The position numbers and the translations under genes were made by a program. Source: Enterobacteria phage HK225. From it: a stretch of 45,366 bases of DNA. This document shows, one piece after another, positions 1-45,366 of this stretch (positions within the stretch are counted from its first letter, which is position 1; each line of letters starts with the position of its first letter). Below the pieces are notes generated by a model. It searched no databases, had not been told where the DNA came from, and saw only the letters and a list, made by a program, of their open reading frames with translations. Location: the sequence record NC_019717.1; one strand, given 5' to 3'.

Positions 1-546
1 ATGGAGGTTAACAAAAAACGCTTATCCGAAATTTTCGGGGTGAGCGTCCGAACGATTCAGAACTGGCAGGAACAAGGTATGCCGGTTGCCCGCGGTGGTG
101 GCAAGGGTAATGAGGTTCTCTTTGAATCTGCTGCCGCAATCGAATGGTACAGTGCGCGCGATGCAGCCATAGAAAATGAAAAGTTGCGGAAGGAAGTTGA
201 AGATCTCCGCATTGCTTCTGAGTCCGATCTTCAACCTGGCACGATTGAATATGAGCGACACCGACTTACGCGAGCTCAGGCTGACGCTCAGGAATTAAAA
301 AATGCAAAAGAGTCCGCTGAAGTGGTGGAGACCGCATTCTGCACGTTCGTGCTGTCGCGGGTAGCCGGAGAAATTGCCAGCATTCTCGATGGAATACCTC
401 TGTCGGTTCAGCGGCGCTTCCCGGAGCTGGAGAACCGACATATTGATTTCCTCAAGAAGGACATCATTAAGGCCATGAACAAAGCAGCTGCGCTGGATGA
501 AATGATACCGGGGTTGCTGAGTGAATATATCGAACAGTCAGGTTAA
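1..546 (+). CDS. nu1: terminase small subunit (lambda Nu1-like)
   Basis: 181-aa ORF; N-terminus MEVNKKRLSEIFGVSVRTIQNWQEQGMP closely matches lambda Nu1 from memory; overlaps the large terminase start as in lambda. Confidence 0.9.
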   Translation: MEVNKKRLSEIFGVSVRTIQNWQEQGMPVARGGGKGNEVLFESAAAIEWYSARDAAIENEKLRKEVEDLRIASESDLQPGTIEYERHRLTRAQADAQELKNAKESAEVVETAFCTFVLSRVAGEIASILDGIPLSVQRRFPELENRHIDFLKKDIIKAMNKAAALDEMIPGLLSEYIEQSG

Positions 547-2443
547 GGGGCTGCAGCACTCTGCGCGGGCGGGGCTACGTTCGCTTTACCGGCCAGAACC
601 GCAAACAGCGGTTGAATGGGCAGATGAGAATTACTATCTCCCGAAAGAGTCTGCCTACCAGGAAGGGCGCTGGGAAACACTGCCATTTCAGCGTGCAATT
701 ATGAATGCGATGGGCAATGACTATATCCGCGAAGTGAATGTCGTTAAATCTGCTCGTGTCGGCTACTCAAAAATGTTGCTCGGCGTTTACGCATATTTCA
801 TCCAGCATAAACAGCGTAACTCCCTAATATGGTTGCCAACCGACGGTGACGCTGAAAACTTCATGAAGTCTCATGTCGAACCGACCATTCGTGATATTCC
901 GACGCTGTTGGCGCTTGCTCCTTGGTACGGCAAAAAACACCGGGACAATACGCTTAGCATGAAGCGTTTCTCAAATGGTCGTGGTTTCTGGTGCCTGGGC
1001 GGTAAGGCTGCAAAAAACTACCGTGAAAAATCCGTTGATGTGGCTGGCTACGACGAGCTTGCCGCTTTCGATGATGACATCGAGAAAGAAGGTTCTCCCA
1101 CCTTTCTGGGAGATAAGCGTATTGAGGGTTCTGTATGGCCAAAATCCATTCGCGGCTCTACACCGAAAGTCAAAGGTACGTGCCAGATAGAAAGGGCTGC
1201 TAAGGAGTCAGAACATTTTCTTCGGTTCCATGTTCCATGCCCACACTGCGGGGAAGAGCAGTATCTGAAATTTGGCGATGAAGAGACACCATTTGGCTTT
1301 AAATGGTCTCCGGGAGAACCTTCCAGCGTTTACTACCTCTGTGAACACAATGCCTGTGTGATTAAACAACAAGAGCTGGACTTCCTTGAGGCCAGGTATA
1401 TTTGTGATGAAACAGGTATCTGGACGCGAGACGGCCTTCACTGGTTTGCTTCATCCGGTACTGAAATTGAACCTCCTGACAGCGTTACATTCCACATCTG
1501 GACCGCTTACAGCCCGTTCACAACTTGGGTGCAGATCGTCAAGGACTGGATAAAAACAAAAGGTGATACGGGTAAGCGCAAAACCTTCGTTAACACGACC
1601 TTGGGCGAAACGTGGGAACCGAAAATAGGCGAACGACCCGATGCTGAAGTTTTAGCGGAGCGCAAAGAGCACTTTGAAGCGTCTGTGCCGGAGCGAGTGG
1701 CATATCTAACAGCGGGTATTGACTCCCAGCTTGACCGTTACGAAATGCGTGTATGGGGATGGGGACCGGGAGAGGAAAGCTGGCTTATCGACAAAATCAT
1801 CGTTATGGGTCGTCATGATGATGAGTCGACTCTCGCTCGAGTGGATGAGGCGATCAACAGGACATATAAGCGCCAGAACGGTCTCGAAATGGTTATATCC
1901 CGCACTTGCTGGGATATTGGCGGCATTGATCCCACCATCGTCTACAACCGCTCAAAAAAACATGGTCTGTTTCGTGTGATCCCTATAAAGGGTGCGTCGG
2001 TTTATGGAAAGCCGGTGGCGAACATGCCACGCAAGCGTAACAAGAGTGGCGTTTACCTCACTGAGGTAGGAACAGACACCGCAAAAGAGCAGATTTATAA
2101 CCGTTTCACGCTGGTGGCGCAAAGAGACGAGCCGCTGGCGGGAGCGGTTCATTTCCCGAATAACCCAGAAATCTACGATCTAACCGAGGCCCAACAACTA
2201 ACTGCTGAAGAGCAGGTGGAAAAATGGGTAGACGGAAAGAAAAAGATCGTCTGGGACAGCAAAAAACGACGAAATGAGGCGCTCGATTGCTTTGTTTATG
2301 CACTGGCGGCGCTTCGTATCAGCATATCCCGCTGGCAGCTAAATCTTGATTCACTTCTGGCCAGCCTGCTGGAGGAAGAAGGCAGCCGTAACAATAACAA
2401 GACCCTGGCGGATTACGCGCGGGCATTATCTGGAGAGGAATAA
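521..2443 (+). CDS. A: terminase large subunit (lambda gpA-like)
   Basis: 640-aa ORF starting at GTG in the same context as lambda A; long stretches recalled as lambda gpA ([42 protein letters not shown]). Confidence 0.95.
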
Positions 2444-2649
2444 TGGCAACACAGACTGAACTGGATGCCGCGCGCGCTGCGTTACATGACCTGATGATGG
2501 GAAAGCGCGTGGCGACGGTACAGAAAGACGGTCGAAGAGTGGAATTTACAGCCACATCAGTCAGCGATCTCAAAAAATATATTGCTGACCTTGAATCTCA
2601 GGTTGGTACCACATCACGACGCCGGGGGCCAGCAGGGTTTTACGTATGA
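2443..2649 (+). CDS. W: head-tail joining protein W
   Basis: 68-aa ORF, same length and position as lambda gpW; ATG overlaps the A stop. Confidence 0.85.
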
Positions 2650-4238
2650 AAATACCATCTTTAGTGGGACCTGACGGGAAAACATCCCTTCGGGAATACG
2701 CGGGATATCATGGTGGTGGTGGCGGGTTTGGTGGGCAGCTGCGGGGCTGGAATCCGCCGAGTGAAAGTGCAGATGCCGCACTCCTTCCCAACTATTCTCG
2801 TGGAAATGCCCGCGCTGACGATCTGGTGCGAAATAATGGCTATGCAGCAAACGCCGTGCAGCTCCACCAGGACCACATCGTCGGGTCATTTTTCAGACTC
2901 AGTTATCGACCGAGCTGGCGCTATCTTGGCATCAATGAGGAGGATTCACGCGCATTTTCTCGGGATGTGGAAGCCGCCTGGAATGAGTATGCCGAAGATG
3001 ACTTCTGCGGGATTGATGCCGAACGCAAGCGAACGTTTACGATGATGATTCGTGAAGGTGTAGCAATGCATGCGTTTAACGGTGAATTATGCATGCAGGC
3101 GACATGGGACAGCGATTCAACGCGTCTTTTCCGTACTCAGTTCAAAATGGTTAGTCCGAAGCGCGTCAGTAATCCAAGCAACATCGGTGATACCCGGAAC
3201 TGTCGCGCCGGGGTAAAAATCAATAATAGTGGTGCTGCGCTGGGATATTACGTCAGCGATGACGGTTATCCTGGTTGGATGGCGCAGAACTGGACCTACA
3301 TACCTCGCGAGCTCCCCGGAGGGCGCCCCTCTTTTATCCATGTCTTCGAACCGATAGAGGACGGACAGACCCGTGGAGCCAATGCGTTTTACAGCGTTAT
3401 GGAGCAGATGAAAATGCTCGATACCCTGCAAAACACCCAGCTCCAGAGTGCGATAGTGAAGGCCATGTATGCTGCCACCATCGAGAGTGAGCTGGATACG
3501 CAGACGGCGATGGATTTCATTCTCGGCGCGGATAATAAAGAGCAGCAGAGCAAACTGACGGGCTGGCTCGGTGAAATGGCGTCCTATTACTCAGCTGCGC
3601 CGGTTCGCCTGGGTGGGGCAAGGGTTCCACACCTGTTGCCGGGTGATTCTCTCAACCTTCAGTCGGCGCAGGATACCGATAACGGCTACTCGACTTTTGA
3701 ACAGTCACTGCTGCGCTATATTGCCGCTGGGCTGGGTGTATCGTATGAGCAGCTTTCGCGAAATTATTCTCAGATGAGTTACTCGACTGCGCGCGCAAGC
3801 GCTAACGAGTCATGGGCGTACTTCATGGGCCGTCGCAAGTTTGTGGCATCCCGACAGGCCTGTCAGATGTTTCTTTGCTGGCTGGAAGAGGCAATTGTCC
3901 GCCGCGTGGTCACACTTCCTTCAAAAGCCAGATTCAGCTTTCAGGAAGCGAGAACAGCCTGGGGAAATGCCAACTGGATCGGCTCAGGCCGCATGGCTAT
4001 TGACGGGCTGAAAGAGGTACAGGAAGCCGTCATGCTCATCGAGGCTGGTCTCAGTACGTATGAGAAAGAATGCGCCAAACGCGGTGATGATTATCAGGAG
4101 ATTTTTGCCCAGCAGGTCCGGGAAACAATGGAGCGTCGTGCTGCGGGTCTGAAACCACCGGCATGGGCCGCTGCCGCTTTTGAGGCTGGACTGAAAAAAT
4201 CAAACGAGGAGGAGCAAGATGGCGCACGAGCTGCGTAA
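2646..4238 (+). CDS. B: portal protein (lambda gpB-like)
   Basis: 530-aa ORF in portal position, translationally coupled to W; lambda B-like by recollection. Confidence 0.9.
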
Positions 4239-5562
4239 TCTTCCGCATATCGCCAGTATGGCCTTTAATGAGCCGCTGATGCTTGAACCCGCCTACGCGC
4301 GGGTTTTCTTTTGTGCCTTAGCTGGTCAGCTGGGCATCACCCGGCTGACAGATACCGTCTCTGGCATCACGCTTGACGCCGGACAAATAGCCGAACCGCT
4401 GGCGCTGTTTGGTGAAGATGATGACATGGATACCCGACCATCGCGAAGCTATCAGGTGGCAAATGGCATCGCGGTCTTGCCGGTTTCCGGCACTCTGGTG
4501 AGTAAAACCCGTGCGCTGCAGCCTTATTCCGGGATGACGGGTTACAACGGGATCATCGCTCGCCTGCAGCAGGCCATCAGTGACCCCGGCGTCGACGGCA
4601 TTCTACTGGACATGGATACGCCGGGTGGCATGGTGTCCGGGGCGTTTGACTGCGCCGACATTATTGCCCGTATGCGCGATATCAAACCCATCTGGGCGCT
4701 GGCCAATGACATGAACTGCAGTGCAGGTCAGCTTATTGCCAGTTCGGCATCGCGACGGCTGGTCACACAAACGGCCAGAACCGGCTCCATTGGGGTCATG
4801 ATGGCGCACAGTAACTATGGCGCTGCGCTCAAAACTAACGGCGTTGAGGTCACGCTGATTTACAGCGGCGATCGCAAGGTCGACGGCAACCCTTACGAAA
4901 AGCTTCCGAAAGATGTGCGTGCTGATTTCCAGACGCGTATCGATGCCACTCGTCAGATGTTTGCCGAAAAGGTTTCCGCTTATACCGGCATGTCTGTTCA
5001 GGACGTGCTGGACACCGAAGCGGCAGTATTCTCCGGCCAGGAATCTTTGGATAACGGGCTGGCGGATGAACTTGTTAACAATACCGATGCGCTCGGCGTG
5101 ATGCGCGAAGCACTCGACAGACGCAAAAAAACAACCCTTGGAGGAACTATGCCATCACCTTCTGCATCAGCTGTGACCACTAAGCCAGTTGACCAGGCAG
5201 CAACTCAGACAACTGCATCAGCTGAACAGGCCACTACCGTTGACACGACAATTGCTTCCGTAGCAGCCCCTGTAGATGTCAGTGCGCAGGTTACTGCAGC
5301 AGTAGCTGCAGAGAATAGTCGCATCATGGGCATCCTGAACTGCGACGAGGCTAAAGGGCGTGAGTCACAGGCGCGAGCACTGGCCGAAACGCCGGGTATG
5401 ACGGTAGAGAGCGCACAGCGCATTCTGGCTGCTGCACCGCAAAGTGCCCAGACGCGTACCGATACGGCGCTGGATCGTTTGATGGAAACAGCACCCGGTG
5501 CACTCCAAGCAGGTAGCGCATCTTCTGATGCCGCTGACGATTTGTTAAACACCCCCGTTTAA
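4219..5562 (+). CDS. C: prohead protease / scaffold (lambda gpC-like, S49 peptidase) with Ala/Thr/Gln-rich C-terminal scaffold-like tail
   Basis: 447-aa ORF; ClpP/S49-like core in the N-terminal two thirds; C-terminal 130 aa low-complexity, as with the nested Nu3 scaffold of lambda. Confidence 0.85.
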   Translation: MAHELRNLPHIASMAFNEPLMLEPAYARVFFCALAGQLGITRLTDTVSGITLDAGQIAEPLALFGEDDDMDTRPSRSYQVANGIAVLPVSGTLVSKTRALQPYSGMTGYNGIIARLQQAISDPGVDGILLDMDTPGGMVSGAFDCADIIARMRDIKPIWALANDMNCSAGQLIASSASRRLVTQTARTGSIGVMMAHSNYGAALKTNGVEVTLIYSGDRKVDGNPYEKLPKDVRADFQTRIDATRQMFAEKVSAYTGMSVQDVLDTEAAVFSGQESLDNGLADELVNNTDALGVMREALDRRKKTTLGGTMPSPSASAVTTKPVDQAATQTTASAEQATTVDTTIASVAAPVDVSAQVTAAVAAENSRIMGILNCDEAKGRESQARALAETPGMTVESAQRILAAAPQSAQTRTDTALDRLMETAPGALQAGSASSDAADDLLNTPV

Positions 5563-5571
5563 GAGGCTATC

Positions 5572-5904
5572 ATGGAAATTACTGAAGTTTTCACACATAA
5601 CCAGCCGCTCGGTAACAGCGACCCGGCGCACACTGCGTATGGTCTTGGCGAACTGACAGCTTCCACTCCAGCCATGACGCCGCTCATGCTGGATGCCACT
5701 TCTGGCAAGCTGGCCGTCTGGGATGGTGCTCATGCTGGCGCGGCAATGGGCATCCTGGCTGTAACCGCAGACCAGAACAGCGCGGAACTGGCATTTTACA
5801 AATCTGGCTCTTTCCGTATTGAAGATGTCCTCTGGCCATCTGCCGTCACCGACGACAACATTAAACGTAACGCGTTCGCCGGTACTGCAATCAGCATCGT
5901 TTAA
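5572..5904 (+). CDS. D: head decoration protein (lambda gpD-like)
   Basis: 110-aa ORF, same length as lambda D; motifs [12 protein letters not shown] and FAGTAISIV; good SD. Confidence 0.9.
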
Positions 5905-5935
5905 TCCGCATTTCTACAACCATCATCATTCATAA

Positions 5936-5958
5936 AAGCCGCCTGCGCGGCTTTTTTT
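5936..5958 (+). terminator. intrinsic terminator-like hairpin between D and E
   Basis: GCCGC-ctgc-GCGGC stem followed by a run of seven T. Confidence 0.5.
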
Positions 5959-5971
5959 ACGGGAAATATCT

Positions 5972-6997
5972 ATGTCCGTTTACACCACTGCCCAGCTGCT
6001 GGCGGTCAATGAGAAGAAATTCAAATTCGATCCGCTTTTCCTGCGTATCTTTTTCCGCGAAACCTATCCCTTCAGTACAGAGAAGGTTTACCTGTCGCAA
6101 ATTCCTGGCCTGGTCAATATGGCGCTTTACGTCTCGCCGATTGTCTCCGGCAAAGTGATCCGCTCCCGTGGCGGCAGCACGTCTGAATTCACGCCGGGTT
6201 ATGTGAAGCCGAAACACGAAGTTAACCCACTGATGACTCTCCGCCGCCTGCCGGATGAGGATCCGCAGAATCTCGCTGACCCGGTCTATCGCCGTCGCCG
6301 CATCATCCTTCAGAACATGAAGGATGAAGAGCTGGCGATTGCTCAGGTCGAAGAGAAACAGGCTGTTTCGGCGGTGCTCAGCGGTAAATACACCATGACC
6401 GGGGAAGCGTTCGAGCCTGTTGAAGTCGATATGGGTCGCAGCGCTGGTAACAACATTGTCCAGGCAGGTGCGGCTGCATGGTCAACCCGCGACAAAGAAA
6501 CGTATGACCCGACCGATGACATTGAAGCGTACGCGCTTAATGCCAGCGGTGTGATCAACATCATTGTGTTCGATCCGAAGGGCTGGGCGCTGTTCCGTTC
6601 CTTCAAGTCTGTTGAGAAGAAACTGGACACCCGTCGGGGTTCTAACTCAGAGCTGGAAACTGCCGTGAAAGACCTGGGTATGGCTGTTTCATACAAGGGT
6701 ATGTATGGCGATGTGGCCATCGTGGTGTACTCCGGCCAGTACGTCGAAAATGATGTCAAAAAGAACTATCTGCCGGATCTGACGATGGTTCTGGGTAATA
6801 CACAGGCCCGTGGCCTCCGTACCTATGGCTGCATTCTTGATGCTGATGCCCAGCGCGAAGGTATCAATGCCTCGACACGCTACCCGAAAAACTGGGTGCA
6901 GTCGGGGGATCCGGCGCGCGAATTCACCATGATTCAGTCAGCTCCGCTGATGCTGCTGCCAGACCCTGACGCATTCGTCTCCGTCAAACTGGCATAA
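5972..6997 (+). CDS. E: major capsid protein (lambda gpE-like)
   Basis: 341-aa ORF, same length as lambda E; N-terminus MSVYTTAQLLAVNEKKFKFDPLFLRIFF recalled as lambda E. Confidence 0.95.
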   Translation: MSVYTTAQLLAVNEKKFKFDPLFLRIFFRETYPFSTEKVYLSQIPGLVNMALYVSPIVSGKVIRSRGGSTSEFTPGYVKPKHEVNPLMTLRRLPDEDPQNLADPVYRRRRIILQNMKDEELAIAQVEEKQAVSAVLSGKYTMTGEAFEPVEVDMGRSAGNNIVQAGAAAWSTRDKETYDPTDDIEAYALNASGVINIIVFDPKGWALFRSFKSVEKKLDTRRGSNSELETAVKDLGMAVSYKGMYGDVAIVVYSGQYVENDVKKNYLPDLTMVLGNTQARGLRTYGCILDADAQREGINASTRYPKNWVQSGDPAREFTMIQSAPLMLLPDPDAFVSVKLA

Positions 6998-7007
6998 CTT
7001 CCCCCAG

Positions 7008-7025
7008 TGGCCCTGTCGGGCCACC
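7008..7025 (+). terminator. hairpin downstream of the capsid gene (possible partial terminator or RNA stabiliser)
   Basis: perfect inverted repeat GTGGCCC-tgtc-GGGCCAC followed by CTTTCT. Confidence 0.35.
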
Positions 7026-7042
7026 TTTCTGGAGTATTTCCC

Positions 7043-7459
7043 ATGACAGAAAAAGAAAAGCTGGTCGCCCGCCTGAATGAACTTGGGACCCAGCTTAACC
7101 GCGAGGTCAGTTCCAGCGGCACCATTCAGGAACTAACGATGCGTATTGCTGAGCTTGAAGAGGAGCTGGATGGAGACGCCATCTCGGTTGACGGTAAAAA
7201 CGGCGTGCAGAATGCTTCCGACAGCACCGACAGCACCGACAGCACCGACAGCAATGTTGCTAACGTGGCAAAAGTAAAAACGGAATCGGCCACAACGGGT
7301 GACCTGGTATCAGTAGAAACGCTGGCCACCCTGCATATTGACGCTCTGCATGCCACGCGTAACGAACCGGTATCCATCGTAGAGCCTGGTGTGATTATCC
7401 GCGTATCTGAACAGGATGCCGACGACTTGATCGCAAAGGGGCTGGCTTTCGAAGTCTGA
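7043..7459 (+). CDS. FI: DNA packaging protein FI
   Basis: ORF track gives 7007 (alternative start); ATG at 7043 has GGAG 9 nt upstream and gives 138 aa; LNELGTQLNREV and HIDALHATRNEPV resemble lambda FI; contains a (DST)n tandem repeat. Confidence 0.8.
   Translation: MTEKEKLVARLNELGTQLNREVSSSGTIQELTMRIAELEEELDGDAISVDGKNGVQNASDSTDSTDSTDSNVANVAKVKTESATTGDLVSVETLATLHIDALHATRNEPVSIVEPGVIIRVSEQDADDLIAKGLAFEV
7219..7253 (+). repeat. 9-bp tandem repeat CGACAGCAC x ~3.9 inside FI, encoding (DST)n
   Basis: direct reading: ccgacagcaccgacagcaccgacagcaccgacagc. Confidence 0.9.
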
Positions 7460-7469
7460 AGGGGGCCAC

Positions 7470-7823
7470 ATGGCTGATTTCGATAATCTCTTTGACGAGG
7501 CCATGTCGCGAGCTGATAGAGCTATCCGTGGTGTGATGGGCACAGAGGCAAAGGTGATGTCAGGCGCTTTGTCAGGTGCCACCCTGGTCGGTGTATTCGA
7601 TGATCCAGAAAATATCGGATATGCCGGTGCCGGGATTCGTGTTGAAGGAACCAGCCCGACCCTGTTTGTGGAAACCGCCACTGTCAGGCAGCTGCAGCGT
7701 ATGGACACGCTGACGATTAACGGTCGGCAATTCTGGGTTGATCGTGTTGGTCCTGATGATTGTGGATCATGTCACATCTGGCTGGGTAACGGCTCTCCGC
7801 CTGCTGCTGCGCGCCGCCGTTAA
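7470..7823 (+). CDS. FII: head-tail joining protein FII
   Basis: 117-aa ORF, same length as lambda FII; MADFDNLFDEAM N-terminus. Confidence 0.85.
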   Translation: MADFDNLFDEAMSRADRAIRGVMGTEAKVMSGALSGATLVGVFDDPENIGYAGAGIRVEGTSPTLFVETATVRQLQRMDTLTINGRQFWVDRVGPDDCGSCHIWLGNGSPPAAARRR

Positions 7824-7832
7824 GGAGCGCTT

Positions 7833-8387
7833 ATGTCAATAAAAGGCCTTGAACAGGCGATAGAAAACCTTAACAGCATCAGCAAAACGGCTGTCCCGCG
7901 TGCGTCGGCGCAGGCTGTTAACCGCGTGGCAAACCGGGCCGTCAGTCGCAGCGTGGCGGTCGTATCAAAAGATACGCGCGTACCGAGAAAACTGGTAAAG
8001 CAACGCGCCAGGGTGAAGCGTGCGACGGTCAATAAACCTCGTGCGCTTATCCGTGTAAACCGGGGCAATTTACCGGCCATTAAACTCGGTACCGCAAGCG
8101 TGCGACTTTCCCGCAGAAAACGGGACAAGAAAGGGGCCAACAGCGTTCTGCGTATAGGACCGTTCCGTTTTCCGGGCGGTTTTATCCAGCAACTTAAAAA
8201 TGGCCGCTGGCATGTCATGAGGCGTACGTCAAAACCTCGTTACCCCATTGAAGTGGTCAGCATCCCGCTGGCAGCTCCATTAACTACGGCGTTTAAAGAA
8301 GAACTGCCAAAGCTCATGGAGTCAGATATGCCCAAAGAACTCCGGGCATCCCTTACCAACCAACTCAGGTTAATTCTGACACGATGA
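7833..8387 (+). CDS. Z: tail completion protein Z
   Basis: 184-aa ORF; MSIKGLEQAIENL and FIQQLKNGRWHVM match lambda gpZ by recollection. Confidence 0.85.
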   Translation: MSIKGLEQAIENLNSISKTAVPRASAQAVNRVANRAVSRSVAVVSKDTRVPRKLVKQRARVKRATVNKPRALIRVNRGNLPAIKLGTASVRLSRRKRDKKGANSVLRIGPFRFPGGFIQQLKNGRWHVMRRTSKPRYPIEVVSIPLAAPLTTAFKEELPKLMESDMPKELRASLTNQLRLILTR

Positions 8388-8782
8388 AACACAGCGATAT
8401 TCGCAAGGTGATTATTGACGCGCTGGAGAGCGCGATTGGTACTGACGCCATTTATTTTGACGGCAGACCTGCAGTGCTTGAAGAGGGTGATTTTCCCGCT
8501 GTTGCCGTTTACCTGACCGATGCGGAATACACCGGGGAAGAACTGGACGCCGACACTTGGCAGGCCATTCTGCATATCGAAGTCTTTCTTGAGGCTCAGG
8601 TACCTGATTCTGAGCTGGATGACTGGATGGAGACGCGAGTGTATCCGGTTCTCGCAGAGGTTCCTGGGCTTGAATCCCTTATCACCACAATGATCCAGCA
8701 GGGCTATGACTACCAGCGCGATGATGATATGGCGCTGTGGAGTTCTGCCGACCTGAAATATTCCATTACTTACGACATGTGA
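8384..8782 (+). CDS. U: tail terminator protein U
   Basis: 132-aa ORF; [31 protein letters not shown] is near-identical to recalled lambda gpU. Confidence 0.9.
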
Positions 8783-8789
8783 GGACCCT

Positions 8790-9527
8790 ATGGCCACACC
8801 AAACCCGCTGGCGCCAACAAAAGGTGCCGGTACCACTCTCTGGGTTTACACCGGAAACGGTGACCCCTATGCCAATCCGCTTTCAGACGTTGACTGGTTG
8901 CGCCTCGCAAAGATTAAAGACCTGCAGCCCGGTGAACTGACGGCTGAATCTGAAGATGACACCTACATCGATGATGAGAATGCCGACTGGACATCAACGA
9001 TGCAGGGGCAGAAATCAGCCGGTGAAACCAACCTGACGCTCGCGTGGATGCCGGGAGATTCCGGACAGCAGGACCTAGTGAACTGGTTCGATGAGGGCAC
9101 CGTGAGGGGATATAAAATCAAATACCCAAATGGTGTTGTCGATGTGTTTAAGGGCTGGGTGAGCAGCCTCGGTAAAACCATAGCGTCCAAAGAGGTCATG
9201 ACCCGCACGGCCAAAATCACAAACAACGGCAAACCATCGCTGGCAGAGGACAGCGGTACCGCGCCGATTGCTGTCACGGGGATCAGTCTGGATAAATCCA
9301 CTGCAACTGTAGCGGTCGCAGCCACAACGCAACTGGTGGTTTCAGTCCTTCCGGCCAGTGCGTCAGATAAATCCTTCCGCGTAGCCAGCTCTGATCCTTC
9401 AAAAGCAACGGTCACTGTTAACGGCAATACCCTGACTGTCACCGGCGTGGCGGCGGGCACCGTCGAAATCATCGTTATGAGCAATGACGGTAACTTTGTG
9501 GCGATCTGCAAAGTCACTGTTTCCTGA
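8790..9527 (+). CDS. V: major tail tube protein V with C-terminal Ig-like domain
   Basis: 245-aa ORF (lambda V is 246 aa); C-terminal Big_2-like segment ([23 protein letters not shown]). Confidence 0.9.
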
Positions 9528-9565
9528 TAACCGGGGCGTGAGCCCCGTTCCGACCCGGAGTAAAT

Positions 9566-9988
9566 ATGTTTCTAAAAAGCGAACTGCTGGAAAGTAACGG
9601 CAGCAGCGTCACATTGTTCCAGCTTTCGGCGCTTCAGCGTATTGAATACCTCGAATACCTGAAGCAGCTGGAAGCAGTTGAAGCTGGCGATTTCCAGGCG
9701 GCCATCACCCTCACCGTAAAAAGTGGGGCGTTCCTCGTGGCGATGTCGCTCTGGCACGGCCACGAACTGAAAGGCTCCCAGGGAGAAAATGCGGCGGCGG
9801 AAGTGGCAAAGATTCAGGATGAGGTCATGCAGTCATGGCCGACCGAACTGGTTGCCGAAGCGGAATATAAGGTGAAGCTCCTGTCCGGGATGATTGCGCC
9901 GGTAACTGATGACCAGGCAGCGTCCGGCGAAGAAGGTAATGAACCCGCTGAACCCGTTACTGCGGAAAAGTCCTCGCCAGTGAGCTGA
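9566..9988 (+). CDS. G: tail assembly chaperone G
   Basis: 140-aa ORF, same length as lambda G; MFLKSELLESNG, GAFLVAMSLWH and C-terminal PAEPVTAEKSSPVS parallel lambda G. Confidence 0.85.
   Translation: MFLKSELLESNGSSVTLFQLSALQRIEYLEYLKQLEAVEAGDFQAAITLTVKSGAFLVAMSLWHGHELKGSQGENAAAEVAKIQDEVMQSWPTELVAEAEYKVKLLSGMIAPVTDDQAASGEEGNEPAEPVTAEKSSPVS
9964..9970 (+). other. candidate -1 programmed ribosomal frameshift site for G-T fusion (GGAAAAG)
   Basis: zero-frame codons G GAA AAG at the position of the lambda G GGA AAG slippery heptamer; the -1 frame is open from here into the T ORF. Confidence 0.55.
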
Positions 9989-10317
9989 ATTTTGCCATGA
10001 AACTGGCGCGTGAGTTCGGTCGCCCGGACTGGCGTGCCATGCTTGCTGGCATGTCCTCAACGGAGTATGGCGACTGGAAAATCTTCTATCAGGACAATTA
10101 CTTTCATGATGTGCAGCTGGACGCTCACTTCTCCGGCTTGCTCTACACCATCTCAACCCTGTTTTTTGCCGATCCGGAGTTAACCCCGGACAGTTTCAGC
10201 ATTCTTGCTACTGCACCGGAACCCATCGACATTGATGAACCGGATGACAATACGCTGATGGCGAAGGCTGCAGGTATTTCAGGAGGCGTGCGCTATGGCC
10301 CAGACGGCAGTCGGTGA
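9964..10317 (+). CDS. T: tail assembly chaperone T segment, expressed as G-T fusion by -1 frameshift
   Basis: ORF 9997..10317 is in the -1 frame relative to G and stays open upstream through the slippery site; conserved G/GT arrangement upstream of the tape measure. Confidence 0.7.
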   Translation, partial: GKVLASELNFAMKLAREFGRPDWRAMLAGMSSTEYGDWKIFYQDNYFHDVQLDAHFSGLLYTISTLFFADPELTPDSFSILATAPEPIDIDEPDDNTLMAKAAGISGGVRYGPDGSR

Positions 10318-12811
10318 TCTGGTCGTTAACCTTGACGTTAACTCGTCGAAATTCAGCGAGCAGCTTAACTACGTCAAAAAAGAATTAAAACAGACCGGCA
10401 ATGCGGCAAACGACGAAGCGTTACGTATCCAGCAGTCCTTCAGCCGACAGGAGAACGCCGCGCGTAAGGCCGGTATTTCAGTGGGTCAGTATAACGCCGC
10501 AATGCGTATGCTCCCGGCGCAGTTTACCGATGTGGCCACGCAGCTGGCAGGTGGGCAGAACCCCTGGCTGATTCTGCTTCAGCAGGGTGGTCAGGTTAAG
10601 GACTCCTTTGGCGGGATCATCCCGACATTCCGGGCGCTGATTGGGACGGTTTCCCCGTTGATGGTCGGCATTGGTGCATTGTCCGTTGCAACGGGCGCGT
10701 TGTTCTATGCCTGGTACCAGGGCTCTTCCACCCTGTCTGATTTCAACAAAACGCTGGTACTGTCGGGGAACACAGCCGGACTGACCGCTGACCGCATGCT
10801 GGCACTGGCGCGTAACGGACAGACAGCGGGGCTGACCTTCAACCAGACCAGTGAAGCGCTGACCGAACTTATCAACGCGGGTGTGCGTGCTGGCTCGCGC
10901 TTTGATGACATGAGCCAGGCGGTGGCGCGGTTTACCGATGCCTCCGGCGTGCCGGTGGAAAAGGTCGCAGCAGCCTATGGCAAGCTCGCAACTGACCCGA
11001 CATCGGGCCTGATCGCGATGGCCCAGCAGTTCCATAACGTTACTGCTGAACAGATTGCCCATGTGGCGCAGCTGCAGCGTGCCGGTGATGAGGTTGGCGC
11101 ACTGCAGGCGGCTAACGAGGCTGCTACAGCCGGATTCAACGATCAGACCAAAGCCATCCGCGACAATATGGGGACGATTGAATCTTCAGCGGACTCCCTG
11201 AGGCGCGCCTTCAAGTCGATGTGGGATGCAGCCCTCGATATTGGCCGACCTGACACCGCGCAGGAGATGGTGGCAAAAGCCGAAGCCGCGTTCAAAAAAG
11301 CCGATGAAATCTGGAACCTGCGTAAAGGTGACCGATATGTCAATGATGAGGCCCGCGCCCGATTCTGGAATGATCGCGAAACGGCCAGGCTGGCGCTGGA
11401 CATGGCTCAGCAGCAGGCGGGAATTGCCAGGGCGAATGAAGAGAATGCTTCGCGCGAAGCGGCTGCGGAATCGGATCGCCAGAAGTATGCTGCGCAGGCT
11501 CAGGCAAACTATGCCAAAACGCAGACGGCACTGGAGAAATACACGGCCAGGCAGAGCGAGCTCAACAAGGCGCTGAAAGAGGGGCGAATCCTCCAGGCTG
11601 ACTACAACATCAACCTGGCTGCCGCGAAAAAAGAGTACGAAGACACCCTTAAAAAGCCGAAGAAGACCCCGGCAATCAGAACCCCCGCAGGTGCCCGTGC
11701 AACCGATACGGCCAGCGCCCAGACGCTGGAGCTGCAGGCACAGTTGCGCACCCTGCAGGAGCATAAGGGGATAAATGACACCATCAGTCAGCAGCGTCAG
11801 GAGCTGTGGCGTCAACAGTCCCGGTTTACAGTTCTGGAAGAGGCCGCGAAGACCCGGACGCTTTCTGCTGAGGAAAAATCCCTGCTGGCCAGTAAAAGCG
11901 AGGTGCTTTCCCGTGCAGAGCTGAACGCGAAGCTTGGCGATCAGATAGTGGCGCAGGAGCGGCTTAACCGCCTGCAGGATACGTCCCAAAAATACGTCAC
12001 GCAGATCGGCGAGAAAACCAGGGCCCTGGCGGAAAGTGCTGGTATGAGCAGTCGTGCAGCACAACGCCGCAACGAGGAGGCCCAGCTTCTTCAGGGGTGG
12101 AAAAATGGTGGCGGTTCGGAGAACGACGCTGGTTATCAGAATGAGTTGCAGGCGCTGCAGGCGTATTACGCCGAGCAGGATAAGCTGCGGGACGACTGGC
12201 AATCCGGGGCCAAATCCGCATGGGCAGATTATGTTGATTCTGCTTCAGATGCTTATGGCCAGATGAAGTCGGCTGCTACCAGTACGTTTGATGGAATCGG
12301 GCAAAATATGGCTGACATGCTGACGCGCGGTAAGGCTGACTGGGCTGACTTCACCCGCTCCACGCTCTCCATGCTGACACAGATCCTGCTGAAACAGGCG
12401 ATGGTAGGCTTAGTGGATTCAGCATCAACCGCGCTGGGATTTGCAGGTGGCGGTTATACCGGTTCAGGCGGGAAATATGAGCCAGCAGGTGTCGTTCACC
12501 GTGGTGAGTTTGTTTTCACCAAAGAGGCTACCAGCCGGATCGGCGTCGGCAATCTTTACCGGATGATGAAAGGCTATGCAACGGGAGGGTATGTCGGGGG
12601 CGGTGGTACAGGCCCGGCTGCAGCACCTTTCGGTGTCAGTGTATATGCCCCGGTGACGGTCGAGAATGCTTCCGGTAACGCACAGCAGCAAAACGACGGA
12701 GACAGGCTGGGTAAGGCGTATCAGCAGGTGATTAACAAATCTGTCAACGAGGGTATCGCCAGGGCAATCCAGCCCGGTGGGCTTATCTGGAATGCGACCA
12801 ATCGCAGGTAA
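10295..12811 (+). CDS. H: tail tape measure protein (lambda gpH-like)
   Basis: 838-aa ORF after G/T; coiled-coil-rich with Gly-rich C-terminus (lambda H is 853 aa). Confidence 0.9.
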   Translation: MAQTAVGDLVVNLDVNSSKFSEQLNYVKKELKQTGNAANDEALRIQQSFSRQENAARKAGISVGQYNAAMRMLPAQFTDVATQLAGGQNPWLILLQQGGQVKDSFGGIIPTFRALIGTVSPLMVGIGALSVATGALFYAWYQGSSTLSDFNKTLVLSGNTAGLTADRMLALARNGQTAGLTFNQTSEALTELINAGVRAGSRFDDMSQAVARFTDASGVPVEKVAAAYGKLATDPTSGLIAMAQQFHNVTAEQIAHVAQLQRAGDEVGALQAANEAATAGFNDQTKAIRDNMGTIESSADSLRRAFKSMWDAALDIGRPDTAQEMVAKAEAAFKKADEIWNLRKGDRYVNDEARARFWNDRETARLALDMAQQQAGIARANEENASREAAAESDRQKYAAQAQANYAKTQTALEKYTARQSELNKALKEGRILQADYNINLAAAKKEYEDTLKKPKKTPAIRTPAGARATDTASAQTLELQAQLRTLQEHKGINDTISQQRQELWRQQSRFTVLEEAAKTRTLSAEEKSLLASKSEVLSRAELNAKLGDQIVAQERLNRLQDTSQKYVTQIGEKTRALAESAGMSSRAAQRRNEEAQLLQGWKNGGGSENDAGYQNELQALQAYYAEQDKLRDDWQSGAKSAWADYVDSASDAYGQMKSAATSTFDGIGQNMADMLTRGKADWADFTRSTLSMLTQILLKQAMVGLVDSASTALGFAGGGYTGSGGKYEPAGVVHRGEFVFTKEATSRIGVGNLYRMMKGYATGGYVGGGGTGPAAAPFGVSVYAPVTVENASGNAQQQNDGDRLGKAYQQVINKSVNEGIARAIQPGGLIWNATNRR

Positions 12812-12816
12812 CAGTT

Positions 12817-13164
12817 ATGACGATAGAAACATTCCCCTGGGGCATTAAGGTTTCCAGCCAGCCCACCGAGGGAAGCAAAGACACAGTCAGGAAGGTCCAG
12901 TTCGGCGACGGGTACGCACAGGTGAGCGGCTCCGGCCTGAATGATGAGATTCGCACCTATGAATATTCTTTTTCAGGGGATCCAACTACAGCGAATGAAA
13001 TTCACGCTTTCCTTCGGCGGCATAAAGTGAAGTCGTTTATTTTCACTCCGCCTTTCGGCGATACCGCGCTGTGGCGTGTCGAGGCTGACACGCTCAAAAA
13101 GGTGGTTAAAAACGTAAAAGTGATAACCGTAACCGCAACGTTTGAACAGGCATTTGCACCATGA
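12817..13164 (+). CDS. M: minor tail protein M
   Basis: 115-aa ORF directly after the tape measure; lambda gpM-like. Confidence 0.85.
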   Translation: MTIETFPWGIKVSSQPTEGSKDTVRKVQFGDGYAQVSGSGLNDEIRTYEYSFSGDPTTANEIHAFLRRHKVKSFIFTPPFGDTALWRVEADTLKKVVKNVKVITVTATFEQAFAP

Positions 13165-13916
13165 GTCTTAATGCTGATTATCAAGAACTCGAGCCGGGCA
13201 ATGAAGTCCGGCTTTTTTCTGTCGATGGCACAGCGTTCGGTATGTCAGATGTACTCCGCTTCCACGCACACAATATCGCACACACCCCGGAAGAGATTGA
13301 GGCTGCAGGTGGGGATGAGAATAAACTTCCGGCGAAGTCCATCTGGTGGCAGGGGGAGGAGTATAAAGCTTGGCCGTGTCAGGTTGAGGGTATTGAAGCG
13401 ACCACGGACGGTACCAGCCCACAGCCAAAACTGAGAGTGGCGAACCTGGACAGTTCGATCTCAGCGCTCTGTCTGGCGTATGACGATCTGCTGCAGGCGA
13501 AAGTGAGTATCCACGACACGCTGGCACAGTATCTGGACGCCAGAAATTTTCCGCAGGGCAATCCCACTGCAGACCCGTCACAGGAAAAGCTGAAGGTCTT
13601 TTATATCGATGCCAGAAGCACCGAGACGGATGAAGTTGTCGAATTTACGCTTTCCAGTCCGATGGATTTACAGGGCCAGATGATACCCACGCGGCAGCTG
13701 CATTCGTTATGCAGCTGGTGCATCCGGAACAAGTACCGGACCGGCGACGGCTGCGACTATGCCGGAACGCGCTATTTCGACAAAAACAATAATCCGGTTG
13801 ACGATCCCTCGCTGGATGTCTGCAACGGCACGCTGACGGCCTGCAAGCTCCGGCACGGAGACAGCAACGAGCTGCCGTTCGGTGGTTTCCCCGGTACATC
13901 TCTTATCAGGAGTTGA
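13161..13916 (+). CDS. L: minor tail protein L (C-terminal Cys cluster)
   Basis: 251-aa ORF; C-terminal cysteines (CSWC, GCDYAG, CNGTLTAC) as in the lambda gpL Fe-S domain. Confidence 0.85.
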   Translation: MSLNADYQELEPGNEVRLFSVDGTAFGMSDVLRFHAHNIAHTPEEIEAAGGDENKLPAKSIWWQGEEYKAWPCQVEGIEATTDGTSPQPKLRVANLDSSISALCLAYDDLLQAKVSIHDTLAQYLDARNFPQGNPTADPSQEKLKVFYIDARSTETDEVVEFTLSSPMDLQGQMIPTRQLHSLCSWCIRNKYRTGDGCDYAGTRYFDKNNNPVDDPSLDVCNGTLTACKLRHGDSNELPFGGFPGTSLIRS

Positions 13917-13917
13917 T

Positions 13918-14649
13918 ATGCGCCAGAAAACCATTGATGCCATCATGGCACACGCTGCAGCGGAATATCCGCGCGAGTGCTGCGGCGTGGTGGCACAGAA
14001 AAGCCGGGTTGAGCGCTATTTTCCCTGTCGTAATCTCGCAGCAGAGCCGACTGAACATTTTCACCTGTCCCCCGAAGATTACGCAGCGGCAGAAGACTGG
14101 GGGACCGTGGTGGCCATTGTTCACAGCCATCCTGATGCGACGACGCAGGCCAGCGAGCTGGATAAGGCACAGTGTGATGCAACGCTGCTGCCCTGGCATA
14201 TTGTGAGCTGGCCAGAGGGGGATTTACGTACCATTCAGCCACGCGGGGAGCTGCCATTGCTGGAGCGTCCGTTCGTGCTTGGCCACTTCGATTGCTGGGG
14301 TCTGGTAATGAGCTATTTCCGGCAGACCCACGGTATCGAGCTCCACGATTACCGGGTGGATTATCCCTGGTGGGAAAACGACTACCCGGACAATTTCTAT
14401 CAGGAGTGCTGGTACGAGTGCGGATTCAGGGAGTTTGATGGCCCGCCTCAGGAAGGGGACCTCGTCATCATGCAGGTGCAGGCCGATAAGTGGAATCATG
14501 CCGGGATTTTACTGGAGGGTAACATGCTGCTGCACCATCTTTACGGGCATCTGAGTCAGCGTGTTCCTTATGGAGGATACTGGCAGGAGCGCACGATGAA
14601 AATCGTTCGTTATAAAGATGTAATGGCAGGTGAAACATGCAGGAAGTAA
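13918..14649 (+). CDS. K: tail assembly protein K (JAMM/MPN plus NlpC/P60-like)
   Basis: ORF track gives a GTG at 13882; ATG at 13918 follows AGGAG and the L stop; MRQKTIDAIMAHAAAEYPRECCGVVA matches lambda K; HSHP JAMM motif. Confidence 0.85.
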   Translation: MRQKTIDAIMAHAAAEYPRECCGVVAQKSRVERYFPCRNLAAEPTEHFHLSPEDYAAAEDWGTVVAIVHSHPDATTQASELDKAQCDATLLPWHIVSWPEGDLRTIQPRGELPLLERPFVLGHFDCWGLVMSYFRQTHGIELHDYRVDYPWWENDYPDNFYQECWYECGFREFDGPPQEGDLVIMQVQADKWNHAGILLEGNMLLHHLYGHLSQRVPYGGYWQERTMKIVRYKDVMAGETCRK

Positions 14650-15224
14650 TGACCCGGATTGAGCTTGGCGGCGTGCTCGGGAAAACATTCGGTAAAATTC
14701 ACCACCGCCTGATTTCCCGTGTAAGCGAGGCGGGAGTGGCGCTCGCAAAGACTATTCCGGGCTTTGAGCAGTTTATGATTTCCAGCCAGCGCCGTGGGCT
14801 CACATACTCCGTATTTAAGGGTAAAAAAAACATCGGTGTGGATGACCTCGGTTTCCCGGTTACCGGCGATGTTATCCGCATTGTCCCGGTAATCATCGGG
14901 AGTAAAAAAGCCGGTTTGATTCAAACTATCCTGGGCGCAGTATTAGTGATTGCATCGATCTGGATGCCAGGTCTGAGTATAGCTGCCAGCAATATGATGT
15001 TTGCTGCTGGTGCGTCCATAACGCTGGGGGGGGTAGTTCAGATGATATCCCCTCAGGCTACAGGGCTGGCCAGCAAACAGAGCTCAGATAACCGCGCCTC
15101 ATACGCGTTCGGCGGAGTCACAAACACCGCAGCGCAGGGCTATCCGGTACCGCTTCTTTATGGTCGCCGACGCATAGGCGGCGCAATTATTTCAGCCGGG
15201 ATTTACGTTGGGGATCAACAATGA
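14637..15224 (+). CDS. I: tail assembly protein I
   Basis: 195-aa ORF overlapping the K end; hydrophobic central segment and GYPVPLLYGRRRIGG motif as in lambda gpI. Confidence 0.8.
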   Translation: MQEVMTRIELGGVLGKTFGKIHHRLISRVSEAGVALAKTIPGFEQFMISSQRRGLTYSVFKGKKNIGVDDLGFPVTGDVIRIVPVIIGSKKAGLIQTILGAVLVIASIWMPGLSIAASNMMFAAGASITLGGVVQMISPQATGLASKQSSDNRASYAFGGVTNTAAQGYPVPLLYGRRRIGGAIISAGIYVGDQQ

Positions 15225-15487
15225 AGAAATACTTAAGATTGACCATTTCAGGCCTGCATCGCGTTGATGACGGAATCCTGATCGGCGGAAATGCGACAGT
15301 AATAGTAAACCGTGGCGGAGAGGTTATTTGTCGCGAGAAGTTTTCTGGCAAAGTTTCTGATAAATATTCAAAGCTATATGAAGTTGAAGACACCGGTATT
15401 CCAGTATCAGTAACGTCTTCCAGTGATTGTCAGTTTTTCAAGGCAGAAGCTGATTTTGTAAACCCATTTAGCGAAACAAATATCTGA
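15221..15487 (+). CDS. hypothetical protein (moron between I and J)
   Basis: 88-aa ORF, ATG overlaps the I stop (ATGA); visibly AT-richer than neighbours; followed by a strong terminator; no lambda counterpart. Confidence 0.5.
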   Translation: MKKYLRLTISGLHRVDDGILIGGNATVIVNRGGEVICREKFSGKVSDKYSKLYEVEDTGIPVSVTSSSDCQFFKAEADFVNPFSETNI

Positions 15488-15506
15488 TTAATTTTCTCTT
15501 GCAATA

Positions 15507-15530
15507 AGCCACCTCAGGGTGGCTTTTTTT
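15507..15530 (+). terminator. intrinsic terminator after the I-J moron
   Basis: GCCACC-tcag-GGTGGC stem followed by TTTTTTT, preceded by AATAA. Confidence 0.7.
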
Positions 15531-15541
15531 ATGGGCGCAAT

Positions 15542-18500
15542 ATGGCTATATCTACTCCGATTAGAGGCCGCAAGGGCGGCAGCTCAAGTTCCCGCACCCC
15601 GACTGAACAACCAGACGATCTCCAGTCCGTAGCGAAGGCCAAAATTCTTGTTGCGCTGGGAGAGGGGGAATTTGCAGGACAGTTGACGGCGAAGGATATC
15701 TATCTCGATGGAACTCCACTGGAGAATGCGGACGGATCGCAAAACTTCAGCGGCGTGGCGTGGGAATTTCGCCCAGGGACTCAGGCACAAAAATACATTC
15801 AGGGTATCCCCGGTACCGAAAATGAAATCAGCGTGGGCACCGAAGTGTCAAGCACCACCGGCTGGACACATACCTTTACCAACACGCAACTGTCAGCCGT
15901 TCGCCTGCGCCTCAAGTGGCCATCGCTTTTTAAACAGGAGGATGATGGCGATCTGGTTGGCTATTCAATTAACTACGCTATTGATCTGCAGACCGATGGC
16001 GGCACCTGGCAGACGGTACTTAATACCAGCGTAACCGGCAAGACAACTTCCGGCTACGAACGCAGCCATCGTATCGATTTACCACAGGCAGGCAGTACAT
16101 GGACGGTGCGCCTGCGTAAGCTCACGGCGGATGCCAACAGCGCGAAAATTGGCGACACGATGACGCTGCAGAGCTACACAGAGGTCATTGACGCCAAACT
16201 GCGTTATCCAAACACCGCGCTGTTGTACATCGAATTCGACTCAAGCCAGTTTAACGGCTCTATCCCGCAAATATCCTGCGAACCGCGAGGGCGTGTAATC
16301 CGCGTTCCGGATACGTATGACCCGGAGACCCGCACCTATAGCGGCACATGGACGGGGGCGTTTAAGTGGGCGTGGACGGATAATCCAGCCTGGATTTTTT
16401 ACGATCTGGTGGTGAGCGACCGCTTTGGGCTGGGCAATCGCCTGACGGCGGCCAATATTGATAAATGGACGCTTTACCAGGTCGCGCAATATTGCGATCA
16501 GCCGGTTCCTGATGGTAAAGGCGGTAGCGGCACTGAGCCTCGCTATACCTGCAACGTGTATGTGCAGGAGAGGAATGACGCCTATACCGTGTTACGAGAT
16601 TTTGCGGCGATATTCCGGGGCATGACTTACTGGGGTGGCGATCAAATCGTTGCGCTGGCGGATATGCCCCGCGATGTGGATTACAGCTACACGCGTGCAA
16701 ACGTGGTTAATGGGCGCTTTACCTATTCGGGCAGCACCACGAAAACCCGCTATACCACAGCACTGGTTTCCTGGTCCGATCCGGGTAATGCCTACGCGGA
16801 TGCGATGGAGCCTGTATTTGAGCAGGATCTCGTTGCTCGCTTTGGCACAAATCAGCTCGAAATGACAGCCATTGGTTGTACCAGACAGTCAGAAGCGAAC
16901 CGAAAGGGGCGCTGGGGTATTCTCACCAACAACAAGGATCGCGTTGTTTCGTTCGATGTCGGGCTGGACGGAAACATACCGCAGCCTGGCTATATCATCG
17001 CTGTGGCAGACGAGCTGCTTTCCGGAAAGGTGATGGGAGGGCGTATCAGCGCGGTTAATGGTCGCGTTATCACGCTTGATCGTGATTCCGCAGCCGTTGC
17101 CGGAAGCCGTCTTATGGTTAACCTGCCGTCTGGCGCATCGCAGAGCAGGACGATACAGAGCGTAAACGGTCGGGCTGTCACCGTGACCACGGCATACAGC
17201 GAAACACCGGCAGTCGAATCGGTATGGATTGTCGAATCCGACGAGCTTTATGCACAGCAATATCGTGTTATCAGCGTCGCTGATAATAACGACGGCACGT
17301 TTTCGATTACTGGTGCTTTTCACGATCCGGATAAGTATGCCCGTATCGATACCGGCGCCATCATCGACCAGCGGCCAATAAGTGTAATTCCGCCCGGTAA
17401 TCAGTCCCCGCCAGCCAACATCACGATCAGTTCGTTTTCGGTTGTTCAGCAGAATATCAGCGTCGAAACGATGCGCGTGAGCTGGGACCAGGCGCAGAAC
17501 GCTATCGCCTATGAGGGGCAGTGGCGCCGCAACGACGGAAACTGGGTGAACATGCCTCGCAGCTCCACCACGTCATTTGACGTCCCGGGGATTTATGCCG
17601 GGCGCTACCTGGTGCGCGTGCGCGCAATTAATGCCGCTGAAATTTCCTCAGGATGGGGATATTCAGAAGAGAAGACACTGACCGGCAAAGTAGGTAATCC
17701 GCCTAAGCCAGTAGGATTCACAGCCACGGGCATTAACTGGGGGATTCGTCTTAACTGGGGTTTCCCGGCAAACACCGGCGATACGCTAAAAACGGAAATT
17801 CAGTACACTGCCAACAGTGACTTTTCAGATCCACTCTTGCTCTCAGACGTGCCTTATCCATCTGCGGAATACACCCAGCTCGGCCTTAAAGCAGGGCAGG
17901 AATTCTGGTACCGCGCGCAGCTGGTCGACAGAACGGGTAACGAGTCCGGGTATACCGACTGGATCAGGGGGATGTCTAACGATAACGCCGATGATTATTT
18001 GGGCGATATCGCAGATGATTTCCTAACCTCTGCAGACGGAGAACGCCTGACTGGTGACATCGATACCAACATTGAGGGAATACTGCAGAACGCCCTGGCG
18101 AACCATGGAACTGTTGAGCACCAGTGGGCACAATACGGAGAAGTGCGTGCCGATATTCTGGTGGTTAAAACGACGATTGCTGAAGTTGATAATGCAATGG
18201 CCGAACTTTCGACGCAGGTGCAGGCGCAGATTGAGGATGTTACCGCTTCCCTGGAAGACAAGCTTACAGCTGTCGTAGATGCCTCCGGTGCTTCGGCAAT
18301 CCACACCCTCAAAACGGGCGTGAGAATAAACGGGGTGATTTATAACGCCGGGATGTCTATTGCAGTGCTTGCAGAGGCAGGGAAGCCGGTAGTCACGCGG
18401 GTTGGTTTCAACGCTAACCAGTTCGTGCTGATGAGCGGCAGTGGTGATACCCAGTATTCGCCGTTCGCGGTGGTAAACGGTCAGGTGTTTATCAGCTCAG

Positions 18501-18730
18501 CGTTTATTCAGGATGGCACGATCACCAATACCAAAATCGGTAACTTTATCCAGTCGAACAATTATGTTGCCGGCTCTGTTGGCTGGAAACTGGATAAGTC
18601 CGGGACGTTTGAGAACTACGGTTCGACAGCTGGGGAGGGAGCCATGAAGCAGACCAACCAGACAATCAGCGTCAAGGATGGCAACAACGTTCTGAGAGTG
18701 CAGGTTGGCCGATTAACGGGGGTGTTCTGA
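15542..18730 (+). CDS. J: central tail fibre / host specificity protein J
   Basis: 1062-aa ORF after I; lambda gpJ-like size (1132 aa) and position. Confidence 0.9.
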   Translation: MAISTPIRGRKGGSSSSRTPTEQPDDLQSVAKAKILVALGEGEFAGQLTAKDIYLDGTPLENADGSQNFSGVAWEFRPGTQAQKYIQGIPGTENEISVGTEVSSTTGWTHTFTNTQLSAVRLRLKWPSLFKQEDDGDLVGYSINYAIDLQTDGGTWQTVLNTSVTGKTTSGYERSHRIDLPQAGSTWTVRLRKLTADANSAKIGDTMTLQSYTEVIDAKLRYPNTALLYIEFDSSQFNGSIPQISCEPRGRVIRVPDTYDPETRTYSGTWTGAFKWAWTDNPAWIFYDLVVSDRFGLGNRLTAANIDKWTLYQVAQYCDQPVPDGKGGSGTEPRYTCNVYVQERNDAYTVLRDFAAIFRGMTYWGGDQIVALADMPRDVDYSYTRANVVNGRFTYSGSTTKTRYTTALVSWSDPGNAYADAMEPVFEQDLVARFGTNQLEMTAIGCTRQSEANRKGRWGILTNNKDRVVSFDVGLDGNIPQPGYIIAVADELLSGKVMGGRISAVNGRVITLDRDSAAVAGSRLMVNLPSGASQSRTIQSVNGRAVTVTTAYSETPAVESVWIVESDELYAQQYRVISVADNNDGTFSITGAFHDPDKYARIDTGAIIDQRPISVIPPGNQSPPANITISSFSVVQQNISVETMRVSWDQAQNAIAYEGQWRRNDGNWVNMPRSSTTSFDVPGIYAGRYLVRVRAINAAEISSGWGYSEEKTLTGKVGNPPKPVGFTATGINWGIRLNWGFPANTGDTLKTEIQYTANSDFSDPLLLSDVPYPSAEYTQLGLKAGQEFWYRAQLVDRTGNESGYTDWIRGMSNDNADDYLGDIADDFLTSADGERLTGDIDTNIEGILQNALANHGTVEHQWAQYGEVRADILVVKTTIAEVDNAMAELSTQVQAQIEDVTASLEDKLTAVVDASGASAIHTLKTGVRINGVIYNAGMSIAVLAEAGKPVVTRVGFNANQFVLMSGSGDTQYSPFAVVNGQVFISSAFIQDGTITNTKIGNFIQSNNYVAGSVGWKLDKSGTFENYGSTAGEGAMKQTNQTISVKDGNNVLRVQVGRLTGVF

Positions 18731-18731
18731 T

Positions 18732-19034
18732 ATGGCTTATGGAATACAGACCTGGGATGCTTCGGGAAACCCCAACAACTACGGAATCAAGCCCGTTTCC
18801 GTTGTTGGACGTATACAACTTGCCGCCGGACAAAACTCCGGCAGCTGGTCTTTCACTGTACCCTCAGGAATGAAGGTCGGTTTTGCGCTCTCACTTGATG
18901 AAGGAGGTAACAGCGTAGGGAGGAGCATTGTCGCGTCAGGGAACACAATAACCGTAACCGCAGCCTCTTCTGTGGGCCTGGGTAATTACCCGGCCTCTAA
19001 ATGTGAGGTGGTCGTTTTCATGGAGAAAGCATAA
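18732..19034 (+). CDS. hypothetical protein (tail-tip associated, coupled to J)
   Basis: 100-aa ORF starting 2 nt after the J stop; shares WDASG and SGSW motifs with the next ORF. Confidence 0.5.
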   Translation: MAYGIQTWDASGNPNNYGIKPVSVVGRIQLAAGQNSGSWSFTVPSGMKVGFALSLDEGGNSVGRSIVASGNTITVTAASSVGLGNYPASKCEVVVFMEKA

Positions 19035-19708
19035 TGGCCGAATTTGGCGCGATGATATTAATGGATAACGGGAATCCCTTTGTAACGCCACAATCAACGC
19101 CTTTCTGTCTTTACGGGAAGTATACCTTCAATTCATCCGCGAATGGCAGTTCTCAGCAGGTTGCTCAAAATATCGCTTTAAACGCTGATTACCCAGTGAT
19201 GGTTTTTATCAAAACCACCAATACAGCACAGCCCACTCCGGTTATGTCTTACAGGAACGGCGGTAATGTGTATGTTGTTGGTGTTAATCCCTACAACCAA
19301 AGTTTCACTTTAACGGCGTACGTTTTTGCCATATTCCCGCAGATATTACCGAAATGGGGTTTGGCAATATGGGATGCGAGCGGAAAGCTTGTGTTAACTA
19401 ATGAGTCCCGTGTGCTATCAGACCTGCAGACGGTTGGCACGCCTGGTGCAAACGGCGGGATAAATATTGACCAGACGCTGAGCGGGTCATGGGCCGTTGC
19501 ACCTGCTCAGTTGGGTCAGACCATCATTGTGAATAATTCAACCCAGCCTCCGACTATCTACACGATAAATGCTTATTCTTCATGCAGGTTTGACGGGGCC
19601 AATACGAGGATAAACGCAGGGGGGACCTCCACTGGGACAGGTTCACCTGTAGGGGGAACGAATACTGGCATTTCATTAACCGCCATAAATACAGCGGCCT
19701 ATGATTGA
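19034..19708 (+). CDS. hypothetical protein with two copies of the WDASG-type module
   Basis: 224-aa ORF, start overlaps the previous stop; Gly/Thr-rich C-terminus. Confidence 0.5.
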   Translation: MAEFGAMILMDNGNPFVTPQSTPFCLYGKYTFNSSANGSSQQVAQNIALNADYPVMVFIKTTNTAQPTPVMSYRNGGNVYVVGVNPYNQSFTLTAYVFAIFPQILPKWGLAIWDASGKLVLTNESRVLSDLQTVGTPGANGGINIDQTLSGSWAVAPAQLGQTIIVNNSTQPPTIYTINAYSSCRFDGANTRINAGGTSTGTGSPVGGTNTGISLTAINTAAYD

Positions 19709-19730
19709 TTGATCGTTTTTAGCGATCAAT
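19708..19730. promoter_or_regulatory. palindrome ATTGATCG-N7-CGATCAAT upstream of the lipoprotein gene
   Basis: perfect 8-bp inverted repeat in an AT-rich intergenic region. Confidence 0.3.
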
Positions 19731-19819
19731 AACATAATATTGATCTATCCAATCAATTATACCCACCAGAATTGTATTGGTATCGTCTAAGATACTGAAT
19801 TCCTCTGGATACTATCAAA

Positions 19820-20053
19820 ATGAGAAAACTGATTATCTGCATGGCAGGCGCTGTCATGCTTACAGGATGCGCTGGCGTAATTGAGAAACAGGAACCAGTT
19901 TGCAGCGGCACTGCAATCGTTGGCGGTCAGGAAACTACGGTTCAGATTTACGGTGTGCGTAAACAAAACAACCAGACGCAGTACCGGGCTGGATATCCTT
20001 TCAGCTGGCGCTGGGTAAGTGCGAATACATTTACCGAAACAACCTGCAAATAA
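19820..20053 (+). CDS. small lipoprotein, candidate Cor-like superinfection exclusion protein
   Basis: 77 aa; signal peptide with lipobox LTGC; own AT-rich upstream region and terminator; sits in the lom/cor slot between J and stf. Confidence 0.5.
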   Translation: MRKLIICMAGAVMLTGCAGVIEKQEPVCSGTAIVGGQETTVQIYGVRKQNNQTQYRAGYPFSWRWVSANTFTETTCK

Positions 20054-20074
20054 CCCACTACGCTTAAACATAAA

Positions 20075-20096
20075 CCTCGCTCCGGCGGGGTTTTTT
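20075..20096 (+). terminator. intrinsic terminator after the lipoprotein gene
   Basis: CCTCGC-tccg-GCGGGG stem followed by TTTTTT. Confidence 0.65.
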
Positions 20097-20116
20097 ATTG
20101 CCCGAAAGGAGCGCAT

Positions 20117-20977
20117 ATGTCTGCAGGAACTATCACCCTGACAAACGGGTCCGCTGTTGTTGGCGGTGCCGGAACCTCATTCGCAACCGAACTCGCCGGA
20201 GGTGATTTCATTGTTTCGACTGTGGGCGGTGTGCCCTACACGCTGCCGGTGAAAACGGTCGACAATAATACCCAGGTGACGCTGGTCAGCAACTTCACCG
20301 GGCCAACACAATCCGGCGCGGCCTGGTCAGCTGTGCCACGCGTGGCGCTGAACATGGTCACTGCCGCGCTGGTGGCGCAAAGTGCCGAAGCACTACGTGG
20401 TTTGAATTACGATAAACAGAACTGGCAGCAGGTTTACAGCGCCGCCGGAAACATCACAGTGAAGTTGCCAGACGGCACCACTTTCACCGGCCCATCATGG
20501 AAATATCTGTCTGACAATATGGCAACCAAGAGCGGTGGTGCAGTACCCGTTAACCAGGGAGGGACCGGGGCGACAACCGGAAACGCCGCGCTGTCCAATC
20601 TGGGTATCACCTATGTCAGGTCAGGAACAAACTACAGCGTGATAAAAATTGGCGATATTTATCAAATGGATTTCCTCATAGGTGGCGGCATCGCAATAGG
20701 GGCGTATAACCCTTCGGTAGTGGGAGGTATTGCGTATTACACGCACTACTATAAATTACCCCTGCCGATGGCATTACCAAACGGCGTTATAACTGCCATT
20801 GCGTCCATTTCGGGTGACAGATTTGGAAATCAATACCCCGGATACAATGCTGACGTTAAAGTATCCAGAGATAAAGATGATGGCAGTGGGCTATTAACAA
20901 CATATTTAACCGTCAGCGTTAAAACTCCTCAGACAGGCTGGACCCCTTATTTTCATATAAGAGTGGTGGGGTATTGA
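20117..20977 (+). CDS. stf: side tail fibre protein (short)
   Basis: 286-aa ORF, Gly/Thr-rich N-terminus MSAGTITLTNGSAVVGGAGTSF typical of enterobacterial tail fibres; immediately followed by a tail fibre assembly gene. Confidence 0.6.
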   Translation: MSAGTITLTNGSAVVGGAGTSFATELAGGDFIVSTVGGVPYTLPVKTVDNNTQVTLVSNFTGPTQSGAAWSAVPRVALNMVTAALVAQSAEALRGLNYDKQNWQQVYSAAGNITVKLPDGTTFTGPSWKYLSDNMATKSGGAVPVNQGGTGATTGNAALSNLGITYVRSGTNYSVIKIGDIYQMDFLIGGGIAIGAYNPSVVGGIAYYTHYYKLPLPMALPNGVITAIASISGDRFGNQYPGYNADVKVSRDKDDGSGLLTTYLTVSVKTPQTGWTPYFHIRVVGY

Positions 20978-20978
20978 T

Positions 20979-21392
20979 ATGAAATATTTTTACAGCATCA
21001 GCACGCAGGGATTTTACCTCGATAACGGTATGCTGGATGCGTATAAAGCGGCTGGCTCACTACCTGCGGACTTGCAAGAGATGAGCGAGGCTGACTATCT
21101 GGCGTTTTTTAATCCTCCCGATGGATTCGCGGGCATATTTGACGAGAAAGGACCGCGTATTGAACAACTGCCAGAACTGGACCCGCTGGCGATAGCAGAA
21201 AATCAACGGCGGCTGTTGCTGTCAGAAATCGCTCCGACTATTTCTGTATGGCAGACAAAAATCCTGGTGGGCATGAAACTGAGTGATTCAGAAACCGCAG
21301 CCCTGCATGCCTGGTTGAGTTACAGTGATGCGCTGAACGCGCTGGATATCACCGTGCCAGATATTCAGTGGCCTGAAAAACCCGCAGCGTGA
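20979..21392 (+). CDS. tfa: tail fibre assembly protein
   Basis: 137-aa ORF 1 nt after stf; MKYFYS...GFYLD N-terminus typical of Tfa chaperones. Confidence 0.7.
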   Translation: MKYFYSISTQGFYLDNGMLDAYKAAGSLPADLQEMSEADYLAFFNPPDGFAGIFDEKGPRIEQLPELDPLAIAENQRRLLLSEIAPTISVWQTKILVGMKLSDSETAALHAWLSYSDALNALDITVPDIQWPEKPAA

Positions 21393-21407
21393 TGTGATTT
21401 TCATTAA

Positions 21408-21433
21408 CCGGGCAGAAAAGGATGACTGCCCGG
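21408..21433. terminator. hairpin between convergent tfa and dinI (possible bidirectional terminator)
   Basis: CCGGGCAG-N10-CTGCCCGG inverted repeat. Confidence 0.35.
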
Positions 21434-21449
21434 TGATGTGAATATGTAA

Positions 21450-21689
21450 TTAATCAGCAACCAGCCACATGTCAGATTCTTCAAACATCTCTTCAAGCAT
21501 ACGATTAAGCCGTTCTTTCTCTGTTTTCGTGCAGTTGCTGTTTAGCGCGTTCGCCTGCATCGGCTTTACCTTCACTTCGGCACCAGGGAAAATCTGGTGC
21601 ACCCGCTTCGTCAGTTCGGCCAGAATGATCTCCCTGGCCCCTTCGAGCCCCTCAACATTTCGCTTGTCATAAACCAGTTCAACAAACAT
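21450..21689 (-). CDS. dinI: DinI-like SOS-induced protein
   Basis: ATG at 21689 is preceded by AAGAGGA; 79-aa product aligns with E. coli DinI (ELTKRVHQIFPG, EESDMWLVAD); the upstream part of the 208-aa track ORF is rejected. Confidence 0.75.
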   Translation of the reverse strand: MFVELVYDKRNVEGLEGAREIILAELTKRVHQIFPGAEVKVKPMQANALNSNCTKTEKERLNRMLEEMFEESDMWLVAD

Positions 21690-21745
21690 ACCGATCCTCT
21701 TATAAGTGAAAACTGCCTGTGCTTGATCTGTTTTCATAAAAATAC

Positions 21746-21765
21746 TACTGTATATACATACAGTC
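21746..21765. promoter_or_regulatory. LexA box (SOS operator)
   Basis: TACTGTATATACATACAGTC matches CTGT-N8-ACAG; lies between dinI (-) and the divergent ORF at 21789 (+). Confidence 0.8.
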
Positions 21766-21788
21766 AATGAGCGAGTGAGGGTGCATTT

Positions 21789-22088
21789 ATGCCTCGTCAA
21801 CCGGATATTCGTGCTGCTTTTATTGCGGCCATACAGCAAAACCCGAAGGGCTATCTCTGTCTGCATACAGACAAGTTCATCGCTGAACTGCAGGAGAGGA
21901 ACTGGCATTTCAGTCAGGCGGATGCAAATACATGGATCGAGCGATACCAGCCGGACTTCGCCGATAAGACGACAAACGAAAGCGAGAACCGGTACTGGAT
22001 CCTGCGTAACATGGGGAGGGTTCTGAGGAGTTATCTTGCGATGCGCTATAGGTTTGCCCCATCCCTCCCAAACCAACCTTTTTTATAA
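21789..22088 (+). CDS. hypothetical protein, divergent from dinI
   Basis: 99-aa ORF with GAGG-type SD; begins 24 nt after the LexA box. Confidence 0.45.
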   Translation: MPRQPDIRAAFIAAIQQNPKGYLCLHTDKFIAELQERNWHFSQADANTWIERYQPDFADKTTNESENRYWILRNMGRVLRSYLAMRYRFAPSLPNQPFL

Positions 22089-22147
22089 CCATCAAAAATC
22101 TGGTGATGCTTCGCCGTTTCTCCTGTTTTCATAACAGGAGAAATCCC

Positions 22148-22696
22148 ATGATTTACGGTTATGCCCGAGTATCAACAAACCACCAGGACACTGAATTGCA
22201 ACTAACGGCGCTCAAGTCAGCGGGTTGTGAGAAAATTTTTGAAGAGCATGCCAGCGGGAGGAAATCGAATCGGCCGGTTCTAAAACGGCTGATCGCCACT
22301 ATGCAGCCGGGGGATGAACTGGTGGTCTGGAAGCTGGACAGGATAGGCCGCAACGTTCTGCATGCGCTGTTGATGTTCCAGCAGTTACAGGAAAAGGGTA
22401 TCAACTTCCGCAGTATTACCGATGGCGTGGATCTCAAAACAGCCAGCGGCCGCTATAACTTTCGTAACATCCTTTCCGCAGCACAATATGAATCTGATCT
22501 TAATAGCGAACGTACCTTAGCAGGGCTGGCCGTAGCCAGGGCAAAAGGGCGAGTTGGTGGTCGCAGGCCTAAGTTCACGGATGAGCAATGGCGGGAAATG
22601 GGGGAGCGGATGGCAATCGGTGAATCACGACAAAGCGTATCAAAAACGTATGGAGTAGGGCTCTCAACTCTGTATAAAAAGTTTCCAGCTAGCTGA
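22148..22696 (+). CDS. serine recombinase, DNA invertase (Hin/Gin/Pin family)
   Basis: ATG at 22148 after AGGAGA; MIYGYARVSTNHQD catalytic-Ser N-terminus, VVWKLDRIGRN, C-terminal HTH ending GLSTLYKKFPAS. Confidence 0.85.
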   Translation: MIYGYARVSTNHQDTELQLTALKSAGCEKIFEEHASGRKSNRPVLKRLIATMQPGDELVVWKLDRIGRNVLHALLMFQQLQEKGINFRSITDGVDLKTASGRYNFRNILSAAQYESDLNSERTLAGLAVARAKGRVGGRRPKFTDEQWREMGERMAIGESRQSVSKTYGVGLSTLYKKFPAS

Positions 22697-22716
22697 TAAC
22701 GGGAAAGAAACAGAGA

Positions 22717-22760
22717 AGGGCACAAATATTGTGTACTTTAATGTGCCCTTTAATTTATTG
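22717..22760 (+). terminator. hairpin with T-rich tail after the invertase
   Basis: AGGGCACA-N17-TGTGCCCT stem followed by TTAATTTATT; loop contains a TGTGTAC motif. Confidence 0.45.
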
Positions 22761-23015
22761 ATTGGTGGTTGAATTGTCCGTAACTTTTTGATTTAAGTTC
22801 AAATTTCTAATAAATTAGAACACTTTCTTAAATTGTCATTTGGCATATTACGAACAATTCCGCGTAAAAACGTTCTGTTACGCTAAACCCTTATCCAGCA
22901 GGCTTTCAAGGATGTAAACCATAACACTCTGCGAACTAGTGTTACATTGCGTGTAGCTTTGAGTGGGCAACTTTGTGTACACTTTTGTGTACCCAAAAAC
23001 AAAAATGTGTACCCA
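22720..23015. other. candidate attP region with TGTGTAC repeats
   Basis: AT-rich non-coding region upstream of int; TGTGTAC at about 22731, 22975, 22987 and 23007; contiguous phage DNA on both sides. Confidence 0.35.
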
Positions 23016-23019
23016 TTCA

Positions 23020-24213
23020 ATGATCACCGACACAAAGCTCAGGAAGGCGCTCGGCAAGAAAAGAGATGATATCGAGATTATTTCTGATTCGCACGGGCTC
23101 AACGCCAGAATCAGCCAGGCCGGAAAAATATCATTTTTCTATCGGTATCGCTGGGCCGGTAAAGCGGTAAAACTCAATGTTGGTGATTATCCTGCAATGA
23201 GTATCACCCAGGCAAGAGAACGTCGCCAACAATTCAGAAACTGGTTAACTGAGGGACTGGATCCGCGAGAGCAGGTGAAGCTGGATAAGCAGACCCGACA
23301 GGAAGCGATGTCCGTTGCCGAAGCGTTCAATTACTGGATTGAAAGGCACTGTATCGCTAACGGGCTAGTTAAAGTCGATTACTATCGCCAGGTGTTTGAG
23401 AAACATATCGCCGAACCGATGAAGAATGTCAAAGTCGATAACACAGCGAAAATGCACTGGATCAACGTCTTCGATTCTATAGAAAGCAGGGTGATGGCTC
23501 ATTACATGCTTTCGCTGTGCAAACGGGCGTTTAGGTTCTGCGTTAACAGAAGTGTGATCGCCTCAAACCCACTCGAGGGATTACTGCCATCTGATGTCGG
23601 GCAAAAGCCTAAAAAGAGAACTCGCAGGATGGACGATGACGATCTGCGCAAAATCTATCAGTGGTTGAAAAGCCATATGTCGATAGAGTCCGTTTTCCTG
23701 GTGAAATTTATTATGCTTACCGGATGCCGTACGGCTGAGATTCGACTTAGTGAGAGATCATGGTTTCGATTGGATGATAATGAGTGGGTCGTGCCTGCGG
23801 GCAGTTATAAAACTCGGGTACATATTAGAAGGGGACTCTCAGACGCCGCCGTTAACCTGGTCAGAAATCACCTCAAGAAAATAAACACCAATCACCTGGT
23901 GACTTCACAACGTAAAATTGATGGCGGGATCAAAGATTCGCCCGTTCATTCACCTGTGGCATCCAATTACGCCCGTTCTATTTGGAATGGAACAGGTATG
24001 GCAGAGTGGTCGCTTCATGATATGAGGCGGACGATAGCCACAAATCTCTCTGAGTTAGGTTGCCCGCCGCACGTAATTGAAAAGCTGCTCGGGCATCAGA
24101 TGGTGGGGGTTATGGCGCATTACAACCTTCATGACTATATCGATGATCAGAAACACTGGCTCCGCGTTTGGCAGAGCCATCTTGAAGAGATCATCGGAGA
24201 GCCCTTCAGTTAA
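23020..24213 (+). CDS. int: tyrosine integrase (P4-like family)
   Basis: track ORF starts at GTG 22963; [11 protein letters not shown]-terminus is typical of P4-type integrases; catalytic-region motifs HDMRRT and LLGH...HY; start could also be ATG 23005. Confidence 0.85.
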
Positions 24214-24452
24214 TTTATCTTCTTTTTATCCTCCCACTCTTTGATTGACTCAGAGCGCCAGCGGTTAGGGTTGCCGGGCCAGTCAGGGGGTGGGAACGGG
24301 CATACGAAGCCCCGAGGCATTGTGTCTGCACTTTGCCATGACCAAAGGGTTTTGCGTGAAATTTTGTAGCGACTGGTCAGGTCTGACGTTACCAAAATAT
24401 CATCCATAGCTCTCTCCAGTTGCCCGTTCGGGCCATTCAAAATCTTTTTCAA
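24210..24452 (-). CDS. xis: excisionase-like / AlpA-type small DNA-binding protein
   Basis: 80-aa ORF convergent with int and overlapping its stop; FPPP...W motif recalled from excisionases paired with P4-family integrases. Confidence 0.5.
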
Positions 24453-24691
24453 CCAACCTGCCCGGGCAGGGAGCGGAGACGGCGCATGCCGGTCATCGCT
24501 GTGGCCACGTAGCTCGCCTTTCGGTTCACCACCTCCACCCAGACTTTCACGCCTTCAACCTTCACCGTATAAGTCTCTTTCATCTTGCTTCGCCCATAGT
24601 CGCCATATGTTTGCAAGTGAGCTGCCAGCGCGATGTCGCATGCTTGGCGAGCTAAAGGTGATTGCTTACTTCCTCGATTGATCAGTCGCAT
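24449..24691 (-). CDS. hypothetical protein
   Basis: 80-aa ORF with AGGAGA SD 4 nt upstream; coupled to xis. Confidence 0.45.
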   Translation of the reverse strand: MRLINRGSKQSPLARQACDIALAAHLQTYGDYGRSKMKETYTVKVEGVKVWVEVVNRKASYVATAMTGMRRLRSLPGQVG

Positions 24692-24729
24692 ATAATCTCC
24701 TTGAGGGAGGGTTACCCCTCCCGGTCTCG

Positions 24730-25842
24730 TCAGGCCACGTATTCCGGTTTCATATCCGCCAGGGTGATGCTGAATTGATCGTGCAGTTCATCGCCTAAGT
24801 GACGCTTTGAAGATGCAAGCATGCGCTCGGCTTCAGCGAACCGTTCGGATGCATGCGGCTCGTCGGGCTGGGGCAGGGATTTAATAGCCTCCTCAACCTT
24901 GTTGCGTGCATCCACTAGGTAATAACGCTTTACGGCTTTGTTTTTCAGCTCGGTGAATAGTGCGGATCCCAGCGTAGCTTTCGCCGTTTCAATGTCGGCA
25001 CGCAGCGATTTGGCGCTATCCACGTCCTGAGCAGATTCGATGCGTTCGCGGAAATCATCGGCAAGAGAGTCGACATTTACCGACGATTCCTGTGCGCTTT
25101 GCGTGGTTGTGACGGTGTCACCTGAGATATCAGCCAGGCTAACGCGTTGCGGCGTTGGGTTGATCTCTTTTTCTGTGCGCTGTTCAATCTCATCAGGGGT
25201 GTACACACCAAGAACAACTGCAGGGCAATACAGGCGCGCCCAGTATTTGAGTGCCAGATAAGCGATCTGCTGTTTCGGGTTTGATACCCAAAGTGGAGAA
25301 TTACGTGTGATTACGCTGGAGAGGAAAACAGGCTCTCCCCAGGTGATATCACTTTCACCGCGAATAACGGCACCTACCCGTACCGACAGTCCTTGTTCAT
25401 CAGCACTTTCCCAACCGCGTACCATTTCTTTCTTGTCGTACGTCCCGCCACCTTTCGCAGGCTTTTTAACGGTTATCTCGCGGCTGCTGGCACATTTCGA
25501 CCAGTCGCCCTCGTACTCATAGTGAAAGCGGCCAACGATGGCGTTTGAGCTGGAGATCACCGCATTAACCAGTTGCGCTTCGTATCCCAGGACACCGTTA
25601 ACCAGGTGCGTCTTTTGCGCCACGGCGTAAGGGTTCATACCCCACTGCATCGCCTGCATGATGATGGCCATGCAGTCTGCCGGATTGCCGCGGAGGTGCT
25701 CAGGCACCGTTACGGCTGCCTGTGCCATCAACCCGGCGACAGACTGAAGCTGGGTTAAAGCCTGCACGTTGAAAATGGCATTGCTGGCTGAGATCGTGTT
25801 TGGAGTCTGCTGTTCAGCGGTTACGATATTCGTGTTTTCCAT
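24730..25842 (-). CDS. recT: RecT-family single-strand annealing protein
   Basis: track ORF has three consecutive Met; the third (25842) has the best SD spacing; core GNPADCMAIIMQAMQWGMNPY resembles RecT. Confidence 0.8.
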   Translation of the reverse strand: MENTNIVTAEQQTPNTISASNAIFNVQALTQLQSVAGLMAQAAVTVPEHLRGNPADCMAIIMQAMQWGMNPYAVAQKTHLVNGVLGYEAQLVNAVISSSNAIVGRFHYEYEGDWSKCASSREITVKKPAKGGGTYDKKEMVRGWESADEQGLSVRVGAVIRGESDITWGEPVFLSSVITRNSPLWVSNPKQQIAYLALKYWARLYCPAVVLGVYTPDEIEQRTEKEINPTPQRVSLADISGDTVTTTQSAQESSVNVDSLADDFRERIESAQDVDSAKSLRADIETAKATLGSALFTELKNKAVKRYYLVDARNKVEEAIKSLPQPDEPHASERFAEAERMLASSKRHLGDELHDQFSITLADMKPEYVA

Positions 25843-25853
25843 CATCATTCCCC

Positions 25854-28800
25854 TTATGCCTGAGTACGCAGCGCTTCAAGGCGGCGCAGGTCGAAGTCGT
25901 TCAGTTCGTCGGTGTAGTCAGCAGTGATTGGCGCTGGCCATTCACCTGTGTCGAATCCGGTTGCGATATTGCGCATCGCTTTGCGGTACTCGAGCATACC
26001 CAGCTCCAGTAGTTCAGCGGATGCCTCGATGATGGCGATCCAGTGGTAGTTCTCGTCTTTGTTGACGAAAATCCAGAAGAACTGATCCAGCGCTGCGGTT
26101 TCGCAGTACATAGCCGCGCTCAGGTGATAATCACGTTCAATAATTTCCCGGTGTAGCCTGGCGCGCAGGCTTTCCTGCTTAACATTCCACATGCTGATGG
26201 TTTTCAGGTCAGCACCGATACGCACGCCGTCTAGGTCGATCTCAAGGTCAGGGCGCACACGAACTTCCAGTCCCGTCTCCTCGTCAAAGCCAAAGTAGCT
26301 CACCTCAACGGCGCGGCTCGGGTGGGTTAGCAGCATGCCTGCGGTCGGGTGCGAGAGCAGTGCTGACTGAATTGCCTGCGCGGTGGCAAGTTGCTGGTGG
26401 GTAACCAGCACTTTCCCTTCCGGGTTGTTGCGCCACGCATCGAGCAGCTCGTCGGCGAACACTGCATCTGGTTTGACTGCCTTCACGGCCTGAATCAGAT
26501 CGGCCTTCGTGCCAGAGACTTTCAGCGGTTGCAGCTTCTGAGCTTCCTGCGCGACCAGGTCAGGATTGATAATCGCAAGTTGTTCGAGTAGTGCGTCGCG
26601 GCTGCCGCTGGTTTTAATCTGCGCTGGCAGGGTGGCGTTGTACTCTTTGATGCACGCCTTCATTGCTGTTGCTGTCTTCTTCTGATCTGCATCGATACGT
26701 TGGAATTCAGCTGGCAGCGCCATATAGTTCTGCGCCGTTTCATCCAGGCTAGCGCCCAGCGGCACCAGCGCTGGCAGGGTGGCGTTGTATTCATCCAGCA
26801 AAGCTTTGATATCGTCTGCGCTCAGTTGCGCTGGCAGGCTGGCGTTGTACTCATCAATAAACGCGCGGATCGTTGCCGTGGTGGTAAATGCACCTTCCGG
26901 AATTACGGGTTCAACGCTAAATTCTTCATCGAGCTGTTCTGGCTGCAACGCCAGCGCATGTACCAGGTTTCCCATGTCCAGCACTGAGGAGCGCTCTTTG
27001 ACGATGGTTTTCTCAACGTGGCGCGCATTGAAGTACATCAGCGAAACGCGCGCATCTTTTACCTGGGTGGAACTGATGCCGTTGGCAGCGTGGTAAACCT
27101 CGTTCGGCAGACCTTCATAGCGCCCAGGCTCGAAGTAATCGGGGTAAAAAACAGCTGGTTCGTCAGATTGCGCTTCTGGCTCGGTTTGTGCTGCAACTGG
27201 TTCGGTTTGGCTTACAGAATCGCTATTTTTGGCGACAGAATCCGTATTCTGGTTTACATCGTCCTTCTGGCTGGTATCTGACTCTTCACCAGACTCCAGA
27301 CTGCTTTCGCCTGGCTGTACTTCATCACCAACATTTTTTTCATCACTGACAGTTTCTTGAACCTGCACATTGCTGGTGGTTTCCGTAGCCTGTTTCGTGC
27401 CATGAGTTGCTGAGTTCTGCAGTAAAGCCGTAACGTCGAATATTCCGTTGCCGACATTTTTAACCAGTTCTTGTTCGACTTTCTGCGGTTGTGCTGCCGC
27501 TTCCTCTGCGCGGCGGCGTGCTCCTTCTTCACGCACGCGTTGCAGGTTCTCTTCGTGAGTGCAGAAGGATTTGCGCGGAGACTCCTTACCTTCAGGTTGG
27601 GGAATTTCCTGTGCTGCGGGTTCAGCCTCATGCAACGGCAATAACTCGACCGCGGAATTGAACGCGGCTGTCATGGTCTGGTTAACAAATTCCAGGTGAG
27701 CGACAGGAGTTAAATGAATATTTTCCGGTGCGATACGTACCAGGTTAAAAATAGCCGTGCGGTTAACACCCAGAACGCCTGGCTGATTGCGCAGGATGTT
27801 GCTCCATGATTTCCATGGTTCTTCTTTTTTGGTCACGATTTCTTTAGCGCGACGAAGAATGCTGCCCGGGATCTCGAAGTGGTTGAAGTCCATAGGCAGA
27901 AGGGCACACGCAATCTCTAAATCGAGAGTGTCCAGTGTGTGGTGTGCGTCAGGTCCACGGTCAGTGACGTAACCGCCGTCGGCATTAGTGCCGGAATCAG
28001 TACGCTGCACACTACTGATGCGATTACCGGCGGCCCATTCGCGAACGAGGATACCGCGGTCGATGTGATCTGTAGCGAACCACAATTTCAAAAACTGGAT
28101 TAAGGTTGCGAGTTCAGGGATTTTTCCATCGACAGGGAAGACTTTCTTAACGGCATTCACGACTTTATGAATATCGTGCTCAATGGCTTTTTTGAATGCT
28201 TCCACATTCTCAGCTGCCAGCAGCAGGTTCTGGACGTACGCGTCATCGGTGTCCATCTCAAGGCGGACAATCTCATTTTTCTGCCCTGCGTCGATGTGAT
28301 AGAGATATTCACCATCACCGATGAACTGAGCCAGTACGCGCTGGCGGAATGGCAGGGTGGCAACAACGATCAGGTTCGGTTGCTGTGTCTGCTGGGATTG
28401 CTCTTCGGTATCGACTTCACCATCAACGACGCCACCTTCTGCCCGGCCGTTCTCGTCGGTCTGGATACCGTCCTCAACAGTGAGATCTTGACCCGTTGTA
28501 ACGTCAGCAGCGTTGCTGGTTTCAGTTTTGAGCAACTGCAACTTACCACTGCGCCAGTCTTCTACCAGTTGATTGCGGTCACCGGCATCGGTGTTCACCC
28601 AGTCAGACATGAATGCAGCGATCAATCTTGGTTCGTGCTCTTCGTCTGGTGTGAAAATGTCCTTAACCGCCCGAATCATTTTCCACTCAGCATTCAGGCT
28701 GAGTTTGGCGGTCGCGGGCACATCGTTCCTTGCCACAAGCAGGCTATGGAGATATGTATTGCCTTCATCCAGTGACATTTCGCTGGCAGCCAACTGCTGC

Positions 28801-29243
28801 TCTTTAGTGACGTGGGTTTGGTATTTATCGTTCATCAGATGGACGGCAAAGCGGACCGCTGGAGTACGGTTTTCAACCGGGACAATTTCGGACGCAGTCG
28901 CATCTTCAACGATTACGGTCGGAGTAGGTGTGTAGGGGGCGTCAACGGAACCAGTAGACACACCAGCGGCTTTTGGCAGCCAGGTGCGCCCATCGTCCTG
29001 AAGCTCGTAGCGATCACACCAGGTAAAATCAACTTCACCTTCTTTCGGCAGGCCGTCGACAACTGGGAAATCAGTGCGAATCGGTTTGGCGTAGTCCTTA
29101 CCCCGACCTGTTTCGATACCTGCATCTTCCAGCGCAACATCCAGCATCAGATTGGCGCGAGCCTCGGTTTTAGCAGTGAACCAGACCACTGCATCTTGCT
29201 TTCCGGATTTCTGAGTGGCTTTAACCACATTAAAGAATTCCAT
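25854..29243 (-). CDS. recE: RecE-like exonuclease VIII with long N-terminal extension
   Basis: 1129-aa ORF with GAGGA SD, directly upstream of recT; acidic low-complexity middle; C-terminal region consistent with a RecE-type nuclease domain; internal triplicated EYNATLPA module. Confidence 0.7.
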   Translation of the reverse strand: MEFFNVVKATQKSGKQDAVVWFTAKTEARANLMLDVALEDAGIETGRGKDYAKPIRTDFPVVDGLPKEGEVDFTWCDRYELQDDGRTWLPKAAGVSTGSVDAPYTPTPTVIVEDATASEIVPVENRTPAVRFAVHLMNDKYQTHVTKEQQLAASEMSLDEGNTYLHSLLVARNDVPATAKLSLNAEWKMIRAVKDIFTPDEEHEPRLIAAFMSDWVNTDAGDRNQLVEDWRSGKLQLLKTETSNAADVTTGQDLTVEDGIQTDENGRAEGGVVDGEVDTEEQSQQTQQPNLIVVATLPFRQRVLAQFIGDGEYLYHIDAGQKNEIVRLEMDTDDAYVQNLLLAAENVEAFKKAIEHDIHKVVNAVKKVFPVDGKIPELATLIQFLKLWFATDHIDRGILVREWAAGNRISSVQRTDSGTNADGGYVTDRGPDAHHTLDTLDLEIACALLPMDFNHFEIPGSILRRAKEIVTKKEEPWKSWSNILRNQPGVLGVNRTAIFNLVRIAPENIHLTPVAHLEFVNQTMTAAFNSAVELLPLHEAEPAAQEIPQPEGKESPRKSFCTHEENLQRVREEGARRRAEEAAAQPQKVEQELVKNVGNGIFDVTALLQNSATHGTKQATETTSNVQVQETVSDEKNVGDEVQPGESSLESGEESDTSQKDDVNQNTDSVAKNSDSVSQTEPVAAQTEPEAQSDEPAVFYPDYFEPGRYEGLPNEVYHAANGISSTQVKDARVSLMYFNARHVEKTIVKERSSVLDMGNLVHALALQPEQLDEEFSVEPVIPEGAFTTTATIRAFIDEYNASLPAQLSADDIKALLDEYNATLPALVPLGASLDETAQNYMALPAEFQRIDADQKKTATAMKACIKEYNATLPAQIKTSGSRDALLEQLAIINPDLVAQEAQKLQPLKVSGTKADLIQAVKAVKPDAVFADELLDAWRNNPEGKVLVTHQQLATAQAIQSALLSHPTAGMLLTHPSRAVEVSYFGFDEETGLEVRVRPDLEIDLDGVRIGADLKTISMWNVKQESLRARLHREIIERDYHLSAAMYCETAALDQFFWIFVNKDENYHWIAIIEASAELLELGMLEYRKAMRNIATGFDTGEWPAPITADYTDELNDFDLRRLEALRTQA
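26621..26852 (-). repeat. three copies of a 25-bp repeat inside recE
   Basis: + strand GCGCTGGCAGG(G/C)TGGCGTTGTA(C/T)TC at 26621, 26768 and 26828. Confidence 0.85.
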
Positions 29244-29358
29244 GTGAGATCCTCATTTTTGGGTGTTAGAATCCCCGGACCATTGATAGCGCCCATTGGG
29301 TTAACTTTGGTTTTAATGTTGTTTCCGGTGTAACTTTGGTCGGTGAGGCCGGACATGG

Positions 29359-29385
29359 CGGGCCCACTTCGGTGGGCTTTCGCTT
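29359..29385 (+). terminator. hairpin at the 3' end of ORF 29384..29671 (terminator-like on + strand)
   Basis: GCCCAC-ttcg-GTGGGC followed by TTTCGCTT. Confidence 0.3.
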
Positions 29386-29671
29386 AACTGACGGCTACGA
29401 TCGCCTCATTCATAAAATCTTGCTTGTATGTACGGTAGGTTCCCCAGCCGGCGTAATCGCTATCGCTGATTTTGAGTACCAGCAAGCTGATCTCCTCAAT
29501 GGCGCAGTGCGGGCAATCAAACTTGCCAAGCACATAGCCACCGTCGAGAATGACTGTTGTTTCACCGTTTGTAGTTGAGTGAATAACGCCTGATACTTTC
29601 TTCTCGCAGTTGAATGCAGCCACTTCTTTATTCACTGCTTTCAGGTTCATTTCGATTTTTACGATTTCCAT
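29384..29671 (-). CDS. hypothetical protein
   Basis: 95-aa ORF with GGAG SD 7 nt upstream; CPHC motif. Confidence 0.45.
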   Translation of the reverse strand: MEIVKIEMNLKAVNKEVAAFNCEKKVSGVIHSTTNGETTVILDGGYVLGKFDCPHCAIEEISLLVLKISDSDYAGWGTYRTYKQDFMNEAIVAVS

Positions 29672-29756
29672 AAAATCTCCAGTTGTTAAATTAAGGGTGT
29701 AAGAAGCCGCGCCAAATTAATGGCGAATTTTTCATTTCATATTTCAGGACTGCTAT

Positions 29757-29915
29757 TTAACTTTCGTGCGCCATCTGGTCGTATTCAGCGCATTGCTTAG
29801 AGCAATATTCTTTTTCTTTCTGTGCCAGTTGCGAACCGTTGAGATAGAGCAAGGTGCTCTTTACTTCTGCGCCTTCTTCAACAGGCTTGTGGCAATAACC
29901 ACATTCTTTTTTCAT
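29757..29915 (-). CDS. small zinc-ribbon protein (not in ORF track, 52 aa)
   Basis: hand-translated MKKECGYCHKPVEEG...CSKQCAEYDQMAHES; AAGGA SD; two CxxC pairs. Confidence 0.35.
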   Translation of the reverse strand: MKKECGYCHKPVEEGAEVKSTLLYLNGSQLAQKEKEYCSKQCAEYDQMAHES

Positions 29916-29948
29916 CACCTGTCCTTAAAGTGTTTTGGCAACTCTCCG

Positions 29949-30155
29949 TTAATGGCTGAGGCCATTCCCCAGACCGTTCAGATAAACTTCAACCAGCAAA
30001 TCCCTGGTGTAAGTCATCTCAACGCCGCGATGCAGATACAAACGACCACGAGCATTAGCTGATGCCGTCCAGGTTGAATCCTTGTGTTTGACGAGCATCC
30101 CCGGCTGAACTGCGCCGCGGTTTACTGTCTGTGTACCGTAGTGCTGGTTTACCAT
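29949..30155 (-). CDS. hypothetical protein
   Basis: 68-aa ORF with AAGAGGAA SD. Confidence 0.45.
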   Translation of the reverse strand: MVNQHYGTQTVNRGAVQPGMLVKHKDSTWTASANARGRLYLHRGVEMTYTRDLLVEVYLNGLGNGLSH

Positions 30156-30314
30156 GATTTCCTCTTGGCCTTATCGCGGCGAACGGAACGGTTAATACAA
30201 GACTTCAACGCATTTATTCAGTGTTTCAATGGGCGGTGGATGGCCGCCGATTGTCATAACTAAGCCGCCTCGGTGAAGCGACTGAGGTATGAAAAAACCC
30301 GCCGTGGCGGGTCT

Positions 30315-30635
30315 TCAGAAATAGTCTTTATGGTCGTGCATCGCTCGCTGGAGGATCACCTTTGCATCTTCAAAGCTGGCAGATTCAAAAGCCTCTCTTA
30401 TGGCCTTAGCCAGGCAAGTCGCATCGCTTTCATAGTCATCAGCTCTGCTTTCCCAGTTTGATGCCTCTTCTTCAGCCTCATAAAGGCGATCGCCATACTC
30501 GCACTCGAGTTCCTGGCGCACTTCATCACGAAGCTTCTCCTTGATGATTTCGGAGGCTTCTTCAATCGGCATTGTTTCCAGAATCGTCTCTGGCTGATGA
30601 GTGCCGTATTTCAGTGAGATATCAGTAGCAAACAT
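30315..30635 (-). CDS. hypothetical acidic protein
   Basis: ATG at 30635 preceded by GGAGG; track ORF extends upstream without SD; acidic C-terminal half. Confidence 0.45.
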   Translation of the reverse strand: MFATDISLKYGTHQPETILETMPIEEASEIIKEKLRDEVRQELECEYGDRLYEAEEEASNWESRADDYESDATCLAKAIREAFESASFEDAKVILQRAMHDHKDYF

Positions 30636-30644
30636 GCAACCTCC

Positions 30645-30670
30645 AAAAAAATGCCCGCGCGCTGGCGGGC
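30645..30670 (-). terminator. intrinsic terminator inside the leftward early operon
   Basis: on the minus strand GCCCGC-cagcgc-GCGGGC followed by AUUUUUUU, immediately upstream of the next SD. Confidence 0.6.
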
Positions 30671-30782
30671 CAAGAAGACTTTTCCAATCCAACCAGAACA
30701 GGATCATCGTCTCCTGTGTGGTTGAGATGGCAGTATTACCATCACCAAGCATCGGCACCCGGTGCTTGAGGCTGGCTCTGTC

Positions 30783-30799
30783 GTTACCCGCTGATGCGG
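30783..30799 (-). repeat. intercistronic hairpin element GTTACCCGCTGATGCGG, copy 1
   Basis: 17-bp exact direct repeat of the element at 31005; small stem-loop CCGC-tgat-GCGG right after a gene stop. Confidence 0.8.
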
Positions 30800-30988
30800 T
30801 TATGTCTCATCGACGCATGGAAGTGATTTCCAGTCGATATCGTTTTTTGCCGAATCCCACAGGCCTTTCTTTTTGTACTTTTCTGAGCATGGAATGCAGA
30901 TGTTGTAAGGCCTGCCAACCATGTTTACAGATATTCTCTGCATCTCTTCAGATGCCAGAAAGTACCCACAGAATTGACACTTGTGCAT
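30800..30988 (-). CDS. hypothetical zinc-finger protein
   Basis: 62-aa ORF with GGAGAG SD; CxxC...CxxC. Confidence 0.45.
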   Translation of the reverse strand: MHKCQFCGYFLASEEMQRISVNMVGRPYNICIPCSEKYKKKGLWDSAKNDIDWKSLPCVDET

Positions 30989-31004
30989 ACGTACTCTCCA
31001 CTTA

Positions 31005-31021
31005 GTTACCCGCTGATGCGG
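31005..31021 (-). repeat. intercistronic hairpin element GTTACCCGCTGATGCGG, copy 2
   Basis: identical 17-mer 222 bp from copy 1. Confidence 0.8.
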
Positions 31022-31045
31022 GAGAAATGCTTTATCTATCAGCTT

Positions 31046-31258
31046 CTACAACTCATCACGAATCTGTGAGAGTGTGCTGATCGCCTGGTAATGACCGCGA
31101 CGCTGCTCTTCTGTTTTGAACGCACGCATATCGTCTTTTATCGATGCGATTGCCTTATTCAGAACTTCCACTTGCGCTTCTTTAATCGCCTGTTTGCGTG
31201 GCTTCTGACGCTTCTTAGGAAGGTCTCTTAAACACGCCGGAATGTATGTCTGAGTCAT
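31046..31258 (-). CDS. hypothetical basic protein, first gene of the leftward early operon (N position)
   Basis: 70-aa ORF with AAGAGGA SD; Lys/Arg-rich N-terminal third. Confidence 0.45.
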   Translation of the reverse strand: MTQTYIPACLRDLPKKRQKPRKQAIKEAQVEVLNKAIASIKDDMRAFKTEEQRRGHYQAISTLSQIRDEL

Positions 31259-31562
31259 AAAAAATCCTCTTGTGATTCAGCCCAGCCCACTCAACTTCGA
31301 ATGGACTGGAATAAATCTGTTTGCGCTTCGCACCTCTCATCCTGCCAGTGTTGCCCGTTCTCACGCCGTTATCGCTCTCGCGCGGGGATACTCTCTCACC
31401 GACCGGATCGCACCCGGTGATACAGCACGTTTTCGTGTAGGGGTCTTAACAGGTCATTGACGCTGTAAATCTGCATGTTGTTAAAAAGCAGGCGACTTAC
31501 TGTCCGCCGCTGGCTAACTTCGCTCAGCTGTCGATGTTTCGTTTCGATGGGATAATTAAACA

Positions 31563-31645
31563 TCATGTGGATTTATAGGTCAACACCTTGTGGATTTATT
31601 TTGTTGATTTAATCGTTTTTTGTTGATTTTTATGTTGATTTATTT
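31563..31645. promoter_or_regulatory. OL-like operator/promoter region with five direct 9-bp repeats
   Basis: ATGTGGATT / TTGT(G/T)GATT at about 31565, 31588, 31601, 31620 and 31632; same motif as in the cI-cro intergenic region. Confidence 0.55.
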
Positions 31646-31692
31646 TTTGGTGGCATAAGTGATATGCTGCAAAAAACATCAGGAGGTGGCTA

Positions 31693-31898
31693 TGGAACGT
31701 GATGAACTTGCAGATGACCGGATGGCCTTCATGGCTGGAGAGGTTGGGTGTGTGGTGTTCGAACTGATTTACAACGGGATTGAGATCAACAAAGACAACA
31801 TTGTGGGATTTCTGGAAGGGAAGCGTAAAGCCGTCGGGAACGTGATCCACAAGGGGGTGCTACGGGATGCGGCTGAGATGGTACGGAAGGGCAAATAA
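31693..31898 (+). CDS. hypothetical protein transcribed rightward from the OL region
   Basis: ATG at 31693 preceded by AGGAGG (track ORF starts 31659); 68 aa; ends at a bidirectional terminator. Confidence 0.45.
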
Positions 31899-31929
31899 AA
31901 ACCCGGCGCGGTGGCCGGGTTTATTTATT
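31897..31929. terminator. bidirectional intrinsic terminator
   Basis: AAAA-ACCCGGC-gcggtg-GCCGGGT-TTATTTATT between convergent genes. Confidence 0.7.
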
Positions 31930-32575
31930 GCTTAGGAGCTTGTTGTGATGACGATTGGTTAGTTGGAGCGCTCGTTAATGGTTGCTGTGTCGGTACCTGT
32001 ATTATAATTGGAGCCGGGCTGGTTACTGATGGTGACTTGTCATTGCCGGAGATAATCCAACTTGAGGCTAACATCACGCCAGACAGAATCACAGTAACTA
32101 AAGTCAAGCCAACGGCCATCGCCCACTGAGTCGTTGTAAGTCCCGTTTTCAAACCGCCGATTTCACCTTTAATTTCAGCAATACCTCTCTCAATAGAAGA
32201 AAATTGCTGAGTATAATAGGTTTTAAAGTCAGCTGATTCGCGACGCATTTCCGCAGCAATAGACTCTACCTCTGATTTGTTTTGTGAAAGCTTTGCGTCA
32301 AGTTCTTCTCTGGACATTCCGCTCACGCTTACCTCCAGGGTATCACTCTTCATCGCTACATCTTCCTTACTTGGGCGCAAACCCGTTTCGTCCATGGCGT
32401 ATGAAACTCTATTTGATACCTTAGCATCAATACCAATACTTTGGTACTGAGATGGATCCCCATAAGGAGAAACGGTTGTCGCTGCTAGGGTTGCACTAAC
32501 TATAATACTTGGAAGAACTGATGATGTTGTTCCTGAGGTAGGTTGAACTGAAGAAACTGGCTTCAGTCTTTCCAT
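31925..32575 (-). CDS. hypothetical membrane protein (S/T-rich N-terminus, coiled-coil, one TM, P/S/Q-rich C-tail)
   Basis: 216-aa ORF; hydrophobic AMAVGLTLVTVILSGVMLASSWII; AT-rich; start overlaps the upstream ORF by 13 nt. Confidence 0.5.
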   Translation of the reverse strand: MERLKPVSSVQPTSGTTSSVLPSIIVSATLAATTVSPYGDPSQYQSIGIDAKVSNRVSYAMDETGLRPSKEDVAMKSDTLEVSVSGMSREELDAKLSQNKSEVESIAAEMRRESADFKTYYTQQFSSIERGIAEIKGEIGGLKTGLTTTQWAMAVGLTLVTVILSGVMLASSWIISGNDKSPSVTSPAPIIIQVPTQQPLTSAPTNQSSSQQAPKQ

Positions 32576-32829
32576 AGCCCATTATCCCTGAGAGCTACCT
32601 GTAATGATTTTACTAATGCAACAGCTTGATCCGGGCTCATTGAGACTGACATGTTAGGGGTCAACTCAACTTTTACTTGGAAGCTATTCTTTCCTTGCTC
32701 ATCAGACTGCATGTGATGCTCAAATTCATGGCGGTAAAAAGTAATGATTGTTTCAGCACGATCAGGCGTAATAAGAACTGATGTGGCGGTCATGTGCTGA
32801 GGTATGATTTTAATAGTGTTATCTGACAT
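32563..32829 (-). CDS. hypothetical protein (88 aa from the SD-preceded ATG)
   Basis: track ORF 32563..32970; only the ATG at 32829 has a good SD (AAGGA); alternative starts at 32865 or 32871. Confidence 0.4.
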   Translation of the reverse strand: MSDNTIKIIPQHMTATSVLITPDRAETIITFYRHEFEHHMQSDEQGKNSFQVKVELTPNMSVSMSPDQAVALVKSLQVALRDNGLWKD

Positions 32830-33024
32830 AAGTATCCTTTTTGTTTCCTTAGTATTTTTTTGCATTGACATCAGAAATAGCGAATCCACAAGAGTATGAG
32901 TAAAGCTAATCAGTTTAGTGATACGGTGACTATTAAAGTGGTAAACCACATCAAAGCTCGCAGAGTGCATACCAGGCTGTCACACATGACAAAGTAACGA
33001 GGATGCCTGATCTCATAGCGCTCA

Positions 33025-33177
33025 AAGAGACATGCCGATAATGGCATTAACCACGCATGACGCCATAAACACGCCGCCAACGATGAAGCTGGCTTGGTTC
33101 TTCCTGGTAGCGCCAAGAGTCAACAGAACCACTGAAAGGGCAAAAAAAGGTATCGCGATTATGCTGAACGTGTTCAT
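33025..33177 (-). CDS. small hydrophobic peptide (51 aa, two predicted TM), not in ORF track
   Basis: hand-translated MNTFSIIAIPFFALSVVLLTLGATRKNQASFIVGGVFMASCVVNAIIGMSL; GAGG SD 5 nt upstream; immediately downstream of cI. Confidence 0.35.
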
Positions 33178-33281
33178 GTTGACCTCAACTTATTTCGATT
33201 CTCCATCACCCTTAATCCGCCGCCCCATGTGTTTGTTGTGATCCGTTGCTGGCCTTAACCAAACGTCTCTTCAGGCCACCG

Positions 33282-34001
33282 CTACAGCAATACCGAGTAC
33301 CAGAAGAGGCGGCCGATTATCTCAACATCATCAATGTCAGCTTCTTCATCAGGGTAGGCCTCATTGTTGTAGCTGCGGATAATTAGCTTTCCGCCTGGCT
33401 TACGATACAGCTGTTTAATGCGCTTGAGTTGACCATTCCCGCCATCTGTCTGACCAATGGCATACAGTTTCCCATCAACTATGCGTTTGTTGTTCGTATC
33501 GACGGCTACAGTCGTACCATCCGGTATCACAGGTTCCATGCTGTCGCCAGTAGCAGGGAAACACAGGATGCCAGACCCATCTGTGTTAGCTCCAACGCGG
33601 CGGAGGGTTGCCTTTGAGAACCTGAGCTTAAAACCATTGTGATCTTCGCTGTGTACGCGTCCATCGCCACACGCAAATTCAATATCCTTAAGAAATGGCA
33701 CTTCAACCTCATCAACAGGAAGCGGGGTGTCTTTATCCCATGCATCAACAACTCCCCACTCAGACTCTGGCGGGATGTTGCTCTCCAGATCCTTCTTTGG
33801 AGAACCCTCTCCATTTAATAAGCAGTCAAGAGAATAACCGAATTTTTCAGATATTTGTTGCGCCGCCTCACGACTTAACGCGTCTCTTTTTATCCAGTTG
33901 TTGACGGTCTGTGGGCTAGTCGACAAAGCCTCAGCCAAATCCCGCTGCTTCAAGCCTTCCCTTGCCAGTAAAAATTTAATTCTTTCAGAAATGCTACTCA
34001 T
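33282..34001 (-). CDS. cI: CI-like prophage repressor (HTH plus S24 LexA-like peptidase)
   Basis: ATG at 34001 after GGAGGG; N-terminal HTH (LKQRDLAEALSTSPQTVNNW); C-terminal GDSM serine motif and conserved Lys. Confidence 0.85.
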   Translation of the reverse strand: MSSISERIKFLLAREGLKQRDLAEALSTSPQTVNNWIKRDALSREAAQQISEKFGYSLDCLLNGEGSPKKDLESNIPPESEWGVVDAWDKDTPLPVDEVEVPFLKDIEFACGDGRVHSEDHNGFKLRFSKATLRRVGANTDGSGILCFPATGDSMEPVIPDGTTVAVDTNNKRIVDGKLYAIGQTDGGNGQLKRIKQLYRKPGGKLIIRSYNNEAYPDEEADIDDVEIIGRLFWYSVLL

Positions 34002-34029
34002 AAAACCCTCCGCTCCATGCATGGTAAAC

Positions 34030-34105
34030 AACATGTGGATTTTTTCCATCACCATAATGTTGATTTAATCCACATCATGAATTAACATGGTGTTGATTAC
34101 ACATG
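34030..34105. promoter_or_regulatory. OR-like operator region between cI and cro
   Basis: 19-bp near-palindrome ATGTTGATTTAATCCACAT at 34057-34075 plus half-sites ATGTGGATT (34033) and TGTTGATTA (34091). Confidence 0.6.
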
Positions 34106-34118
34106 AGCGGAGCAAAAC

Positions 34119-34340
34119 ATGATCAACAAAGAATCCAACGCAAGCACCCCGCTTGAGAAAGCCATTAATGCAGTGGGCGGCTCTCAAAAGGTGCTTGCTG
34201 AAAAGGTCGGCGTAACTCCACAGGCCATCAATATGCTTAAAAAGCGAGGTGGCAGCCTTCCAGTAACAAAAATGCGTAAGTACGAAGAAGTGACGGGGCT
34301 TCCTCGCGAAGTTCTATATCCAGGTATCTTTGCCGCCTAA
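34119..34340 (+). CDS. cro: Cro-like HTH regulator
   Basis: 73-aa ORF divergent from cI; HTH GGSQKVLAEKVGVTPQAINMLKK. Confidence 0.7.
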   Translation: MINKESNASTPLEKAINAVGGSQKVLAEKVGVTPQAINMLKKRGGSLPVTKMRKYEEVTGLPREVLYPGIFAA

Positions 34341-34369
34341 CGGCGGCCCTAACCACGAAAGGGAAAGCA

Positions 34370-34915
34370 ATGCATTCACTTGCGTATCAACAAGGTAACA
34401 AATTTTCGCCAACGGCGATGATTTACCAGAATCGCCGGGAGCCTGATTCCACGGCGTTAAACATCGATGGGATCCGCGCAGCCGTTCGCGCCTGGGCAGC
34501 TGATTGCCGAAGCCGTGAATTTGTCGCCGCGCTGATCGTGGAAGAGTGGCGGGCGTCCGGCGGAACCGGTCTGGATATCCCGACTGACTCGCACCGCCAG
34601 ATGCAGAAAGTGTTTCGATGGATTGATGGCGATACCGAATACGCCGCCAACAACATTCGCCAGCTGGCCCCGGCAATCATGTCGGTCCTGCCGCTGGAGT
34701 ACCGAAACCGTCTGGCGCCGCAGAACGACACGATGTCGCTGATCGCCTCTGCGATGAAAGAGTGTGCCGAGGCTAAACAGGCCGTGCTGCTGGACGCTCC
34801 AGAGCATCAGAAGCTCAAAGAGGTAAGCGAGGGTATAGCGTCGCTGTTCCGCCTCATGCCGGAGCAGGTAGGACCGCTGATGACGATGGTTACATCGATG
34901 CTGGGGGTTATATGA
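34370..34915 (+). CDS. CII-like regulator (YdaT-like)
   Basis: 181-aa ORF in the cII position; resemblance to YdaT-family proteins is recollection only. Confidence 0.4.
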   Translation: MHSLAYQQGNKFSPTAMIYQNRREPDSTALNIDGIRAAVRAWAADCRSREFVAALIVEEWRASGGTGLDIPTDSHRQMQKVFRWIDGDTEYAANNIRQLAPAIMSVLPLEYRNRLAPQNDTMSLIASAMKECAEAKQAVLLDAPEHQKLKEVSEGIASLFRLMPEQVGPLMTMVTSMLGVI

Positions 34916-35000
34916 GAGGCACAAGAAAAGAAAAAGCCCTTGAAGCGGTAACTTCAAAGGCCCTTATCACACTGTGTTACGGCAAGTAACGGGAGTAAGT

Positions 35001-35909
35001 ATGTCAAACACCGCTGAAATAATCAATTTCCCAAATAAAACCGAACAACCGGGAGGTCGTATGGCCGACCTGTCGAACGGGTATACCAAGGTCGCTAACG
35101 AGATCCAACAGCTTAAGCCTCGCCTGAGACTGTCAGGCCGAGAATGGCAATGTTTTGAGGCGGTGATCTGGCTTACCTACGGCTGGAACAAGAAACAGGA
35201 CCGCGTGACAAATACGGTTATTGCCGAGCTTACGGGCCTGAGCGATACGCATGTATCGGACGCGCTTAAGTCTCTCGCAGAACGCAAAATCATCTTTTCA
35301 CAGAAGCAGGGCATGATGAAAATCGTCGGTGTAAACACTGACCTTTCAGCATGGATTTTAGACAAACCGGAAACGGGAAGAAAATTCCCGAAAACGGGAA
35401 AATCCTTCCCGAAATCAGGAATAACCTTCCCGAAAACGGTAGACACCCAATACAAGAACAAGAACAGTATTAAAAGATCTTCGTCCGAGAATTCTGACGA
35501 ATCCTCTGACGCACGTCTGAAGAAATTTTTATTAACTCATCCTGAAGCTGCGGTCTACACACCATCCGGTGCGAAGTGGGGCTCTGCTGAAGACCTCGAG
35601 ACAGCTAAGTGGATTTCCTCCAGGGTGAAGCTGATTAACCCAACCTGCAAAGCCCCGGACATGACCTCCTGGTCTAACACTGTTCGCCTGATGCGCCAGA
35701 TAGACAACCGGTCGCACCAGGACATCTGCGCGCTGTATGACTGGGCTAGCAAACACCACTTCTGGCAGACCAACATCCTGAGTCCCGAAAGCCTGCGTAA
35801 GCAGTGGGACAAGCTGACAATGCAGCGTAACGCCGGAGGTGAGCAGCGCGCTGTCAAGCCAGATCTGGACTTCAACAACACTGACTGGGCCTATGGGGTG
35901 ATCCGATGA
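35001..35909 (+). CDS. O: replication initiation protein O
   Basis: ATG at 35001 after GGGAG; N-terminal replisome-organiser domain (LSGREWQCFEAVIWLTYGW); ori iterons embedded mid-gene as in lambda. Confidence 0.85.
   Translation: MSNTAEIINFPNKTEQPGGRMADLSNGYTKVANEIQQLKPRLRLSGREWQCFEAVIWLTYGWNKKQDRVTNTVIAELTGLSDTHVSDALKSLAERKIIFSQKQGMMKIVGVNTDLSAWILDKPETGRKFPKTGKSFPKSGITFPKTVDTQYKNKNSIKRSSSENSDESSDARLKKFLLTHPEAAVYTPSGAKWGSAEDLETAKWISSRVKLINPTCKAPDMTSWSNTVRLMRQIDNRSHQDICALYDWASKHHFWQTNILSPESLRKQWDKLTMQRNAGGEQRAVKPDLDFNNTDWAYGVIR
35365..35485. other. origin of replication: four iterons plus AT-rich region inside O
   Basis: TTCCCGAAAACGGGAA-like palindromic repeats at about 35367, 35385, 35406 and 35428, followed by AT-rich sequence. 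Confidence 0.75.
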
Positions 35910-36595
35910 AATCTCTTGCAGAGCAGATGCGTAACCACGACCGCGAGCAGATGAGCCGCATGGCCCATAACCTGCCAGAGCAGTACCAGGAGTGCGCGCC
36001 GGTCGAGCAGGTGGCGCAGGTATTCAACAAGCTGTTCAACGAGCTGCGCGCCGCGTTCCCGGCCAGCATGGCGAACTTCCGCACCCAGGAAGACCTGAAC
36101 GAATTCCGCCGTCAGTGGCTGCTGGCGTTTCAGGAGAACGGGATCCACACCATGGCTCAGGTCGATGCCGGCATGCGCATTGCCCGCCGCCAGGAGCGCC
36201 CATTCCTGCCGTCGCCGGGCCAGTTCGTCGCCTGGTGCAAGCAGAGCGGCGGCGCGCTGGGCGTCAACGTTGACCAGGTGATCGCCGAATACTGGGACTG
36301 GCGTAACCGCTCGTTCGAATTCATCTCCAGCGAGCAATTTCCATGGTCGCAGCCGGTCATGTACCACATTTGCGTAGAATTGCGCCACCGCAGCACCGAG
36401 CGCCAGTTAACGCATGGTGAACTGGCACGCGAGGCAGGCGATCTGCTGGACATGTGGGAAAGGCGCGTCACCGAGGGTAAGCCAGTTCCGCCGGTACGCC
36501 GGGCTATTGCCGCACCAGCTGCCGAGCAAGGGCCGACGCCGATCCAGCTGCTGCTGGCCAAGTACAACCGCAACAAGTCGAACGGGATGGTGTGA
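35906..36595 (+). CDS. P: replication protein P (helicase loader)
   Basis: 229-aa ORF overlapping the O stop; long matches to recalled lambda P (RPFLPSPGQFVAWC). Confidence 0.85.
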   Translation: MKSLAEQMRNHDREQMSRMAHNLPEQYQECAPVEQVAQVFNKLFNELRAAFPASMANFRTQEDLNEFRRQWLLAFQENGIHTMAQVDAGMRIARRQERPFLPSPGQFVAWCKQSGGALGVNVDQVIAEYWDWRNRSFEFISSEQFPWSQPVMYHICVELRHRSTERQLTHGELAREAGDLLDMWERRVTEGKPVPPVRRAIAAPAAEQGPTPIQLLLAKYNRNKSNGMV

Positions 36596-36596
36596 C

Positions 36597-36938
36597 ATGA
36601 ACATAACAATCCGTGAGCAGGTGCTGGCAGCCCTGCGTAACAACCCGTGCCTGAACAGTGCTCGTATTGCCAGCATGATCGGCATGACCACCAAAAAGAT
36701 ATCCGGAACGGTGAGCACGCTGCTGGCAGACGGCTTGATCGAGTTCGAAGGCAAGCACGGACAGCGGCTTTATCGGCTGACCGATTACGGCATGAAATAC
36801 GCACCAGAAACAATCCCGGCTATGCCGAAGGGAAATTCGAAGCTGGTGCAGCGTACAGAGGCAAACGTGATCTGCCAGGAGTGCCGCAACAGCGCGGCGA
36901 TGAGAAGAATTTTAAGCGTATACGGGGTGAGAGCATGA
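36597..36938 (+). CDS. hypothetical winged-helix DNA-binding protein
   Basis: ATG 1 nt after the P stop; 113 aa; track ORF 36414 is an overlapping-frame extension. Confidence 0.5.
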   Translation: MNITIREQVLAALRNNPCLNSARIASMIGMTTKKISGTVSTLLADGLIEFEGKHGQRLYRLTDYGMKYAPETIPAMPKGNSKLVQRTEANVICQECRNSAAMRRILSVYGVRA

Positions 36939-37366
36939 AACCAACCTATGAAGAACTTGAGCAGCAGCTTGCAGAATCACATCGCGCTCTGCGTGCAGAG
37001 ACTACTGCTCACGATCACGTGAAGATGCATCTGGAGAAGATGGCTGCGGAGAATGTGGGGCTGAAAGAATATCTGGCCCCAGTAGGGCTAGCGGTAGAGG
37101 GAACCCCAGCAACAGACGCTTTCCTGGCTGAAGTGCGGGCGCAAGCCCACAAGGAAGGCGCTCACTTTGTTGCTAACAGGATGCTGGCCGCATGGGAGGC
37201 TGGGTTTATCGATGATACGGCGAAGAACGCAGCTGATATTGCGAGAATGATCCTTACCTCCACAGAGTTTATGGCTGATGCTCCCGAAGGTGATTACGAT
37301 CGCTCGTTCGCTGATGGCGTACTCGAAGACATCGCTGCCCAGCTTCGCAAAGGAGTGCAGTCATGA
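36935..37366 (+). CDS. hypothetical protein
   Basis: ATG overlapping the previous stop (ATGA); 143 aa. Confidence 0.5.
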   Translation: MKPTYEELEQQLAESHRALRAETTAHDHVKMHLEKMAAENVGLKEYLAPVGLAVEGTPATDAFLAEVRAQAHKEGAHFVANRMLAAWEAGFIDDTAKNAADIARMILTSTEFMADAPEGDYDRSFADGVLEDIAAQLRKGVQS

Positions 37367-37548
37367 AAAACCGTAAAGCAAAAATCATCGTTCTGCGTGC
37401 TTTGAGAAACTGCTATCCGCGCCAGTGGCTGAACGTAAGCAATCGCCGCATGGTTCTCTTCTCGCTCGGTGGCGTGACCCGCGAAGGGCATCAATTCAAA
37501 AATAGCTCAGCCCAGAATCGCTGGAAGAATCATGTGAGGTTCCAATGA
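37363..37548 (+). CDS. hypothetical small basic protein
   Basis: 61-aa ORF overlapping the previous stop. Confidence 0.4.
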   Translation: MKNRKAKIIVLRALRNCYPRQWLNVSNRRMVLFSLGGVTREGHQFKNSSAQNRWKNHVRFQ

Positions 37549-37988
37549 GCAACATCGACAAACGTGGATTACGGGAAGCAGCGGAGAAGGCGACGAAAGG
37601 CCGGTGGGCTGTTGAGTTCGACGATGAGATTTACTCCACTGACGGCGTGAACCATGAGCAAATAGCCATGGTATTCAGTGAAAACGAAGCGCGTGATGCT
37701 GCATTTATCGCCGCAGCCAACCCCGCCACCGTACTGGCGCTGTTGGATGAGCTGGAAGCCGCAGAGAAGCGCATAGCAGAACTGGAAGCGAATAAGTGTA
37801 AGCCAGTGATGTTTATTGATGGCGATATATCGCCTGCTGACGCTGACAAGTTGGCTGCTGTAATTCGCGAGTTCAACGAAGAAACAGAAACCCCTGCGGC
37901 TCGAATGGCGCGGATTATTCGCGAGAACCCGCATCCAACTAACATGTGCGATATGCCAGCCGCTGGCATTGGCGTGAAGGGGGAATGA
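37545..37988 (+). CDS. hypothetical protein (possibly Ead/Ea22-like)
   Basis: 147-aa ORF, translationally coupled; family assignment is recollection only. Confidence 0.4.
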   Translation: MSNIDKRGLREAAEKATKGRWAVEFDDEIYSTDGVNHEQIAMVFSENEARDAAFIAAANPATVLALLDELEAAEKRIAELEANKCKPVMFIDGDISPADADKLAAVIREFNEETETPAARMARIIRENPHPTNMCDMPAAGIGVKGE

Positions 37989-37989
37989 G

Positions 37990-38367
37990 ATGGCACTGAC
38001 GAAAAAACAGCGTGCAGAACTGCGCATGAAGTTTGGCGGTCGCTGTGCTTATTGCGGCTGTGAACTTGGCGATAAGTGGCATGCAGACCATGTAGAAGCG
38101 GTACGAAGAAATATCAGCAACGGCTACGCAATGGACAGGCCAGAAAATGACACGGTCAGCAACATGGTTCCAGCATGCATTCCATGCAACTTGTTCAAAA
38201 TGTGCAGCACAGTAGAAGACTTTCGCAGCCGCATAGCCACTCAGGTTGATGTAACTCGCCGTGCGTCAAGAAGTTACCGCACAGCGGAATCATTTGGCCT
38301 GGTTAAACAGACTAACGCACCAGTTGTGTTCTGGTTCGAGCGGTATCAAGAGGGGGATAACTTGTGA
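37990..38367 (+). CDS. HNH endonuclease
   Basis: CAYCGCEL...WHADHV...ACIPCN: two Cys pairs flanking an HxxH/N motif. Confidence 0.75.
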   Translation: MALTKKQRAELRMKFGGRCAYCGCELGDKWHADHVEAVRRNISNGYAMDRPENDTVSNMVPACIPCNLFKMCSTVEDFRSRIATQVDVTRRASRSYRTAESFGLVKQTNAPVVFWFERYQEGDNL

Positions 38368-38582
38368 CCAAAATATTCCTGAAGAATTATCCGCGCCAAA
38401 GCCGTGTTAAAGAGGCTCTATTTTTCCTTCTCTTTCTTATTTTAATGATTCCAATATCACCGATAGTCCTCATCTGGTTAGCAGGAGAACAGGCAGAAAA
38501 AATAGCTGAATGGTATAGCTCCATCGTATGGGGACCATTTAAAAAAATGCACAACAAATTAAATCCATACAGGGAGGGCTAA
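38364..38582 (+). CDS. small membrane protein (AT-rich)
   Basis: 72-aa ORF starting at GTG after GGGGGA; hydrophobic LFFLLFLILMIPISPIVLIWLAG. Confidence 0.4.
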   Translation: MTKIFLKNYPRQSRVKEALFFLLFLILMIPISPIVLIWLAGEQAEKIAEWYSSIVWGPFKKMHNKLNPYREG

Positions 38583-38585
38583 CCC

Positions 38586-39431
38586 ATGACCAAACTAACC
38601 AAAGAACGCTTGGAAGAAATCGCAGAGCTTGCAAGAAAGGCGACGTACAAGCCATGTGCAATGCACATGACGAATTTATTGGTAGTATGCGATAGCGAAG
38701 TTATCGAGGAAATGGCCCGCCAGTTGCTTGCAAGCATGGAGCAGGAGCCTGTGTCGTACACCTGTAGTGACGCGTTAGATGATGTTTACTGTGGTAGCGC
38801 AGCCATGATGGGGCCCGCTGGCGCTGTGGGAGAAGTACCACTCTACGCAGCACCACAGTTACCGCAGCCAGCGGTGTTATCAGTGTCTGAGGGCGTGCTT
38901 AAAAGCCTCTTACCCGATGTTGAGAAGTCCGAGTTCTGGTTTGAGCATAATGGGAAAATCTTTTTTGAAGGTGTGAGGTTTAACAATGCGGTATTTGAAG
39001 CCTGCCGCGCCGCCATGCTTCAGGCCGAACCTGTAAGTAATAGTGATGAGTTACCGCTGGACTATCTGCAAGGACACAAAGACGGCCTTGAGTGGGCTGC
39101 ACAATTGGCAGAAGCCAATCATCCGCAAACAGGTGACTGGTTGTACGACGACCCAATCGATCTTGCCAGGGCGATTCGCAAAGGTCCGGATATGCCTACT
39201 GTTCAGGGTGGCAACTCTCCGGTGATTCCGGATGACGTACGCCGCATGGACTGGCTGGTATCGAAAACCGTTGATGTTCGTGAGCCTATGGTTTACGGAA
39301 GCCATAGCCTTTTCTGGTCGCAGACCATCACGGATGAAGAGGATGATTATCACGCGACTAAATTACGCGAGCAAATCGATGCGGCTATGGCAGCTGAGCA
39401 GGCAGCTGCACCGCAGCAGGAGGCCGAATGA
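38586..39431 (+). CDS. hypothetical protein
   Basis: 281-aa ORF with GGAGGG SD. Confidence 0.5.
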   Translation: MTKLTKERLEEIAELARKATYKPCAMHMTNLLVVCDSEVIEEMARQLLASMEQEPVSYTCSDALDDVYCGSAAMMGPAGAVGEVPLYAAPQLPQPAVLSVSEGVLKSLLPDVEKSEFWFEHNGKIFFEGVRFNNAVFEACRAAMLQAEPVSNSDELPLDYLQGHKDGLEWAAQLAEANHPQTGDWLYDDPIDLARAIRKGPDMPTVQGGNSPVIPDDVRRMDWLVSKTVDVREPMVYGSHSLFWSQTITDEEDDYHATKLREQIDAAMAAEQAAAPQQEAE

Positions 39432-39763
39432 ACGATTTCGTTAAGCGAATTCAGCGTCTTGAGGCGGAGCGTGGTAAGACCATCACCACTGAGGTGGAGC
39501 TTGTCTCTTACGTCAAAGAGCGCAGCACTAGAAGCTCTGAGGCTCGTTACTACGTTAAGCACAGCAACCAACAGACGGTGCTTGAGCAGGGAATGGTGAT
39601 AAACAGAGATGGGTTTGGTAATCATCAAGCCAGCATCATCATCACTGATTTTCCGGGGCAGAAAACTCCGGAAGACGCGGCGCTCAAACTGGCTGATTGG
39701 TTAAAGCGCCTAGGAGAGTCCATCGAGGCTAATTTCAAAAAGCCAGAGGTGGATGATGCCTAA
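39428..39763 (+). CDS. hypothetical protein
   Basis: 111-aa ORF overlapping the previous stop. Confidence 0.5.
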   Translation: MNDFVKRIQRLEAERGKTITTEVELVSYVKERSTRSSEARYYVKHSNQQTVLEQGMVINRDGFGNHQASIIITDFPGQKTPEDAALKLADWLKRLGESIEANFKKPEVDDA

Positions 39764-39976
39764 CCCATTCGACGCATAACTAAACGTCAAGCAACGTTTG
39801 ATAAAACACTATCAACGAGCCATAATAAATCTGCCAGCGGCCTGAACAACCCTGGCAGACTTCTGCGCATTTAAGGGGACTTAAATGCGACCACAATCTG
39901 AACTCCTCACCTTGTCACAGATGCAGAAATGCACCTGCGATTTTCTGCATTCTGCGGCTTCCGTTAAGGAGGCCGT

Positions 39977-40432
39977 ATGATTATCCCCAAAGACGGCATC
40001 AAGCTACACCGTGGAAATCTTGGTGCTATCACTCAGCATCTGAAGCCACTTCTCGAAAACGGTGAGTGCTTCCGGCTCCAACTCAAAGACTGGCGCGAGA
40101 AGAGAAGCCTTTCACAAAATAGTCTGAGCCACGTTTGGTACAAGGAAATAAGCGACTACCTGATCAAGTCTGGGCGCACTGACGCAACGCCTGCATGGGT
40201 AAAGCGAAACCTCAAAAAAACTTATCTGGGTTATGAAGAGGTTGAGTACACCGATTTCGTCACCGGAATTAAGACGATTGAATTAGAACTCCGCCACACG
40301 TCCGATCTGGACACTGGCGACATGCACCATTTCATGTGCCAGGTGGAAGGCTGGTGCGCTCAGTTTGGCCTGGTGCTCACAATCCCTCAAAGCAGCGAAT
40401 TTCAGGTGCTGCGCGATAAGCAGGAGGCCTGA
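39977..40432 (+). CDS. ninB: NinB-like recombination protein
   Basis: 151-aa ORF; KRSLSQNSLSHVWYKEIS resembles the NinB RNRSLDQN region. Confidence 0.55.
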   Translation: MIIPKDGIKLHRGNLGAITQHLKPLLENGECFRLQLKDWREKRSLSQNSLSHVWYKEISDYLIKSGRTDATPAWVKRNLKKTYLGYEEVEYTDFVTGIKTIELELRHTSDLDTGDMHHFMCQVEGWCAQFGLVLTIPQSSEFQVLRDKQEA

Positions 40433-40602
40433 TGTCAACTCCACTTTCCCGCGTCATCACAAACGAAATCTTTCGCGTTCCGGCGCGCCGCAAGCCTAAG
40501 CCCGCGGTTAAGCCGTCCGATATCCCGACCCTGAAAGACTACACCGCCCGCCTGGTGGATCAGAAATGGCTGCGTCTCGCAGCGAGGAGAAAATCAGCAT
40601 GA
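40432..40602 (+). CDS. small basic hypothetical protein (56 aa, not in ORF track)
   Basis: ATG overlaps the ninB stop, CAGGAGG SD; stop overlaps the phosphatase start. Confidence 0.3.
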
Positions 40603-41267
40603 GCATGTATCAACGAATTAATGGCGCTGACTGGCGCAATATCTTCGTCGTCGGCGATCTGCATGGGTGCTACACGCTGCTGATGAATGAGCTCGAAAAG
40701 GTTTCGTTCGACCCTGCGCGTGATTTGCTGATCTCGGTTGGTGACCTTGTTGACCGCGGCGCGGAAAACGTCGAGTGCCTGGATCTGATTACTATGCCGT
40801 GGTTCAGGGCAGTGCGCGGTAACCATGAGCAGATGATGGTTGATGGGCTTTCAGAGCATGGAAACGTCAATCACTGGCTGGTAAACGGTGGCGGTTGGTT
40901 CTTCAATCTCGACTATGACAAAGAGGTGCTGGCTAAGGCTCTGGTTCACAAGGCAGCTGAGTTACCACTCATCATCGAGCTGGTTACCTCCGATCGGAAA
41001 ATCGTAATTTGCCACGCTGACTACCCGCATAACGAATATGCGTTCGACAAGCCGGTCCCGAAAGACATGGTCATCTGGAATCGTGAGCGGGTTAGCGACG
41101 CTCAGGGCGGCATTGTCTCGCCGATAGCCGGTGCTGATCTGTTTATCTTCGGCCACACCCCTGCGCGCCAGCCCCTGAAGTATGCCAACCAGATGTACAT
41201 CGACACAGGAGCGGTGTTTTGCGGAAACCTCACGCTGGTTCAGGTGCAAGGTGGTGACCATGAGTAA
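40599..41267 (+). CDS. Ser/Thr protein phosphatase (lambda PPase / NinI-like)
   Basis: ATG at 40599 after GAGGAGA; metallophosphatase motifs GDLHG, GDLVDRG, GNHE; 222 aa. Confidence 0.85.
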
Positions 41268-41544
41268 AACCTACCGCAGCAAGAAGTGGCTCGCCGCAGT
41301 CGGGCAGATCGAACGTTGTGTTCTTTGTGGCGCATGGGGAACGCAGGTGGCACACCGGAACGAAGGGAAAGGCATGGGATTAAAAACTGATGACTGTGCG
41401 ACAGCTGCGCTCTGCGTTTGCTGTCATGACAGCATTGATAACGGGAATAAGCTGAACAGGGAAGAGCGCCGGCAGCTTATGGATCGCGCGATTGTTCTGA
41501 CAGTGATTGAAGTTGCCCGCCGCGGGCTGGTGGTGCCCGCATGA
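41260..41544 (+). CDS. Cys-rich nin-region protein (DUF1364-like)
   Basis: ATG at 41260 overlapping the phosphatase end; 94 aa with CVLCG and CVCCHDS cysteine pairs. Confidence 0.5.
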
Positions 41545-41897
41545 AAATTTACGAAATTACGCCGATTGGCAAGCCCAGGATGACTCAGCGTGACCGATGG
41601 CATAAACGGCCAGCAACGGCAGCGTACTGGGCTTACAAAGAACAGGTCAGGTTGCTCGGCATCCGTCTGCCTGAGTCCGGATATCACGTCACGTTCGTTA
41701 TCCCCATGCCAAAGAGCTGGAGTAAGGCAAAGCGGGCGCAATATGTCGGCAAGCCACATCGACAAAAGCCGGACAAAGACAACCTGGAAAAAGCTTTGCT
41801 GGATGCAGTGTTTGACGAGGATAGCCATGTCTGGGACGGACGGGTTACCAAAATCTGGGGAGAAACCGGGCAAATCATTATTGAGGAGGCCAAATGA
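41541..41897 (+). CDS. rusA: RusA-family Holliday junction resolvase
   Basis: 118-aa ORF; RusA-like size and motifs (PKSWSKAKR...KPD.DNL). Confidence 0.75.
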   Translation: MKIYEITPIGKPRMTQRDRWHKRPATAAYWAYKEQVRLLGIRLPESGYHVTFVIPMPKSWSKAKRAQYVGKPHRQKPDKDNLEKALLDAVFDEDSHVWDGRVTKIWGETGQIIIEEAK

Positions 41898-42031
41898 AGC
41901 CAGAAACGCTTGAGATACTCCGCGCGCGCTGGCAGCGCCTTCGCATTTATCGCTACCGGGGATCGGTGCTGGTGGATTATCGCATTCTTCGTAATTTTGT
42001 TCGTATCTATCATTCAGCAGGAGCAGCCTAA
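41894..42031 (+). CDS. small hypothetical protein (45 aa, not in ORF track)
   Basis: ATG overlaps the rusA stop after GAGGAGG; stop overlaps the Q start. Confidence 0.3.
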   Translation: MKPETLEILRARWQRLRIYRYRGSVLVDYRILRNFVRIYHSAGAA

Positions 42032-42846
42032 TGAACCTCGAAAACACCGTGAAATATCACTTCGCCAAGTCGACGCTTATTAGCGACTCTCCGCGCGCCA
42101 CTGGTTCAGATTCGCTGACCGGGACGGATGTCATGGCGGCCATGGGCATGACCCAGGAACGTGCCGCCATGGGATACAGTGCCTTCCTCGGCAAGATGGG
42201 CATCAGTTACAACGATCGGGAGAGGGCGATTGAGTTGCTGTCTGAGTACGCGTTAACCAAATGCGATAAGGTTGCCGCGCTGCGTAAGTTGGATTCCGGG
42301 GTTAAGCCTAAGGTGATGCACCAGTTGGCCACCTTCGCTTTTGAAGATTACTCCCGCAGCGCTGCGAGCGTTAAGCAGTGTGATTGTTGCAGCGGGCAGG
42401 GATTTATTGAGGCCGACGTGTTCACAATGAAATCTCATTATTCAATGAGGATTCCTCAATGGGCGAAAGAGCTTGGTCAGTCACCGAGTGATTTCGAGGT
42501 TAAACGACAGGTTCGAGAGGTGGTTCGAGTGCTGTGCTCGAACTGCAAGGGGAAGAAGGTTGTCAGTTGTGCCTGCAATGATTGCCGGGGACGTGGGAAA
42601 GCCGTAGACCAGAAGGAAACGAAGAAACAGGGTGTGCCGGTTATGACTGACTGCAAGCGCTGCGGCGGGCGTGGATATGAACGCATTCCTTCAACTGAGG
42701 CCCACGCAGCTATTTGCCAGATTACGGATGTAATCAGCCTGGATACGTGGAAGAAGTCCGTTAAACCGTTCTATGATCAGCTGATTACGAAATTCGATAT
42801 TGAAGAGGCATGGGCAGAAAACCAACTGAAACAAATAACACGATAA
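42031..42846 (+). CDS. Q: late-gene antiterminator Q-like protein with four CxxCxGxG-type motifs
   Basis: 271-aa ORF immediately upstream of the late promoter/terminator and lysis genes; CDCCSGQG, CSNCKGKK, CNDCRGRG, CKRCGGRG. Confidence 0.55.
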   Translation: MNLENTVKYHFAKSTLISDSPRATGSDSLTGTDVMAAMGMTQERAAMGYSAFLGKMGISYNDRERAIELLSEYALTKCDKVAALRKLDSGVKPKVMHQLATFAFEDYSRSAASVKQCDCCSGQGFIEADVFTMKSHYSMRIPQWAKELGQSPSDFEVKRQVREVVRVLCSNCKGKKVVSCACNDCRGRGKAVDQKETKKQGVPVMTDCKRCGGRGYERIPSTEAHAAICQITDVISLDTWKKSVKPFYDQLITKFDIEEAWAENQLKQITR

Positions 42847-42865
42847 CGGCTATGGAAGTTAATTC

Positions 42866-42900
42866 CAGCTATTTACTTTTCCCGAATCTGTGTTAATTTT
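42866..42900 (+). promoter_or_regulatory. candidate late promoter (pR'-like)
   Basis: ATTTAC-N17-TAATTT between Q and the terminator. Confidence 0.3.
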
Positions 42901-42931
42901 ATCCCAACGATGGGTTAATGCCTTCGTTTCA

Positions 42932-42967
42932 AGCCCCGCGGATAACACCGTGGGGCTTTTGCGTTTC
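42932..42967 (+). terminator. strong intrinsic terminator (tR'-like)
   Basis: 10-bp stem AGCCCCGCGG-ataaca-CCGTGGGGCT followed by TTTTGCGTTTC. Confidence 0.7.
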
Positions 42968-43003
42968 TGGAGGTAACGGCGAGGCGCTACCCTCGCCTTA
43001 ACA

Positions 43004-43420
43004 TTAAGGGAGGGTTTTCATTACGCTATCAATCTCCCTTCCTTCAAATCTTGAAGTCCAGCCGCAGGAGCCGCAATGGTAAGGAAAGTCATCGAACCCG
43101 CTACCGACCTGTTTAAGACAGTTGGGGCAATAAACCGCGCTGATATACCCACCCGCGGGATTTTTTCTAAAGGCCGCACCCATGTGCTCGACAAACTCAT
43201 CCTTTGCCCGATAAGCCGCTATTTCCTTCTCAAGTTCTACGTTCTTGGCTTTCGCCTCGGCAAGTTCTGCTATGGTGGCAGCATGGGCTTTTTGAAGTAC
43301 GTCGATCTGCTCTCCAATGAAAGCGATGCGCTCGCGCAGGACCTCGTTACTTTGCACAGCAGAAAGCGCGCCGATCCCGTTTTTAAGGGACGCGATAAGT
43401 AATCCTACATCCATGGTCAT
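43004..43420 (-). CDS. hypothetical coiled-coil protein with C-terminal zinc ribbon, antisense to the late operon
   Basis: 138-aa ORF; CPNC...CGSC; ATG overlaps the stop of the upstream minus-strand ORF (ATGA). Confidence 0.5.
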   Translation of the reverse strand: MTMDVGLLIASLKNGIGALSAVQSNEVLRERIAFIGEQIDVLQKAHAATIAELAEAKAKNVELEKEIAAYRAKDEFVEHMGAAFRKNPAGGYISAVYCPNCLKQVGSGFDDFPYHCGSCGWTSRFEGREIDSVMKTLP

Positions 43421-43626
43421 TCCCTAATTGTCTGTGGAATGACCAATTTAGCAATTTCCTTTGTCTGTGGAAAGCAGGGAAACCACGCGCCGGGCGTGGA
43501 TAAATATCCCGGTATTGAATCGACTGTTGGCTGCCGCTTGGCGGCCTTTTTCATTTCAGGCTCACGGGAATCATCCGCTACGTGCTTTGTTGATAAATCC
43601 AGCCCGTGAAGCCTGAGCCTTTTCAT
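43417..43626 (-). CDS. hypothetical protein (uncertain start), upstream partner of the zinc-ribbon gene
   Basis: 69-aa ORF without a clear SD; contains the 12-bp direct repeat TTGTCTGTGGAA twice (43428 and 43461). Confidence 0.3.
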   Translation of the reverse strand: MKRLRLHGLDLSTKHVADDSREPEMKKAAKRQPTVDSIPGYLSTPGAWFPCFPQTKEIAKLVIPQTIRE

Positions 43627-43664
43627 ACACGCACAGCGCCATCCGAAAAATCGGAGGTGAGGCT

Positions 43665-43943
43665 ATGACCAGAATGAGCACCATTTACAGCAGACTTTCA
43701 TATGGAACAGGAACCACGCTGACCGGCTGCGGTGTATCAGCGAAGGCATATGCCGAAACAGCTAAAACAGCAAAAGAGGTGTCCTGGATGTTGGCCGACA
43801 GAATTGCAGGGTTAAGCCTGAGCGACTGGGCAATTATTGTCGGTATCGCATGCACTGTAATCACCTGTGCAGTGAATTGGTATTACAGGAAAAAGGAAAG
43901 GGAGGACCGGCTTAATGGCAATGTCACCAAAGCTGAAGAATAG
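43665..43943 (+). CDS. S: holin (pinholin-like, dual-start motif)
   Basis: strong SD GGAGGTGAGG; Met1-Thr-Arg-Met4 dual start; hydrophobic [20 protein letters not shown] then a charged C-terminus; precedes a SAR endolysin. Confidence 0.6.
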
Positions 43944-44487
43944 CGTTATTGCAGCGATACCCGCTGGCGCTATTGCTATCGCTGCGGCGTTGATTACTGG
44001 CCCAACGGGTAATGATGGCCTTGAAGGTGTACGCTATCAGCCTTATCGGGATGTTGTTGGAGTGTGGACTGTATGCTGGGGCCATACTGGTAAAGATATT
44101 ATCCTCGGCAAGACCTACACCAAAGCAGAGTGTCGAGCGTTACTTAATAAAGACCTCACCACCGTAGCGCAGCAGATTAATCCGTACATCAAGGTTCCGA
44201 TCCCTGAAACTACTCGGGGCGCTCTTTACTCGTTTGTCTACAACGTCGGTGCTGGCAATTTCAAAACCTCCACTCTTCTCTACAAAATAAACCAGGGTGA
44301 TATCAAAGGCGCATGTGATCAGCTTCGTCGATGGACATATGCCGGTGGTAAGCAATGGAAAGGGTTGATTACCCGGCGTGAGATTGAGCGTGAAGTTTGC
44401 CTGTGGGCAGAAAAACCTCAGGTTCTTGGTGATGGGCTCGGGCCGCTTAACCCAGGCATTCCGGTATCAGTTCCGGGGGTATTCTGA
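43915..44487 (+). CDS. R: SAR endolysin (lysozyme, phage 21 R-like)
   Basis: N-terminal signal-anchor-release segment [19 protein letters not shown]; catalytic [25 protein letters not shown]; near-identical stretches to recalled phage 21 endolysin. Confidence 0.85.
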
Positions 44488-45023
44488 TGAAACCCAGAAA
44501 AATTACGATTGTTGCGGTTCTGCTGGTGGCTGTCGTAATCATTATTGCAGTGCTTAGTGTATTACTGGTTCGTAGCCGCTCAGCTCTTGAAACAGAACAG
44601 AGTGAGAATCGGGTATTACGTAATGATAACGCGCTGCAGGCGACGGTGATAACTACACAGGCTTTCAACTTCAATCGGTTTAACCAGATAGCAGAGAACG
44701 CCAACCGCCTTAACTCGCTGATCGATGCCGGTACTGAGAAAACTGTCATCGAATACCGGGAGATTCTCCGACGTGAAAAGACCTGTGATCTGCCTGTTCC
44801 TGCTGATGTCGCTGGTGGGCTGCTCGAATACGCGCACCGTTTACGTGCCAGCGCAATGCACGCCGATACCGACGGACCTAACGCAGCCGATGATAGTACC
44901 GCTGCCGCCGGCTCAATAACGTACTGCCAGGCTGTGCTCTGGATTAAGCCGCTGCTGGCCGTGATTGAGAAGGGCAACAATAACCTGGCTGGCATACGGC
45001 AGATTGAAAAAGAGCGCAAGTGA
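44487..45023 (+). CDS. Rz: i-spanin Rz
   Basis: 178-aa ORF, N-terminal TM then coiled-coil; contains an embedded +1 frame lipoprotein ORF. Confidence 0.8.
   Translation: MKPRKITIVAVLLVAVVIIIAVLSVLLVRSRSALETEQSENRVLRNDNALQATVITTQAFNFNRFNQIAENANRLNSLIDAGTEKTVIEYREILRREKTCDLPVPADVAGGLLEYAHRLRASAMHADTDGPNAADDSTAAAGSITYCQAVLWIKPLLAVIEKGNNNLAGIRQIEKERK
44725..44919 (+). CDS. Rz1: o-spanin Rz1 (embedded lipoprotein)
   Basis: +1 frame inside Rz; lipobox LVGC then Pro-rich tail; true start may be the in-frame GTG at 44773. Confidence 0.6.
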   Translation: MPVLRKLSSNTGRFSDVKRPVICLFLLMSLVGCSNTRTVYVPAQCTPIPTDLTQPMIVPLPPAQ

Positions 45024-45179
45024 GCTTTAAAAAAAGCCTGGAGGCGCTCTCTTGGGGGCTATCTCGCACCGTCTGACGATGGACGTTTGGACGTCTAAAT
45101 GGGTTGGTTTTCGTGTGTCGATGTGTAAGTGATAATTATTATCGTTTGCGGGTCCTTTCCGGCGATCCGCCTTGTTACG

Positions 45180-45191
45180 GGGCGGCGTCCG
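45180..45191. other. cosN cohesive-end site
   Basis: GGGCGGCGTCCG at the position of lambda GGGCGGCGACCT; flanking sequence closely parallels lambda on both sides. Confidence 0.75.
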
Positions 45192-45366
45192 CGCAGATTC
45201 TCGCTATTTATGAAAATTTTCTGGTTTATGCCATTTCCGTTCTTCTTCTTGTTTACTCATTGTTTTTGTTAAAAACGTCCTCTCTCCAGAAAGGAAATGC
45301 TAATCATGGAAAACGGAAGTTAACCGTTGATTGTTTCCTTTCTCTGTTTTGTGCCAGGAGTGAGCC
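45192..45366. other. cosB terminase-binding region (R-site-like repeats), continuing into Nu1 at window start
   Basis: lambda-like TTTCCGTTCTTCTTC and TTTCCTTTCTCTGTTTT elements; window end joins window start. Confidence 0.6.

Follow-up and report, generated by a model that had tools for sequence, protein, structure and literature searches.

A probable internal in-frame start for a Nu3-like scaffolding protein within the prohead protease gene of Enterobacteria phage HK225

Results

The protease gene in the head module

The DNA analysed was the 45,366-nt sequence record of Enterobacteria phage HK225 (NC_019717.1), read on one strand from 5' to 3' and referred to as a whole, at its full length, as the window. 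The window opens with a head module of the lambda type, in which the lambda-type order portal, C/Nu3, D, E is present; the features of this module and of the gene examined in this work are collected in Table 1. The start codon of the gpC-like ORF, at 4219, lies within a 20-nt overlap with the 3' end of the portal gene and is preceded by a strong Shine-Dalgarno (SD) motif, GAGGAGG, for which the calculated duplex energy with the 3' end of 16S rRNA was -11.8 kcal/mol. At the other end of the gene, the SD of the decoration gene (AAGAGG, 5561-5566) overlaps the stop codon that is common to the protease ORF and the nested ORF described below.

Table 1. Coordinates of the head module genes and of the features in the gpC-like gene, numbered from the first letter of the window
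Feature	Coordinates	Strand	Details
Small terminase	1-546		
Large terminase	521-2443		
W	2443-2649		
Portal	2646-4238		Pfam PF05136
Prohead protease-scaffold fusion ORF, gpC-like	4219-5562	+	447 aa, 46.9 kDa
S49 (SppA-like) serine protease domain	4462-5118	+	~aa 82-300
A-rich, weakly structured leader	5122-5139	+	GCAAAAAAACAACCCTT; directly upstream of the internal SD
Internal Shine-Dalgarno motif GGAGG	5140-5144	+	Gly308-Gly309 codons GGA GGA, 4 nt 5' of the ATG
Internal in-frame ATG	5149-5151	+	Met311 of the long ORF, equivalent to Met1 of the putative nested scaffold
Putative nested scaffold ORF, Nu3-like	5149-5562	+	137 aa, 13.7 kDa, pI 4.2; frame and stop shared with the protease
Variable Ala/Thr/Ser/Val/Pro-rich segment	5149-5283	+	aa 311-355; predicted disordered
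Conserved core, two long predicted alpha-helices	5278-5490	+	nested residues 44-79 and 86-114; AlphaFold2 and invariant columns
Conserved C-terminal peptide DDLLNTPV	5536-5559	+	alignment and comparison
Head decoration gene, gpD-like	5572-5904	+	Pfam PF02924, E 2.6e-20
Major capsid protein (E)	5972-6997		PF03864

Within the 447-aa ORF, Pfam PF01343 matched aa 152-298 (E 4e-37, 128 bits against a cut-off of 24.9), TIGR00706 matched aa 84-297, and the SppA crystal structures 3rst and 4kwb aligned with aa 82-297 (E 2e-17). The encoded protein is 75% identical to lambda gpC. At the nucleotide level the ORF shares 98% identity with phi80 gene 5, 97% with the mEp237 protease gene, and 93% with N15 gene 5. 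By these sequence comparisons the ORF is a lambda gpC-type S49 prohead protease. The long ORFs of phi80 and N15 are likewise 447 aa, and the window differs from phi80 in this gene by few substitutions (e.g. T72P and T412M), whereas its genome overall is a different mosaic from the genomes of phi80 and N15.

Composition, homology and predicted structure of the C-terminal tail

The S49 domain is followed by a second, distinct domain. Neither Pfam nor NCBIfam models matched the last 137 residues (5149-5559), and the composition of aa 311-447 (Ala 22.6%, Thr 12.4%, Ser 9.5%, Gln 6.6%) departs from that of aa 1-310 (Ala 11.6%, Thr 7.1%). The initial annotation, made from the letters of the sequence, had described a tail of roughly 130 residues that was rich in Ala, Thr and Gln and unlike a protease domain; that description agrees with both results, and the estimated length was close to the actual 137 aa. 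PHROG 8399, 'head scaffolding protein' (131 positions), matched aa 8-137 of the nested product with E 3.4e-62, and PHROG 8940, 'capsid assembly protein' (201 positions), matched aa 241-447 of the long ORF with E 7e-46. The tail also aligned with aa 309-439 of lambda C, with an invariant core AAVAAENSRIMGILNC...DLLNTPV. As judged from these alignments, the C-terminal region is homologous to the lambda Nu3 scaffold.

Two parts can be distinguished within the tail. The first, aa 311-355, is of low complexity (Ala 22%, Thr 20%, Ser 13%, Val 13%, Pro 9%), has the highest amino-acid entropy in the gene, carries indels among lineages, and links the protease to the scaffold core in the long protein. 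The second, aa 356-447, is a conserved Ala-rich segment that is predicted to be helical and ends in DDLLNTPV; its core carries a family-wide motif, AAENxRIMGILNCxEAKGRE, which is also found in homologues with as little as 35% identity. A low-confidence AlphaFold2 model of the 137 aa (mean pLDDT 58, pTM 0.25) left residues 1-43 unstructured and placed helices at 44-79 and 86-114, with pLDDT below 50 over nested residues 1-39 and up to 88 in the first helix. Medina et al. reportedly described gpNu3, in 2011, as intrinsically disordered. The literature on phage scaffolds describes them as largely helical. As modelled, a disordered N-terminus followed by two helices fits this published picture of gpNu3 and of scaffolds.

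At the extreme C-terminus, D131, L132, N134, T135, P136 and V137 of the nested product are invariant in the alignment of relatives, and the peptide DDLLNTPV is identical in the window, phi80, N15 and lambda and is not kept in distant homologues. It could be a contact site for the coat or the portal protein, and is put forward as a candidate for that role.

Internal start signals

Nested initiation of a scaffold in this part of the gene had been considered plausible in the initial annotation by analogy with lambda, with an internal SD and an in-frame ATG named as the features to look for. Both were found, at 5140-5144 (GGAGG) and 5149-5151 (ATG), and the range that had been delimited, 5100-5562, contains the two signals together with the entire nested ORF. 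The sequence across the site reads, in codons, CGC AAA AAA ACA ACC CTT GGA GGA ACT ATG CCA.

Of the 28 internal in-frame ATG, GTG and TTG codons of the gene, ATG 5149 has the best anti-SD duplex energy, -9.3 kcal/mol, the runner-up having -7.0 kcal/mol. The accessibility of start codons was expressed as the opening energy, i.e. the cost of unfolding positions -18 to +10. At ATG 5149 this amounted to 4.4 kcal/mol, the lowest value among the 18 in-frame ATGs (8.6-24.2 kcal/mol for the others) and lower than at the starts of A, W, B, C, D, E and the FI-like gene, all of which lay between 6.2 and 11.8 kcal/mol. A search for RNA structure in 5100-5200 gave none above chance (z = -0.05). The initiation site is kept open by the A-rich leader, and lack of structure is what counts here.

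Conservation among close relatives

The comparison set consisted of 83 related loci (phi80, N15, lambda and 80 IMG/VR contigs), which yielded 70 distinct coding sequences. The Met311 codon is ATG in all 70 of these genes and Gly308 is GGA in all 70, while Gly309 is GGA in 68 and GGG in the remaining 2; GGA makes up only 12.5% of the Gly codons in the same 70 genes. At each of the surrounding codons 305-307, 310, 312 and 313, between 4 and 7 amino acids are found, across no fewer than five sequence lineages. Near aa 291-325 the normalised synonymous diversity is down to 0.16-0.28, compared with ~0.5 for most of the gene; few conserved columns contribute to this dip, and amino-acid diversity is maximal in the same region. 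The GGA codons and the ATG are fixed while the neighbouring codons vary, which places the constraint at the SD and the ATG on the RNA rather than on the protein; a start signal lying in a rapidly evolving linker would be expected to show this pattern.

An antisense ORF at 5205-5552 (115 aa) was rejected as spurious, since just 18 of the 70 relatives keep it open for 100 aa or more.

Distant homologues

A search with the 137-aa query against 1.84 billion representative proteins returned 216 matches, many of them the C-terminus, from about residue 280-350 on, of proteins of ~410-480 aa. Nearly all distant matches have a Met in the linker, ~15-35 residues past the protease domain. Eight distant homologues, with 34-57% identity across the matched part of the tail and with the same order of head genes as the window, were analysed as DNA. 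The residues before the linker Met differ among them (KGEPT, RKENS and EEGEA in three). SD-like motifs before the linker ATG were AAGGAG in L088 and L090, GAGGAAGGTGA in L092, AAAGGTG in L091, AAAGGA in L093, GGAG in L089, ACGGAG in L086 and, more weakly, CAGGAT in L087, so that AAGGAG-, GAGGAAGG- and AAAGG-type motifs all occur at this position; the SD energies at the linker ATG are weak in L087 (-4.1 kcal/mol) and L093 (-5.3 kcal/mol). A ninth, divergent copy, L084, has CAGGAGtcactATG.

When the internal ATGs of ten genes (the window, lambda and the eight distant homologues) were ranked by SD and opening energy together, the top-ranked one lay in the linker in ten out of ten. Each gene has 7-18 internal ATGs, 1-3 of which are in the linker, and the chance of such complete agreement is ~1e-9 by a rough estimate that treats the homologous genes as independent. 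The genes share ancestry, but their synonymous sites are saturated at such a distance.

Database proteins of 131-137 aa, considered as possible stand-alone scaffold genes, proved to be gene calls on contigs starting within the protease gene and were discarded as evidence; gene callers choose the linker ATG whenever a contig begins inside that gene.

Annotation of the locus in phi80, N15 and lambda

The nested protease/scaffold arrangement is already known and is annotated in phi80 and N15, where the internal start lies at the same codon as in the window, the nested product is 137 aa, and the nested genes were assigned by similarity. In the phi80 record FN582354, gene 6 is listed at homologous coordinates as 'gp6 (capsid assembly;137)' with an 'internal in-frame translational start within gene 5'. 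N15 gene 6, 'head scaffolding protein', is at the same position and is described as 'assigned by similarity with lambda'; because of that origin, its annotation is not independent evidence. Only the long ORF is annotated in mEp237, JX871397 and RefSeq phi80, and some lambda-like records label the whole ORF 'Nu3'.

Like lambda C/Nu3, the gene in the window joins an S49 protease to a C-terminal scaffold and has the same neighbours, in the order B, C/Nu3, D, E. For lambda, Shaw and Murialdo reportedly described the C and Nu3 overlap in Nature in 1980, and textbooks have used it to illustrate nested genes ever since. The lambda site aligned with ATG 5149 is AGGAGGgcgaATG at lambda 5342 (Met309), with AGGAGG before the ATG and a product of 131 aa; the lambda linker is 6 aa shorter, and ~40 aa of it are unrelated in sequence. 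The lambda records J02459 and NC_001416 instead place nu3 at 5132-5737 (Met239, 201 aa), with a start codon that the window does not have. The analogy with lambda Nu3 drawn in the initial annotation is thus sound as to a scaffold nested in frame; as to position, the homologous site is lambda 5342 and not the reference start at 5132.

Discussion

We propose that ribosomes translate a single stretch of late mRNA in one frame from two start codons. Initiation at 4219 would give the 447-aa S49 serine protease with its C-terminal scaffold domain, and initiation at 5149 would give the C-terminal 137 aa alone, as a homologue of lambda Nu3 that serves as scaffold in free form. SD strength, open mRNA, conservation across 70 genes and the annotation of phi80 and N15 all support the earlier suggestion of nested initiation, and on this comparative evidence ATG 5149 is very probably a functional internal initiation site that yields a Nu3-like scaffold.

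The further steps follow the analogy with lambda, for which the C/Nu3 studies behind the model are said to be those of Shaw and Murialdo in 1980, Ray and Murialdo in 1975 and Medina et al. in 2010 and 2011. The short product would be synthesised in large excess, would self-associate via its helical core, and would cause the major capsid protein (5972-6997) to form its polymer around the portal (2646-4238). The full-length protease, which would be the rarer product, shares the scaffold domain and would by that means co-assemble in the core and become trapped in the procapsid, where it would degrade the scaffold and itself, so that the shell would be emptied for DNA packaging and mature heads would lack the scaffold.

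Protease and scaffold are combined in other viral systems as well, in more than one way. In phage Mu, the gene I protease has a nested scaffold, Z, which is made from an internal start in frame; in phage P2, gpO is a protease-scaffold that is made as one product and trimmed by autoproteolysis, and for which a second initiation is not known. Sequence homology to Mu gene I/Z or to P2 gpO was not found in this analysis. The herpesvirus genes UL26 and UL26.5 are 3'-coterminal and in frame, encoding a protease-scaffold and a scaffold, respectively, and the pair comprises an abundant scaffold and a rare protease-scaffold fusion with identical C-termini, the shared C-terminus binding the major capsid protein. 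The assemblin fold of the herpesvirus protease is unrelated to S49, and the short herpesvirus protein is expressed from its own promoter and mRNA and not through an internal ribosome binding site. A separate promoter of this kind is not supported for the nested gene in the window: the sole promoter-like match in 4900-7100, at 5546-5573, lies 3' of the start, and the number of matches does not exceed that expected by chance.

If the locus worked in the manner of P2 gpO, a single product would be made, its tail would scaffold only while attached, and free scaffold, if any, would come from autoproteolysis. Many database records do carry the long ORF only, and protease and scaffold functions can share one gene product in P2-type phages, according to a published account (PMC8508860). 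A gene of that type would have no internal initiation, whereas the gene in the window has a strong and selectively conserved internal SD and ATG. A single product leaves unexplained that rare GGA codons and an ATG are invariant amid varying neighbours, that ATG 5149 is the most accessible in-frame ATG of the gene, and that an SD-like motif and an ATG are kept in distant homologues with other linker residues. The stoichiometry of lambda points the same way: ~10 protease-scaffold copies are present per lambda head and a T=7 procapsid needs hundreds of scaffold molecules, which so few copies could not supply. We regard the single-product reading as very unlikely.

Equally improbable, in our estimation, is that GGAGG serves at the level of the protein or of elongation, as a Gly-Gly hinge, as a site for protease cleavage, or as an SD-like ribosome pause between the folding of one domain and that of the other. 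Such roles would suit the location of the motif, exactly at the domain boundary, and the invariance of Gly-Gly in the protein of the 70 close relatives. A need for Gly-Gly would nevertheless permit 16 codon pairs, and only GGA-GGA and GGA-GGG occur; distant homologues without Gly-Gly still have a purine-rich SD-like motif 5-9 nt before the ATG; and a pause site would not require an ATG, yet the ATG is invariant.

Least probable of all, and in our view scarcely credible, is a nested start farther upstream, equivalent to lambda 5132, which would give a product whose ~200 aa take in the last part of the protease domain and for which ATG 4957 (Met247) and ATG 4990 (Met258) would be the candidates: the GenBank and RefSeq lambda records, with nu3 at 5132-5737 and 201 aa, and the match of the 201-position PHROG 8940 to aa 241-447 speak for it, but the lambda Met239 codon is an Ile codon (ATC, ATA or ATT) in the window and in 69 of the 70 genes, no SD stands at the usual distance from lambda 5132, ATGs 4957 and 4990 have no SD either (+0.3 and -3.2 kcal/mol) and are structurally buried (opening energies 13.8 and 18.4 kcal/mol), and an upstream start would lie within the S49 fold.

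Initiation at 5149 therefore remains the reading that we prefer, and it bears on lambda itself. The alignments indicate that lambda 5132, the reference nu3 start, is not the conserved site, and comparison with the other genes suggests lambda 5342 as the scaffold start. Lambda specialists presumably already use the shorter form of Nu3, and a universal start in this family may already be familiar to them. We consider it likely, with less assurance than for ATG 5149 itself, that the conserved start (the equivalent of lambda 5342, with a product of ~131-137 aa) is ancestral and universal in the S49 protease-scaffold family, including members with tails of ~35% identity, and that the lambda 5132 start is a lambda-specific artefact of annotation.

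The main value of these results lies in annotation quality; they imply nothing new about the biology. Inside the protease gene of the window, 5149-5562 should be annotated as a second CDS (head scaffolding protein, Nu3-like); without the nested CDS, the phage seems to lack a scaffold. For lambda-type S49 protease genes, the comparison yields a simple rule for locating the nested scaffold: its start is to be sought at the ATG in the variable linker that combines the best SD with accessibility. If the conserved start is indeed universal, the scaffold gene would be omitted or misplaced in many phage and prophage annotations.

Lambda and conserved scaffold start codons

The ATG at lambda 5132 (2633-2635 of L003, the lambda locus), which the reference records give as the nu3 start for a product of 201 aa, is found in lambda alone among the 70 related genes. 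The matching codon is Ile (ATC, ATA or ATT) in 69 of the 70, its window counterpart being Ile241, and no Shine-Dalgarno (SD) sequence lies at good spacing from lambda 5132. The lambda codon that aligns to the conserved start lies within an AGGAGG-N4-ATG at lambda 5342 (L003 2843-2845).

Database proteins matching the nested ORF or the gpC/Nu3 tail

The many metagenome-database "proteins" of 131-137 aa with a match to the nested ORF, among them those on L084 and L085, are gene calls on contigs that start within the protease gene, and were rejected as stand-alone scaffold genes. Some E. coli database proteins carry the gpC/Nu3 C-terminal part joined directly to an N-terminal piece of another protein, the large terminase in P0118 and the portal protein in P0122; P0125 (844 aa) was grouped with these fusions by length and match position alone. 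They look like in-frame deletion scars of cryptic lambdoid prophages.

Overlapping and antisense reading frames

The start of the protease gene overlaps the final 20 nt of the portal gene, so that its strong SD, GAGGAGG, falls within portal coding sequence. Across protease codons ~1-35 synonymous diversity is also lowered (0.20-0.32 versus ~0.5), as overlap and translational coupling could explain. A 115-aa antisense ORF faces the scaffold region; just 18 of the 70 relatives keep 100 aa or more of it open, and it was therefore rejected as a gene and taken as a by-product of a sense frame rich in Ala and GC.

Genome context

The window appears to be a whole lambdoid genome, and it shares its left-arm gene coordinates with mEp237. 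In the right half (22000-45366), mEp237 aligns to just 46% and phi80 to 33%, which makes this genome a different mosaic. The FI-like packaging gene contains perfect tandem copies of a 9-bp unit (CCGACAGCA x 4) that code for (DST)n, a stretch that is likely a length-variable acidic linker.

Coordinates of features in the window and in two metagenome contigs
Feature	Coordinates	Remark
Portal	2646-4238	shared with mEp237
C (protease)	4219-5562	shared with mEp237
Portal/protease overlap	4219-4238	
Ile241	4939-4941	counterpart of lambda 5132 codon
Antisense ORF	5205-5552	minus strand
D	5572-5904	shared with mEp237
GC-rich hairpin and T-run	5936-5961	
E	5972-6997	shared with mEp237
FI-like packaging gene	7007/7043-7459	
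9-bp tandem repeat	7218-7253	
Gene call matching nested ORF	L084 60-464	contig begins within protease gene
Gene call matching nested ORF	L085 38-451	contig begins within protease gene

Signals between the decoration and major capsid genes

The gap between D (decoration) and E (major capsid) holds a GC-rich hairpin with a T-run after it (AAAAGCCGCctgcGCGGCTTTTTTTA). The hairpin was not picked up by the consensus scan; a rho-independent terminator is annotated at the equivalent spot in the mEp237 record, and the phi80 record has a -35/-10 promoter and transcription start annotated in the D-E gap. A terminator midway through the late head operon would alter the D:E expression ratio.

Follow-up and report, generated by a model that had tools for sequence, protein, structure and literature searches.

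A foreign 88-aa reading frame between tail genes I and J of Enterobacteria phage HK225 and the putative terminator that follows it

Between the gpI and gpJ tail genes of Enterobacteria phage HK225 we found an 88-aa ORF (ORF88) of foreign composition. We consider it likely that ORF88 represents a cargo cassette made up of the ORF alone and placed at the gpI-gpJ junction, with a hairpin after it that was resident there, and that it is expressed late through coupling to gpI. The analysis was carried out on the window, which is the whole 45,366-nt stretch of record NC_019717.1; its layout is that of a complete-looking temperate lambdoid genome. Terminase is found at base 1, head and tail genes come next, and the other genes include Cor, an integrase, a CI-type repressor, the Q antiterminator, a holin and a lysozyme. 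Over 89% of bases 1-25000 the structural module is 95% identical to mEp237; its identity to N15 is about 90%. An earlier note on this DNA had described ORF88 as a moron with its own strong terminator, expressed independently, for example in the lysogen. The ORF and the hairpin were both located as it described them (Table 1): the ORF88 ATG (15221-15223) overlaps the TGA stop of gpI as ATGA, and a GCCACC-TCAG-GGTGGC hairpin with seven T precedes J.

Table 1. Coordinates of features at the gpI-gpJ junction of HK225
Feature	Coordinates	Strand	Evidence or remarks
gpI tail assembly protein gene	14637..15224	+	phrog_32, E = 1.8e-72; stop TGA 15222-15224 overlaps ORF start
Shine-Dalgarno-like GGGGA, 6 nt before the ORF88 ATG, inside the last I codons	15210..15214	+	comparison with insert-free loci
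Inserted accessory ORF, 88 aa (ORF88)	15221..15487	+	GC 0.404; dN/dS 0.19; pLDDT 88.8; phrog_2571
Spacer from ORF88 stop to hairpin, right edge of insert	15488..15505	+	alignment with insert-free relatives; same layout in 22 related loci
I-J hairpin AAGCCACC-TCAG-GGTGGCTT plus seven T, putative intrinsic terminator	15506..15530	+	dG -13.2 kcal/mol; conserved in relatives
gpJ tail tip / host specificity gene	15542..18730	+	start region within conserved junction block

ORF88 is a real gene whose frame did not arise by chance, as indicated by its intact frames in relatives, its selection pattern, its AlphaFold2 model and its family match. The frame is unbroken in phage SaltyDalty (94% aa) and in a prophage locus of E. 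coli MS 115-1 (98% nt identity). It is also intact in 22 of 22 IMG/VR or GTDB loci, two of which have altered C-termini (90 and 95 codons). The median pairwise dN/dS given in Table 1 indicates purifying selection. The protein matches phrog_2571 over residues 1-88 with E = 7.5e-20, and AlphaFold2 modeled it as an eight-strand all-beta sandwich (pTM 0.76) in which residues 2-10 form a confident beta-strand. The 17 other structural genes have GC contents of 0.50-0.58 (around 0.54), all above that of ORF88, and GC3 is 0.36 in ORF88 compared with 0.52-0.64 in the same genes. Measured against all 267-nt windows of 1-19000, the GC z-score is -4.0, and ORF88 is the sole stretch in that region with GC of 0.43 or below. 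The composition of ORF88 is foreign, and its description as AT-richer than the tail genes was correct.

Two other coding possibilities were considered and rejected. An antisense frame (15187-15393, minus strand) is open for 56-98 codons in all relatives (L006-L027) and begins with ATG in some of them (MFVSLNGFTKS...). Since both its starts and its ends are variable, we take it for a probable shadow of the sense frame, the one under purifying selection, and not for a gene. For a gpI-ORF88 fusion by -1 frameshift, no slippery heptamer was found before the I stop, and a gpI-fused homolog was found in none of 90 family members. An Rfam search of 14000-17000 returned sub-threshold noise only (sroH at 18 bits, with a gathering score of 80).

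ORF88 is absent from mEp237 (with its 95% identical module), N15, HK75 and lambda, which argues that it is not an integral tail-assembly gene. The comparison supports its reading as a dispensable insert outside the conserved M, L, K, I, J tail set, and the earlier note's view of the ORF as an insert agrees with this. Its distribution is patchy. Only one of 34 matching E. coli genomes carries it, a tblastn search of INPHARED phages gave SaltyDalty as the only match, and a scan of GTDB species representatives gave one locus only. ORF88 was found beside several different J N-terminal types, and its median dS is only 0.58, compared with 1.27 for the neighboring 87 I codons. The lower dS would fit spread of the ORF between I backgrounds via conserved flanks.

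The core of the hairpin after ORF88 consists of GCCACC (15508-15513), the loop TCAG and GGTGGC (15518-15523). A-U pairs lengthen the stem to 15506-15525, the seven T lie at 15524-15530, and 11 nt separate the T-run from the J ATG (15542). With an 8-bp stem (six G-C-rich core pairs), a 4-nt loop and T7, the structure has the stem-loop and U-tract of an intrinsic terminator, and it is among the three best terminator-like sites in 8000-22000. The top-ranked site of that scan is a hairpin at 13191-13214, with 9 pairs followed by TTTTCT, within the gpL 5' coding region. Judged from its sequence and from the annotation of others, the I-J hairpin is a putative intrinsic terminator; the GenBank records of N15, HK75 and HK97 mark it as such (as rho-independent in N15).

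The same hairpin, T-run and J start were found almost base for base in the junction alignment of insert-free mEp237, N15 and HK75, and the hairpin is also present in HK97 and HK022. N15 (gene 20/gene 21) and mEp237 have sequence homologous to that of HK225 at the I 3' end, in the hairpin and T-run and at the J start. Lambda, in its 60-nt I-J spacer, has an analogous hairpin AACCGCC-TGCG-GGCGGTT followed by TTGTCATTT (dG -12.3), located at lambda 15464-15495 (L153 165-196) with TTGTCATTTATGG after the stem. The remark that lambda has nothing here thus holds for the ORF and not for the hairpin. Since lambda's own spacer has one, a terminator-like hairpin before J appears to be general to lambda-type tail operons.

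To survey junction contents, IMG/VR was searched for the exact 30-nt core GGGTGGCTTTTTTTATGGGCGCAATATGGC, which spans the hairpin 3' arm, the T-run and the J start, and at least 119 contigs were found. Junctions were classified by the distance from the I stop to the core in the 117 contigs with gpI located; only hairpins directly joined to the J start were counted, and a cargo lying past the hairpin would have escaped the survey. Among the matches listed, 71 loci have a distance of 23-30 nt and no insert, 14 have 292-293 nt and carry ORF88, and 32 have 481-1383 nt and carry at least six other cargoes. The latter, again among the matches listed, include a 238-aa protein with a signal peptide (797-798 nt, 12 loci), a 190-aa protein (664 nt, 9 loci), and a forward ORF of 70-105 aa starting MTLE together with a reverse ORF of 81-123 aa (several lengths from 609 to 1383 nt, 9 loci). 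The HK022 gp22/srb pair (481 nt) and a 210-aa reverse gene (854 nt) were found at one locus each. The I-J junction is polymorphic in the cargo that it carries, and in N15-, HK97- and HK022-like lambdoid phages it is known as a hot spot for morons. Another cargo of this junction (L044, L054, L056, L090 and others) encodes 99-105 aa with a coiled-coil-like N-terminus, is paired with a reverse 86-aa ORF, and contains 'AIQNALRPGG(A/C)(I/L)(H/Y)', which resembles a motif of the tape measure C-terminus. The 105-aa 'RPGG' cargo was considered as HK97 gp22-like and rejected; HK97 gp22 is a different protein.

Every cargo type among the IMG/VR matches listed ends just before the hairpin. Because the hairpin bounds every cargo type and is kept in insert-free relatives, it is a resident feature of the junction and not one brought by ORF88; on this point the earlier note, which gave the ORF its own terminator, is not supported. 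The conservation pattern could also be read to mean that the hairpin is mainly something other than a terminator: a recombination boundary, an mRNA 3'-end or stability element, or an element controlling J translation. The 30-nt core is exact in at least 119 contigs while the downstream J codons and the upstream I gene diverge; TTTTTTTATGGGCGCAATATGGC at the J start is invariant across several J N-terminal types. The cargo boundaries coincide with the hairpin, and the fold z-score of the hairpin in its 61-nt context is only -1.6. On the other side, the shape is that of a canonical intrinsic terminator (6-8 bp GC-rich stem, tetraloop, T7 and a favorable dG), and the same architecture is found in lambda at the same place with a different sequence. 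Furthermore, the stem is maintained while the loop is free to vary (at least 10 forms across the IMG/VR loci listed); 111 of the 119 contigs listed have GCCACC as the 5' arm, and the rare variants still pair via G-U. We regard a mainly non-terminator role as rather unlikely, although the terminator and junction-element roles are not mutually exclusive.

A terminator in the middle of the tail operon had been taken in the earlier note to imply dependence of J on Q antitermination. A Q antiterminator gene is indeed present at 42031-42846 (PF03589, E = 3e-47). With Q present, read-through of the mid-operon hairpin by Q-modified polymerase would be expected, as is the lambdoid arrangement, and equally so in relatives without the insert.

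The insert is bounded on the left by the I stop codon, where insert-free phages have ...CAATAAATAAAAAC and insert-bearing ones ...CAATGAAAAAATAC. In N15 and mEp237 gene I ends in TAA, with no ATGA overlap. At the Shine-Dalgarno position the insert-bearing loci have GAGGAT or GGGGAT, whereas insert-free mEp237, N15 and HK75 have GAAGAC or GAAGAT; the insert-bearing version makes a better Shine-Dalgarno within the last I codons. Apart from this, the I 3' end has the sequence seen in the insert-free phages, and it is collinear with mEp237 and N15 right to the stop codon. The ATGA overlap, the Shine-Dalgarno-like sequence in the last I codons and the hairpin spacing were kept in 22 of 22 related loci. 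With this overlap and ribosome-binding sequence, and with neither a spacer nor a promoter-like site before the ATG, ORF88 is probably made late with its translation coupled to gpI.

The evidence on a promoter bears on the reading of ORF88 as a classical moron, that is, a gene with a promoter of its own that is read in the repressed prophage as far as the hairpin and is of benefit to the lysogen (superinfection exclusion or defence). The unchanged I 3' end indicates that no promoter was imported with ORF88, and the overlap of its ATG with the I stop leaves no room for one. No sigma-70-like site of at least 8/12 was found within 440 nt upstream of ORF88 in two scans, one of them laxer; the single 8/12 promoter-like match (14779) is what the background frequency would give. 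Inside I there may yet be a promoter that is weak, non-consensus or of a non-sigma-70 type. These observations speak against independent expression, for which the earlier note had suggested the lysogen.

HK97 gp15 is reportedly an inner-membrane superinfection-exclusion protein. Its gene is the founding example of a moron, foreign-composition extra DNA in a lambdoid tail operon like ORF88, and by the published definition it has its own promoter and terminator and is prophage-expressed (PMC3594210). In the Juhala/Hendrix sense, a moron is defined by a GC difference together with its own promoter and terminator (PMC3594210), and several features of ORF88 agree with this: it is extra DNA absent from close relatives, it is AT-rich with a foreign composition (the z-score given above), and a terminator-like hairpin follows it. 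Other cargoes of the same junction, HK97 gp22/gp23 and HK022 gp22/srb, are annotated in GenBank as 'moron product' or 'reverse moron product' (NC_002167, NC_002166). Like ORF88, they lie between gpI and the pre-gpJ hairpin, are bounded on the right by GCCACC-N4-GGTGGC and a T-run, and are absent from close relatives. Their proteins are unrelated to ORF88, however, and their inserts of 480-800 nt carry one gene on the reverse strand and begin 20-30 nt past the I stop, whereas ORF88 is a single forward ORF overlapping that stop. In contrast to HK97 gene 15, no promoter was detected for ORF88 by the sequence test applied, and its product is predicted to be soluble. The hairpin, being present in insert-free relatives and with every other cargo, was not brought in with the insert. 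PADLOC gave no match and, in contrast to HK225 Cor (19820-20053), the protein is without a signal peptide, a lipobox or transmembrane segments. Taken together, the classical moron reading is considered very improbable for ORF88.

The Cor-family ORF of HK225 encodes 77 aa, is lipoprotein-like (MRKLIICMAGAVMLTGCAG...) and matches phrog_1119 (superinfection exclusion) with E = 7e-37. A strong terminator-like hairpin (20072-20093) is found after it and two promoter-like sites are found upstream (19676-19738). This ORF would be the better candidate for a self-contained moron than the 88-aa I-J ORF. Two further ORFs lie directly 3' of J (18732-19708), with matches to phrog_557 'outer membrane protein' (100 aa) and phrog_425 'membrane associated protein' (224 aa). 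The GC content dips to about 0.43-0.44 around 19000-19350 in the ORFs after J.

The homology search on the 88-aa protein placed it in phrog_2571 (PHROGs v4), an uncharacterised family. Close homologs form 32 clusters at 75% identity or more, almost all from Enterobacter-group prophages and all named 'hypothetical'. An exhaustive profile search of 1.84 billion representatives gave 19 matches only and links ORF88 to the distant homologs P0035-P0047, which match the same phrog_2571 profile. A profile word search gave 90 family proteins, none of them named and none with Pfam domains. Nothing significant was found for ORF88 and its long relatives in Pfam, NCBIfam or PADLOC (Pertussis_S2S3, with E = 0.16, was the top Pfam match). 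The family profile matched no PDB sequence, and neither a viral scan with P0035 nor a Foldseek search of BFVD (at 1e-3 or better) gave a match. The phrog_2571 profile has 291 positions, compared with which ORF88 is the bare 88-aa domain; many members are extended by C-terminal peptides, and their genes are neighbors of terminase instead of being part of the tail module like ORF88.

Distant members (28-40% identity) lie in the stretch from the lysis cassette to terminase; this was observed for prophages of Salmonella, Citrobacter and Pantoea and for several IMG/VR contigs. In Salmonella the gene immediately preceding the homolog is Acb2/Tad1-like (PF24729), and glycosyltransferases follow. The Salmonella prophages (L154 3650-6860, L156) share a conserved string of an Acb2/Tad1-like protein, the 81-aa homolog, a 67-aa phrog_4280 protein, a 238-aa protein with a weak Pfam Phage_Tail_Tip match and a 485-aa glycosyltransferase, the whole string preceding HNH and terminase. 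L031 has a forward/reverse ORF pair (6749-7258) in its lysis-to-terminase region that by eye resembles HK97 gp22/gp23. Based on this pair, the I-J junction and the lysis-to-terminase region appear to share cargo.

This setting suggests that ORF88 could be a late counter-defence or host-takeover protein unrelated to the tail, for which the I-J junction is merely a permissive place in the late operon. The small size, solubility, patchy distribution and AT-richness of ORF88 would be in keeping with such a role, as would the accessory region in which the distant homologs lie and the Acb2/Tad1-like neighbor in Salmonella. The argument is one of guilt by association, however, and no match to known anti-defence proteins was found in Pfam, NCBIfam, PADLOC or the PDB. 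Late timing is also unusual for counter-defence proteins. We consider this role unlikely.

The C-terminal peptides of the long members point elsewhere. In many of them (P0040-P0047; L032 5001-5567) the beta-sandwich is joined to tape-measure-like and gpL-like peptides, which come in two circularly permuted orders. Residues 82-117 of P0042 show 35% identity to HK225 gpH (tape measure) 797-836 with a pairwise E = 4e-6, and P0045 88-104 matches HK225 gpL 228-244 with E = 6e-5; the HK225 segments compared are the gpH end (12676-12811) and the gpL end (13812-13916). The shared motifs are 'IR..L.PGGLLY.R', as at the tape measure C-terminus, and 'C.RF.D..LPFGGFP', as at the gpL C-terminus, both within the last 20-40 residues or so. 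In lambda tail-tip structures the extreme C-termini of the tape measure and gpL reportedly sit inside the tip. From these peptides and the gpI coupling, our leading guess is a role for ORF88 at the tail tip or together with it: the protein might be an accessory to the tip, decorate it, or engage its components. We hold this guess tentatively, and on balance doubt it. Structural matches are below significance (TM 0.46, with generic beta-sandwich matches close behind), and hhalign of the family against HK225 gpJ gave a probability of 0.2%. The 88-aa form is without the tape-measure-like and gpL-like peptides, close relatives assemble the same tail without ORF88, and the anti-defence neighbor in Salmonella points to counter-defence instead. 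A bolder version is that the beta-sandwich is the core module of an unrecognised late-operon cargo class (phrog_2571 and neighbors) that targets the inside of the siphophage tail tip. We regard it as a long shot. If it were true, such proteins could ride in the tip, to be ejected or to decorate it, or could poison the tail assembly of competitors, and gpI-coupled ORF88 would represent the minimal version, supplied right where the tip is assembled.

Whatever its function, the organization of the junction is best explained in our view by a cassette that would have arrived with neither promoter nor terminator. The conserved I 3' end and the invariant hairpin/J-start block probably serve as homologous flanks for cargo swapping. 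ORF88 is most likely transcribed with the late operon by Q-modified polymerase, and its translation is most likely coupled to that of gpI by way of the ATGA overlap and the ribosome-binding sequence in the last I codons. The hairpin would stop only unmodified transcription, or would trim the dosage of J, and the ORF88 product would not be needed for tail assembly.

ORF88 is one more cargo at a junction already flagged in the HK97, HK022 and N15 annotations, and as such the case is fairly ordinary. It would be wrong to assign a terminator found after an insert of this kind to the insert itself; here it is a fixed I-J feature, lambda included. The hairpin and the conserved I 3' end would frame a swap site with at least eight alternative contents. 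With no promoter detected and with probable coupling to a tail gene, ORF88 departs from the textbook moron layout. The tape-measure-like and gpL-like peptides in its relatives offer a concrete hypothesis on accessory proteins that may be directed to the tail tip.

Follow-up and report, generated by a model that had tools for sequence, protein, structure and literature searches.

Genetic Organization of the Locus

The window considered here is the whole 45,366-nucleotide stretch of DNA that was analysed, from Enterobacteria phage HK225 (sequence record NC_019717.1); its lambdoid tail region reads, in order, J, a gene for a small protein (ORF100), a gene for a larger one (ORF224), cor, a terminator, the side tail fibre gene and the gene of a Caudo_TAP assembly protein (see Table 1). 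The product of J is matched by the Pfam families FNIII-A_GpJ (1.9e-50), Phage-tail_3 (6.9e-14) and Phage_Tail_Tip (8.6e-43, residues 904–1039), and stops shortly past the last of these domains, without a C-terminal receptor-binding domain of the lambda type. The TGA stop codon of J ends at 18730 and the ATG of ORF100 stands at 18732, leaving a single nucleotide between the two genes, while the stop of ORF100 and the start of ORF224 overlap in the sequence TAATG (19032–19036); the limits of both reading frames and their translational coupling to J, as given in the initial annotation, are borne out by this arrangement. The order J, ~100-aa gene, ~220–245-aa gene was found in all of the 15 loci inspected, which belong to phages of Escherichia, Salmonella, Klebsiella, Erwinia, Serratia, Burkholderia, Xanthomonas, and Ralstonia; phage BabyEgg seemed to lack the small gene, but this turned out to be an annotation error, an intact homologue being present in another frame.

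Table 1: Features of the J–cor region of HK225; positions are those of the window.
Feature	Position	Strand	Matches and remarks
J, central tail fibre/tip attachment protein, 1062 aa	15542..18730	+	Pfam domains (see text)
J tip, last ~67 codons of J	18527..18730	+	Left end of the putative exchanged host-range cassette
ORF100 (phi80 gp22 type), module 1, 100 aa	18732..19034	+	phrog_557, 3.1e-36; predicted arm 1–22, predicted β-sandwich 23–100
ORF224 (phi80 gp23 type), 224 aa	19034..19708	+	phrog_425
ORF224 N-half (residues 1–106), module 2	19034..19351	+	Predicted arm 1–24; variable sandwich body 25–91
ORF224 C-half (residues 107–224 and stop), module 3	19352..19708	+	Predicted arm WGLAIWDASGKLVLTNESRVL, 108–128; distal variable region 161–215
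cor, superinfection-exclusion lipoprotein blocking FhuA	19820..20053	+	NCBIfam NF047972, 9e-42; phrog_1119, 7e-37
Intrinsic terminator after cor	20072..20093	+	9-bp stem with 5 GC pairs, then T run; right end of the putative cassette

Identity of the Two Proteins

In HMM matches, ORF100 falls into phrog_557 (residues 1–99 on profile positions 1–100 of 100; E value in Table 1) and ORF224 into phrog_425 (E = 2.8e-80; residues 1–224 on profile positions 1–224 of 224); scans of both proteins against Pfam and NCBIfam returned no family, and PDB sequence searches with the single ORFs and with the ORF224 family profile gave no real match. The DNA at ~18500–20102 is 99% identical to mEp237, 98.7% to HK140 and 88% to phi80, in which the matching DNA is annotated as gene 22, “gp22 (100)”, and gene 23, “gp23 (224)”, followed by cor; the counterpart of ORF100 is gene 021 in mEp237 (99% DNA identity) and gene 22 in phi80 (88%). 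At the protein level, ORF224 is 91% identical to its homologue in phi80, 59% to those in JLBYU60 and JLBYU37, and 51% to that in T1, with 100% coverage in each case; 354 phage records contain homologues, those of HK022, T1, Dhillonvirus, Hanrivervirus, Klebsiella Webervirus, and ES18 among them. The segment also occurs in 49 of 5426 complete genomes, annotated as “hypothetical” in every case; in two complete E. coli chromosomes the identity is 100%.

The two ORFs are the phi80 gp22/gp23-type pair (PHROG families 557 and 425), a feature which is already known and whose genes are near-identical to published phage genes; the initial annotation, in which no known family was recognised, was wrong on this point. 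Orthologues of the same lengths, and in the same order J-small-large-cor, are phi80 gp22 (100 aa)/gp23 (224 aa), mEp237 021/022, HK022 p24/p25 and the corresponding proteins of T1 and ES18 (gp30/gp31 in the latter); no substantive difference sets them apart from the HK225 pair, and their records call them “hypothetical” or mislabel them as “membrane” proteins. Dhillonvirus JLBYU60 encodes members of the same families (YP_010740311, “Ig-like”, and YP_010740312, “hand-like”; identity of the large protein 59%), for which the same role has been proposed by Matusiak et al. (2025, PMC12309495), who see in them the tail-tip proteins, hitherto missing, that bind the receptor FhuA. More generally, pairs of the gp22/gp23 type have already been discussed as candidate receptor-binding proteins (PMC8594841; PMC12309495; bioRxiv 10.64898/2026.04.02.716166). 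What is added by the present analysis is the three-module architecture and a fold-level link to a solved LptD-binding protein; an internal duplication, or a relation between the small and the large protein, is mentioned neither in the Matusiak paper (PMC12309495) nor in the paper on the LptD binder, and no link of the pair to DUF6453 was met with in the literature consulted, where DUF6453 itself is named by a single paper.

The PHROG labels themselves (“outer membrane protein” for phrog_557, “membrane associated protein” for phrog_425), together with the position of the genes next to the moron cor, would point to host-membrane or lysogenic-conversion proteins. Such a function is barely credible: the N-termini, MAYGIQTWDASG and MAEFGAMILMDNG, carry no signal peptide, searches of both ORFs for a lipobox and for transmembrane or amphipathic-barrel features were negative, and neither has a hydrophobic segment, the maximum of the Kyte–Doolittle 19-residue window being 1.14 and 1.18, respectively; published estimates of membrane affinity are likewise low (PMC12309495). 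Moreover, both ORFs are translationally coupled to J within the late operon, while cor is driven by a promoter of its own (the phi80 annotation describes it as a moron and gives its promoter, lipobox, and function), and the pair is also carried by phages that are strictly lytic, namely, T1-like phages, Dhillonvirus, and Webervirus.

Three Copies of One Module

The initial annotation had called attention to a motif G-x-x-(W/M)D shared by the N-terminus of ORF100 and by both halves of ORF224, and had suggested a domain present three times. The motif indeed occurs three times, as Y3-G-I-Q-T-W-D-A-S-G12 in ORF100, as F4-G-A-M-I-L-M-D-N-G13 in the N-half of ORF224 (a degenerate copy) and as W108-G-L-A-I-W-D-A-S-G117 in the C-half, but its spacing had been misread, since 3-4 residues, and not 2, separate the G from the W/M-D. 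The second motif reported, SGSW, is found in ORF100 (36–39) and in the C-half of ORF224 (150–153), but the N-half has NGSS in its place.

Direct comparisons reach little beyond the motif: BLASTP of ORF100 against ORF224 returns only ten residues (YGIQTWDASG versus WGLAIWDASG, E = 0.028), narrow family profiles give a match of 12 residues only and, when those of the N-half and the C-half are compared by hhalign, no significant score (E = 0.19), and a search of 1.84 billion representatives with the ORF100-family HMM retrieved ~100-aa relatives and long repeat proteins, but no ORF224-like protein. It could thus be argued that the shared motif is convergent or fortuitous, a common β-hairpin turn rather than the mark of a triplicated ancestral module; this explanation, with which the weak direct BLASTP match, the marginal similarity of the two halves, the chance-level SGSW match and the HMM search that left the families unlinked are all consistent, becomes very improbable once broader profiles and intermediate sequences are taken into account.

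Broad profiles of the three segment types, S (the small family), LN (residues 1–106 of the large family), and LC (residues 107–224), took in T1, ES18, Sweeny, Eho49, PMBT35, ZDD2, and one Burkholderia phage, and their hhalign scores were judged against column-shuffled target controls (300, 100 or 60 shuffles). S against LN scores 27.6 (null 10.2 ± 2.0, z = 8.9, 0/300), with an alignment that is full-length and collinear from residue 1; S against LC scores 37.1 (null 11.3 ± 2.4, z = 10.7, 0/300), the match covering the start of the C-half, whose arm matches the small-protein family with P = 2.4e-6; LN against LC is marginal when compared directly (z = 2.0–2.5, 15/300). With the motif removed, the body of S (21–100) is still collinear with that of LN (23–106; z = 6.1, 0/100), while the bodies of S and LC do not match (z = 0.1), and the direct SGSW match is therefore at chance level. 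The SGSW sites line up solely via a Burkholderia bridge sequence.

The bridge was found by tblastn with ORF224, which revealed an unannotated 102-aa ORF directly after J in Burkholderia phage vB_SBP9. Residues 4–73 of this small protein align with residues 109–180 of ORF224 (39% identity over 75 aa, E = 2e-11), and the protein finds a match in each half of the 238-aa protein encoded next to it (C-half, E = 2e-5; N-half, E = 9e-5); it is a member of phrog_2427 and matches phrog_557 over its full length as well (3e-4). The phrog_2427 profile, in turn, matches ORF100 over nearly its full length (0.0022), the C-half of ORF224 over 66 residues (E = 0.0025) and two stretches of the large Burkholderia protein, one in each half (3.6e-6). 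Six small/large pairs from β/γ-proteobacterial phages, whose hosts are Burkholderia, Xanthomonas, and Ralstonia, complete the network of matches: their small family matches S over the full length (probability 95.6%, P = 1e-8) and the enterobacterial LC (93%, P = 3e-7, z = 13), their large halves match LN and LC (97-98%), and within the six pairs the small family matches its own large N-half (84%, full length, z = 15), its own large C-half (72%, z = 9.5), and the two halves match each other (z = 4.0, 0/60). In the phages of these three genera the three arms are nearly alike (VGLQIWDASGRLILDGK, VGFQAFTDTGLYQIDGK, and FGLQVFDASGSLIADAS).

Against a chance resemblance, therefore, stand alignments that are collinear and full-length and extend beyond the motif, the 75-residue bridge, an independently curated HMM (phrog_2427) that matches all three segment types in register, and the fact that no shuffle reached the observed score in the trials of 300, 100 or 60 given above as 0/300, 0/100, and 0/60. 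With family profiles and intermediates, pairwise and profile alignment places the similarity well above chance, and the proposal of a domain present three times fits this evidence; judged from these profiles, one module of ~100 residues occurs in three diverged copies, ORF100 representing module 1 and ORF224 modules 2 and 3. S and LN are related along their entire length, S and LC for ~75 residues or more; beyond that, LC has diverged too far to be followed by sequence methods, and homology of the C-half past ~75 residues rests on intermediates.

Predicted Fold and Conservation

The AF2 models of both proteins are all-β, and confident, with a pLDDT of 90.4 in the case of ORF224 and of 81.3 in that of ORF100; confidence is low only at the start of each protein, over ~20 residues. 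Seven strands are predicted in ORF100 (23–30, 37–40, 47–54, 62–69, 72–77, 85–87, and 91–99), and the spacing of those in the N-half of ORF224 (25–33, 40–48, 55–62, 69–75, 78–85, and 92–99) runs parallel to it; the C-half opens with an arm hairpin (111–113 and 119–122), followed by seven or eight strands. The nearest solved folds to the ORF100 sandwich include H-type lectins, and Foldseek comparison of ORF100 with viral models gave weak matches only. As modelled, the module consists of a conserved N-terminal β-hairpin arm ([FYW]-G-h-x-h-[WF]-D-x-x-G...), followed by a predicted Ig/H-lectin-like β-sandwich. A claimed relationship of the small protein to the Ig-like domain at the C-terminus of lambda J was also considered, and no profile or fold similarity was found.

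Conservation is unevenly distributed over the large protein: the arms (0.73 in the N-half, 0.79 in the C-half) are the most conserved parts within the family, and the sandwich bodies are the most variable (0.40 for residues 25–91, 0.44 for residues 161–215). In ORF100 it is uniform, ranging from 0.70 to 0.79.

Possible Relation to the LptD-Binding Proteins

A comparison was made with the Pfam family DUF6453 (PF20051), represented by Rtp44 and by chain C of PDB entry 9RPT, the receptor-binding protein of phage Oekolampad (Bas18), which is a full-length homologue of Rtp44 (E = 8.5e-44). In Rtp44, as in the Oekolampad protein, three starts resembling the arm lie ~100 residues apart; those of Rtp44 are GIYIDLNDGRK at residue 4, GIYVADSTDFA at residue 116, and GINIFNSNNQC at residue 210. 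Across the junction of modules 2 and 3, residues 56–128 of the ORF224 family align by hhalign with residues 156–229 of the Rtp44 family (P = 1.1e-4, probability 56%, z = 7.1, 0/60); taken module by module, LN matches module 2 of Rtp44 with z = 4.2 and the LC arm matches the module 3 arm with z = 3.9, S against module 1 being weak (z = 2.0). The Pfam HMM of DUF6453 matches neither ORF100 nor ORF224 at E ≤ 1, nor any of ten diverse relatives of the large protein at E ≤ 10, and internal repeats within DUF6453 alone are not significant; the fold of the solved member, 9RPT chain C, does correspond to that of the pair.

The evidence lends moderate support to the view that the HK225 pair and DUF6453 share the same fold, and that the latter is probably a distant homologue in which the three modules are fused. 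The differences are nonetheless considerable: DUF6453 proteins are single chains of 311–327 aa (311–321 aa in the Rtp44 family), whereas the HK225 pair is split into 100 + 224 aa; their receptor is LptDE, unlike that of the FhuA-type pair; identity is only ~10%; and in Rtp the genes and J occupy opposite strands. A 2026 preprint (bioRxiv 10.64898/2026.04.02.716166) describes the families for FhuA and for LptD as unrelated. The 311-aa LptD binders nevertheless appear to contain the same three modules in one chain, which would imply a fission or a fusion.

A wider scheme can be put forward, tentatively and with more doubt than confidence, according to which the FhuA-type pair and the DUF6453 binders would form one old superfamily of three tandem arm + β-sandwich modules; each of the three near-identical arms would dock onto one subunit of the J trimer, seating a monomeric, asymmetric binder on a tip of three-fold symmetry, the resulting pseudo-threefold adaptor would resolve the 3 : 1 mismatch with a monomeric FhuA or LptD, and in FhuA-type phages a break between modules 1 and 2 would have divided the chain. 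The Oekolampad protein is a monomer on the extracellular face of LptDE, its tail-proximal part being disordered (LptD paper). A weak resemblance of the arm to the last hairpin of J itself, TISVKDGNNVLRVQVGRLTG (z = 4.3), would fit a stacked layer of hairpins continuing the J trimer.

A Probable Horizontally Exchanged Cassette

The last 67 residues of J are 93–97% identical to those of phi80 and mEp237 and 70–75% identical to those of T1-like phages, and the preceding 73 residues are only 36–41% identical to any, so that a sharp mosaic boundary falls 67 residues before the stop codon of J. At the DNA level, matches to mEp237, HK140, phi80, and mEp213 begin at positions 18476–18526 of the window, and similarity to mEp237 and phi80 stops at 20102, past the terminator of cor, which the annotations of phi80 and mEp237 place at the same position after cor. 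The left boundary agrees with the report that the C-terminal tip of GpJ is receptor-type specific (bioRxiv 10.64898/2026.04.02.716166). As delimited by these breaks in similarity, the J tip, both ORFs, and cor constitute a putative horizontally exchanged host-range cassette (~18527–20093), of a kind typical of FhuA-dependent phages.

Proposed Role in Receptor Binding

In small siphophages, receptor specificity follows the locus that lies downstream of gpJ, where one family is specific for FhuA (PMC8594841; bioRxiv 10.64898/2026.04.02.716166); FhuA dependence has been reported for phi80, JLBYU60, JLBYU37, and T1 (Lewis 2023). The HK225 pair has the features of such a FhuA-type locus (Maffei 2021; 2026 preprint), lying directly downstream of a gpJ homologue and next to Cor, with more than 30% identity to proteins of FhuA phages at approximately full coverage. 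AF2-multimer models place the large protein both on the J trimer and on FhuA (PMC12309495). The suggestion of the initial annotation that the two ORFs encode tail-tip or host-range accessory proteins fits the repeat, the location after gpJ, the fold match and the coinheritance with the J tip and cor, but the term “accessory” probably understates ORF224, the best candidate for the receptor-binding protein itself.

The reading which we favour, and consider likely though by no means assured, is that the pair are soluble all-β tip proteins, ORF100 acting as the tail-proximal adaptor and ORF224 as the distal, monomeric FhuA binder. Both proteins are expressed from the late tail operon, with translation coupled to that of J. 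They would occupy the end of the J trimer, a trimer that in this phage has no receptor-binding domain of its own; ORF100 would be the adaptor nearest the tail, the ORF224 monomer would recognise the monomeric FhuA transporter via the variable surfaces of its sandwiches, the conserved arms would dock the modules to one another and to the J tip, and Cor would inactivate FhuA in lysogens. Virion location, stoichiometry, FhuA binding, and the role of the arms are those we infer to be most likely; the adaptor role of ORF100 is made uncertain by AF2-multimer models which favoured direct contact of the large protein with J (PMC12309495).

The task so assigned to the pair, that of recognising the receptor where the J trimer ends, is the one performed in lambda by the C-terminal receptor-binding domain of J. 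A functional analogue is found in T5, where pb5 and the Llp lipoprotein represent a monomeric FhuA binder on a trimeric tip and a FhuA-blocking lipoprotein (PMC9586334). In PDB sequence searches, pb5 shows no sequence relation to either ORF or to the ORF224 family profile. It is, moreover, a single and much larger protein.

Two other roles have to be weighed. In the first, the two proteins would be alternative caps, an ORF100 homotrimer or an ORF224 monomer ending the J spike in different virions and conferring two receptor specificities (hypothesis 1, Matusiak et al. 2025). AF2-multimer could dock either protein on the C-terminus of J (PMC12309495), and the Ig/lectin-like sandwich of ORF100, with the H-type lectins among its nearest solved folds, would be in keeping with such a function; that two alternative caps exist is nevertheless improbable, given that the uniform conservation of ORF100, next to the variability of ORF224, is unlike that of a second adhesin, that the pair was never split in the 15 loci inspected, that DUF6453 carries equivalent modules in one chain, which argues for one assembly, and that models of ORF100 with FhuA scored worst (PMC12309495). 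In the second, one or both proteins would be chaperones that help the J tip or the side fibre to assemble and do not enter the virion, kept beside J for coexpression and taking no part in receptor binding. This role is unlikely, if a shade less so than that of alternative caps, and is compatible with the behaviour of tail-fibre assembly proteins, which are also small and translationally coupled to a fibre gene, and with the annotation of ES18, which lists gp33 as “present in virion” and gp30 and gp31 as “function unknown”; a search of the literature for virion evidence on the pair, and for a virion proteome, a mutant, a binding study or a tip structure of the phi80/T1-type pair, found none.

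Significance

The genes of the HK225 window are in themselves ordinary, having already been sequenced in mEp237 and phi80; the interest of the locus lies in the fact that it decides which outer-membrane protein is used by a large group of siphophages, comprising lambdoid prophages, T1-like phages, Dhillonvirus, and Klebsiella Webervirus. If proteins of the ORF224 type are FhuA binders sharing ancestry and architecture with the LptD binder, the cassette (J tip, module 1, modules 2-3, and exclusion lipoprotein) would be one unit, and could be used as such when receptors are predicted from genomes and host-range swaps designed. PHROG-based annotation could then be rid of its misleading “membrane protein” labels, and the conserved arms would become obvious targets of mutagenesis for the attachment of a monomeric binder to a trimeric tip.

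Gene order at the related loci

At the loci inspected, the small gene (the ORF100 type) directly follows J, the central tail fibre/tip protein, with the sole exception, among 15 loci, of Xanthomonas phage phiL7, in which an extra gene of 166 aa (P21; locus L015, 1001-1501) lies between J and the small/large pair. A different arrangement is found in phage Rtp (locus L011, 6753-7918), where rtp44, an LptD-type binder, and rtp45, its exclusion lipoprotein, are encoded on the strand opposite to J and are convergent with it; unlike these two genes, the FhuA-type pair is coupled to J and runs in the same direction.

In two phages the small gene is present but missed or misframed in the deposited annotation (see Table): the 102-aa ORF of Burkholderia phage vB_SBP9 is an ORF100 homologue by both position and sequence (phrog_2427, 8e-31), while in Escherichia phage BabyEgg an ORF of 66 aa in the wrong frame has been called where an intact homologue sits. 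In vB_FUBS1, the entry for the gap matching that of the vB_SBP9 ORF is 'none'.

Homologues of ORF224 of the T1/Dhillonvirus type, with 50-62% identity, occur in eight 'Campylobacter phage' records (MG065679, MG065648 and others) and in 'Pseudomonas phage Motto' (ON843697); the host assignments of these records look doubtful, and the phages may be coliphage contaminants.

Relatives of the module

The extreme C-terminus of J (window 18650-18727, residues ~1037-1061), TISVKDGNNVLRVQVGRLTG, bears a weak likeness to the arm, the N-terminal beta-hairpin of the module, both in the comparison with the beta-proteobacterial small family (P=0.0035, z=4.3, 0/60) and in that with the arm of the large protein C-terminal half (z=3.6); judging from sequence, the end of J may be a fourth copy of the hairpin. 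Among long proteins, the ORF100 family HMM matched the tandem Kre9/KNH-like Ig-like domains (PF10342) of a 433-aa protein (P0298; E=1.4e-6), through a stretch reading 'SGSWTW.IP', as well as other long repeat proteins whose annotated repeat domains vary (SdrD_B, MBG); such matches fit a sandwich of the Ig-like kind, rather than a specific relationship.

Neighbouring genes and exchange of segments

The 88-aa ORF preceding J, which has no match in Pfam or NCBIfam, matches only the middle of the profile phrog_2571 (positions 99-178 of 291; function unknown).

Table. Features in the window and small-gene homologues in other phages
Feature	Location	Remarks
88-aa ORF	window 15221-15487	flanked by gene I (tail assembly) and J
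286-aa fibre with Tfa	within window 20117-24213	
DinI/MsgA-like ORF		after fibre and Tfa; minus strand
DNA invertase	window 22103-22696	after DinI/MsgA-like ORF; phrog_125, 7.5e-75
Tyrosine integrase	window 22963-24213	after DNA invertase
102-aa ORF, unannotated	L010 2492-2800 (vB_SBP9, PQ789808.1)	TTG start; directly after J
ORF100 homologue, intact	L004 about 1189-1500 (BabyEgg, PP925846.1)	55% identity; other frame than deposited call

In the HK022-type phages (HK544, HK106, mEpX1 and others), DNA similarity covers 18502-19494 and ends inside ORF224, at codon ~154; since it stops there and the homologues of these phages are 212 aa long, the sequences suggest that position 19494 is a recombination breakpoint, at which the variable C-terminal ~70 residues of ORF224 would be swapped. 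The side-fibre module (20117-24213) is unlike that of mEp237, DNA similarity stopping at 20102, and the invertase gene lying beside those for the fibre could be a sign of host-range switching.

Follow-up and report, generated by a model that had tools for sequence, protein, structure and literature searches.

The exclusion lipoprotein gene cor of Enterobacteria phage HK225, in its phi80 allele, lies in a FhuA-linked tail-tip cassette

The 77-codon open reading frame that lies between the tail-tip genes and the side tail fibre gene of Enterobacteria phage HK225 is, as judged from its sequence, cor itself in the phi80 allele and at the canonical place, rather than a mere relative of Cor. We consider it very probable that its lipidated product inactivates the TonB-dependent ferrichrome transporter FhuA, most likely in the manner of the T5 lipoprotein Llp, and excludes FhuA-dependent phages. 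As a gene, cor goes back to the 1980s-90s, and today's annotation pipelines label it automatically; its recognition here is a correct but ordinary find of an already known gene. The window analysed is the whole 45,366-nucleotide stretch of sequence record NC_019717.1, in which the gene has the following parts.

19820..20053, plus strand: cor coding sequence, ATG start and stop codon included, encoding the 77-aa Cor precursor (ORF list and family profiles).
19820..19867, plus strand: lipoprotein signal peptide, residues 1-16 (rule-based check; the same 48-nt sig_peptide in phi80 record FN582354).
19868..20050, plus strand: mature lipoprotein of 61 aa with Cys17 as its predicted acylated N-terminus (homologue alignment, sequence rules and AlphaFold model).
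20072..20102, plus strand: intrinsic (rho-independent) cor terminator with a 9-bp stem, a 4-nt loop and a T-run, annotated in relatives.

The frame translates as MRKLIICMAGAVMLTGCAGVIEKQEPVCSGTAIVGGQETTVQIYGVRKQNNQTQYRAGYPFSWRWVSANTFTETTCK. An initial annotation had put forward a Cor-type identity pending a profile search, and this identity was borne out by two Cor families. The NCBIfam equivalog model NF047972 (lamb_exclu_cor, "phage exclusion lipoprotein Cor") matched with an E-value of 9e-42 and a score of 140.9 bits, the curated cut-off being 31, in a full-length alignment of Cor residues 1-76 of 77 with model positions 1-76 of 78, and PHROG 1119 ("Cor superinfection exclusion protein") matched with an E-value of 7.1e-37. 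When 50,697 phage records were searched by tblastn, 240 were matched; amino acid identity was 100% to Cor of phi80, from which the family was founded, and to Cor of mEp043 and mEp213, 79% to that of HK75/HK446/HK544, 63% to N15, 60% to ES18 gp32 and ∼37% to T1. The coding sequence is identical to phi80 cor at every base, and the DNA from 19600 to 20102 is 99.4% identical to HK140, mEp237, mEp213 and mEp043. The 2.5-kb region 19000-21500 was matched in 50 of 5,426 complete E. coli genomes, where the PGAP label at the matched prophage gene was, among the records listed, almost always cor ("phage exclusion lipoprotein Cor"). A search of 5.8 billion proteins yielded 113 homologous clusters, drawn mostly from Escherichia, Enterobacter, Salmonella, Klebsiella, Cronobacter and Rahnella. 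These clusters, together with the base-for-base identity to phi80 cor, argue that the frame is no chance ORF. Pfam has no Cor model, and a scan against it returned only sub-threshold noise, namely DUF4223 (E 0.028) and MiAMP1 (E 0.036). In every feature of the Cor family that can be checked in sequence, the protein agrees with it. A 109-aa ATG ORF on the minus strand (19787-20116), antisense to the whole of cor, had no family match and is most likely spurious.

The signal peptide and lipobox noted in the initial annotation are present in this 77-aa ORF. The n-region MRK carries two positive charges and is followed by the hydrophobic core LIICMAGAVM and the lipobox LTGC, which consists of the last three residues of the signal peptide (LTG) and the next codon, that of Cys17. 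The lipoprotein call was rule-based, and both the pattern [LVI][ASTVI][GAS]C and the PROSITE PS51257-type rule fit; the phi80 record annotates an identical 16-residue signal peptide and the same acylated Cys. Since the +2 residue is Ala and there is no Asp-type inner-membrane retention (Lol-avoidance) signal, Cor would be expected to be sorted to the outer membrane.

Conservation in the mature part was read from an alignment that took in 41 of the 113 homologous clusters. Cys17 and Cys28 are nearly invariant and Cys76 is invariant, and the remaining invariant core comprises I43, Y44, Q52, T53, G58, P60 and F61. The Cor proteins of N15, HK022/HK75, mEp167/mEp390, ES18 and T1 belong to the same family, have the same length and share the three cysteines as well as the IYG and QT.Y.AG.PF motifs. 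An AlphaFold model built from the 41-sequence alignment had a mean pLDDT of 83.6, with values >90 over residues ∼30-77 of the mature domain, which is modelled as all beta and probably holds a Cys28-Cys76 disulphide.

The genes around cor were assigned as follows.

15542..18730, plus strand: tail tip protein J, 1062 aa (Pfam FNIII-A_GpJ, Phage-tail_3 and Phage_Tail_Tip).
18732..19034, plus strand: 100-aa gene of the phi80 gp22 type, first gene of the cassette after J (PHROG 557, E 3e-36).
19034..19708, plus strand: 224-aa gene of the phi80 gp23 type, second gene of the cassette (PHROG 425, E 3e-80).
20117..20977, plus strand: side tail fibre, 286 aa (PHROG 28473 tail fiber, E 6.5e-154).
20979..21392, plus strand: tail fibre assembly protein, 137 aa (Pfam Caudo_TAP, E 7e-19).

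The location described in the initial annotation is accurate, as J and two small genes lie upstream of cor and the fibre gene at 20117-20977 lies downstream. This position between tail-tip and tail-fibre genes, and nothing else, would favour a reading of Cor as a structural or assembly component of the tail tip, such as a fibre chaperone. We give that reading next to no chance, however: family searches returned no structural tail family and strong matches to Cor families, and the lipoprotein export signal recognised by the rules above would take the protein out of the cytoplasm, the site of tail assembly.

The 100-aa protein is 94% identical in amino acids to phi80 gp22 and the 224-aa protein 91% identical to phi80 gp23, and both genes occupy the same positions in N15. 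Both phi80 (gp21, gp22, gp23, cor, stf) and N15 (gp21, gp22, gp23, Cor, gp25) share with HK225 the order J, 100 aa, 224 aa, cor, terminator, fibre, and the gene order is also that of mEp213. The position of the cassette after J is common to HK225, N15, HK75 and mEp390; in ES18, by comparison, the cor homologue is on the opposite strand to its neighbours. A three-gene cassette after J has been described in T1, HK022, N15, ES18 and phi80, all of them FhuA users, and is absent from relatives with other receptors (PMC13164509); a link between the cassette downstream of J and FhuA recognition has been drawn in two studies (PMC13164509, PMC8594841). The locus downstream of gpJ has been argued to encode receptor-binding proteins and a cognate exclusion lipoprotein, and the C-terminal tip of J to co-vary with it (PMC8594841, the BASEL study; 10.64898/2026.04.02.716166). 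The description of cor as a "self-contained moron" accordingly needs qualification. The gene does end in a terminator of its own and is preceded by a conserved extended -10 element, but as the third gene of this FhuA-linked cassette (100-aa, 224-aa, cor) it is no free-standing add-on unrelated to its neighbours.

Neither the 100-aa nor the 224-aa protein showed an N-terminal signal peptide or matched a Pfam or NCBIfam family. Both weakly match PHROG 2427 and both have a W-D-A-S-G motif (residues 8-12 and 113-117, respectively), which suggests that they may contain a common module. Genes at this locus have been proposed to encode the receptor proteins that bind FhuA (PMC13164509, PMC8594841, 10.64898/2026.04.02.716166).

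Comparison along the region revealed a local mosaic, which we regard as mildly notable. The sequence is of the N15 type through J to ∼18520, of the phi80 type from 18498 to 20102, and of the N15 type again from 20072, so that the phi80-type block takes in the last ∼77 codons of J and runs through both small genes and cor to the terminator. Most of J is N15-type (its last 299 aa are 87.6% identical to N15 gp21). Where phi80 has its own fibre with the antisense gene 25, HK225 has an N15-type fibre, and the N-terminal DNA of this fibre is, by sliding identity, 85.7% identical to gene 25 of N15. The receptor cassette and the J tip appear, from these patterns of identity, to have been exchanged as one unit. 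The mosaic would be a neat case from nature of receptor-recognition genes travelling with the exclusion gene as a unit, and agrees with recent proposals of a required match between the J tip, the receptor-binding proteins encoded at the locus and the exclusion lipoprotein.

FhuA is the receptor of phi80, N15, T1, T5, HK022 and the mEp phages. FhuA inactivation or exclusion has been reported for the phi80 protein, which is identical to the Cor studied here, and for its relatives (PMC3594210, PMC11436027, PMC2885432). The Cor proteins of HK022, N15 and phi80 inactivate FhuA, lower ferrichrome uptake and protect against colicin M, as stated in PMC3594210 with citation of Uc-Mass 2004, and phi80 cor blocks T1 (PMC2885432). 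As phi80, N15 and mEp213 are FhuA-dependent (PMC9311878) and mEp213 Cor is identical to Cor of HK225, HK225 itself most likely uses FhuA, as its tail-tip cassette indicates; the presence of a phi80-type cassette with cor would be a useful predictor of this receptor for annotation.

On the reading that we favour, the 77-aa precursor would be exported, lipidated at Cys17 and then cleaved by signal peptidase II, and the resulting 61-aa beta-rich domain, probably with its Cys28-Cys76 disulphide, would inactivate FhuA. Since FhuA would be inactivated, Cor-expressing cells would no longer adsorb FhuA-dependent phages. Lysogens of HK225 are therefore predicted to resist T1, T5, phi80, N15 and similar phages as well as colicin M, and to take up less ferrichrome; and if HK225 uses FhuA, Cor would exclude its own kind. 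During lytic growth, Cor would spare progeny from being wasted on debris.

The most likely mechanism is that of T5 Llp. In the crystal structure of the Llp-FhuA complex, Llp binds on the periplasmic side and the extracellular loops fold inward allosterically, and the authors of that structure suggest that Cor acts likewise (PMC9586334). By analogy, Cor would sit on the periplasmic face of FhuA and cause a change through barrel and plug, whereupon the extracellular loops would fold in and shut the phage-binding site. The AlphaFold model of Cor shares the fold of its mature domain with T5 Llp (PDB 8A60 with FhuA; 7QJF alone), the two being 13% identical when aligned by structure, and a single family has been described for the predicted structures of Cor and Llp (10.64898/2026.03.26.714494). 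In an AF3 model, a T1-like Cor docks on FhuA from the periplasmic side, with an ipTM of 0.84 (PMC13164509). At the sequence level, a comparison of the Cor profile with T5 Llp in hhalign aligned residues 1-23, the signal peptide, and nothing beyond; a Cor profile search of PDB sequences returned no Llp at E ≤ 10 and nothing relevant, and a Foldseek search with the Cor model did not recover Llp. The two systems differ in that Llp is expressed early by a lytic phage and acts by a mechanism that has been solved.

An alternative is that Cor acts in a complex with other outer-membrane proteins (OmpA, OmpC, OmpF and others) that are needed to mask or disable FhuA. It draws on the work of Arguijo-Hernandez et al. 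as summarised in a review. [quoted passage not shown] The mature domain of Cor is, moreover, without sequence-level similarity to Llp, and the molecular mechanism of Cor is described as one that "has not yet been elucidated" (10.64898/2026.03.26.714494). We nonetheless judge such a multi-protein complex to be quite improbable, and retain direct, Llp-like inactivation of FhuA as the preferred reading.

Expression of cor was considered from the DNA on both sides of the gene, and two further features lie upstream.

19708..19745, no strand assigned: two overlapping inverted repeats with 8-nt arms and three GATC sites (repeat search, RNA folding and shuffles).
19756..19794, plus strand: putative cor promoter (phi80 annotation mapped through alignment).

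The downstream intrinsic terminator named in the initial annotation was recovered as a stem-loop at 20072-20093 followed by TTTTTTATT, with a folding energy of -15.2 kcal/mol. The homologous sequence is an annotated rho-independent terminator in the phi80 and mEp213 records, and a terminator feature also underlies the match in the HK140, mEp237, mEp043 and mEp390 records. An Rfam scan of 19500-20300 placed no family near threshold, and its weak istR and RsmY matches correspond to the terminator hairpin. The hairpin (20072-20104) also has matches of 97-100% identity over 33-38 bp in otherwise unrelated places, among them an annotated terminator near ES18 gene 20 (distant from the cor homologue in that phage), SPN3UB and several Klebsiella phages; the sequence is possibly a shared boundary where modules recombine.

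The 111-bp intergenic region between the stop codon of the 224-aa gene and the cor ATG (19709-19819) has a GC content of 31.5%, as compared to 52.0% for the window, and only 0.38% of 111-bp windows reach a value as low. Because the cor coding sequence itself is 48.7% GC, the AT-rich "island" of the initial annotation holds for this upstream region and does not extend to the whole unit. It is within the same region that HK225 and phi80, which share the signal peptide, lipobox, terminator and gp22/gp23-type upstream genes as well as 100% identical Cor protein and coding DNA, differ at ∼20 positions.

In the phi80 record, cor is given a -35, an extended -10 and a start site. Mapped to HK225, these give a putative, weak -35 ATTATA at 19756-19761, an extended -10 TGGTATCGT at 19778-19786 and a start-site equivalent at 19794; the annotated -10 is TATCGT in HK225 versus TATTGT in phi80. 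The TGnTATnnT element is kept in phi80, HK75 and N15 and has one mismatch (TGATATCTT) in mEp390; N15 is only ∼50-57% identical in the promoter stretch, yet retains it. A sigma-70 consensus scan picked sites at 19676-19705 and 19709-19738, which differ from the phi80-annotated promoter and were not adopted, as they are not the conserved element. Because the scan missed that element, and because the mEp213 record marks a different -10, beside the ATG, the promoter position given here is one that we only infer, as plausible. Since cor has a terminator to itself and probably an extended -10 promoter as well, it would be expressible from a repressed prophage.

Farther upstream, what had been described as an 8-bp palindrome is present but is really an inverted repeat, with 8-nt arms (ATTGATCG and CGATCAAT, 19708-19715 and 19723-19730) and a 7-nt spacer. 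A second inverted repeat, with arms GATCAATA and TATTGATC at 19724-19731 and 19738-19745, overlaps it, and the repeats start on the final base of the 224-aa gene's stop codon. The inverted-repeat pattern occurs once in the window as compared to 0.04 occurrences expected from shuffles, and the region folds as RNA with -11.3 kcal/mol (z = -2.84). The repeat element is conserved in phi80 and mEp390, has one GATC fewer in HK75 and is degenerate in N15. The repeats are possibly a hairpin that ends or attenuates the late transcript, or a regulatory site. As the hairpin has no T-run, read-through from the late operon into cor is also possible.

Such read-through bears on a second alternative, in which the main selected role of Cor is lytic and the protein disables FhuA on the dying cell and its debris, sparing released progeny. 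Besides the read-through, which the hairpin without a T-run makes plausible, the alternative fits the placement of cor directly after the late tail genes and in the same orientation. Strictly lytic T1-like phages have the same cassette, and a lytic role has been proposed for Llp and T1 Cor (PMC13164509). Against this, Cor of phi80 and of N15 first came to light as a lysogenic conversion function (Vostrov 1996, as cited in PMC11436027), and cor retains the conserved extended -10 element and its own terminator. A lytic role would not exclude expression from the prophage, and the two roles are compatible; as the main selected role, we regard it as possible, though somewhat unlikely, and continue to favour exclusion of FhuA-dependent phages that includes expression in the lysogen.

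The repeats hold GATC (Dam) sites at 19711, 19724 and 19742, and 19708-19745 is the only spot in the 45-kb window, which has 159 such sites in total, with three GATC within 40 bp. That the element is a regulatory switch sensitive to Dam methylation, SeqA or a DNA-binding protein is a long shot. If it were one, the switch could couple cor expression to the replication or induction state, or could set the amount of late-operon read-through into cor.

Several observations concern the DNA beyond the fibre genes. A DinI-like domain forms the C-terminal ∼60 residues only of a 208-aa, TTG-start ORF on the minus strand (21450-22076); as the domain is confined to this end and a related E. coli prophage has a DinI gene annotated at 240 bp, the ORF is probably over-extended. 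A prophage of E. coli ECCRA-119 (NZ_CP029242) is 97.2% identical over 19000-21500, ends beside yciI and tonB, and carries a fibre gene that is listed as a truncated pseudogene. In HK225, the genes for the fibre, its assembly protein and DinI are closely followed by a 197-aa serine recombinase with a Resolvase N-terminal domain and HTH_7 (22103-22696), then by an AT-rich stretch and then a tyrosine integrase (22963-24213). A search near the recombinase for long inverted repeats flanking the fibre genes found none, so there is no evident invertible fibre segment. A RecE-type exonuclease of 1129 aa, with Exonuc_VIII N-terminal and PDDEXK-like C-terminal domains, and then a RecT of 372 aa occupy 24730-29243 on the minus strand, and 33282-34055 encodes a CI-type repressor that contains an S24 peptidase domain.

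Follow-up and report, generated by a model that had tools for sequence, protein, structure and literature searches.

Positions 21450 to 22088 of Enterobacteria phage HK225 (NC_019717.1) very probably form the SOS module of a lambdoid E. coli prophage of the phi80/HK022 type, in which a high-affinity LexA operator lies within two back-to-back promoters and the divergent arm lacks a UmuD'-like gene (Table 1). The whole stretch of DNA analysed, 45,366 bp, is referred to as the window, and positions 21450 and 22088 are the exact outer ends of a dinI-like gene and a divergent ORF. The HK225 locus belongs to a well-known kind of phage SOS module (phiKO2, N15, P1, phi80, Gifsy, impCAB), of which the small protein encoded by the divergent ORF is the sole uncharacterised component.

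Through LexA-controlled dinI genes and UmuD' analogues on temperate phages and plasmids, damage to host DNA is connected with RecA activity and mutagenesis, possibly also with prophage induction, and in this way with how phage- and plasmid-borne traits spread under antibiotic stress. The HK225 locus adds little to that picture but shows cleanly how a single operator can be part of two promoters. The conserved, uncharacterised protein family of the divergent ORF (orf79, phrog_3893), which is nearly always found with UmuD'-like genes under a LexA box, poses a tractable question in mobile-element SOS mutagenesis.

Table 1 Positions of the SOS module of HK225, its flanking elements and the CI-type repressor gene in the window
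Feature	Position	Strand	Details
Candidate bidirectional terminator	21407..21434	.	GC-rich stem-loop that separates dinI from the convergent tail-fibre-assembly gene
dinI-family gene	21450..21689	-	79 aa + stop; Shine-Dalgarno AGAGGA ahead
Predicted rightward promoter of the small ORF	21723..21751	+	-35 TTGATC (21723-21728), 17-nt spacer, -10 TACTGT (first hexamer of the box)
Predicted leftward sigma-70 dinI promoter	21739..21767	-	-35 TTGACT (21767-21762), 17-nt spacer, -10 TATTTT (21744-21739)
Predicted LexA operator (SOS box)	21746..21765	.	TACTGTATATACATACAGTC; common to both promoters
99-codon ORF, orf79 family (phrog_3893)	21789..22088	+	Residues 1-77 intact, then a non-homologous tail of 21-22 aa
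Junction and tail	22021..22088	+	DNA alignments A1 and A4; stop codon of the tail inside the crossover-like site
Orphan Hin/Gin/Pin-type crossover-like site	22063..22088	.	CCCTCCCAAACCAACCTTTTTTATAA; upstream of the invertase
Pin-like serine DNA invertase	22148..22696	+	Pfam Resolvase 134.6 bits and HTH_7; phrog_125 DNA invertase
Phage CI-type repressor	33282..34055	-	Pfam Peptidase_S24 57.8 bits, Phage_CI_repr and HTH_3; GDSM in the sequence

The predicted LexA operator and two predicted promoters

The E. coli LexA operator is a 20-bp palindrome, TACTG(TA)5CAGTA, with the pattern CTG-N10-CAG and a low heterology index. The original prediction had placed a near-consensus SOS box between a DinI-like gene on the minus strand and an ORF on the plus strand, and such a box was indeed present there. 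It occurs in a single copy in the window and was matched in none of 100 dinucleotide-preserving shuffles. Scoring with a LexA matrix, proposed as a check at the time, gave a heterology index of about 2.5 on an approximate matrix of our own, built on 22 E. coli operators, and no other site in the window scored below 12. The first 18 of its 20 bases are shared with the impCAB box TACTGTATATACATACAGCA, which has a published heterology index of 1.60 and whose operon products increase 9-21-fold in an SOS-constitutive strain (PMC12211044). In addition, the equivalent sites of phi80, phiKO2 and P1 are annotated as LexA sites in their records.

To compare the box across relatives, we used 43 related phage, prophage and plasmid loci, 13 of them dinI-linked and 30 dinI-less. 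Their 32 distinct orthologous boxes were invariant in the CTG/CAG half-sites and variable at the central positions. The box starts 43 nt upstream of the ATG of the HK225 ORF, as in all dinI-linked relatives, a distance within the 31-44 nt expected for the orf79 family. The alternative that the palindrome is a chance match, or the site of another protein, would have to accommodate half-sites that are kept in diverged boxes whose distance to the start of the ORF is fixed, the lack of shuffled matches and of a second site of low heterology index in 45 kb, as well as the near-identity to the operator of an operon that is experimentally SOS-induced, and we give it next to no chance.

Both predicted promoters overlap the box. 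In the leftward dinI promoter (9 of 12 matches in a promoter scan), the box fills the spacer that separates the -35 from the -10 element, a layout resembling that of recA. Its final C departs from the consensus and, together with the following AAT, forms the -35 hexamer TTGACT, an ending that was found in all 13 dinI-linked loci and in none of the 30 dinI-less ones. On the rightward side, a TTG-type -35 element precedes the box in 41 of 43 loci, at a distance of 17 nt in 28 of them and 18 nt in the other 13, while the spacers themselves have diverged. The predicted rightward -10 is weak (3/6, TAnnnT only) and is covered by the box, as is the putative start region. Based on the invariant half-sites, the spacing of the TTG-type -35 elements and the dinI-linked terminal C, a single operator is expected to repress the two promoters. 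Because the box is conserved upstream of the ORF in the 30 dinI-less loci too, comparison shows it to be primarily the operator of the operon to which the divergent ORF belongs, and the earlier suggestion that this ORF may also be SOS-regulated is well supported by the comparative data. In an undamaged lysogen, LexA would silence both promoters, and upon DNA damage RecA filaments would trigger LexA self-cleavage, resulting in transcription of both genes.

The DinI-family gene and the CI repressor

The minus-strand gene had been called DinI-like, and profile comparisons bear this out. Its product scored 78.4 bits against Pfam PF06183 (cutoff 24.2; profile positions 2-63 of 63), matched phrog_189 'RecA filament binding protein DinI' (E 1e-19) and aligned to 1GHH, the solved structure of E. 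coli DinI (E 3.8e-6). This alignment includes the acidic C-terminal helix (...RLNRMLEEMFEESDMWLVA vs ...RISEILQETWESADDWFVS), which Voloshin reportedly implicated in RecA binding in 2001, and the product has a pI of 5.0. A dN/dS of 0.09-0.13 relative to related genes indicates purifying selection. With 37.9 bits, the product stayed below the cutoff of 111 for the chromosomal DinI equivalog NCBIfam NF007893, and the sequence identifies the gene as a prophage/MsgA-type paralogue and not as an orthologue of chromosomal dinI.

Members of the DinI family bind RecA filaments and damp the co-protease activity of RecA, most strongly on UmuD. In HK225, the leftward product would bind RecA filaments in the same way and could also temper cleavage of the S24-type CI. 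The HK225 CI is, judged by its domains, a repressor of the lambda-type cleavable class. Since it carries an S24 autocleavage domain, tuning of repressor cleavage and hence of induction by DinI, as initially proposed, is mechanistically possible.

In Salmonella, experiments have shown SOS induction of prophage dinI homologues that carry LexA boxes (PMC8072944; PMC3121763), with a 4.6-23-fold induction of the Gifsy homologues by nalidixic acid (PMC8072944). Deletion of dinI in Gifsy-1 and Gifsy-3 left prophage induction unchanged, and these phages use antirepressors instead of repressor cleavage (PMC3121763). The dinI-antirepressor-irsA operons of Gifsy-1, -2 and -3 and the tum operon of 186 resemble the HK225 locus in having, outside the immunity region, a prophage dinI homologue that is placed directly under a LexA box and responds to SOS induction (PMC3121763; PMC8072944). 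In contrast to HK225, where CI is of the cleavable type and no gene lies downstream of dinI, these phages have repressors that do not undergo cleavage, and an antirepressor is needed.

Downstream of dinI, the minus-strand RNA of the candidate terminator folds into a 9-bp stem of -18.8 kcal/mol (z = -5.6 relative to shuffles). A terminator consensus scan did not flag this stem-loop, whose T-run is weak, and a putative bidirectional terminator is annotated at the equivalent position in the phiKO2 record. The phiKO2 arrangement, in which a lexA site separates gp22 (DinI-like, leftward) from gp23 (UmuD-like, rightward), and the N15 gp26 region share with HK225 the position after the tail-fibre genes. 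As in HK225, phiKO2 combines a single LexA site and divergent promoters with an opposite-strand DinI-like gene that is followed by a putative bidirectional terminator. It differs in the rightward gene, which in phiKO2 is the UmuD-like gene itself, whereas HK225 has a gene of the 79-aa family and no UmuD-like gene.

The divergent ORF and its 79-residue family

The plus-strand ORF, first described as an unknown protein of 99 aa, exists with an ATG start, but its length is atypical, as the family to which it belongs measures 79 aa. Residues 1-79 matched positions 1-79 of the phrog_3893 profile (E 2.4e-42), and all 13 invariant columns of the family alignment (A2) are present in HK225. A winged-helix fold is predicted for the family, with secondary-structure elements reaching residue 71, and a dN/dS of about 0.11 points to purifying selection. 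The family is narrow (about 160 representative clusters) and occurs in about 1,080 plasmid records, 948 of them typed as conjugative and IncX3 resistance plasmids among them.

About 40 of 46 loci have a UmuD'-like gene that follows orf79 and overlaps it, an order that is annotated in HK140, Flotzy, mEp390, Midgardsormr38, RCIP0114 and plasmid pSa128. The UmuD-like products of these loci begin with MGFPSPA, which matches the N-terminus of processed E. coli UmuD', and the partner is read as pre-processed. The P1 protein HumD is annotated as complementing UmuD'. The rightward gene is the leader of a conserved two-gene phage/plasmid operon, in which a 79-aa winged-helix protein is translationally coupled to a HumD-like, pre-processed UmuD' analogue that would give host UmuC an activated partner without RecA-mediated processing. 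The small protein itself is, as our best guess, a protein-binding accessory of the UmuD'-like partner. More tentatively, the SOS-mutagenesis modules of mobile elements could have in orf79 a third, dedicated component that has gone unrecognised. This LexA-controlled partner would be translationally coupled to pre-activated UmuD' analogues of phages and conjugative plasmids, could control their stability, assembly with host UmuC or targeting, or alternatively form a split LexA/UmuDAb-like regulator with them, and could persist and act alone where the partner gene is lost, as in HK225 and IncX3 plasmids. We regard this extended proposal as rather unlikely. On IncX3 plasmids, orf79 was retained after IS26 had removed the partner gene.

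The predicted fold also resembles small transcription regulators such as PefI, PadR, MarR and the Fur DNA-binding domain, and many family members are basic, with a pI of up to 9.7. Both features would suit a DNA-binding regulator with no role as a Pol V accessory, for instance the DNA-binding half in a split repressor of the LexA/UmuDAb kind that it would form together with the UmuD'-like protein, and in Acinetobacter a UmuD homologue, UmuDAb, reportedly acts as a repressor with a small partner, DdrR. Against a regulator of this kind, no homology to the LexA N-terminal domain was detected (hhalign probability 0.1%), natural fusions to S24 domains were absent among 159 representatives, and the longer representatives showed no fusion to other domains either. 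Moreover, the 79-aa core of HK225 has a pI close to neutral (6.7), basic residues are few in the conserved helix-3 motif ANxWIERY, and partners of the HumD type are annotated as complementing UmuD' in mutagenesis. A DNA-binding function of the small protein is therefore quite unlikely.

A small ORF of about 79 aa under a LexA box, beside a dinI homologue and outside the immunity region, is also what the Gifsy antirepressors look like (PMC3121763), and the HK225 module would be the induction trigger if the ORF encoded an antirepressor under LexA control that inactivates the phage repressor, comparable to Gifsy GfoA/GftA, 186 Tum or N15 AntC. Such a role is unlikely because the HK225 CI is of the lambda-type cleavable class; with its S24 autocleavage domain and GDSM, no antirepressor would be needed. 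In addition, the family is tightly coupled to UmuD'-like genes and common on plasmids, with no phage repressor near the inspected plasmid loci, and the Gifsy antirepressor is encoded downstream of dinI in one operon, whereas the HK225 ORF is divergent. Searches of Pfam, NCBIfam and PHROG profiles matched the ORF to no antirepressor family. We therefore rejected this highly unlikely assignment.

In P1, one annotated LexA site regulates the divergent genes lxr and humD, the latter encoding a pre-processed UmuD' analogue, and humD is not preceded by orf79. Lxr, a protein of 190 aa, has no relationship to orf79 (hhalign probability 0.2%), and no kinship of Lxr with DinI was identified. The impCAB operons of TP110, pTF2 and the Shigella virulence plasmid combine a DinI-like protein, ImpC, and a UmuD homologue under a LexA box nearly identical to that of HK225, with experimentally demonstrated SOS induction (PMC12211044). 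Unlike HK225, where dinI is divergent and UmuD and UmuC homologues are missing, impCAB is unidirectional, includes the UmuC homologue ImpB and lacks orf79. A possible identification of the HK225 ORF as ImpC proved wrong, as ImpC is the DinI-like member of impCAB (PMC12211044).

The truncated rightward arm and the invertase cassette

The direct relatives of the HK225 locus are HK140, mEp390 and Flotzy, in which a LexA box separates dinI from orf79 and a UmuD'-like gene and whose DNA is 80-90% identical to HK225 over dinI, the box, the promoters and orf79 codons 1-77. In these phages, the stop codon of the 79-aa frame overlaps the ATG of a UmuD'-like gene of 106-129 aa, whereas HK225 has a pin cassette at this place. 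A T-run that is 2 bp shorter than in the relatives eliminates the stop codon of the family together with the umuD'-like ATG that overlaps it, and the 99-aa HK225 ORF shows neither the family length nor the overlap. A tblastn search with three phage UmuD'-like proteins detected no UmuD-like coding sequence in 19290-24289 (2.5 kb on each side of the ORF). The UmuD'-like gene has been lost at the junction with the flank of the Pin-invertase cassette, and the rightward arm is probably degenerate or partly functional. The small protein keeps residues 1-77 and carries a foreign basic tail, and with its altered C-terminus and without its partner gene it may be inert in HK225.

The dinI arm might be the only functional one, with the box mattering for dinI only and the 99-codon ORF representing a dead, perhaps still transcribed, orf79-umuD' remnant. 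The identical ORF is marked in RefSeq/PGAP as a pseudogene with a missing C-terminus, the stop codon and partner gene are lost from a family that is otherwise strictly 79 aa and coupled to a UmuD'-like gene, and a single-sequence AF2 model of the 99-aa form was of low confidence (pLDDT 55). On the other hand, 77 of the 79 family residues are intact, including all invariant positions and the predicted secondary structure. Two E. coli chromosomes, a metagenomic prophage (98% identical) and a viral UniProt entry, moreover, keep the same 99-aa form with no additional lesions, and the IncX3 plasmids show that orf79 can be kept after loss of the partner. Death of the rightward arm is a possibility to be taken seriously, though less likely than not.

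The invertase gene lies downstream of the SOS-controlled ORF on the same strand. The crossover-like site ahead of it, which resembles hixL, contains the core TCCCAAACCAACC, which is conserved before the pin genes of SZQ1, phi80 and Klebsiella phage Kp4865-2, with flanks that diverge at the core. No inverted partner of the site was found in the window. The dinL-pinL-attP-int region of phi80 has the gene order of HK225, with tail fibre, a dinI-like gene and its predicted LexA site, then decayed fragments, the crossover core, pin, attP and int. It differs in lacking an orf79 homologue and has pseudogene fragments in that space. An identical stretch of 70 nt covering junction and tail precedes the invertase of Kp4865-2, and when the tail was read on the minus strand as a tail-fibre fragment, its sole match was this same Kp4865-2 sequence. 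The tail could derive from a decayed umuD' 5' end or from the remnant of an invertible segment.

A LexA-type operator inside two promoter-like arrangements

A whole-window search found the LexA-type SOS box TACTGTATATACATACAGTC in a single copy, and no match occurred in 100 dinucleotide-preserving shuffles. Scored by a Lewis-type heterology index (HI), whose approximate matrix derives from 22 E. coli operators, the box reached an HI of ~2.5 and was the sole site in the window with an HI <12. The original prediction of a near-consensus SOS box between a minus-strand DinI-like gene and a plus-strand ORF of 99 aa thus held; the DinI-like gene, to the left of the box, encodes 79 aa, the ORF lies to the right, and Shine-Dalgarno sequences precede both genes. 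The first 18 bases of the box are common to the impCAB operator TACTGTATATACATACAGCA, which has an HI of 1.60 in a published table (PMC12211044); impCAB proteins were increased 9-21-fold in an SOS-constitutive strain (PMC12211044).

For comparison, 43 loci including that of the window were aligned on the box. Despite 32 distinct box sequences, CTG (positions 3-5) and CAG (positions 16-18) were invariant, with variation at the central positions, and the box started 31-44 nt upstream of the ATG of orf79, the 79-aa family (phrog_3893) of which the 99-codon ORF is an altered member. A TTG-type hexamer, mostly TTGATC, lies upstream of the first hexamer of the box at 17 nt in 28 loci and 18 nt in 13, a spacing kept despite diverged spacer sequences. 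This defines a predicted rightward promoter, whose -10 element and start site would be covered by LexA on the box. Divergent dinI is present in only 13 of the 43 loci, among them the window. In all 13, the box has a terminal C and AAT comes next, giving TTGACT on the opposite strand as the leftward -35 element, whereas the terminal C occurs in none of the 30 dinI-less loci. The one non-consensus deviation of the box is therefore explained by its terminal base also serving the dinI -35, a double duty of which we found no description in the literature. In the predicted layout, the operator occupies the dinI promoter spacer; the recA operator is similarly placed within its promoter spacer. These analyses show a unique near-consensus LexA box that is evolutionarily maintained inside two conserved promoter-like arrangements.

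Features of the locus and its surroundings (window coordinates unless stated otherwise)
Feature	Position	Strand	Remark
gp22/gp23-like genes, then cor	left of tail fibre		
Tail fibre	20117-20977		
Tail-fibre assembly	20979-21392		
GC-rich stem-loop, 9-bp	21407-34		-18.8 kcal/mol, z -5.6; between dinI and convergent tail-fibre assembly gene
dinI-like gene	21450-21689	-	with box and small ORF between tail-fibre assembly and invertase
Predicted rightward promoter TTGATC-N17-TACTGT	21723-21728 + 21746-21751	+	comparative alignment
Predicted leftward dinI promoter TTGACT-N17-TATTTT	21767-21762 + 21744-21739	-	alignment and promoter scan
LexA-type SOS box	21746-21765		
99-codon ORF	21789-22088	+	
Orphan crossover-like site, core TCCCAAACCAACC	22063-22088		60 nt upstream of invertase; contains ORF stop codon
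Pin-type serine invertase	22148-22696		
Integrase	22963-24213		
CI-type repressor	33282-34055		HTH + Peptidase_S24 domains, GDSM motif
Crossover-like core in other loci	L052 (Kp4865-2) ~2590-2620; L053 (SZQ1) ~1480-1500; L001 ~3480-3500		

The DinI-like gene, the orf79 family and its UmuD'-like partner

The minus-strand product scored 78.4 bits against Pfam DinI (cutoff 24.2), matched phrog_189 ('RecA filament binding protein DinI') and aligned with the solved E. coli DinI structure 1GHH over residues 17-78, a span that takes in the acidic C-terminal helix. Its score below the NCBIfam cutoff for the chromosomal DinI equivalog (37.9 vs 111) marks it as a prophage/MsgA-type paralogue. Together with these matches, which show at the sequence level a bona fide DinI-family gene, dN/dS against relatives was 0.09-0.13. 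No further gene follows dinI in its operon, and phiKO2 carries an annotated bidirectional terminator where the window has the GC-rich stem-loop. One block of the protein (residues ~47-62; 21500-21560) reads ANALNSNCTKTEKERLN in the window and ANGLNSDASKSDREKLN in all close relatives, the remainder being nearly identical, which suggests a small intragenic mosaic replacement.

The 99-codon ORF had no Pfam or NCBIfam match and matched the function-unknown family phrog_3893 over the full length of the family profile (E 2.4e-42). Among 5.8 billion proteins, 147 homologues were found, nearly all of them exactly 79 aa long and from Enterobacter, Escherichia, Klebsiella, Salmonella and relatives; only one other cluster (98% identity) had 99 aa. 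With only 159 members among 1.84 billion representatives searched exhaustively by HMM, the family is narrow; its median dN/dS was 0.11 (71 pairs). The family showed no detected relationship to P1 Lxr or the N-terminal domain of LexA, and no natural fusions of orf79 to S24 or other domains were found. The 99-aa form also occurs at a metagenomic prophage end, and the unnamed viral UniProt entry K7P7N3 in BFVD (99 aa) is 100% identical over the 78 aligned columns; the frameshifted variant is therefore already in a deposited phage proteome. No record in the searched phage DNA collection spans the locus end to end. Three enterobacterial-type orf79 loci (L011, L034, L043) lie on contigs labelled Geobacteraceae MAG, Bacillota MAG and Arthrobacter mobilis, labels that most likely reflect faulty binning or contamination rather than true host range.

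In the surveyed relatives (phages HK140, mEp390, Flotzy, Erwinia Midgardsormr38 and Klebsiella RCIP0114, plasmid pSa128 and 39 chromosomal loci), orf79 is followed by a UmuD-like gene of ~106-129 aa, with overlapping stop and start. The three products translated, those of HK140, mEp390 and Midgardsormr38, start with MGFPSPA, the N-terminus that RecA-mediated cleavage leaves on E. coli UmuD. These products are thus UmuD' analogues of the pre-processed type, as is P1 HumD, whose record states that it complements UmuD'. A ~40%-identical orf79 homologue is carried by ~1,080 plasmid records; in the one plasmid inspected, IncX3 pC703_2, IS26 lies directly downstream of orf79 at the expected place of the partner gene. 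In some sources the small protein is called 'DNA polymerase V', a name evidently taken from the gene neighbourhood. We found no description in the literature of the family or its near-obligate coupling to UmuD' analogues. Because translation of orf79 is tightly coupled to that of its partner gene, several members are nearly neutral in charge and the conserved helix-3 motif (ANxWIERY) has few basic residues, we tentatively suggest that the small protein may be a protein-binding accessory toward the UmuD'-like partner, the main alternative being a DNA-binding regulator.

Loss of the partner gene and origin of the ORF tail

The orf79 genes of relatives end in ...AAC ATG GGG AGG GTT TTC TAATGGG, whereas the window reads ...AAC ATG GGG AGG GTT CTG AGG AG.... 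Two bases are missing from its T-run, neither the family stop codon nor the UmuD'-like ATG is present, and the frame continues 21-22 codons past the junction to TAA at 22086-22088. A search of the 5 kb around the ORF (19290-24289) detected no UmuD-like coding sequence; the usual partner is missing here. RefSeq annotates identical DNA as a pseudogene of 78 codons 'missing C-terminus'.

The P2-like Klebsiella phage Kp4865-2 shares the last ~70 nt, from AACATGGGG to CCCAAACCAAC, at 100% identity. In that phage (L052 2118-2620), this 70-nt segment (NMGRV, tail and crossover left half) joins the 3' end of a Klebsiella-lineage orf79, of a different lineage and truncated by an IS1 InsB-like ORF, to another invertase. 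A single origin of the orf79-tail junction, spread through recombination within orf79, is implied by this comparison of sequences. The two phages diverge exactly at the core TCCCAAACCAAC followed by C, which is also kept ahead of pin in E. coli SZQ1 and phi80. Likewise, the crossover-like core TCCCAAACCAACC precedes pin in SZQ1, phi80 and Kp4865-2 with flanks diverging at the core, which we take to resemble the Hin/Gin/Pin crossover site. The 70-nt identity and the divergence at the core thus assign the tail to an invertase cassette, as part of its left flank. With no inverted partner for the site anywhere in the window, the invertible tail-fibre system seems to be defunct. The tail may derive either from a decayed umuD' 5' end, to which it has ~60% identity over ~34 nt, or from an old invertible tail-fibre segment; its minus strand reads KKVGLGGMGQ..., with a tblastn match in Kp4865-2 only.

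In an identical E. coli prophage, RefSeq lists the tail-fibre gene (window 20117-20977; L054 1218-1601) as partial, 'missing C-terminus', consistent with a decayed invertible tail-fibre region adjoining pin. SZQ1 (L053 137-3284) has the order tfa(+)/tfa(-) invertible pair, pin, dinI(-), orf79, UmuD'-like gene (106 aa) and tRNA-Pro at the prophage end; by this altered order, the SOS module is a mobile cassette relative to pin.

Genome setting and predicted SOS response

The genome is of the phi80/HK022/N15-like lambdoid type. The region 21400-22150 is 100% identical to the E. coli ECCRA-119 and YZMc10-2 chromosomes, and in ECCRA-119 the invertase abuts yciI/tonB, the prophage right end. The layout of the window recurs in phi80, where dinL and its predicted LexA site are followed by decayed fragments, pinL, attP and int. 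Divergent DinI-like and UmuD-like genes with one common LexA site are already annotated in phiKO2, and P1 has a LexA site between the divergent lxr and humD; in impCAB, a nearly identical box controls a DinI-like together with a UmuD-like gene (PMC12211044), and Gifsy and 186 have LexA-controlled operons containing dinI (PMC3121763). Given these precedents, including phi80 dinL, the locus is a further, partly degenerate example of a known SOS-module type.

In a lysogen, LexA would repress both promoters, which DNA damage would derepress. Prophage dinI homologues with comparably good LexA boxes were induced 4.6-23-fold with nalidixic acid (PMC8072944) and such homologues accumulate on mitomycin C (PMC3121763); the near-identical impCAB operator governs an SOS-induced operon (PMC12211044). 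The S24-type CI with its GDSM motif leads us to expect induction by the lambda route, through RecA-stimulated repressor self-cleavage. The DinI-like protein would bind RecA filaments and damp their co-protease activity, and could, because CI is S24-type, delay or sharpen induction. In the only genetic test found, dinI deletion in Gifsy had no effect; Gifsy phages do not rely on repressor cleavage (PMC3121763). The rightward arm may originally have supplied ready-made UmuD' to host UmuC and would now yield only the modified small protein, perhaps along with read-through into pin. A weak terminator-like hairpin (22101-22116; 6 pairs, 3 GC) is the sole barrier in the interval 22088-22148 between the predicted LexA-controlled ORF and pin on the same strand, making SOS-induced read-through conceivable.

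Besides CI, the immunity region codes for proteins resembling Cro, YdaT, O and P. A gene for a YdaT_toxin-family protein (34370-34915; Pfam 95.8 bits) occupies the cII position, following the Cro-like gene (34119-34340) and preceding the replication genes O and P. A RecT-family gene (24730-25848, minus strand) adjoins an ORF of 1129 aa (25854-29243, minus strand), the two (24730-29243) presumably forming a RecE/RecT-type recombination module comparable to those of the Rac and Gifsy prophages.

Follow-up and report, generated by a model that had tools for sequence, protein, structure and literature searches.

Several described systems provide a frame for the invertase locus of phage HK225. In the e14 P segment of E. 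coli K-12, a side tail-fibre gene (stf) carrying a left-hand (L) crossover site, opposed tail-fibre assembly (tfa) and tip cassettes, a right-hand (R) crossover site and an invertase gene occur together, as they do in the relatives of the HK225 locus, and the e14 crossover sequences, CTCTCGAAAACC-TT-GGTTTGGGAGAA and TTCTCCCAAACC-AA-..., are identical to the type found in these relatives. HK225 differs from e14 in that the segment and the L site are absent, and e14 lacks a long hairpin in the leader of its invertase gene. Phage Mu encodes Gin, the best structural relative of the HK225 enzyme (Pin), and also has its R site 54-59 bp upstream of the invertase gene; unlike Mu, HK225 has no G-like segment. 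PinQ and PinR of the cryptic prophages Qin and Rac are, like HK225 Pin, prophage serine invertases encoded beside tail-fibre genes, no invertible segment of their own has been described for them, and they belong to a different branch, reported to be 38% identical to the e14 enzyme PinE (PMC12529663). They invert the e14 P segment in trans at TTGGTTTGGGAGAAGG / CCTTCTCCCAAACCAA, and they protect against T2 (PMC12529663); these P-segment repeats are the same half-sites as those found here.

The nearest counterpart is pinL of phi80 (PHI80_30), for which all statements rest on the GenBank annotation of phi80 (Lula), JX871397. It is the same gene as pin of HK225 (171 of 172 aligned residues identical), lies between the tail-fibre region and attP/int, is preceded by the same leader repeat, annotated as 'IR3', and has an R site at the same position and no left site. 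The two loci differ in that phi80 pinL is cut to 172 aa whereas the HK225 gene encodes a full-length protein of 182 aa, in the outer half-site and spacer (CCTTTCAAATAT in phi80, CCTTTTTTATAA in HK225), and in what lies upstream of the gene, a tail-collar pseudogene fragment in phi80 and a fused orf99 in HK225.

The sequence analyzed here, called the window below, is the record NC_019717.1 (45,366 nt), which comprises a whole lambdoid, phi80-like phage genome with its genes in virion order. Very probably, its intact phi80 pinL-type invertase gene, which needs two crossover sites and is accompanied by one, was left stranded as the remnant of an ordinary tail-fibre host-range switch. The enzyme of most relatives would flip two opposed tail-fibre-tip/assembly cassettes between an L site in stf and the R site, and in HK225 only the R site (22063-22088) appears to survive. 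The switch is probably frozen, with no substrate in cis, because a single site is present and the two-site requirement of the family is established. The locus is a stranded part of a known switch, essentially the situation of phi80 pinL, and not a new system; in an annotation, the gene is better described as the stranded half of a host-range switch than as an invertase with a mysterious target. A stranded half-switch would therefore mean a fixed side-tail-fibre specificity in HK225. Beyond correct annotation, the finding is of little importance. The features on which the argument draws are these:

Left end of the window: terminase genes
15542-18730: J, tail tip gene
19820-20053: cor
20117-20977, plus strand: stf, side tail-fibre gene of the non-invertible type, an open reading frame with no Pfam match
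20589-20614, plus strand: position in stf homologous to the L site of relatives, CGCTGTCCAATC-TG-GGTATCACCTAT, encoding ALSNLGITY
20979-21392, plus strand: tfa, tail-fibre assembly gene in single copy (Pfam Caudo_TAP, E=7.2e-19)
21453-21692, minus strand: dinI-family gene (Pfam DinI, E=5.2e-22), at the site of the invertible segment in relatives
21789-22088, plus strand: orf99, homologue of the 79-aa HK140_027 protein, stop codon lost
22063-22088, plus strand: R crossover site, CCCTCCCAAACC-AA-CCTTTTTTATAA, at the homologous position in about 80 relatives and the top match to the position weight matrix (PWM)
22102-22115, plus strand: small 5-bp hairpin, GGYGA-N4-UCGCC, predicted singly and in the consensus of 17 relatives
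22116-22144, plus strand: pin leader hairpin with a 12-bp stem and a 5-nt loop, 'IR3' of phi80, from folding and conservation
22148-22696, plus strand: pin (phi80 pinL allele), encoding a 182-aa Gin/Pin-family serine DNA invertase (Pfam Resolvase and HTH_7)
22817-22833: attP core of phi80 type, AGAACACTTTCTTAAAT, identical to the annotated mEp237 attachment site
22963-24213: integrase gene

Early, replication and lysis genes lie to the right of the integrase gene. Among the collection phages none matches the window as a whole, the best being mEp237 with 43% coverage of the right half. The DNA at 22065-23000 is 95-97.3% identical to phi80 and mEp237, their annotated attP core included, and in these genomes the same gene is annotated as pinL or DNA invertase; judged by this identity, pin, attP and int are one mosaic block common to phi80 and mEp237. 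The same pin module is found in E. coli at the yciI end of phi80-like prophages. A close copy of HK225 stf occurs in one relative only (L004). The gene directly before stf, cor, encodes an FhuA-blocking exclusion lipoprotein, an order shared with phi80, N15 and the mEp phages, and the terminator of cor lies between the two genes at 20060-20095. As stated in a first-pass annotation of this DNA, the invertase gene lies downstream of stf and tfa, and the tail-fibre region holds no inverted duplicate segment: the longest inverted repeats in 15000-24500 are 17-30 nt with 70-88% complementarity, and no second copy of stf or tfa was found in the window.

The same annotation had placed the protein in the Hin/Gin family, and this placement is borne out by its domains and by the family alignment that had been proposed as a check. 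With 182 aa, Pin has the small size of the family (~180-190 aa); it matches PF00239 (Resolvase, E=3.7e-39, residues 2-135) and PF02796 (HTH_7, E=5.2e-09, residues 138-181), and its best match among solved structures in the PDB is Gin (3uj3, E=2.6e-56) in a full-length alignment that spans residues 1-181. Ser9 aligns with the catalytic position, and Gin has the same residues at the counterparts of R7, D64, R65 and R68. Matches to NCBIfam were all below threshold and all to other serine recombinases. By these domain and catalytic criteria, Pin is a member of the Gin/Hin/Cin/Pin invertases. A Tn3/gamma-delta-type resolvase, which would have a transposase gene beside it and a res region of several subsites, was considered and rejected, since the neighbouring genes are phage genes and resolvase matches fall far below Gin (gamma-delta resolvase, E=2.7e-25, about 30 orders of magnitude weaker).

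Within this family, the PinL-type clade forms a separate branch, with 55% identity to PinE (100 of 182 residues for HK225 Pin) and 51% to Gin (93 of 182), whereas PinE and Gin share 143 residues (77%). HK225 Pin is identical at 181 of 182 positions to the Pins of 31 relatives, which include mEp237 and E. coli prophage alleles at yciI. The sole difference from that allele, T157I, results from a C-to-T change at 22617 in the DNA-binding (helix-turn-helix) domain; it is found in HK225 alone among all close relatives, at a residue that is not conserved between the PinL clade and Gin.

The R site was defined by aligning the 100 nt upstream of the invertase start in about 80 relatives (80 IMG/VR loci plus genome loci and phage records), with the IMG/VR scan as the source of most of the comparative data and a scan of genome contigs contributing 14 loci. 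In HK225 the site consists of an inner, segment-side half, a 2-bp AA core at 22075-22076 and an outer constant half, and it lies 59 bp before the pin ATG, a position shared with the R sites of the relatives. To the right of the core the sequence is constant across the aligned leaders, and to its left the 12-mer consensus TTCTCCCAAACC recurs in 61 otherwise unrelated upstream contexts. On alignment grounds, this combination of a constant right side and a recurrent left side marks a crossover site with an inner half contributed by a variable invertible segment. The first-pass annotation had reported no convincing gix/hix-like site and had left the target of the enzyme open; a convincing site does exist, since the R site overlaps the start of the interval it had assigned to the invertase, and the cognate target is a site of the TTCTCCCAAACC type, which the e14 P segment also has.

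Position rather than score identifies the R site, because a half-site as good as that of HK225 is reached in 33% of shuffles of the 45 kb. The inner half in HK225 has CC instead of TT at two outer positions. This CCCTCCCAAACC variant is probably still usable because the same inner half is paired with a good L site in one relative (L069). Given the variant half-site together with T157I, any activity of HK225 Pin on a crossover site is best called putative.

Most relatives carry what HK225 lacks. Their L site is inverted with respect to the R site and lies inside stf, about 1-3.2 kb upstream of R, where the encoded residues are ...LTNLGLGE; one typical example reads CTCTCACAAACC-TT-GGTTTGGGAGAA. 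An inverted L site is present at 55 of 85 loci by strict criteria, and at 68 of the 81 loci with enough upstream DNA when a PWM score of at least 15 is taken. Between the two sites lies an invertible segment of 1-3.2 kb, mostly 1.2-2.1 kb, with two opposed tfa genes. Either orientation of the segment is seen among relatives: at an identity of at least 85% over at least 50% of the length, 47 pairs were inverted and 64 direct. In one inverted pair (L037 and L041) the match extends across the full 1867 bp. Alleles nearly identical to HK225 Pin belong to switches for which either orientation is known. As a control on described systems, a half-site matrix was derived solely from the R sites of these relatives; applied to the e14 P segment it recovered exactly the two known sites (31.7 and 27.6, next 0.2), and applied to the Mu G segment it did the same (22.1 and 22.1, next -2.1). 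The survey of relatives yields a clean site definition for phi80/PinL-type switches, namely inner half-sites of the TTCTCCCAAACC type, with R located 59 bp before pin.

Four of the draft contigs (L005, L006, L008 and L017) stop 90-330 bp upstream of the invertase gene. Ends of this kind are how assemblers behave where the adjacent segment is present in two orientations.

In HK225 itself, the search for a partner of the R site was negative by each approach. An L-site matrix built from 30 distinct L sites and scanned over the 45-kb window gave the R site as its top match (15.0) and a next match of 1.8; for reference, shuffled windows give a mean best match of 6.1, and the scores of genuine L sites are 27-43.5. 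A scan with a symmetric two-half matrix placed the R site at 9.2 and the next match at 3.3, with no partner in the window. When half-sites alone were scanned over the window, the other matches were at chance level, and none was inverted with a matching AA/TT core. At the stf position homologous to the L site of relatives (20589-20614), the PWM score is -21.2 and the core is TG rather than TT, so that no site is present there. Two features that define the family, a pair of inverted 26-bp sites with matching cores and an invertible segment with alternative tail-fibre ends, are represented in the 45-kb window by one site and by a single stf and a single tfa. The matrix search for a flanking pair of sites, set beforehand as the refuting test of the first-pass annotation, thus returned no pair in the phage, because only one site exists.

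Serine invertases such as Cin can use degenerate 'quasi' sites at low frequency. For this reason, it has to be weighed whether HK225 has a further partner, cryptic or non-canonical, that would keep a large or unusual segment invertible; weak half-site matches are present, e.g. at 40050 (12.1) and 24165 (12.0). We consider it extremely improbable that such a partner operates, given that no full-site candidate rises above chance, with the best match other than R far below the shuffled mean, that the two-half scan separates R from all else, and that no half-site is inverted with a matching core. The first-pass annotation had offered both a remnant and action at a distant or cryptic site as explanations; the remnant is favoured by the complete switches of close relatives, found in both orientations, and a cryptic site within the window is not, as no partner was found.

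The manner in which the left site was lost can be read in part from the DNA that replaced it. HK225 carries dinI and orf99 where relatives carry the invertible segment, an arrangement shared by two or three prophages (L004, L035 and H121). In HK140, the orf99-homologous 79-aa protein (HK140_027) is followed by a umuD-like gene. Other phages are homologous up to 22022, and pin modules from 22065 onwards; in between, the orf99 frame, having lost its stop codon, reads through 42 bp (22023-22064) into the crossover site. Among 5426 complete E. coli genomes, these 42 bp turn up in 3, and only at the same junction; the HK140 umuD-like gene resembles them loosely at its 5' end (about 60%), and at the protein level they are not similar to the tail-fibre tips of relatives. 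The left site and the segment would have been lost when recombination brought in a different stf and tfa, of the non-invertible type, together with a dinI/orf99 module under LexA control, with a junction that probably lies 1-42 bp to the left of the R site.

A near-consensus LexA box, TACTGTATATACATACAGT, lies at 21746-21765 between the divergent dinI and orf99 genes. A sigma-70 scan upstream of pin gave no plus-strand promoter candidate. Because of the LexA box, because orf99 and pin share a strand with 60 bp between them, and because only a weak hairpin lies in that interval, SOS-induced read-through from orf99 could transcribe pin in the HK225 mosaic.

Decay to the one-site state has occurred repeatedly, as a usable left site was also lost independently in phi80, mEp237 and many E. 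coli prophages. In mEp237 (L002), a degenerate left site, CTCGCACAAACC-TC-GGTTTAGGCACA, lies about 2.0 kb upstream of pin, and its TC core is a mismatch to the AA/TT core of the right site; this locus is a switch caught partway through decay. In many E. coli prophages, all that is left of pin is 3' fragments beside attR.

Between the R site and the pin start codon lies the perfect 10-bp inverted repeat that the first-pass annotation had described as overlapping the Shine-Dalgarno sequence. Its arms lie at 22118-22127 and 22133-22142, separated by a 5-nt loop, and the right (3') arm contains the GGAG, 7 nt before the ATG. Perfect 10-bp hairpins of this kind number four in the window, against 0.36 expected from shuffles. 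The hairpin alone has a predicted energy of -15.4 kcal/mol, and the leader has a minimum free energy of -24.9 kcal/mol (z=-5.6). Across 17 diverse leaders, the stem is invariant except for one compensatory U-A/C-G pair and the loop varies; the outermost (12th) stem pair is G-U. The small hairpin at 22102-22115, directly upstream of the main one, shows C-G/U-G variation among 17 diverse relatives. Distant invertase genes (mEpX1 type and several from enterobacteria) have unrelated sequences and yet pair with their ribosome-binding sites. The Mu and e14 leaders contain only weak versions of the hairpin, and an Rfam scan of 21700-22400 gave no family match.

On folding and conservation, the repeat is best read as an mRNA hairpin that would sequester the ribosome-binding site and act as a translational brake, keeping synthesis of the invertase low, and not as the candidate recombination site for which it might have been taken. 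As a crossover site it was rejected, since its length is 25 bp, the half-site matrix does not accommodate its inner positions and the PWM scan does not pick it up. The brake is deduced from structure and conservation, and the repeat may function as a palindrome bound by a protein, in addition to or in place of the hairpin. Members of the serine recombinase superfamily are known to autoregulate through crossover or res sites, and in a specific form of this alternative the repeat at 22118-22142 would be a DNA operator or pseudo-crossover site at which a Pin dimer represses its own transcription. At its ends it has the same six bases (TTCTCC...GGAGAA) as the outer end of the crossover half-site consensus, it sits between the R site and the ATG, and conservation of the stem with one symmetric change would fit protein binding as well as RNA pairing. 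The resemblance to a half-site ends with those six bases, however, as the AAACC block is missing and the inner six positions are off the matrix, and both this and the 25-bp length, where a site has 26 bp, weaken the reading as a Pin operator. The repeat is also not among the PWM matches, the G-U pair at the 12th position is meaningful only in RNA, and other invertase clades pair their ribosome-binding sites with unrelated sequences. We therefore regard a Pin operator as very unlikely and retain the RNA hairpin as the preferred interpretation. In the mEpX1-type loci (L075 and L077-L079), a different leader hairpin, TTCACC...GGTGAA, lies over the ribosome-binding site.

An intact invertase gene with a single site raises the matter of why it persists. 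At most, HK225 Pin could invert, in trans, the e14-type segments that other prophages in the same host carry, and such action is plausible because the sites are identical to those of e14 and because PinQ and PinR provide a precedent. A stronger proposal is that the enzyme is kept for a selected function in trans, flipping e14/P-type segments with consequences for, e.g., cell-surface or defence phenotypes. The intact pin frame of HK225, the identity of the TTCTCCCAAACC half-site and of the L site CTCTCGAAAACC-TT-GGTTTGGGAGAA to the P-segment sites, and the finding that PinQ and PinR invert e14 in trans and protect against T2 (PMC12529663) are all consistent with this proposal. Against it, pin genes without a paired left site decay elsewhere, as in the 172-aa pinL of phi80 and in the 3' fragments beside attR in E. 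coli, which argues against strong selection for a function in trans; the junction is rare (3 of 5426 complete E. coli genomes), and linkage to attP and int explains persistence without any function. Selection for action in trans therefore seems to us rather unlikely. From the pattern of decay and the place of pin in the attP-int block, the gene probably persists by linkage rather than selection, through the mosaic block it shares with the phi80-type attP and int.

Another proposal concerns the enzyme itself, namely that the PinL clade is an uncharacterised branch of invertases under looser control than Gin or Hin, which would drive exchange of tail-fibre modules or act as a switch in trans. 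It arises because Asn104 of Pin occupies the position of Hin Phe105 and because the distal Fis position of gin is not conserved. The helix-E motif YNFRNILSAAQYESDLNS (Pin residues 103-120; 22454-22507) is invariant in 44 of 46 distinct clade proteins and replaces FFFHVMGALAEMERELII of Gin; more generally, Gin and PinE have FFFHVMGALAEMERELI(I/V) there. Within this helix, Ile108 aligns with Hin Met109 and Ala111 with Hin Leu112. Hin Phe105 controls Fis dependence, and the Hin F105N substitution gives faster, partly Fis-independent inversion (PMC4513852). Invertases of the family have a recombinational enhancer with a pair of Fis sites in the 5' part of their gene. A proximal Fis-like 15-mer, GTATCAACAAACCAC, is present at nt 22-36 of pin, at the same codons as in gin and also as in pinE, in a coding region and for a class of site that is degenerate. 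At the distal position of gin (nt 71-85 of pin; 22218-22232), the HK225 sequence is CAGCGGGTTGTGAGA, without the flanking G and C.

Looser control of the clade is, in our estimation, unlikely. If it were true, a single-site PinL-type enzyme could recombine with imperfect partner sequences and would not be a dead remnant, and this would explain homology breaks 1-2 bases from the core at several loci without a good left site. At a group of loci (L058, L061, L063, L068, L043/L071 and L024/L045), the inner half-site is swapped for a non-consensus sequence, e.g. ...CATAGG-AA or ...TAAAGC-AA; most of these loci lack a good left site, and all are kept from the core rightwards. Breaks of this type suggest breakpoints at the point of strand exchange, as expected for recombination with imperfect partner sites.

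The invertase genes of the mEpX1-type phages (L075 and L077-L079) look chimeric, with a Gin-like N-terminus, MQIGYVRVSTND, joined to a PinL-type remainder, and the DNA homology of these loci to HK225 begins only at about 22308.

Follow-up and report, generated by a model that had tools for sequence, protein, structure and literature searches.

The non-coding DNA in front of the integrase gene of phage HK225 carries four copies of the heptamer TGTGTAC, which raises the question of what these repeats are and which protein reads them. The earlier note had placed three of the copies just before the int start and one in the loop of an upstream hairpin, and a scan of the sequence bore this out; all four were on the + strand, with start-to-start spacings of 244, 12 and 20 nt, and the repeat unit extended to 12 nt (AATATTGTGTAC, AACTTTGTGTAC, ACTTTTGTGTAC and AAAAATGTGTAC). 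When both strands of the whole 45,366-bp stretch of DNA analyzed here (the window) were searched, TGTGTAC was found seven times against 3.2 expected, a count that is unremarkable and not significant by itself, and the three remaining copies (25201, 30130 and 33650) were isolated and occurred at the chance rate. In contrast, the presence of four copies within 303 bp corresponded to a Poisson P of ~8e-9, and 300 dinucleotide shuffles gave at most three copies in any 303-bp span, a number that was reached once. The motif was unrelated to the attachment core described below and was present on both sides of this core in a single orientation.

We found that the window represents a complete lambdoid genome of the phi80/mEp237 type, which is colinear along its whole length with mEp237 and phi80. 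Outside the attP-int-xis module the window is a mosaic, for which mEp237 is the closest relative (~95% identity), while the stretch from 22065 to 24300 aligned with phi80, mEp237 and mEpX1 at 98-99% identity and was unbroken across the site. The repeat-bearing interval lies between the stop codon of a pin-like invertase gene (22696) and the int ATG (23020), and it is intergenic if int encodes 397 aa. By these alignments, the interval 22717-23019 is the attP of a phi80-type phage. The suggestion that contiguous phage DNA on both sides reflects the vegetative configuration agreed with the unbroken alignment to phi80, mEp237 and mEpX1 and with the splitting of the same DNA in E. coli lysogens; attP is intact and in vegetative order in the window. 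The object itself is already known as the phi80 attP-int-xis module, which has been sequenced and annotated, and this work is said to go back to Leong et al. in 1985/1986. The phi80 and mEp237 records annotate several features of the region (Table 1). The core features given in the phi80-type GenBank records disagree by 3 bp, and none of the three phi80-type records X04051, JX871397 and mEp237 has an annotation for the TGTGTAC repeats.

The common core was defined by comparing attP with both prophage junctions in strain ECCRA-119 and with the empty attB of MG1655, where the sequence reads ...TCTATTCAGAACACTTTCTTAAATGGTTTCACTG.... The attP DNA was split in 191 E. coli genomes, with the breakpoint at 22814-22836; on the int side of the lysogen the match ran from 22814 on and abutted kch, and on the pin side it ran up to 22836 and abutted yciI. 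Strand exchange with the host falls inside the 17-bp core. The comparison with the attL and attR of integrated prophages, which had been proposed as a check, thus placed the core inside the interval instead of downstream of xis. This core is complementary to the final codons of yciI (...F K K V F stop), and the yciI frame is kept in the lysogen, where the stop codon changes from TGA to TAA. A core derived from a tRNA or tmRNA was ruled out; ARAGORN found no tRNA genes in the window, and the core coincides with the 3' end of yciI. No tRNA-derived core had been recognized by eye in the earlier note because none is present.

Table 1. Features of the attP-int-xis region of HK225 in window coordinates.
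Feature	Position	Strand	Details
Hairpin 3' of the pin-like invertase gene	22715-22751	+	9-10 bp stem, 17-nt loop, T-rich run after
P1, candidate arm-type site TTGTGTACTTT	22730-22736	+	~87 bp left of core
Tentative degenerate second P-arm copy, TGTGCCC	22742-22748	+	12 bp after P1; weak PWM score (3.9)
IHF consensus match AATCAATAAATTA	22751-22763	-	
IHF consensus match AATCAAAAAGTTA	22781-22793	-	Annotated IHF site in phi80 (JX871397)
Common core AGAACACTTTCTTAAAT	22817-22833		17 bp; identical in attP, attB, attL and attR
Attachment site AGAACACTTTCTTAAAT, mEp237 annotation	22817-22833		
attP core, JX871397 annotation	22820-22836		
Core-proximal P' block	22838-22885		Conserved in the phi80 clade (alignment); candidate core-type Int, Xis or IHF binding
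Conserved block AGTGTTACATTGCGTGTAGCTTTGAGT	22938-22964	+	Includes '-35' of the JX871397 'possible promoter pI'
P'1, candidate arm-type site TTTGTGTACACT	22974-22980	+	Overlaps annotated -10
-10 (TACACT) of 'possible promoter pI', JX871397 annotation	22978-22983		
P'2, candidate arm-type site TTTGTGTACCCA	22986-22992	+	12 bp after P'1
P'3, candidate arm-type site AATGTGTACCCA	23006-23012	+	8 nt before int ATG; contains in-frame ATG 23005
int, tyrosine integrase	23020-24213	+	397 aa; 100% identical to phi80 Int
xis, excisionase	24210-24407	-	65 aa; convergent with int, overlaps int 3' end
int and convergent xis, JX871397 annotation			

In the left (P) arm, the hairpin is formed by pairing of 22715/6-22724 with 22742-22750/1, so that its loop holds the first TGTGTAC and its 3' stem holds a degenerate second copy. 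A simple terminator scan of 22600-23100 detected no canonical terminator and did not score the hairpin as one. The degenerate copy was recognized through the far arm of Kp4864-1, a prophage-derived Klebsiella phage record. The other end of this record contains CAATGTGTACTTATATGTGTCC ~85 nt from the cut core, which is the same core distance as that of P1; ATGTGTACTTxxATGTGxCC is the sole long conserved block of that P arm, and the second copy there reads TGTGTCC. The hairpin stem has decayed in Kp4864-1, and the repeat has been kept. Recombination sites of the pin/hix type were ruled out as an identity for the repeats, which are kept in relatives without pin. Two consensus sites for IHF sit between the left repeats and the core. 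Exact matches to WATCAANNNNTTR occurred four times in the window, and two of these were in the P arm; in the P' arm, no IHF consensus was found at up to one mismatch.

In the right (P') arm, the core-proximal conserved block contains TTACGAACAATTC, the inverted partner of 22771-22783. The three P' copies are located 140-190 bp to the right of the core and occupy positions -46 to -8 counted from the int ATG. Because int points away from the core, the int-side arm constitutes its promoter and leader region. The host neighbor in the lysogen, kch, is divergent from int, and int would therefore have to be transcribed from within the P' arm. A simple scan of 22600-23100 revealed no sigma-70 consensus promoter, and a lambda-type cII box (TTGCN6TTGC) was not found upstream of int at up to one mismatch; the only annotated candidate -10, described as 'possible', falls within P'1.

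The description of the integrase as P4-type was supported by its domain composition. Pfam Arm-DNA-bind_3 (PF13356, formerly DUF4102) matched Int residues 2-87 with an E-value of 1e-18, and the catalytic domain (PF00589, Phage_integrase) matched residues 203-371 with an E-value of 8e-17. The N-terminus also matched the solved arm-binding domains 3jtz/3rmp (E 8e-10) and 3ju0 (E 7e-9), and residues R237, H333, R336 and Y368 were invariant in the alignment. Homologues of xis occupy the same position in relatives as in HK225.

To what extent the repeats are a property of this type of integrase was evident from its relatives. Two to three copies were kept just upstream of int in Kp4864-1 (Int 77% identical), in Klebsiella and Stx2a prophages beside sapC (Int 52%), and in Oslo, Pm34 and SEN34 (Int 34%), despite the divergence of the surrounding non-coding DNA. 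A scan of one genome per species yielded 79 int loci with Int identities of 27-87%, and nearly all of these, from many genera, showed the repeat pattern. Across the 75 loci that were counted as distinct, the 100 nt directly in front of int had a GTAC density of 2.58 per 100 nt, compared with 0.20-0.28 in three control regions, an enrichment of ~10-fold; two or more copies were present in 71 of the 75, and the commonest spacings were 12 nt (30 cases) and 11 nt (23 cases). A PWM trained on relatives only was scored over the whole window on either strand, and its top three matches were at 22973 (18.6), 22985 (17.0) and 23005 (15.6), with a score of 12.0 at 22729. The family consensus was T-G-T/A-GTAC-A-C-A. 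This consensus, TGTGTACACA, is nearly palindromic, and the orientation of some sites is ambiguous; such symmetry is unusual and was unexpected for a monomeric arm-binding domain.

Copies on the far arm were also observed in relatives. Besides the int-proximal copies, the intact attP regions of Oslo and Pm34 contained perfect tandem pairs with a 12-bp spacing at 250-280 nt upstream of int, and the intact attP of SEN34 contained tandem copies of the variant (G/A)AGTACA on both arms. Among the IMG/VR loci, the copy at -287 was found only in true phage genomes, and loci in the prophage state had host DNA at this position. For the sapC-side relatives LC727874, MK416022 and MK448234, the second prophage junction was not found, as the records end short or contain no recognizable junction repeat. 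Within the sapC-side clade, the arm-binding domain was 70-74% identical versus 45-48% for the core-binding and catalytic parts, which makes it the best conserved part of Int; this pattern fits an arm word that may have been retained while target specificity changed. In three Moraxella prophages, a PHAST 'att site' with the sequence TGTGTACATAATTGTGTACATA has been reported at both ends (PMC4619438). The integrases of these prophages were among the tblastn relatives of Int, and an identical sequence at both ends would be the expected product of tandem arm repeats on both arms.

Taken together, these comparisons make it likely that the TGTGTAC repeats are arm-type sites for the N-terminal domain of Int in a phi80-type attP, and that they probably also act as autoregulatory operators of int. 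The Arm-DNA-bind_3 domain would read the repeats, of which the P arm would offer one good and one degenerate site ~85-95 bp from the core, with the two IHF consensus sites in between, and the P' arm would offer P'1-P'3, spaced 12 and 20 bp. Following the lambda/P4 paradigm, Int would bridge the arm sites through its N-terminal domain and the core through its C-terminal domains, and bending of the DNA by IHF would produce an intasome capable of integration and, with Xis, of excision. After integration, the three P' sites would stay with int at the kch-side junction, and the P site would pass to the yciI-side junction. Since the P' sites cover the leader and the sole annotated candidate -10, Int should repress its own gene; Int bound to these sites may act on int transcription or initiation, by analogy with KplE1 IntS and P4 Int. 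The proposal in the earlier note that the repeats are arm-type or int regulatory sites is thus strongly supported by comparison, given their occurrence on both arms and in distant relatives and the P4 architecture. In the literature searched, we found neither binding or footprint data for phi80 Int nor a description of phi80 arm-type sites.

The only serious alternative is that the repeats bind excisionase (Xis/RDF), in which case head-to-tail tandem sites spaced at ~11-12 bp would serve to load filaments of Xis, and these would bend the arm and repress int; we consider this unlikely. A tandem spacing of 11-12 bp is typical of excisionase sites, as known for lambda Xis, and is shared by the repeats. 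In KplE1, moreover, the TorI excisionase has its sites on the arm next to int, where they overlap with the int promoter (PMC2951348). A homologue of phi80 Xis was present with int in all loci at an Int identity of at least 44%. In most loci an Xis-like gene travels together with int, and co-occurrence therefore cannot separate Int from excisionase as the reader of the motif. The distribution of the copies is more informative, as they are found on both arms, which is a requirement for arm-type Int sites, whereas excisionase sites are normally restricted to one arm. Furthermore, the motif stays the same in Pm34 and Oslo, phages in which the small ORF convergent with int is at most faintly Xis-like (faint AlpA/Xis-like ORFs were seen in Pm34 and SEN34), no other module of Int is as well conserved as the arm-binding domain, and the annotation of P4 describes the corresponding repeats as arm repeats. 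It is rather improbable that the int-proximal copies are purely an operator for int transcription or translation, bound by Int or another factor, with the copy at 22730 as an unrelated feature of the pin hairpin. The three copies do overlap the annotated candidate -10 and a stretch of the leader that reaches to within 8 nt of the ATG, the third copy in the 52% clade is located between a GGAG Shine-Dalgarno sequence and a TTG start, and the copy at 22730 is single and sits in a hairpin loop. However, the P-arm copy of Kp4864-1 is at the same core distance despite the decayed stem, tandem P-arm copies occur as perfect pairs in Oslo and Pm34 and as variants in SEN34, the P4 arm repeats are on both arms, and TGTGTACATAATTGTGTACATA is found at both ends of the Moraxella prophages (PMC4619438).

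Whether the repeats are instead translated depends on the int start, which differs among the records: 416 aa from GTG 22963 in X04051, 402 aa from ATG 23005 in JX871397, or 397 aa. The two longer versions would put three copies or one copy, respectively, within the annotated CDS, as codons of a longer Int N-terminus. No stop interrupts the frame from 22963 on, and the third copy contains an in-frame ATG, as it does in Kp4864-1 and in the 81-87% clade. In spite of this, the homologues and the Pfam arm domain all align from the M at 23020, and in E. coli lysogens the Int called by PGAP has 397 aa. The reading frame is the same for the copies at 22974 and 22986 and different for that at 23006; an in-frame stop was present within 60 nt upstream of the aligned Int N-terminus in 39 of 72 relative loci, and 55 of 160 copies in relatives were upstream of an in-frame stop. 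For these reasons, the starts at 22963 and 23005 are probably too long, and a coding origin of the repeats is very improbable; the earlier note had named their inclusion in translated int of homologs as a finding that would speak against it, and the frames and upstream stops indicated otherwise. A five-residue extension of Int from ATG 23005 is conceivable and would be compatible with a role of the third copy as a DNA site. Finally, a chance cluster in AT-rich intergenic DNA is practically ruled out, even though the window-wide count is not significant alone, as none of the 300 shuffles contained four copies in 303 bp and both the motif and its layout are conserved in ~75 loci from several genera.

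If TGTGTAC is indeed the word read by the arm-binding domain of Int, its identification and its conservation across a wide integrase clade are an incremental addition, absent from the records and literature examined. We cautiously lean towards a broader view, in which (T)GTGTAC(A) in tandem at 11-12 bp is the conserved arm-site code of a DUF4102 integrase clade that is kept while the specificity for core and attB (yciI, sapC and others) changes. This putative clade is marked by an I(S/T)F(F/Q)(Y/F)R(Y/F)R(W/F) strand, spans 27-100% identity and includes Enterobacterales, Moraxella, Shewanella and some MAGs; no description of a conserved arm-site code for it was found in the literature searched. 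If this view is correct, the arm-binding module and its DNA code would evolve as a unit apart from target choice, and the motif could help to locate the two ends of a prophage and to design or swap attP arms. As a cheap computational marker, it could indicate the ends of prophages with this integrase clade, and the Moraxella study would have taken the motif for the att site itself (PMC4619438). There is also a practical side, as phi80 Int/attP is routinely used to insert single copies into the E. coli chromosome and phi80 is a recurrent laboratory contaminant. The attP fragment needed would extend from ~22725 to 23015, roughly 290 bp, with three arm-site candidates in the int leader, and the dosage of Int is predicted to feed back on int expression.

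Compared with known systems, the biology proposed here varies the lambda/P4 theme in an expected way and holds no surprise. The phi80 module (X04051, JX871397), mEp237 and mEpX1 are essentially the same DNA, with the same core, IHF site, int orientation and convergent xis. The lambda attP contains the arm sites P1, P2 and P'1-P'3, of which the P' sites form a tandem array, and the IHF sites H1, H2 and H'. The HK225 attP follows the same logic of a core, sites on both arms, IHF sites and a heterobivalent Int; at the sequence level it has the features of a heterobivalent tyrosine-integrase attP of the lambda paradigm, in which arm binding is predicted. The two systems differ in the arm-binding domain, which is lambda-type in lambda and Arm-DNA-bind_3 in HK225, and in the direction of transcription: in lambda, int is read from pL/pI in the direction of attP and is subject to sib retroregulation, whereas HK225 int points away from attP and converges with xis.

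The attP of P4, reportedly described by Pierson & Kahn in 1987, has a core formed by the 3' end of tRNA-Leu. P4 (NC_001609), a satellite phage and the type member for this kind of integrase N-domain, shares with HK225 the type of N-terminal arm-binding domain and an int gene transcribed away from attP. Five units are annotated in P4 as 'attP arm sequence repeat', namely a tandem pair of 12-nt units in either arm and one further unit at the start of int, and the distances from the core are comparable (~65-85 bp in the P arm and ~115-160 bp in the P' arm). The P4 motif is (T/A)xGGGGGCA(T/C) as opposed to TGTGTAC in HK225, the unit next to int has an inverted orientation in P4 and a direct one in HK225, and the second left-arm copy is degenerate in HK225, whereas P4 has tandem pairs on both arms. 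Integration into a tRNA gene 3' end, a feature of the P4 cluster, was not observed for HK225, whose core is the yciI 3' end. The DUF4102 N-domain defines the IntSXT subgroup, which also uses the flanks of protein-coding genes (PMC8138268); the yciI core therefore excludes HK225 from the P4 cluster but not from this subgroup, with whose sequence-level features the HK225 int module agrees. Regarding regulation, negative autoregulation of P4 Int was reported by Piazzolla et al. 2006, as referred to in PMC2951348, and KplE1 IntS and other E. coli integrases have been shown to control their own genes via attL sites overlapping the int promoter (PMC2951348). In KplE1, which is of the HK620/Sf6 type, the IntS arm sites overlap the -10 and repression has been measured (Panis et al. 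2010, PMC2951348). The KplE1 P' motif contains TAAA, and binding and repression were demonstrated by experiment in that system. HK225 also differs in that its attB is not a tRNA gene. As in HK225, int of KplE1 faces away from the core and the P' arm serves as the int promoter and leader, and a similar autoregulation would, by analogy, be expected in HK225.

The core of attP was found to be the 3' end of a host protein gene, yciI (window, 22815-22833; L005, 1616-1637; L178, 4570-4590). On integration, the YciI reading frame (…FKKVF) is kept, the stop codon changes from TGA to a TAA that is supplied by the phage, and the native hairpin downstream of yciI is cut off from the gene. The block common to the window, MG1655 attB and both prophage junctions was AGAACACTTTCTTAAAT, and the annotation of the core in mEp237 agrees with this block. 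In contrast, the "attP core" feature of the phi80 record JX871397, ACACTTTCTTAAATTGT, is offset 3 bp rightward from the sequence actually common with attB and the junctions.

Repeats were also observed around the core. In particular, a 13-nt inverted repeat lies on either side of it, AATTGTC is repeated at its right boundary, and TTACG/CGTAA words are repeated in the P' block nearest the core, a block that does not vary within the phi80 clade. The inverted repeat and these words are candidates for core-type sites of Int or for sites of Xis.

Coordinates in the window of features at and beyond attP
Feature	Position	Strand	Remarks
Pin/Hin-type serine invertase	22103-22696		Resolvase + HTH_7; directly left of attP
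Inverted repeat GAATTGTCCGTAA / TTACGAACAATTC, AATTGTC and TTACG/CGTAA words	22771-22783, 22828-22837, 22848-22860, 22864-22883		around the core
Core together with the end of yciI	22815-22833
Shared block AGAACACTTTCTTAAAT	22817-22833
JX871397 core feature ACACTTTCTTAAATTGT	22820-22836
Degenerate arm copy GCGAACTAGTG	about 22930-22940
recT-like gene	24730-25848	-
Arm-like copy GGGTGTACACAC	25197-25208		within recT-like gene

Upon comparison with relatives showing ~85% Int identity (L018-L020 and L136-L140, among other loci), we found a fourth int-proximal copy of the TGTGTAC arm motif, TTGAGTACAAGT, at -86 from int, which is degenerate in HK225. The recT-like gene contains an isolated, near-palindromic copy that scored high (12.8) with a weight matrix trained only on relatives and is probably due to chance. 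The PHAST "att site" of the Moraxella prophages Mcat9, Mcat27 and Mcat28, TGTGTACATAATTGTGTACATA (PMC4619438), is the arm motif twice in tandem, which suggests that, for this clade of integrases, automated att prediction confuses arm repeats with the site of crossover. SEN34-type arm repeats were present at the enterobacterial-type int locus of CACSKA010000001.1, titled "Chryseobacterium sp. 18061", which may be a mislabelled or contaminated assembly.

The start of int differs among records, with 416 aa from GTG 22963 (X04051), 402 aa from ATG 23005 (JX871397) and 397 aa (PGAP). Homology and the Pfam domain favour the start at 23020, before which no recognisable Shine-Dalgarno sequence was found; ATG 23005 falls within the third repeat. 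The annotated length of the invertase varies (172, 182 or 197 aa). Next to its phi80 counterpart are fragments of tail-fibre pseudogenes together with short inverted repeats, and this neighbourhood may be what is left of a switch that changed tail fibres by inversion.

Over its structural half (1-22000), the window was ~90% identical to N15, a linear plasmid-prophage, and 95% identical to mEp237, while phi80 itself covers only ~48% of that half. HK225 belongs to the phi80 group as a mosaic and is not phi80 itself.
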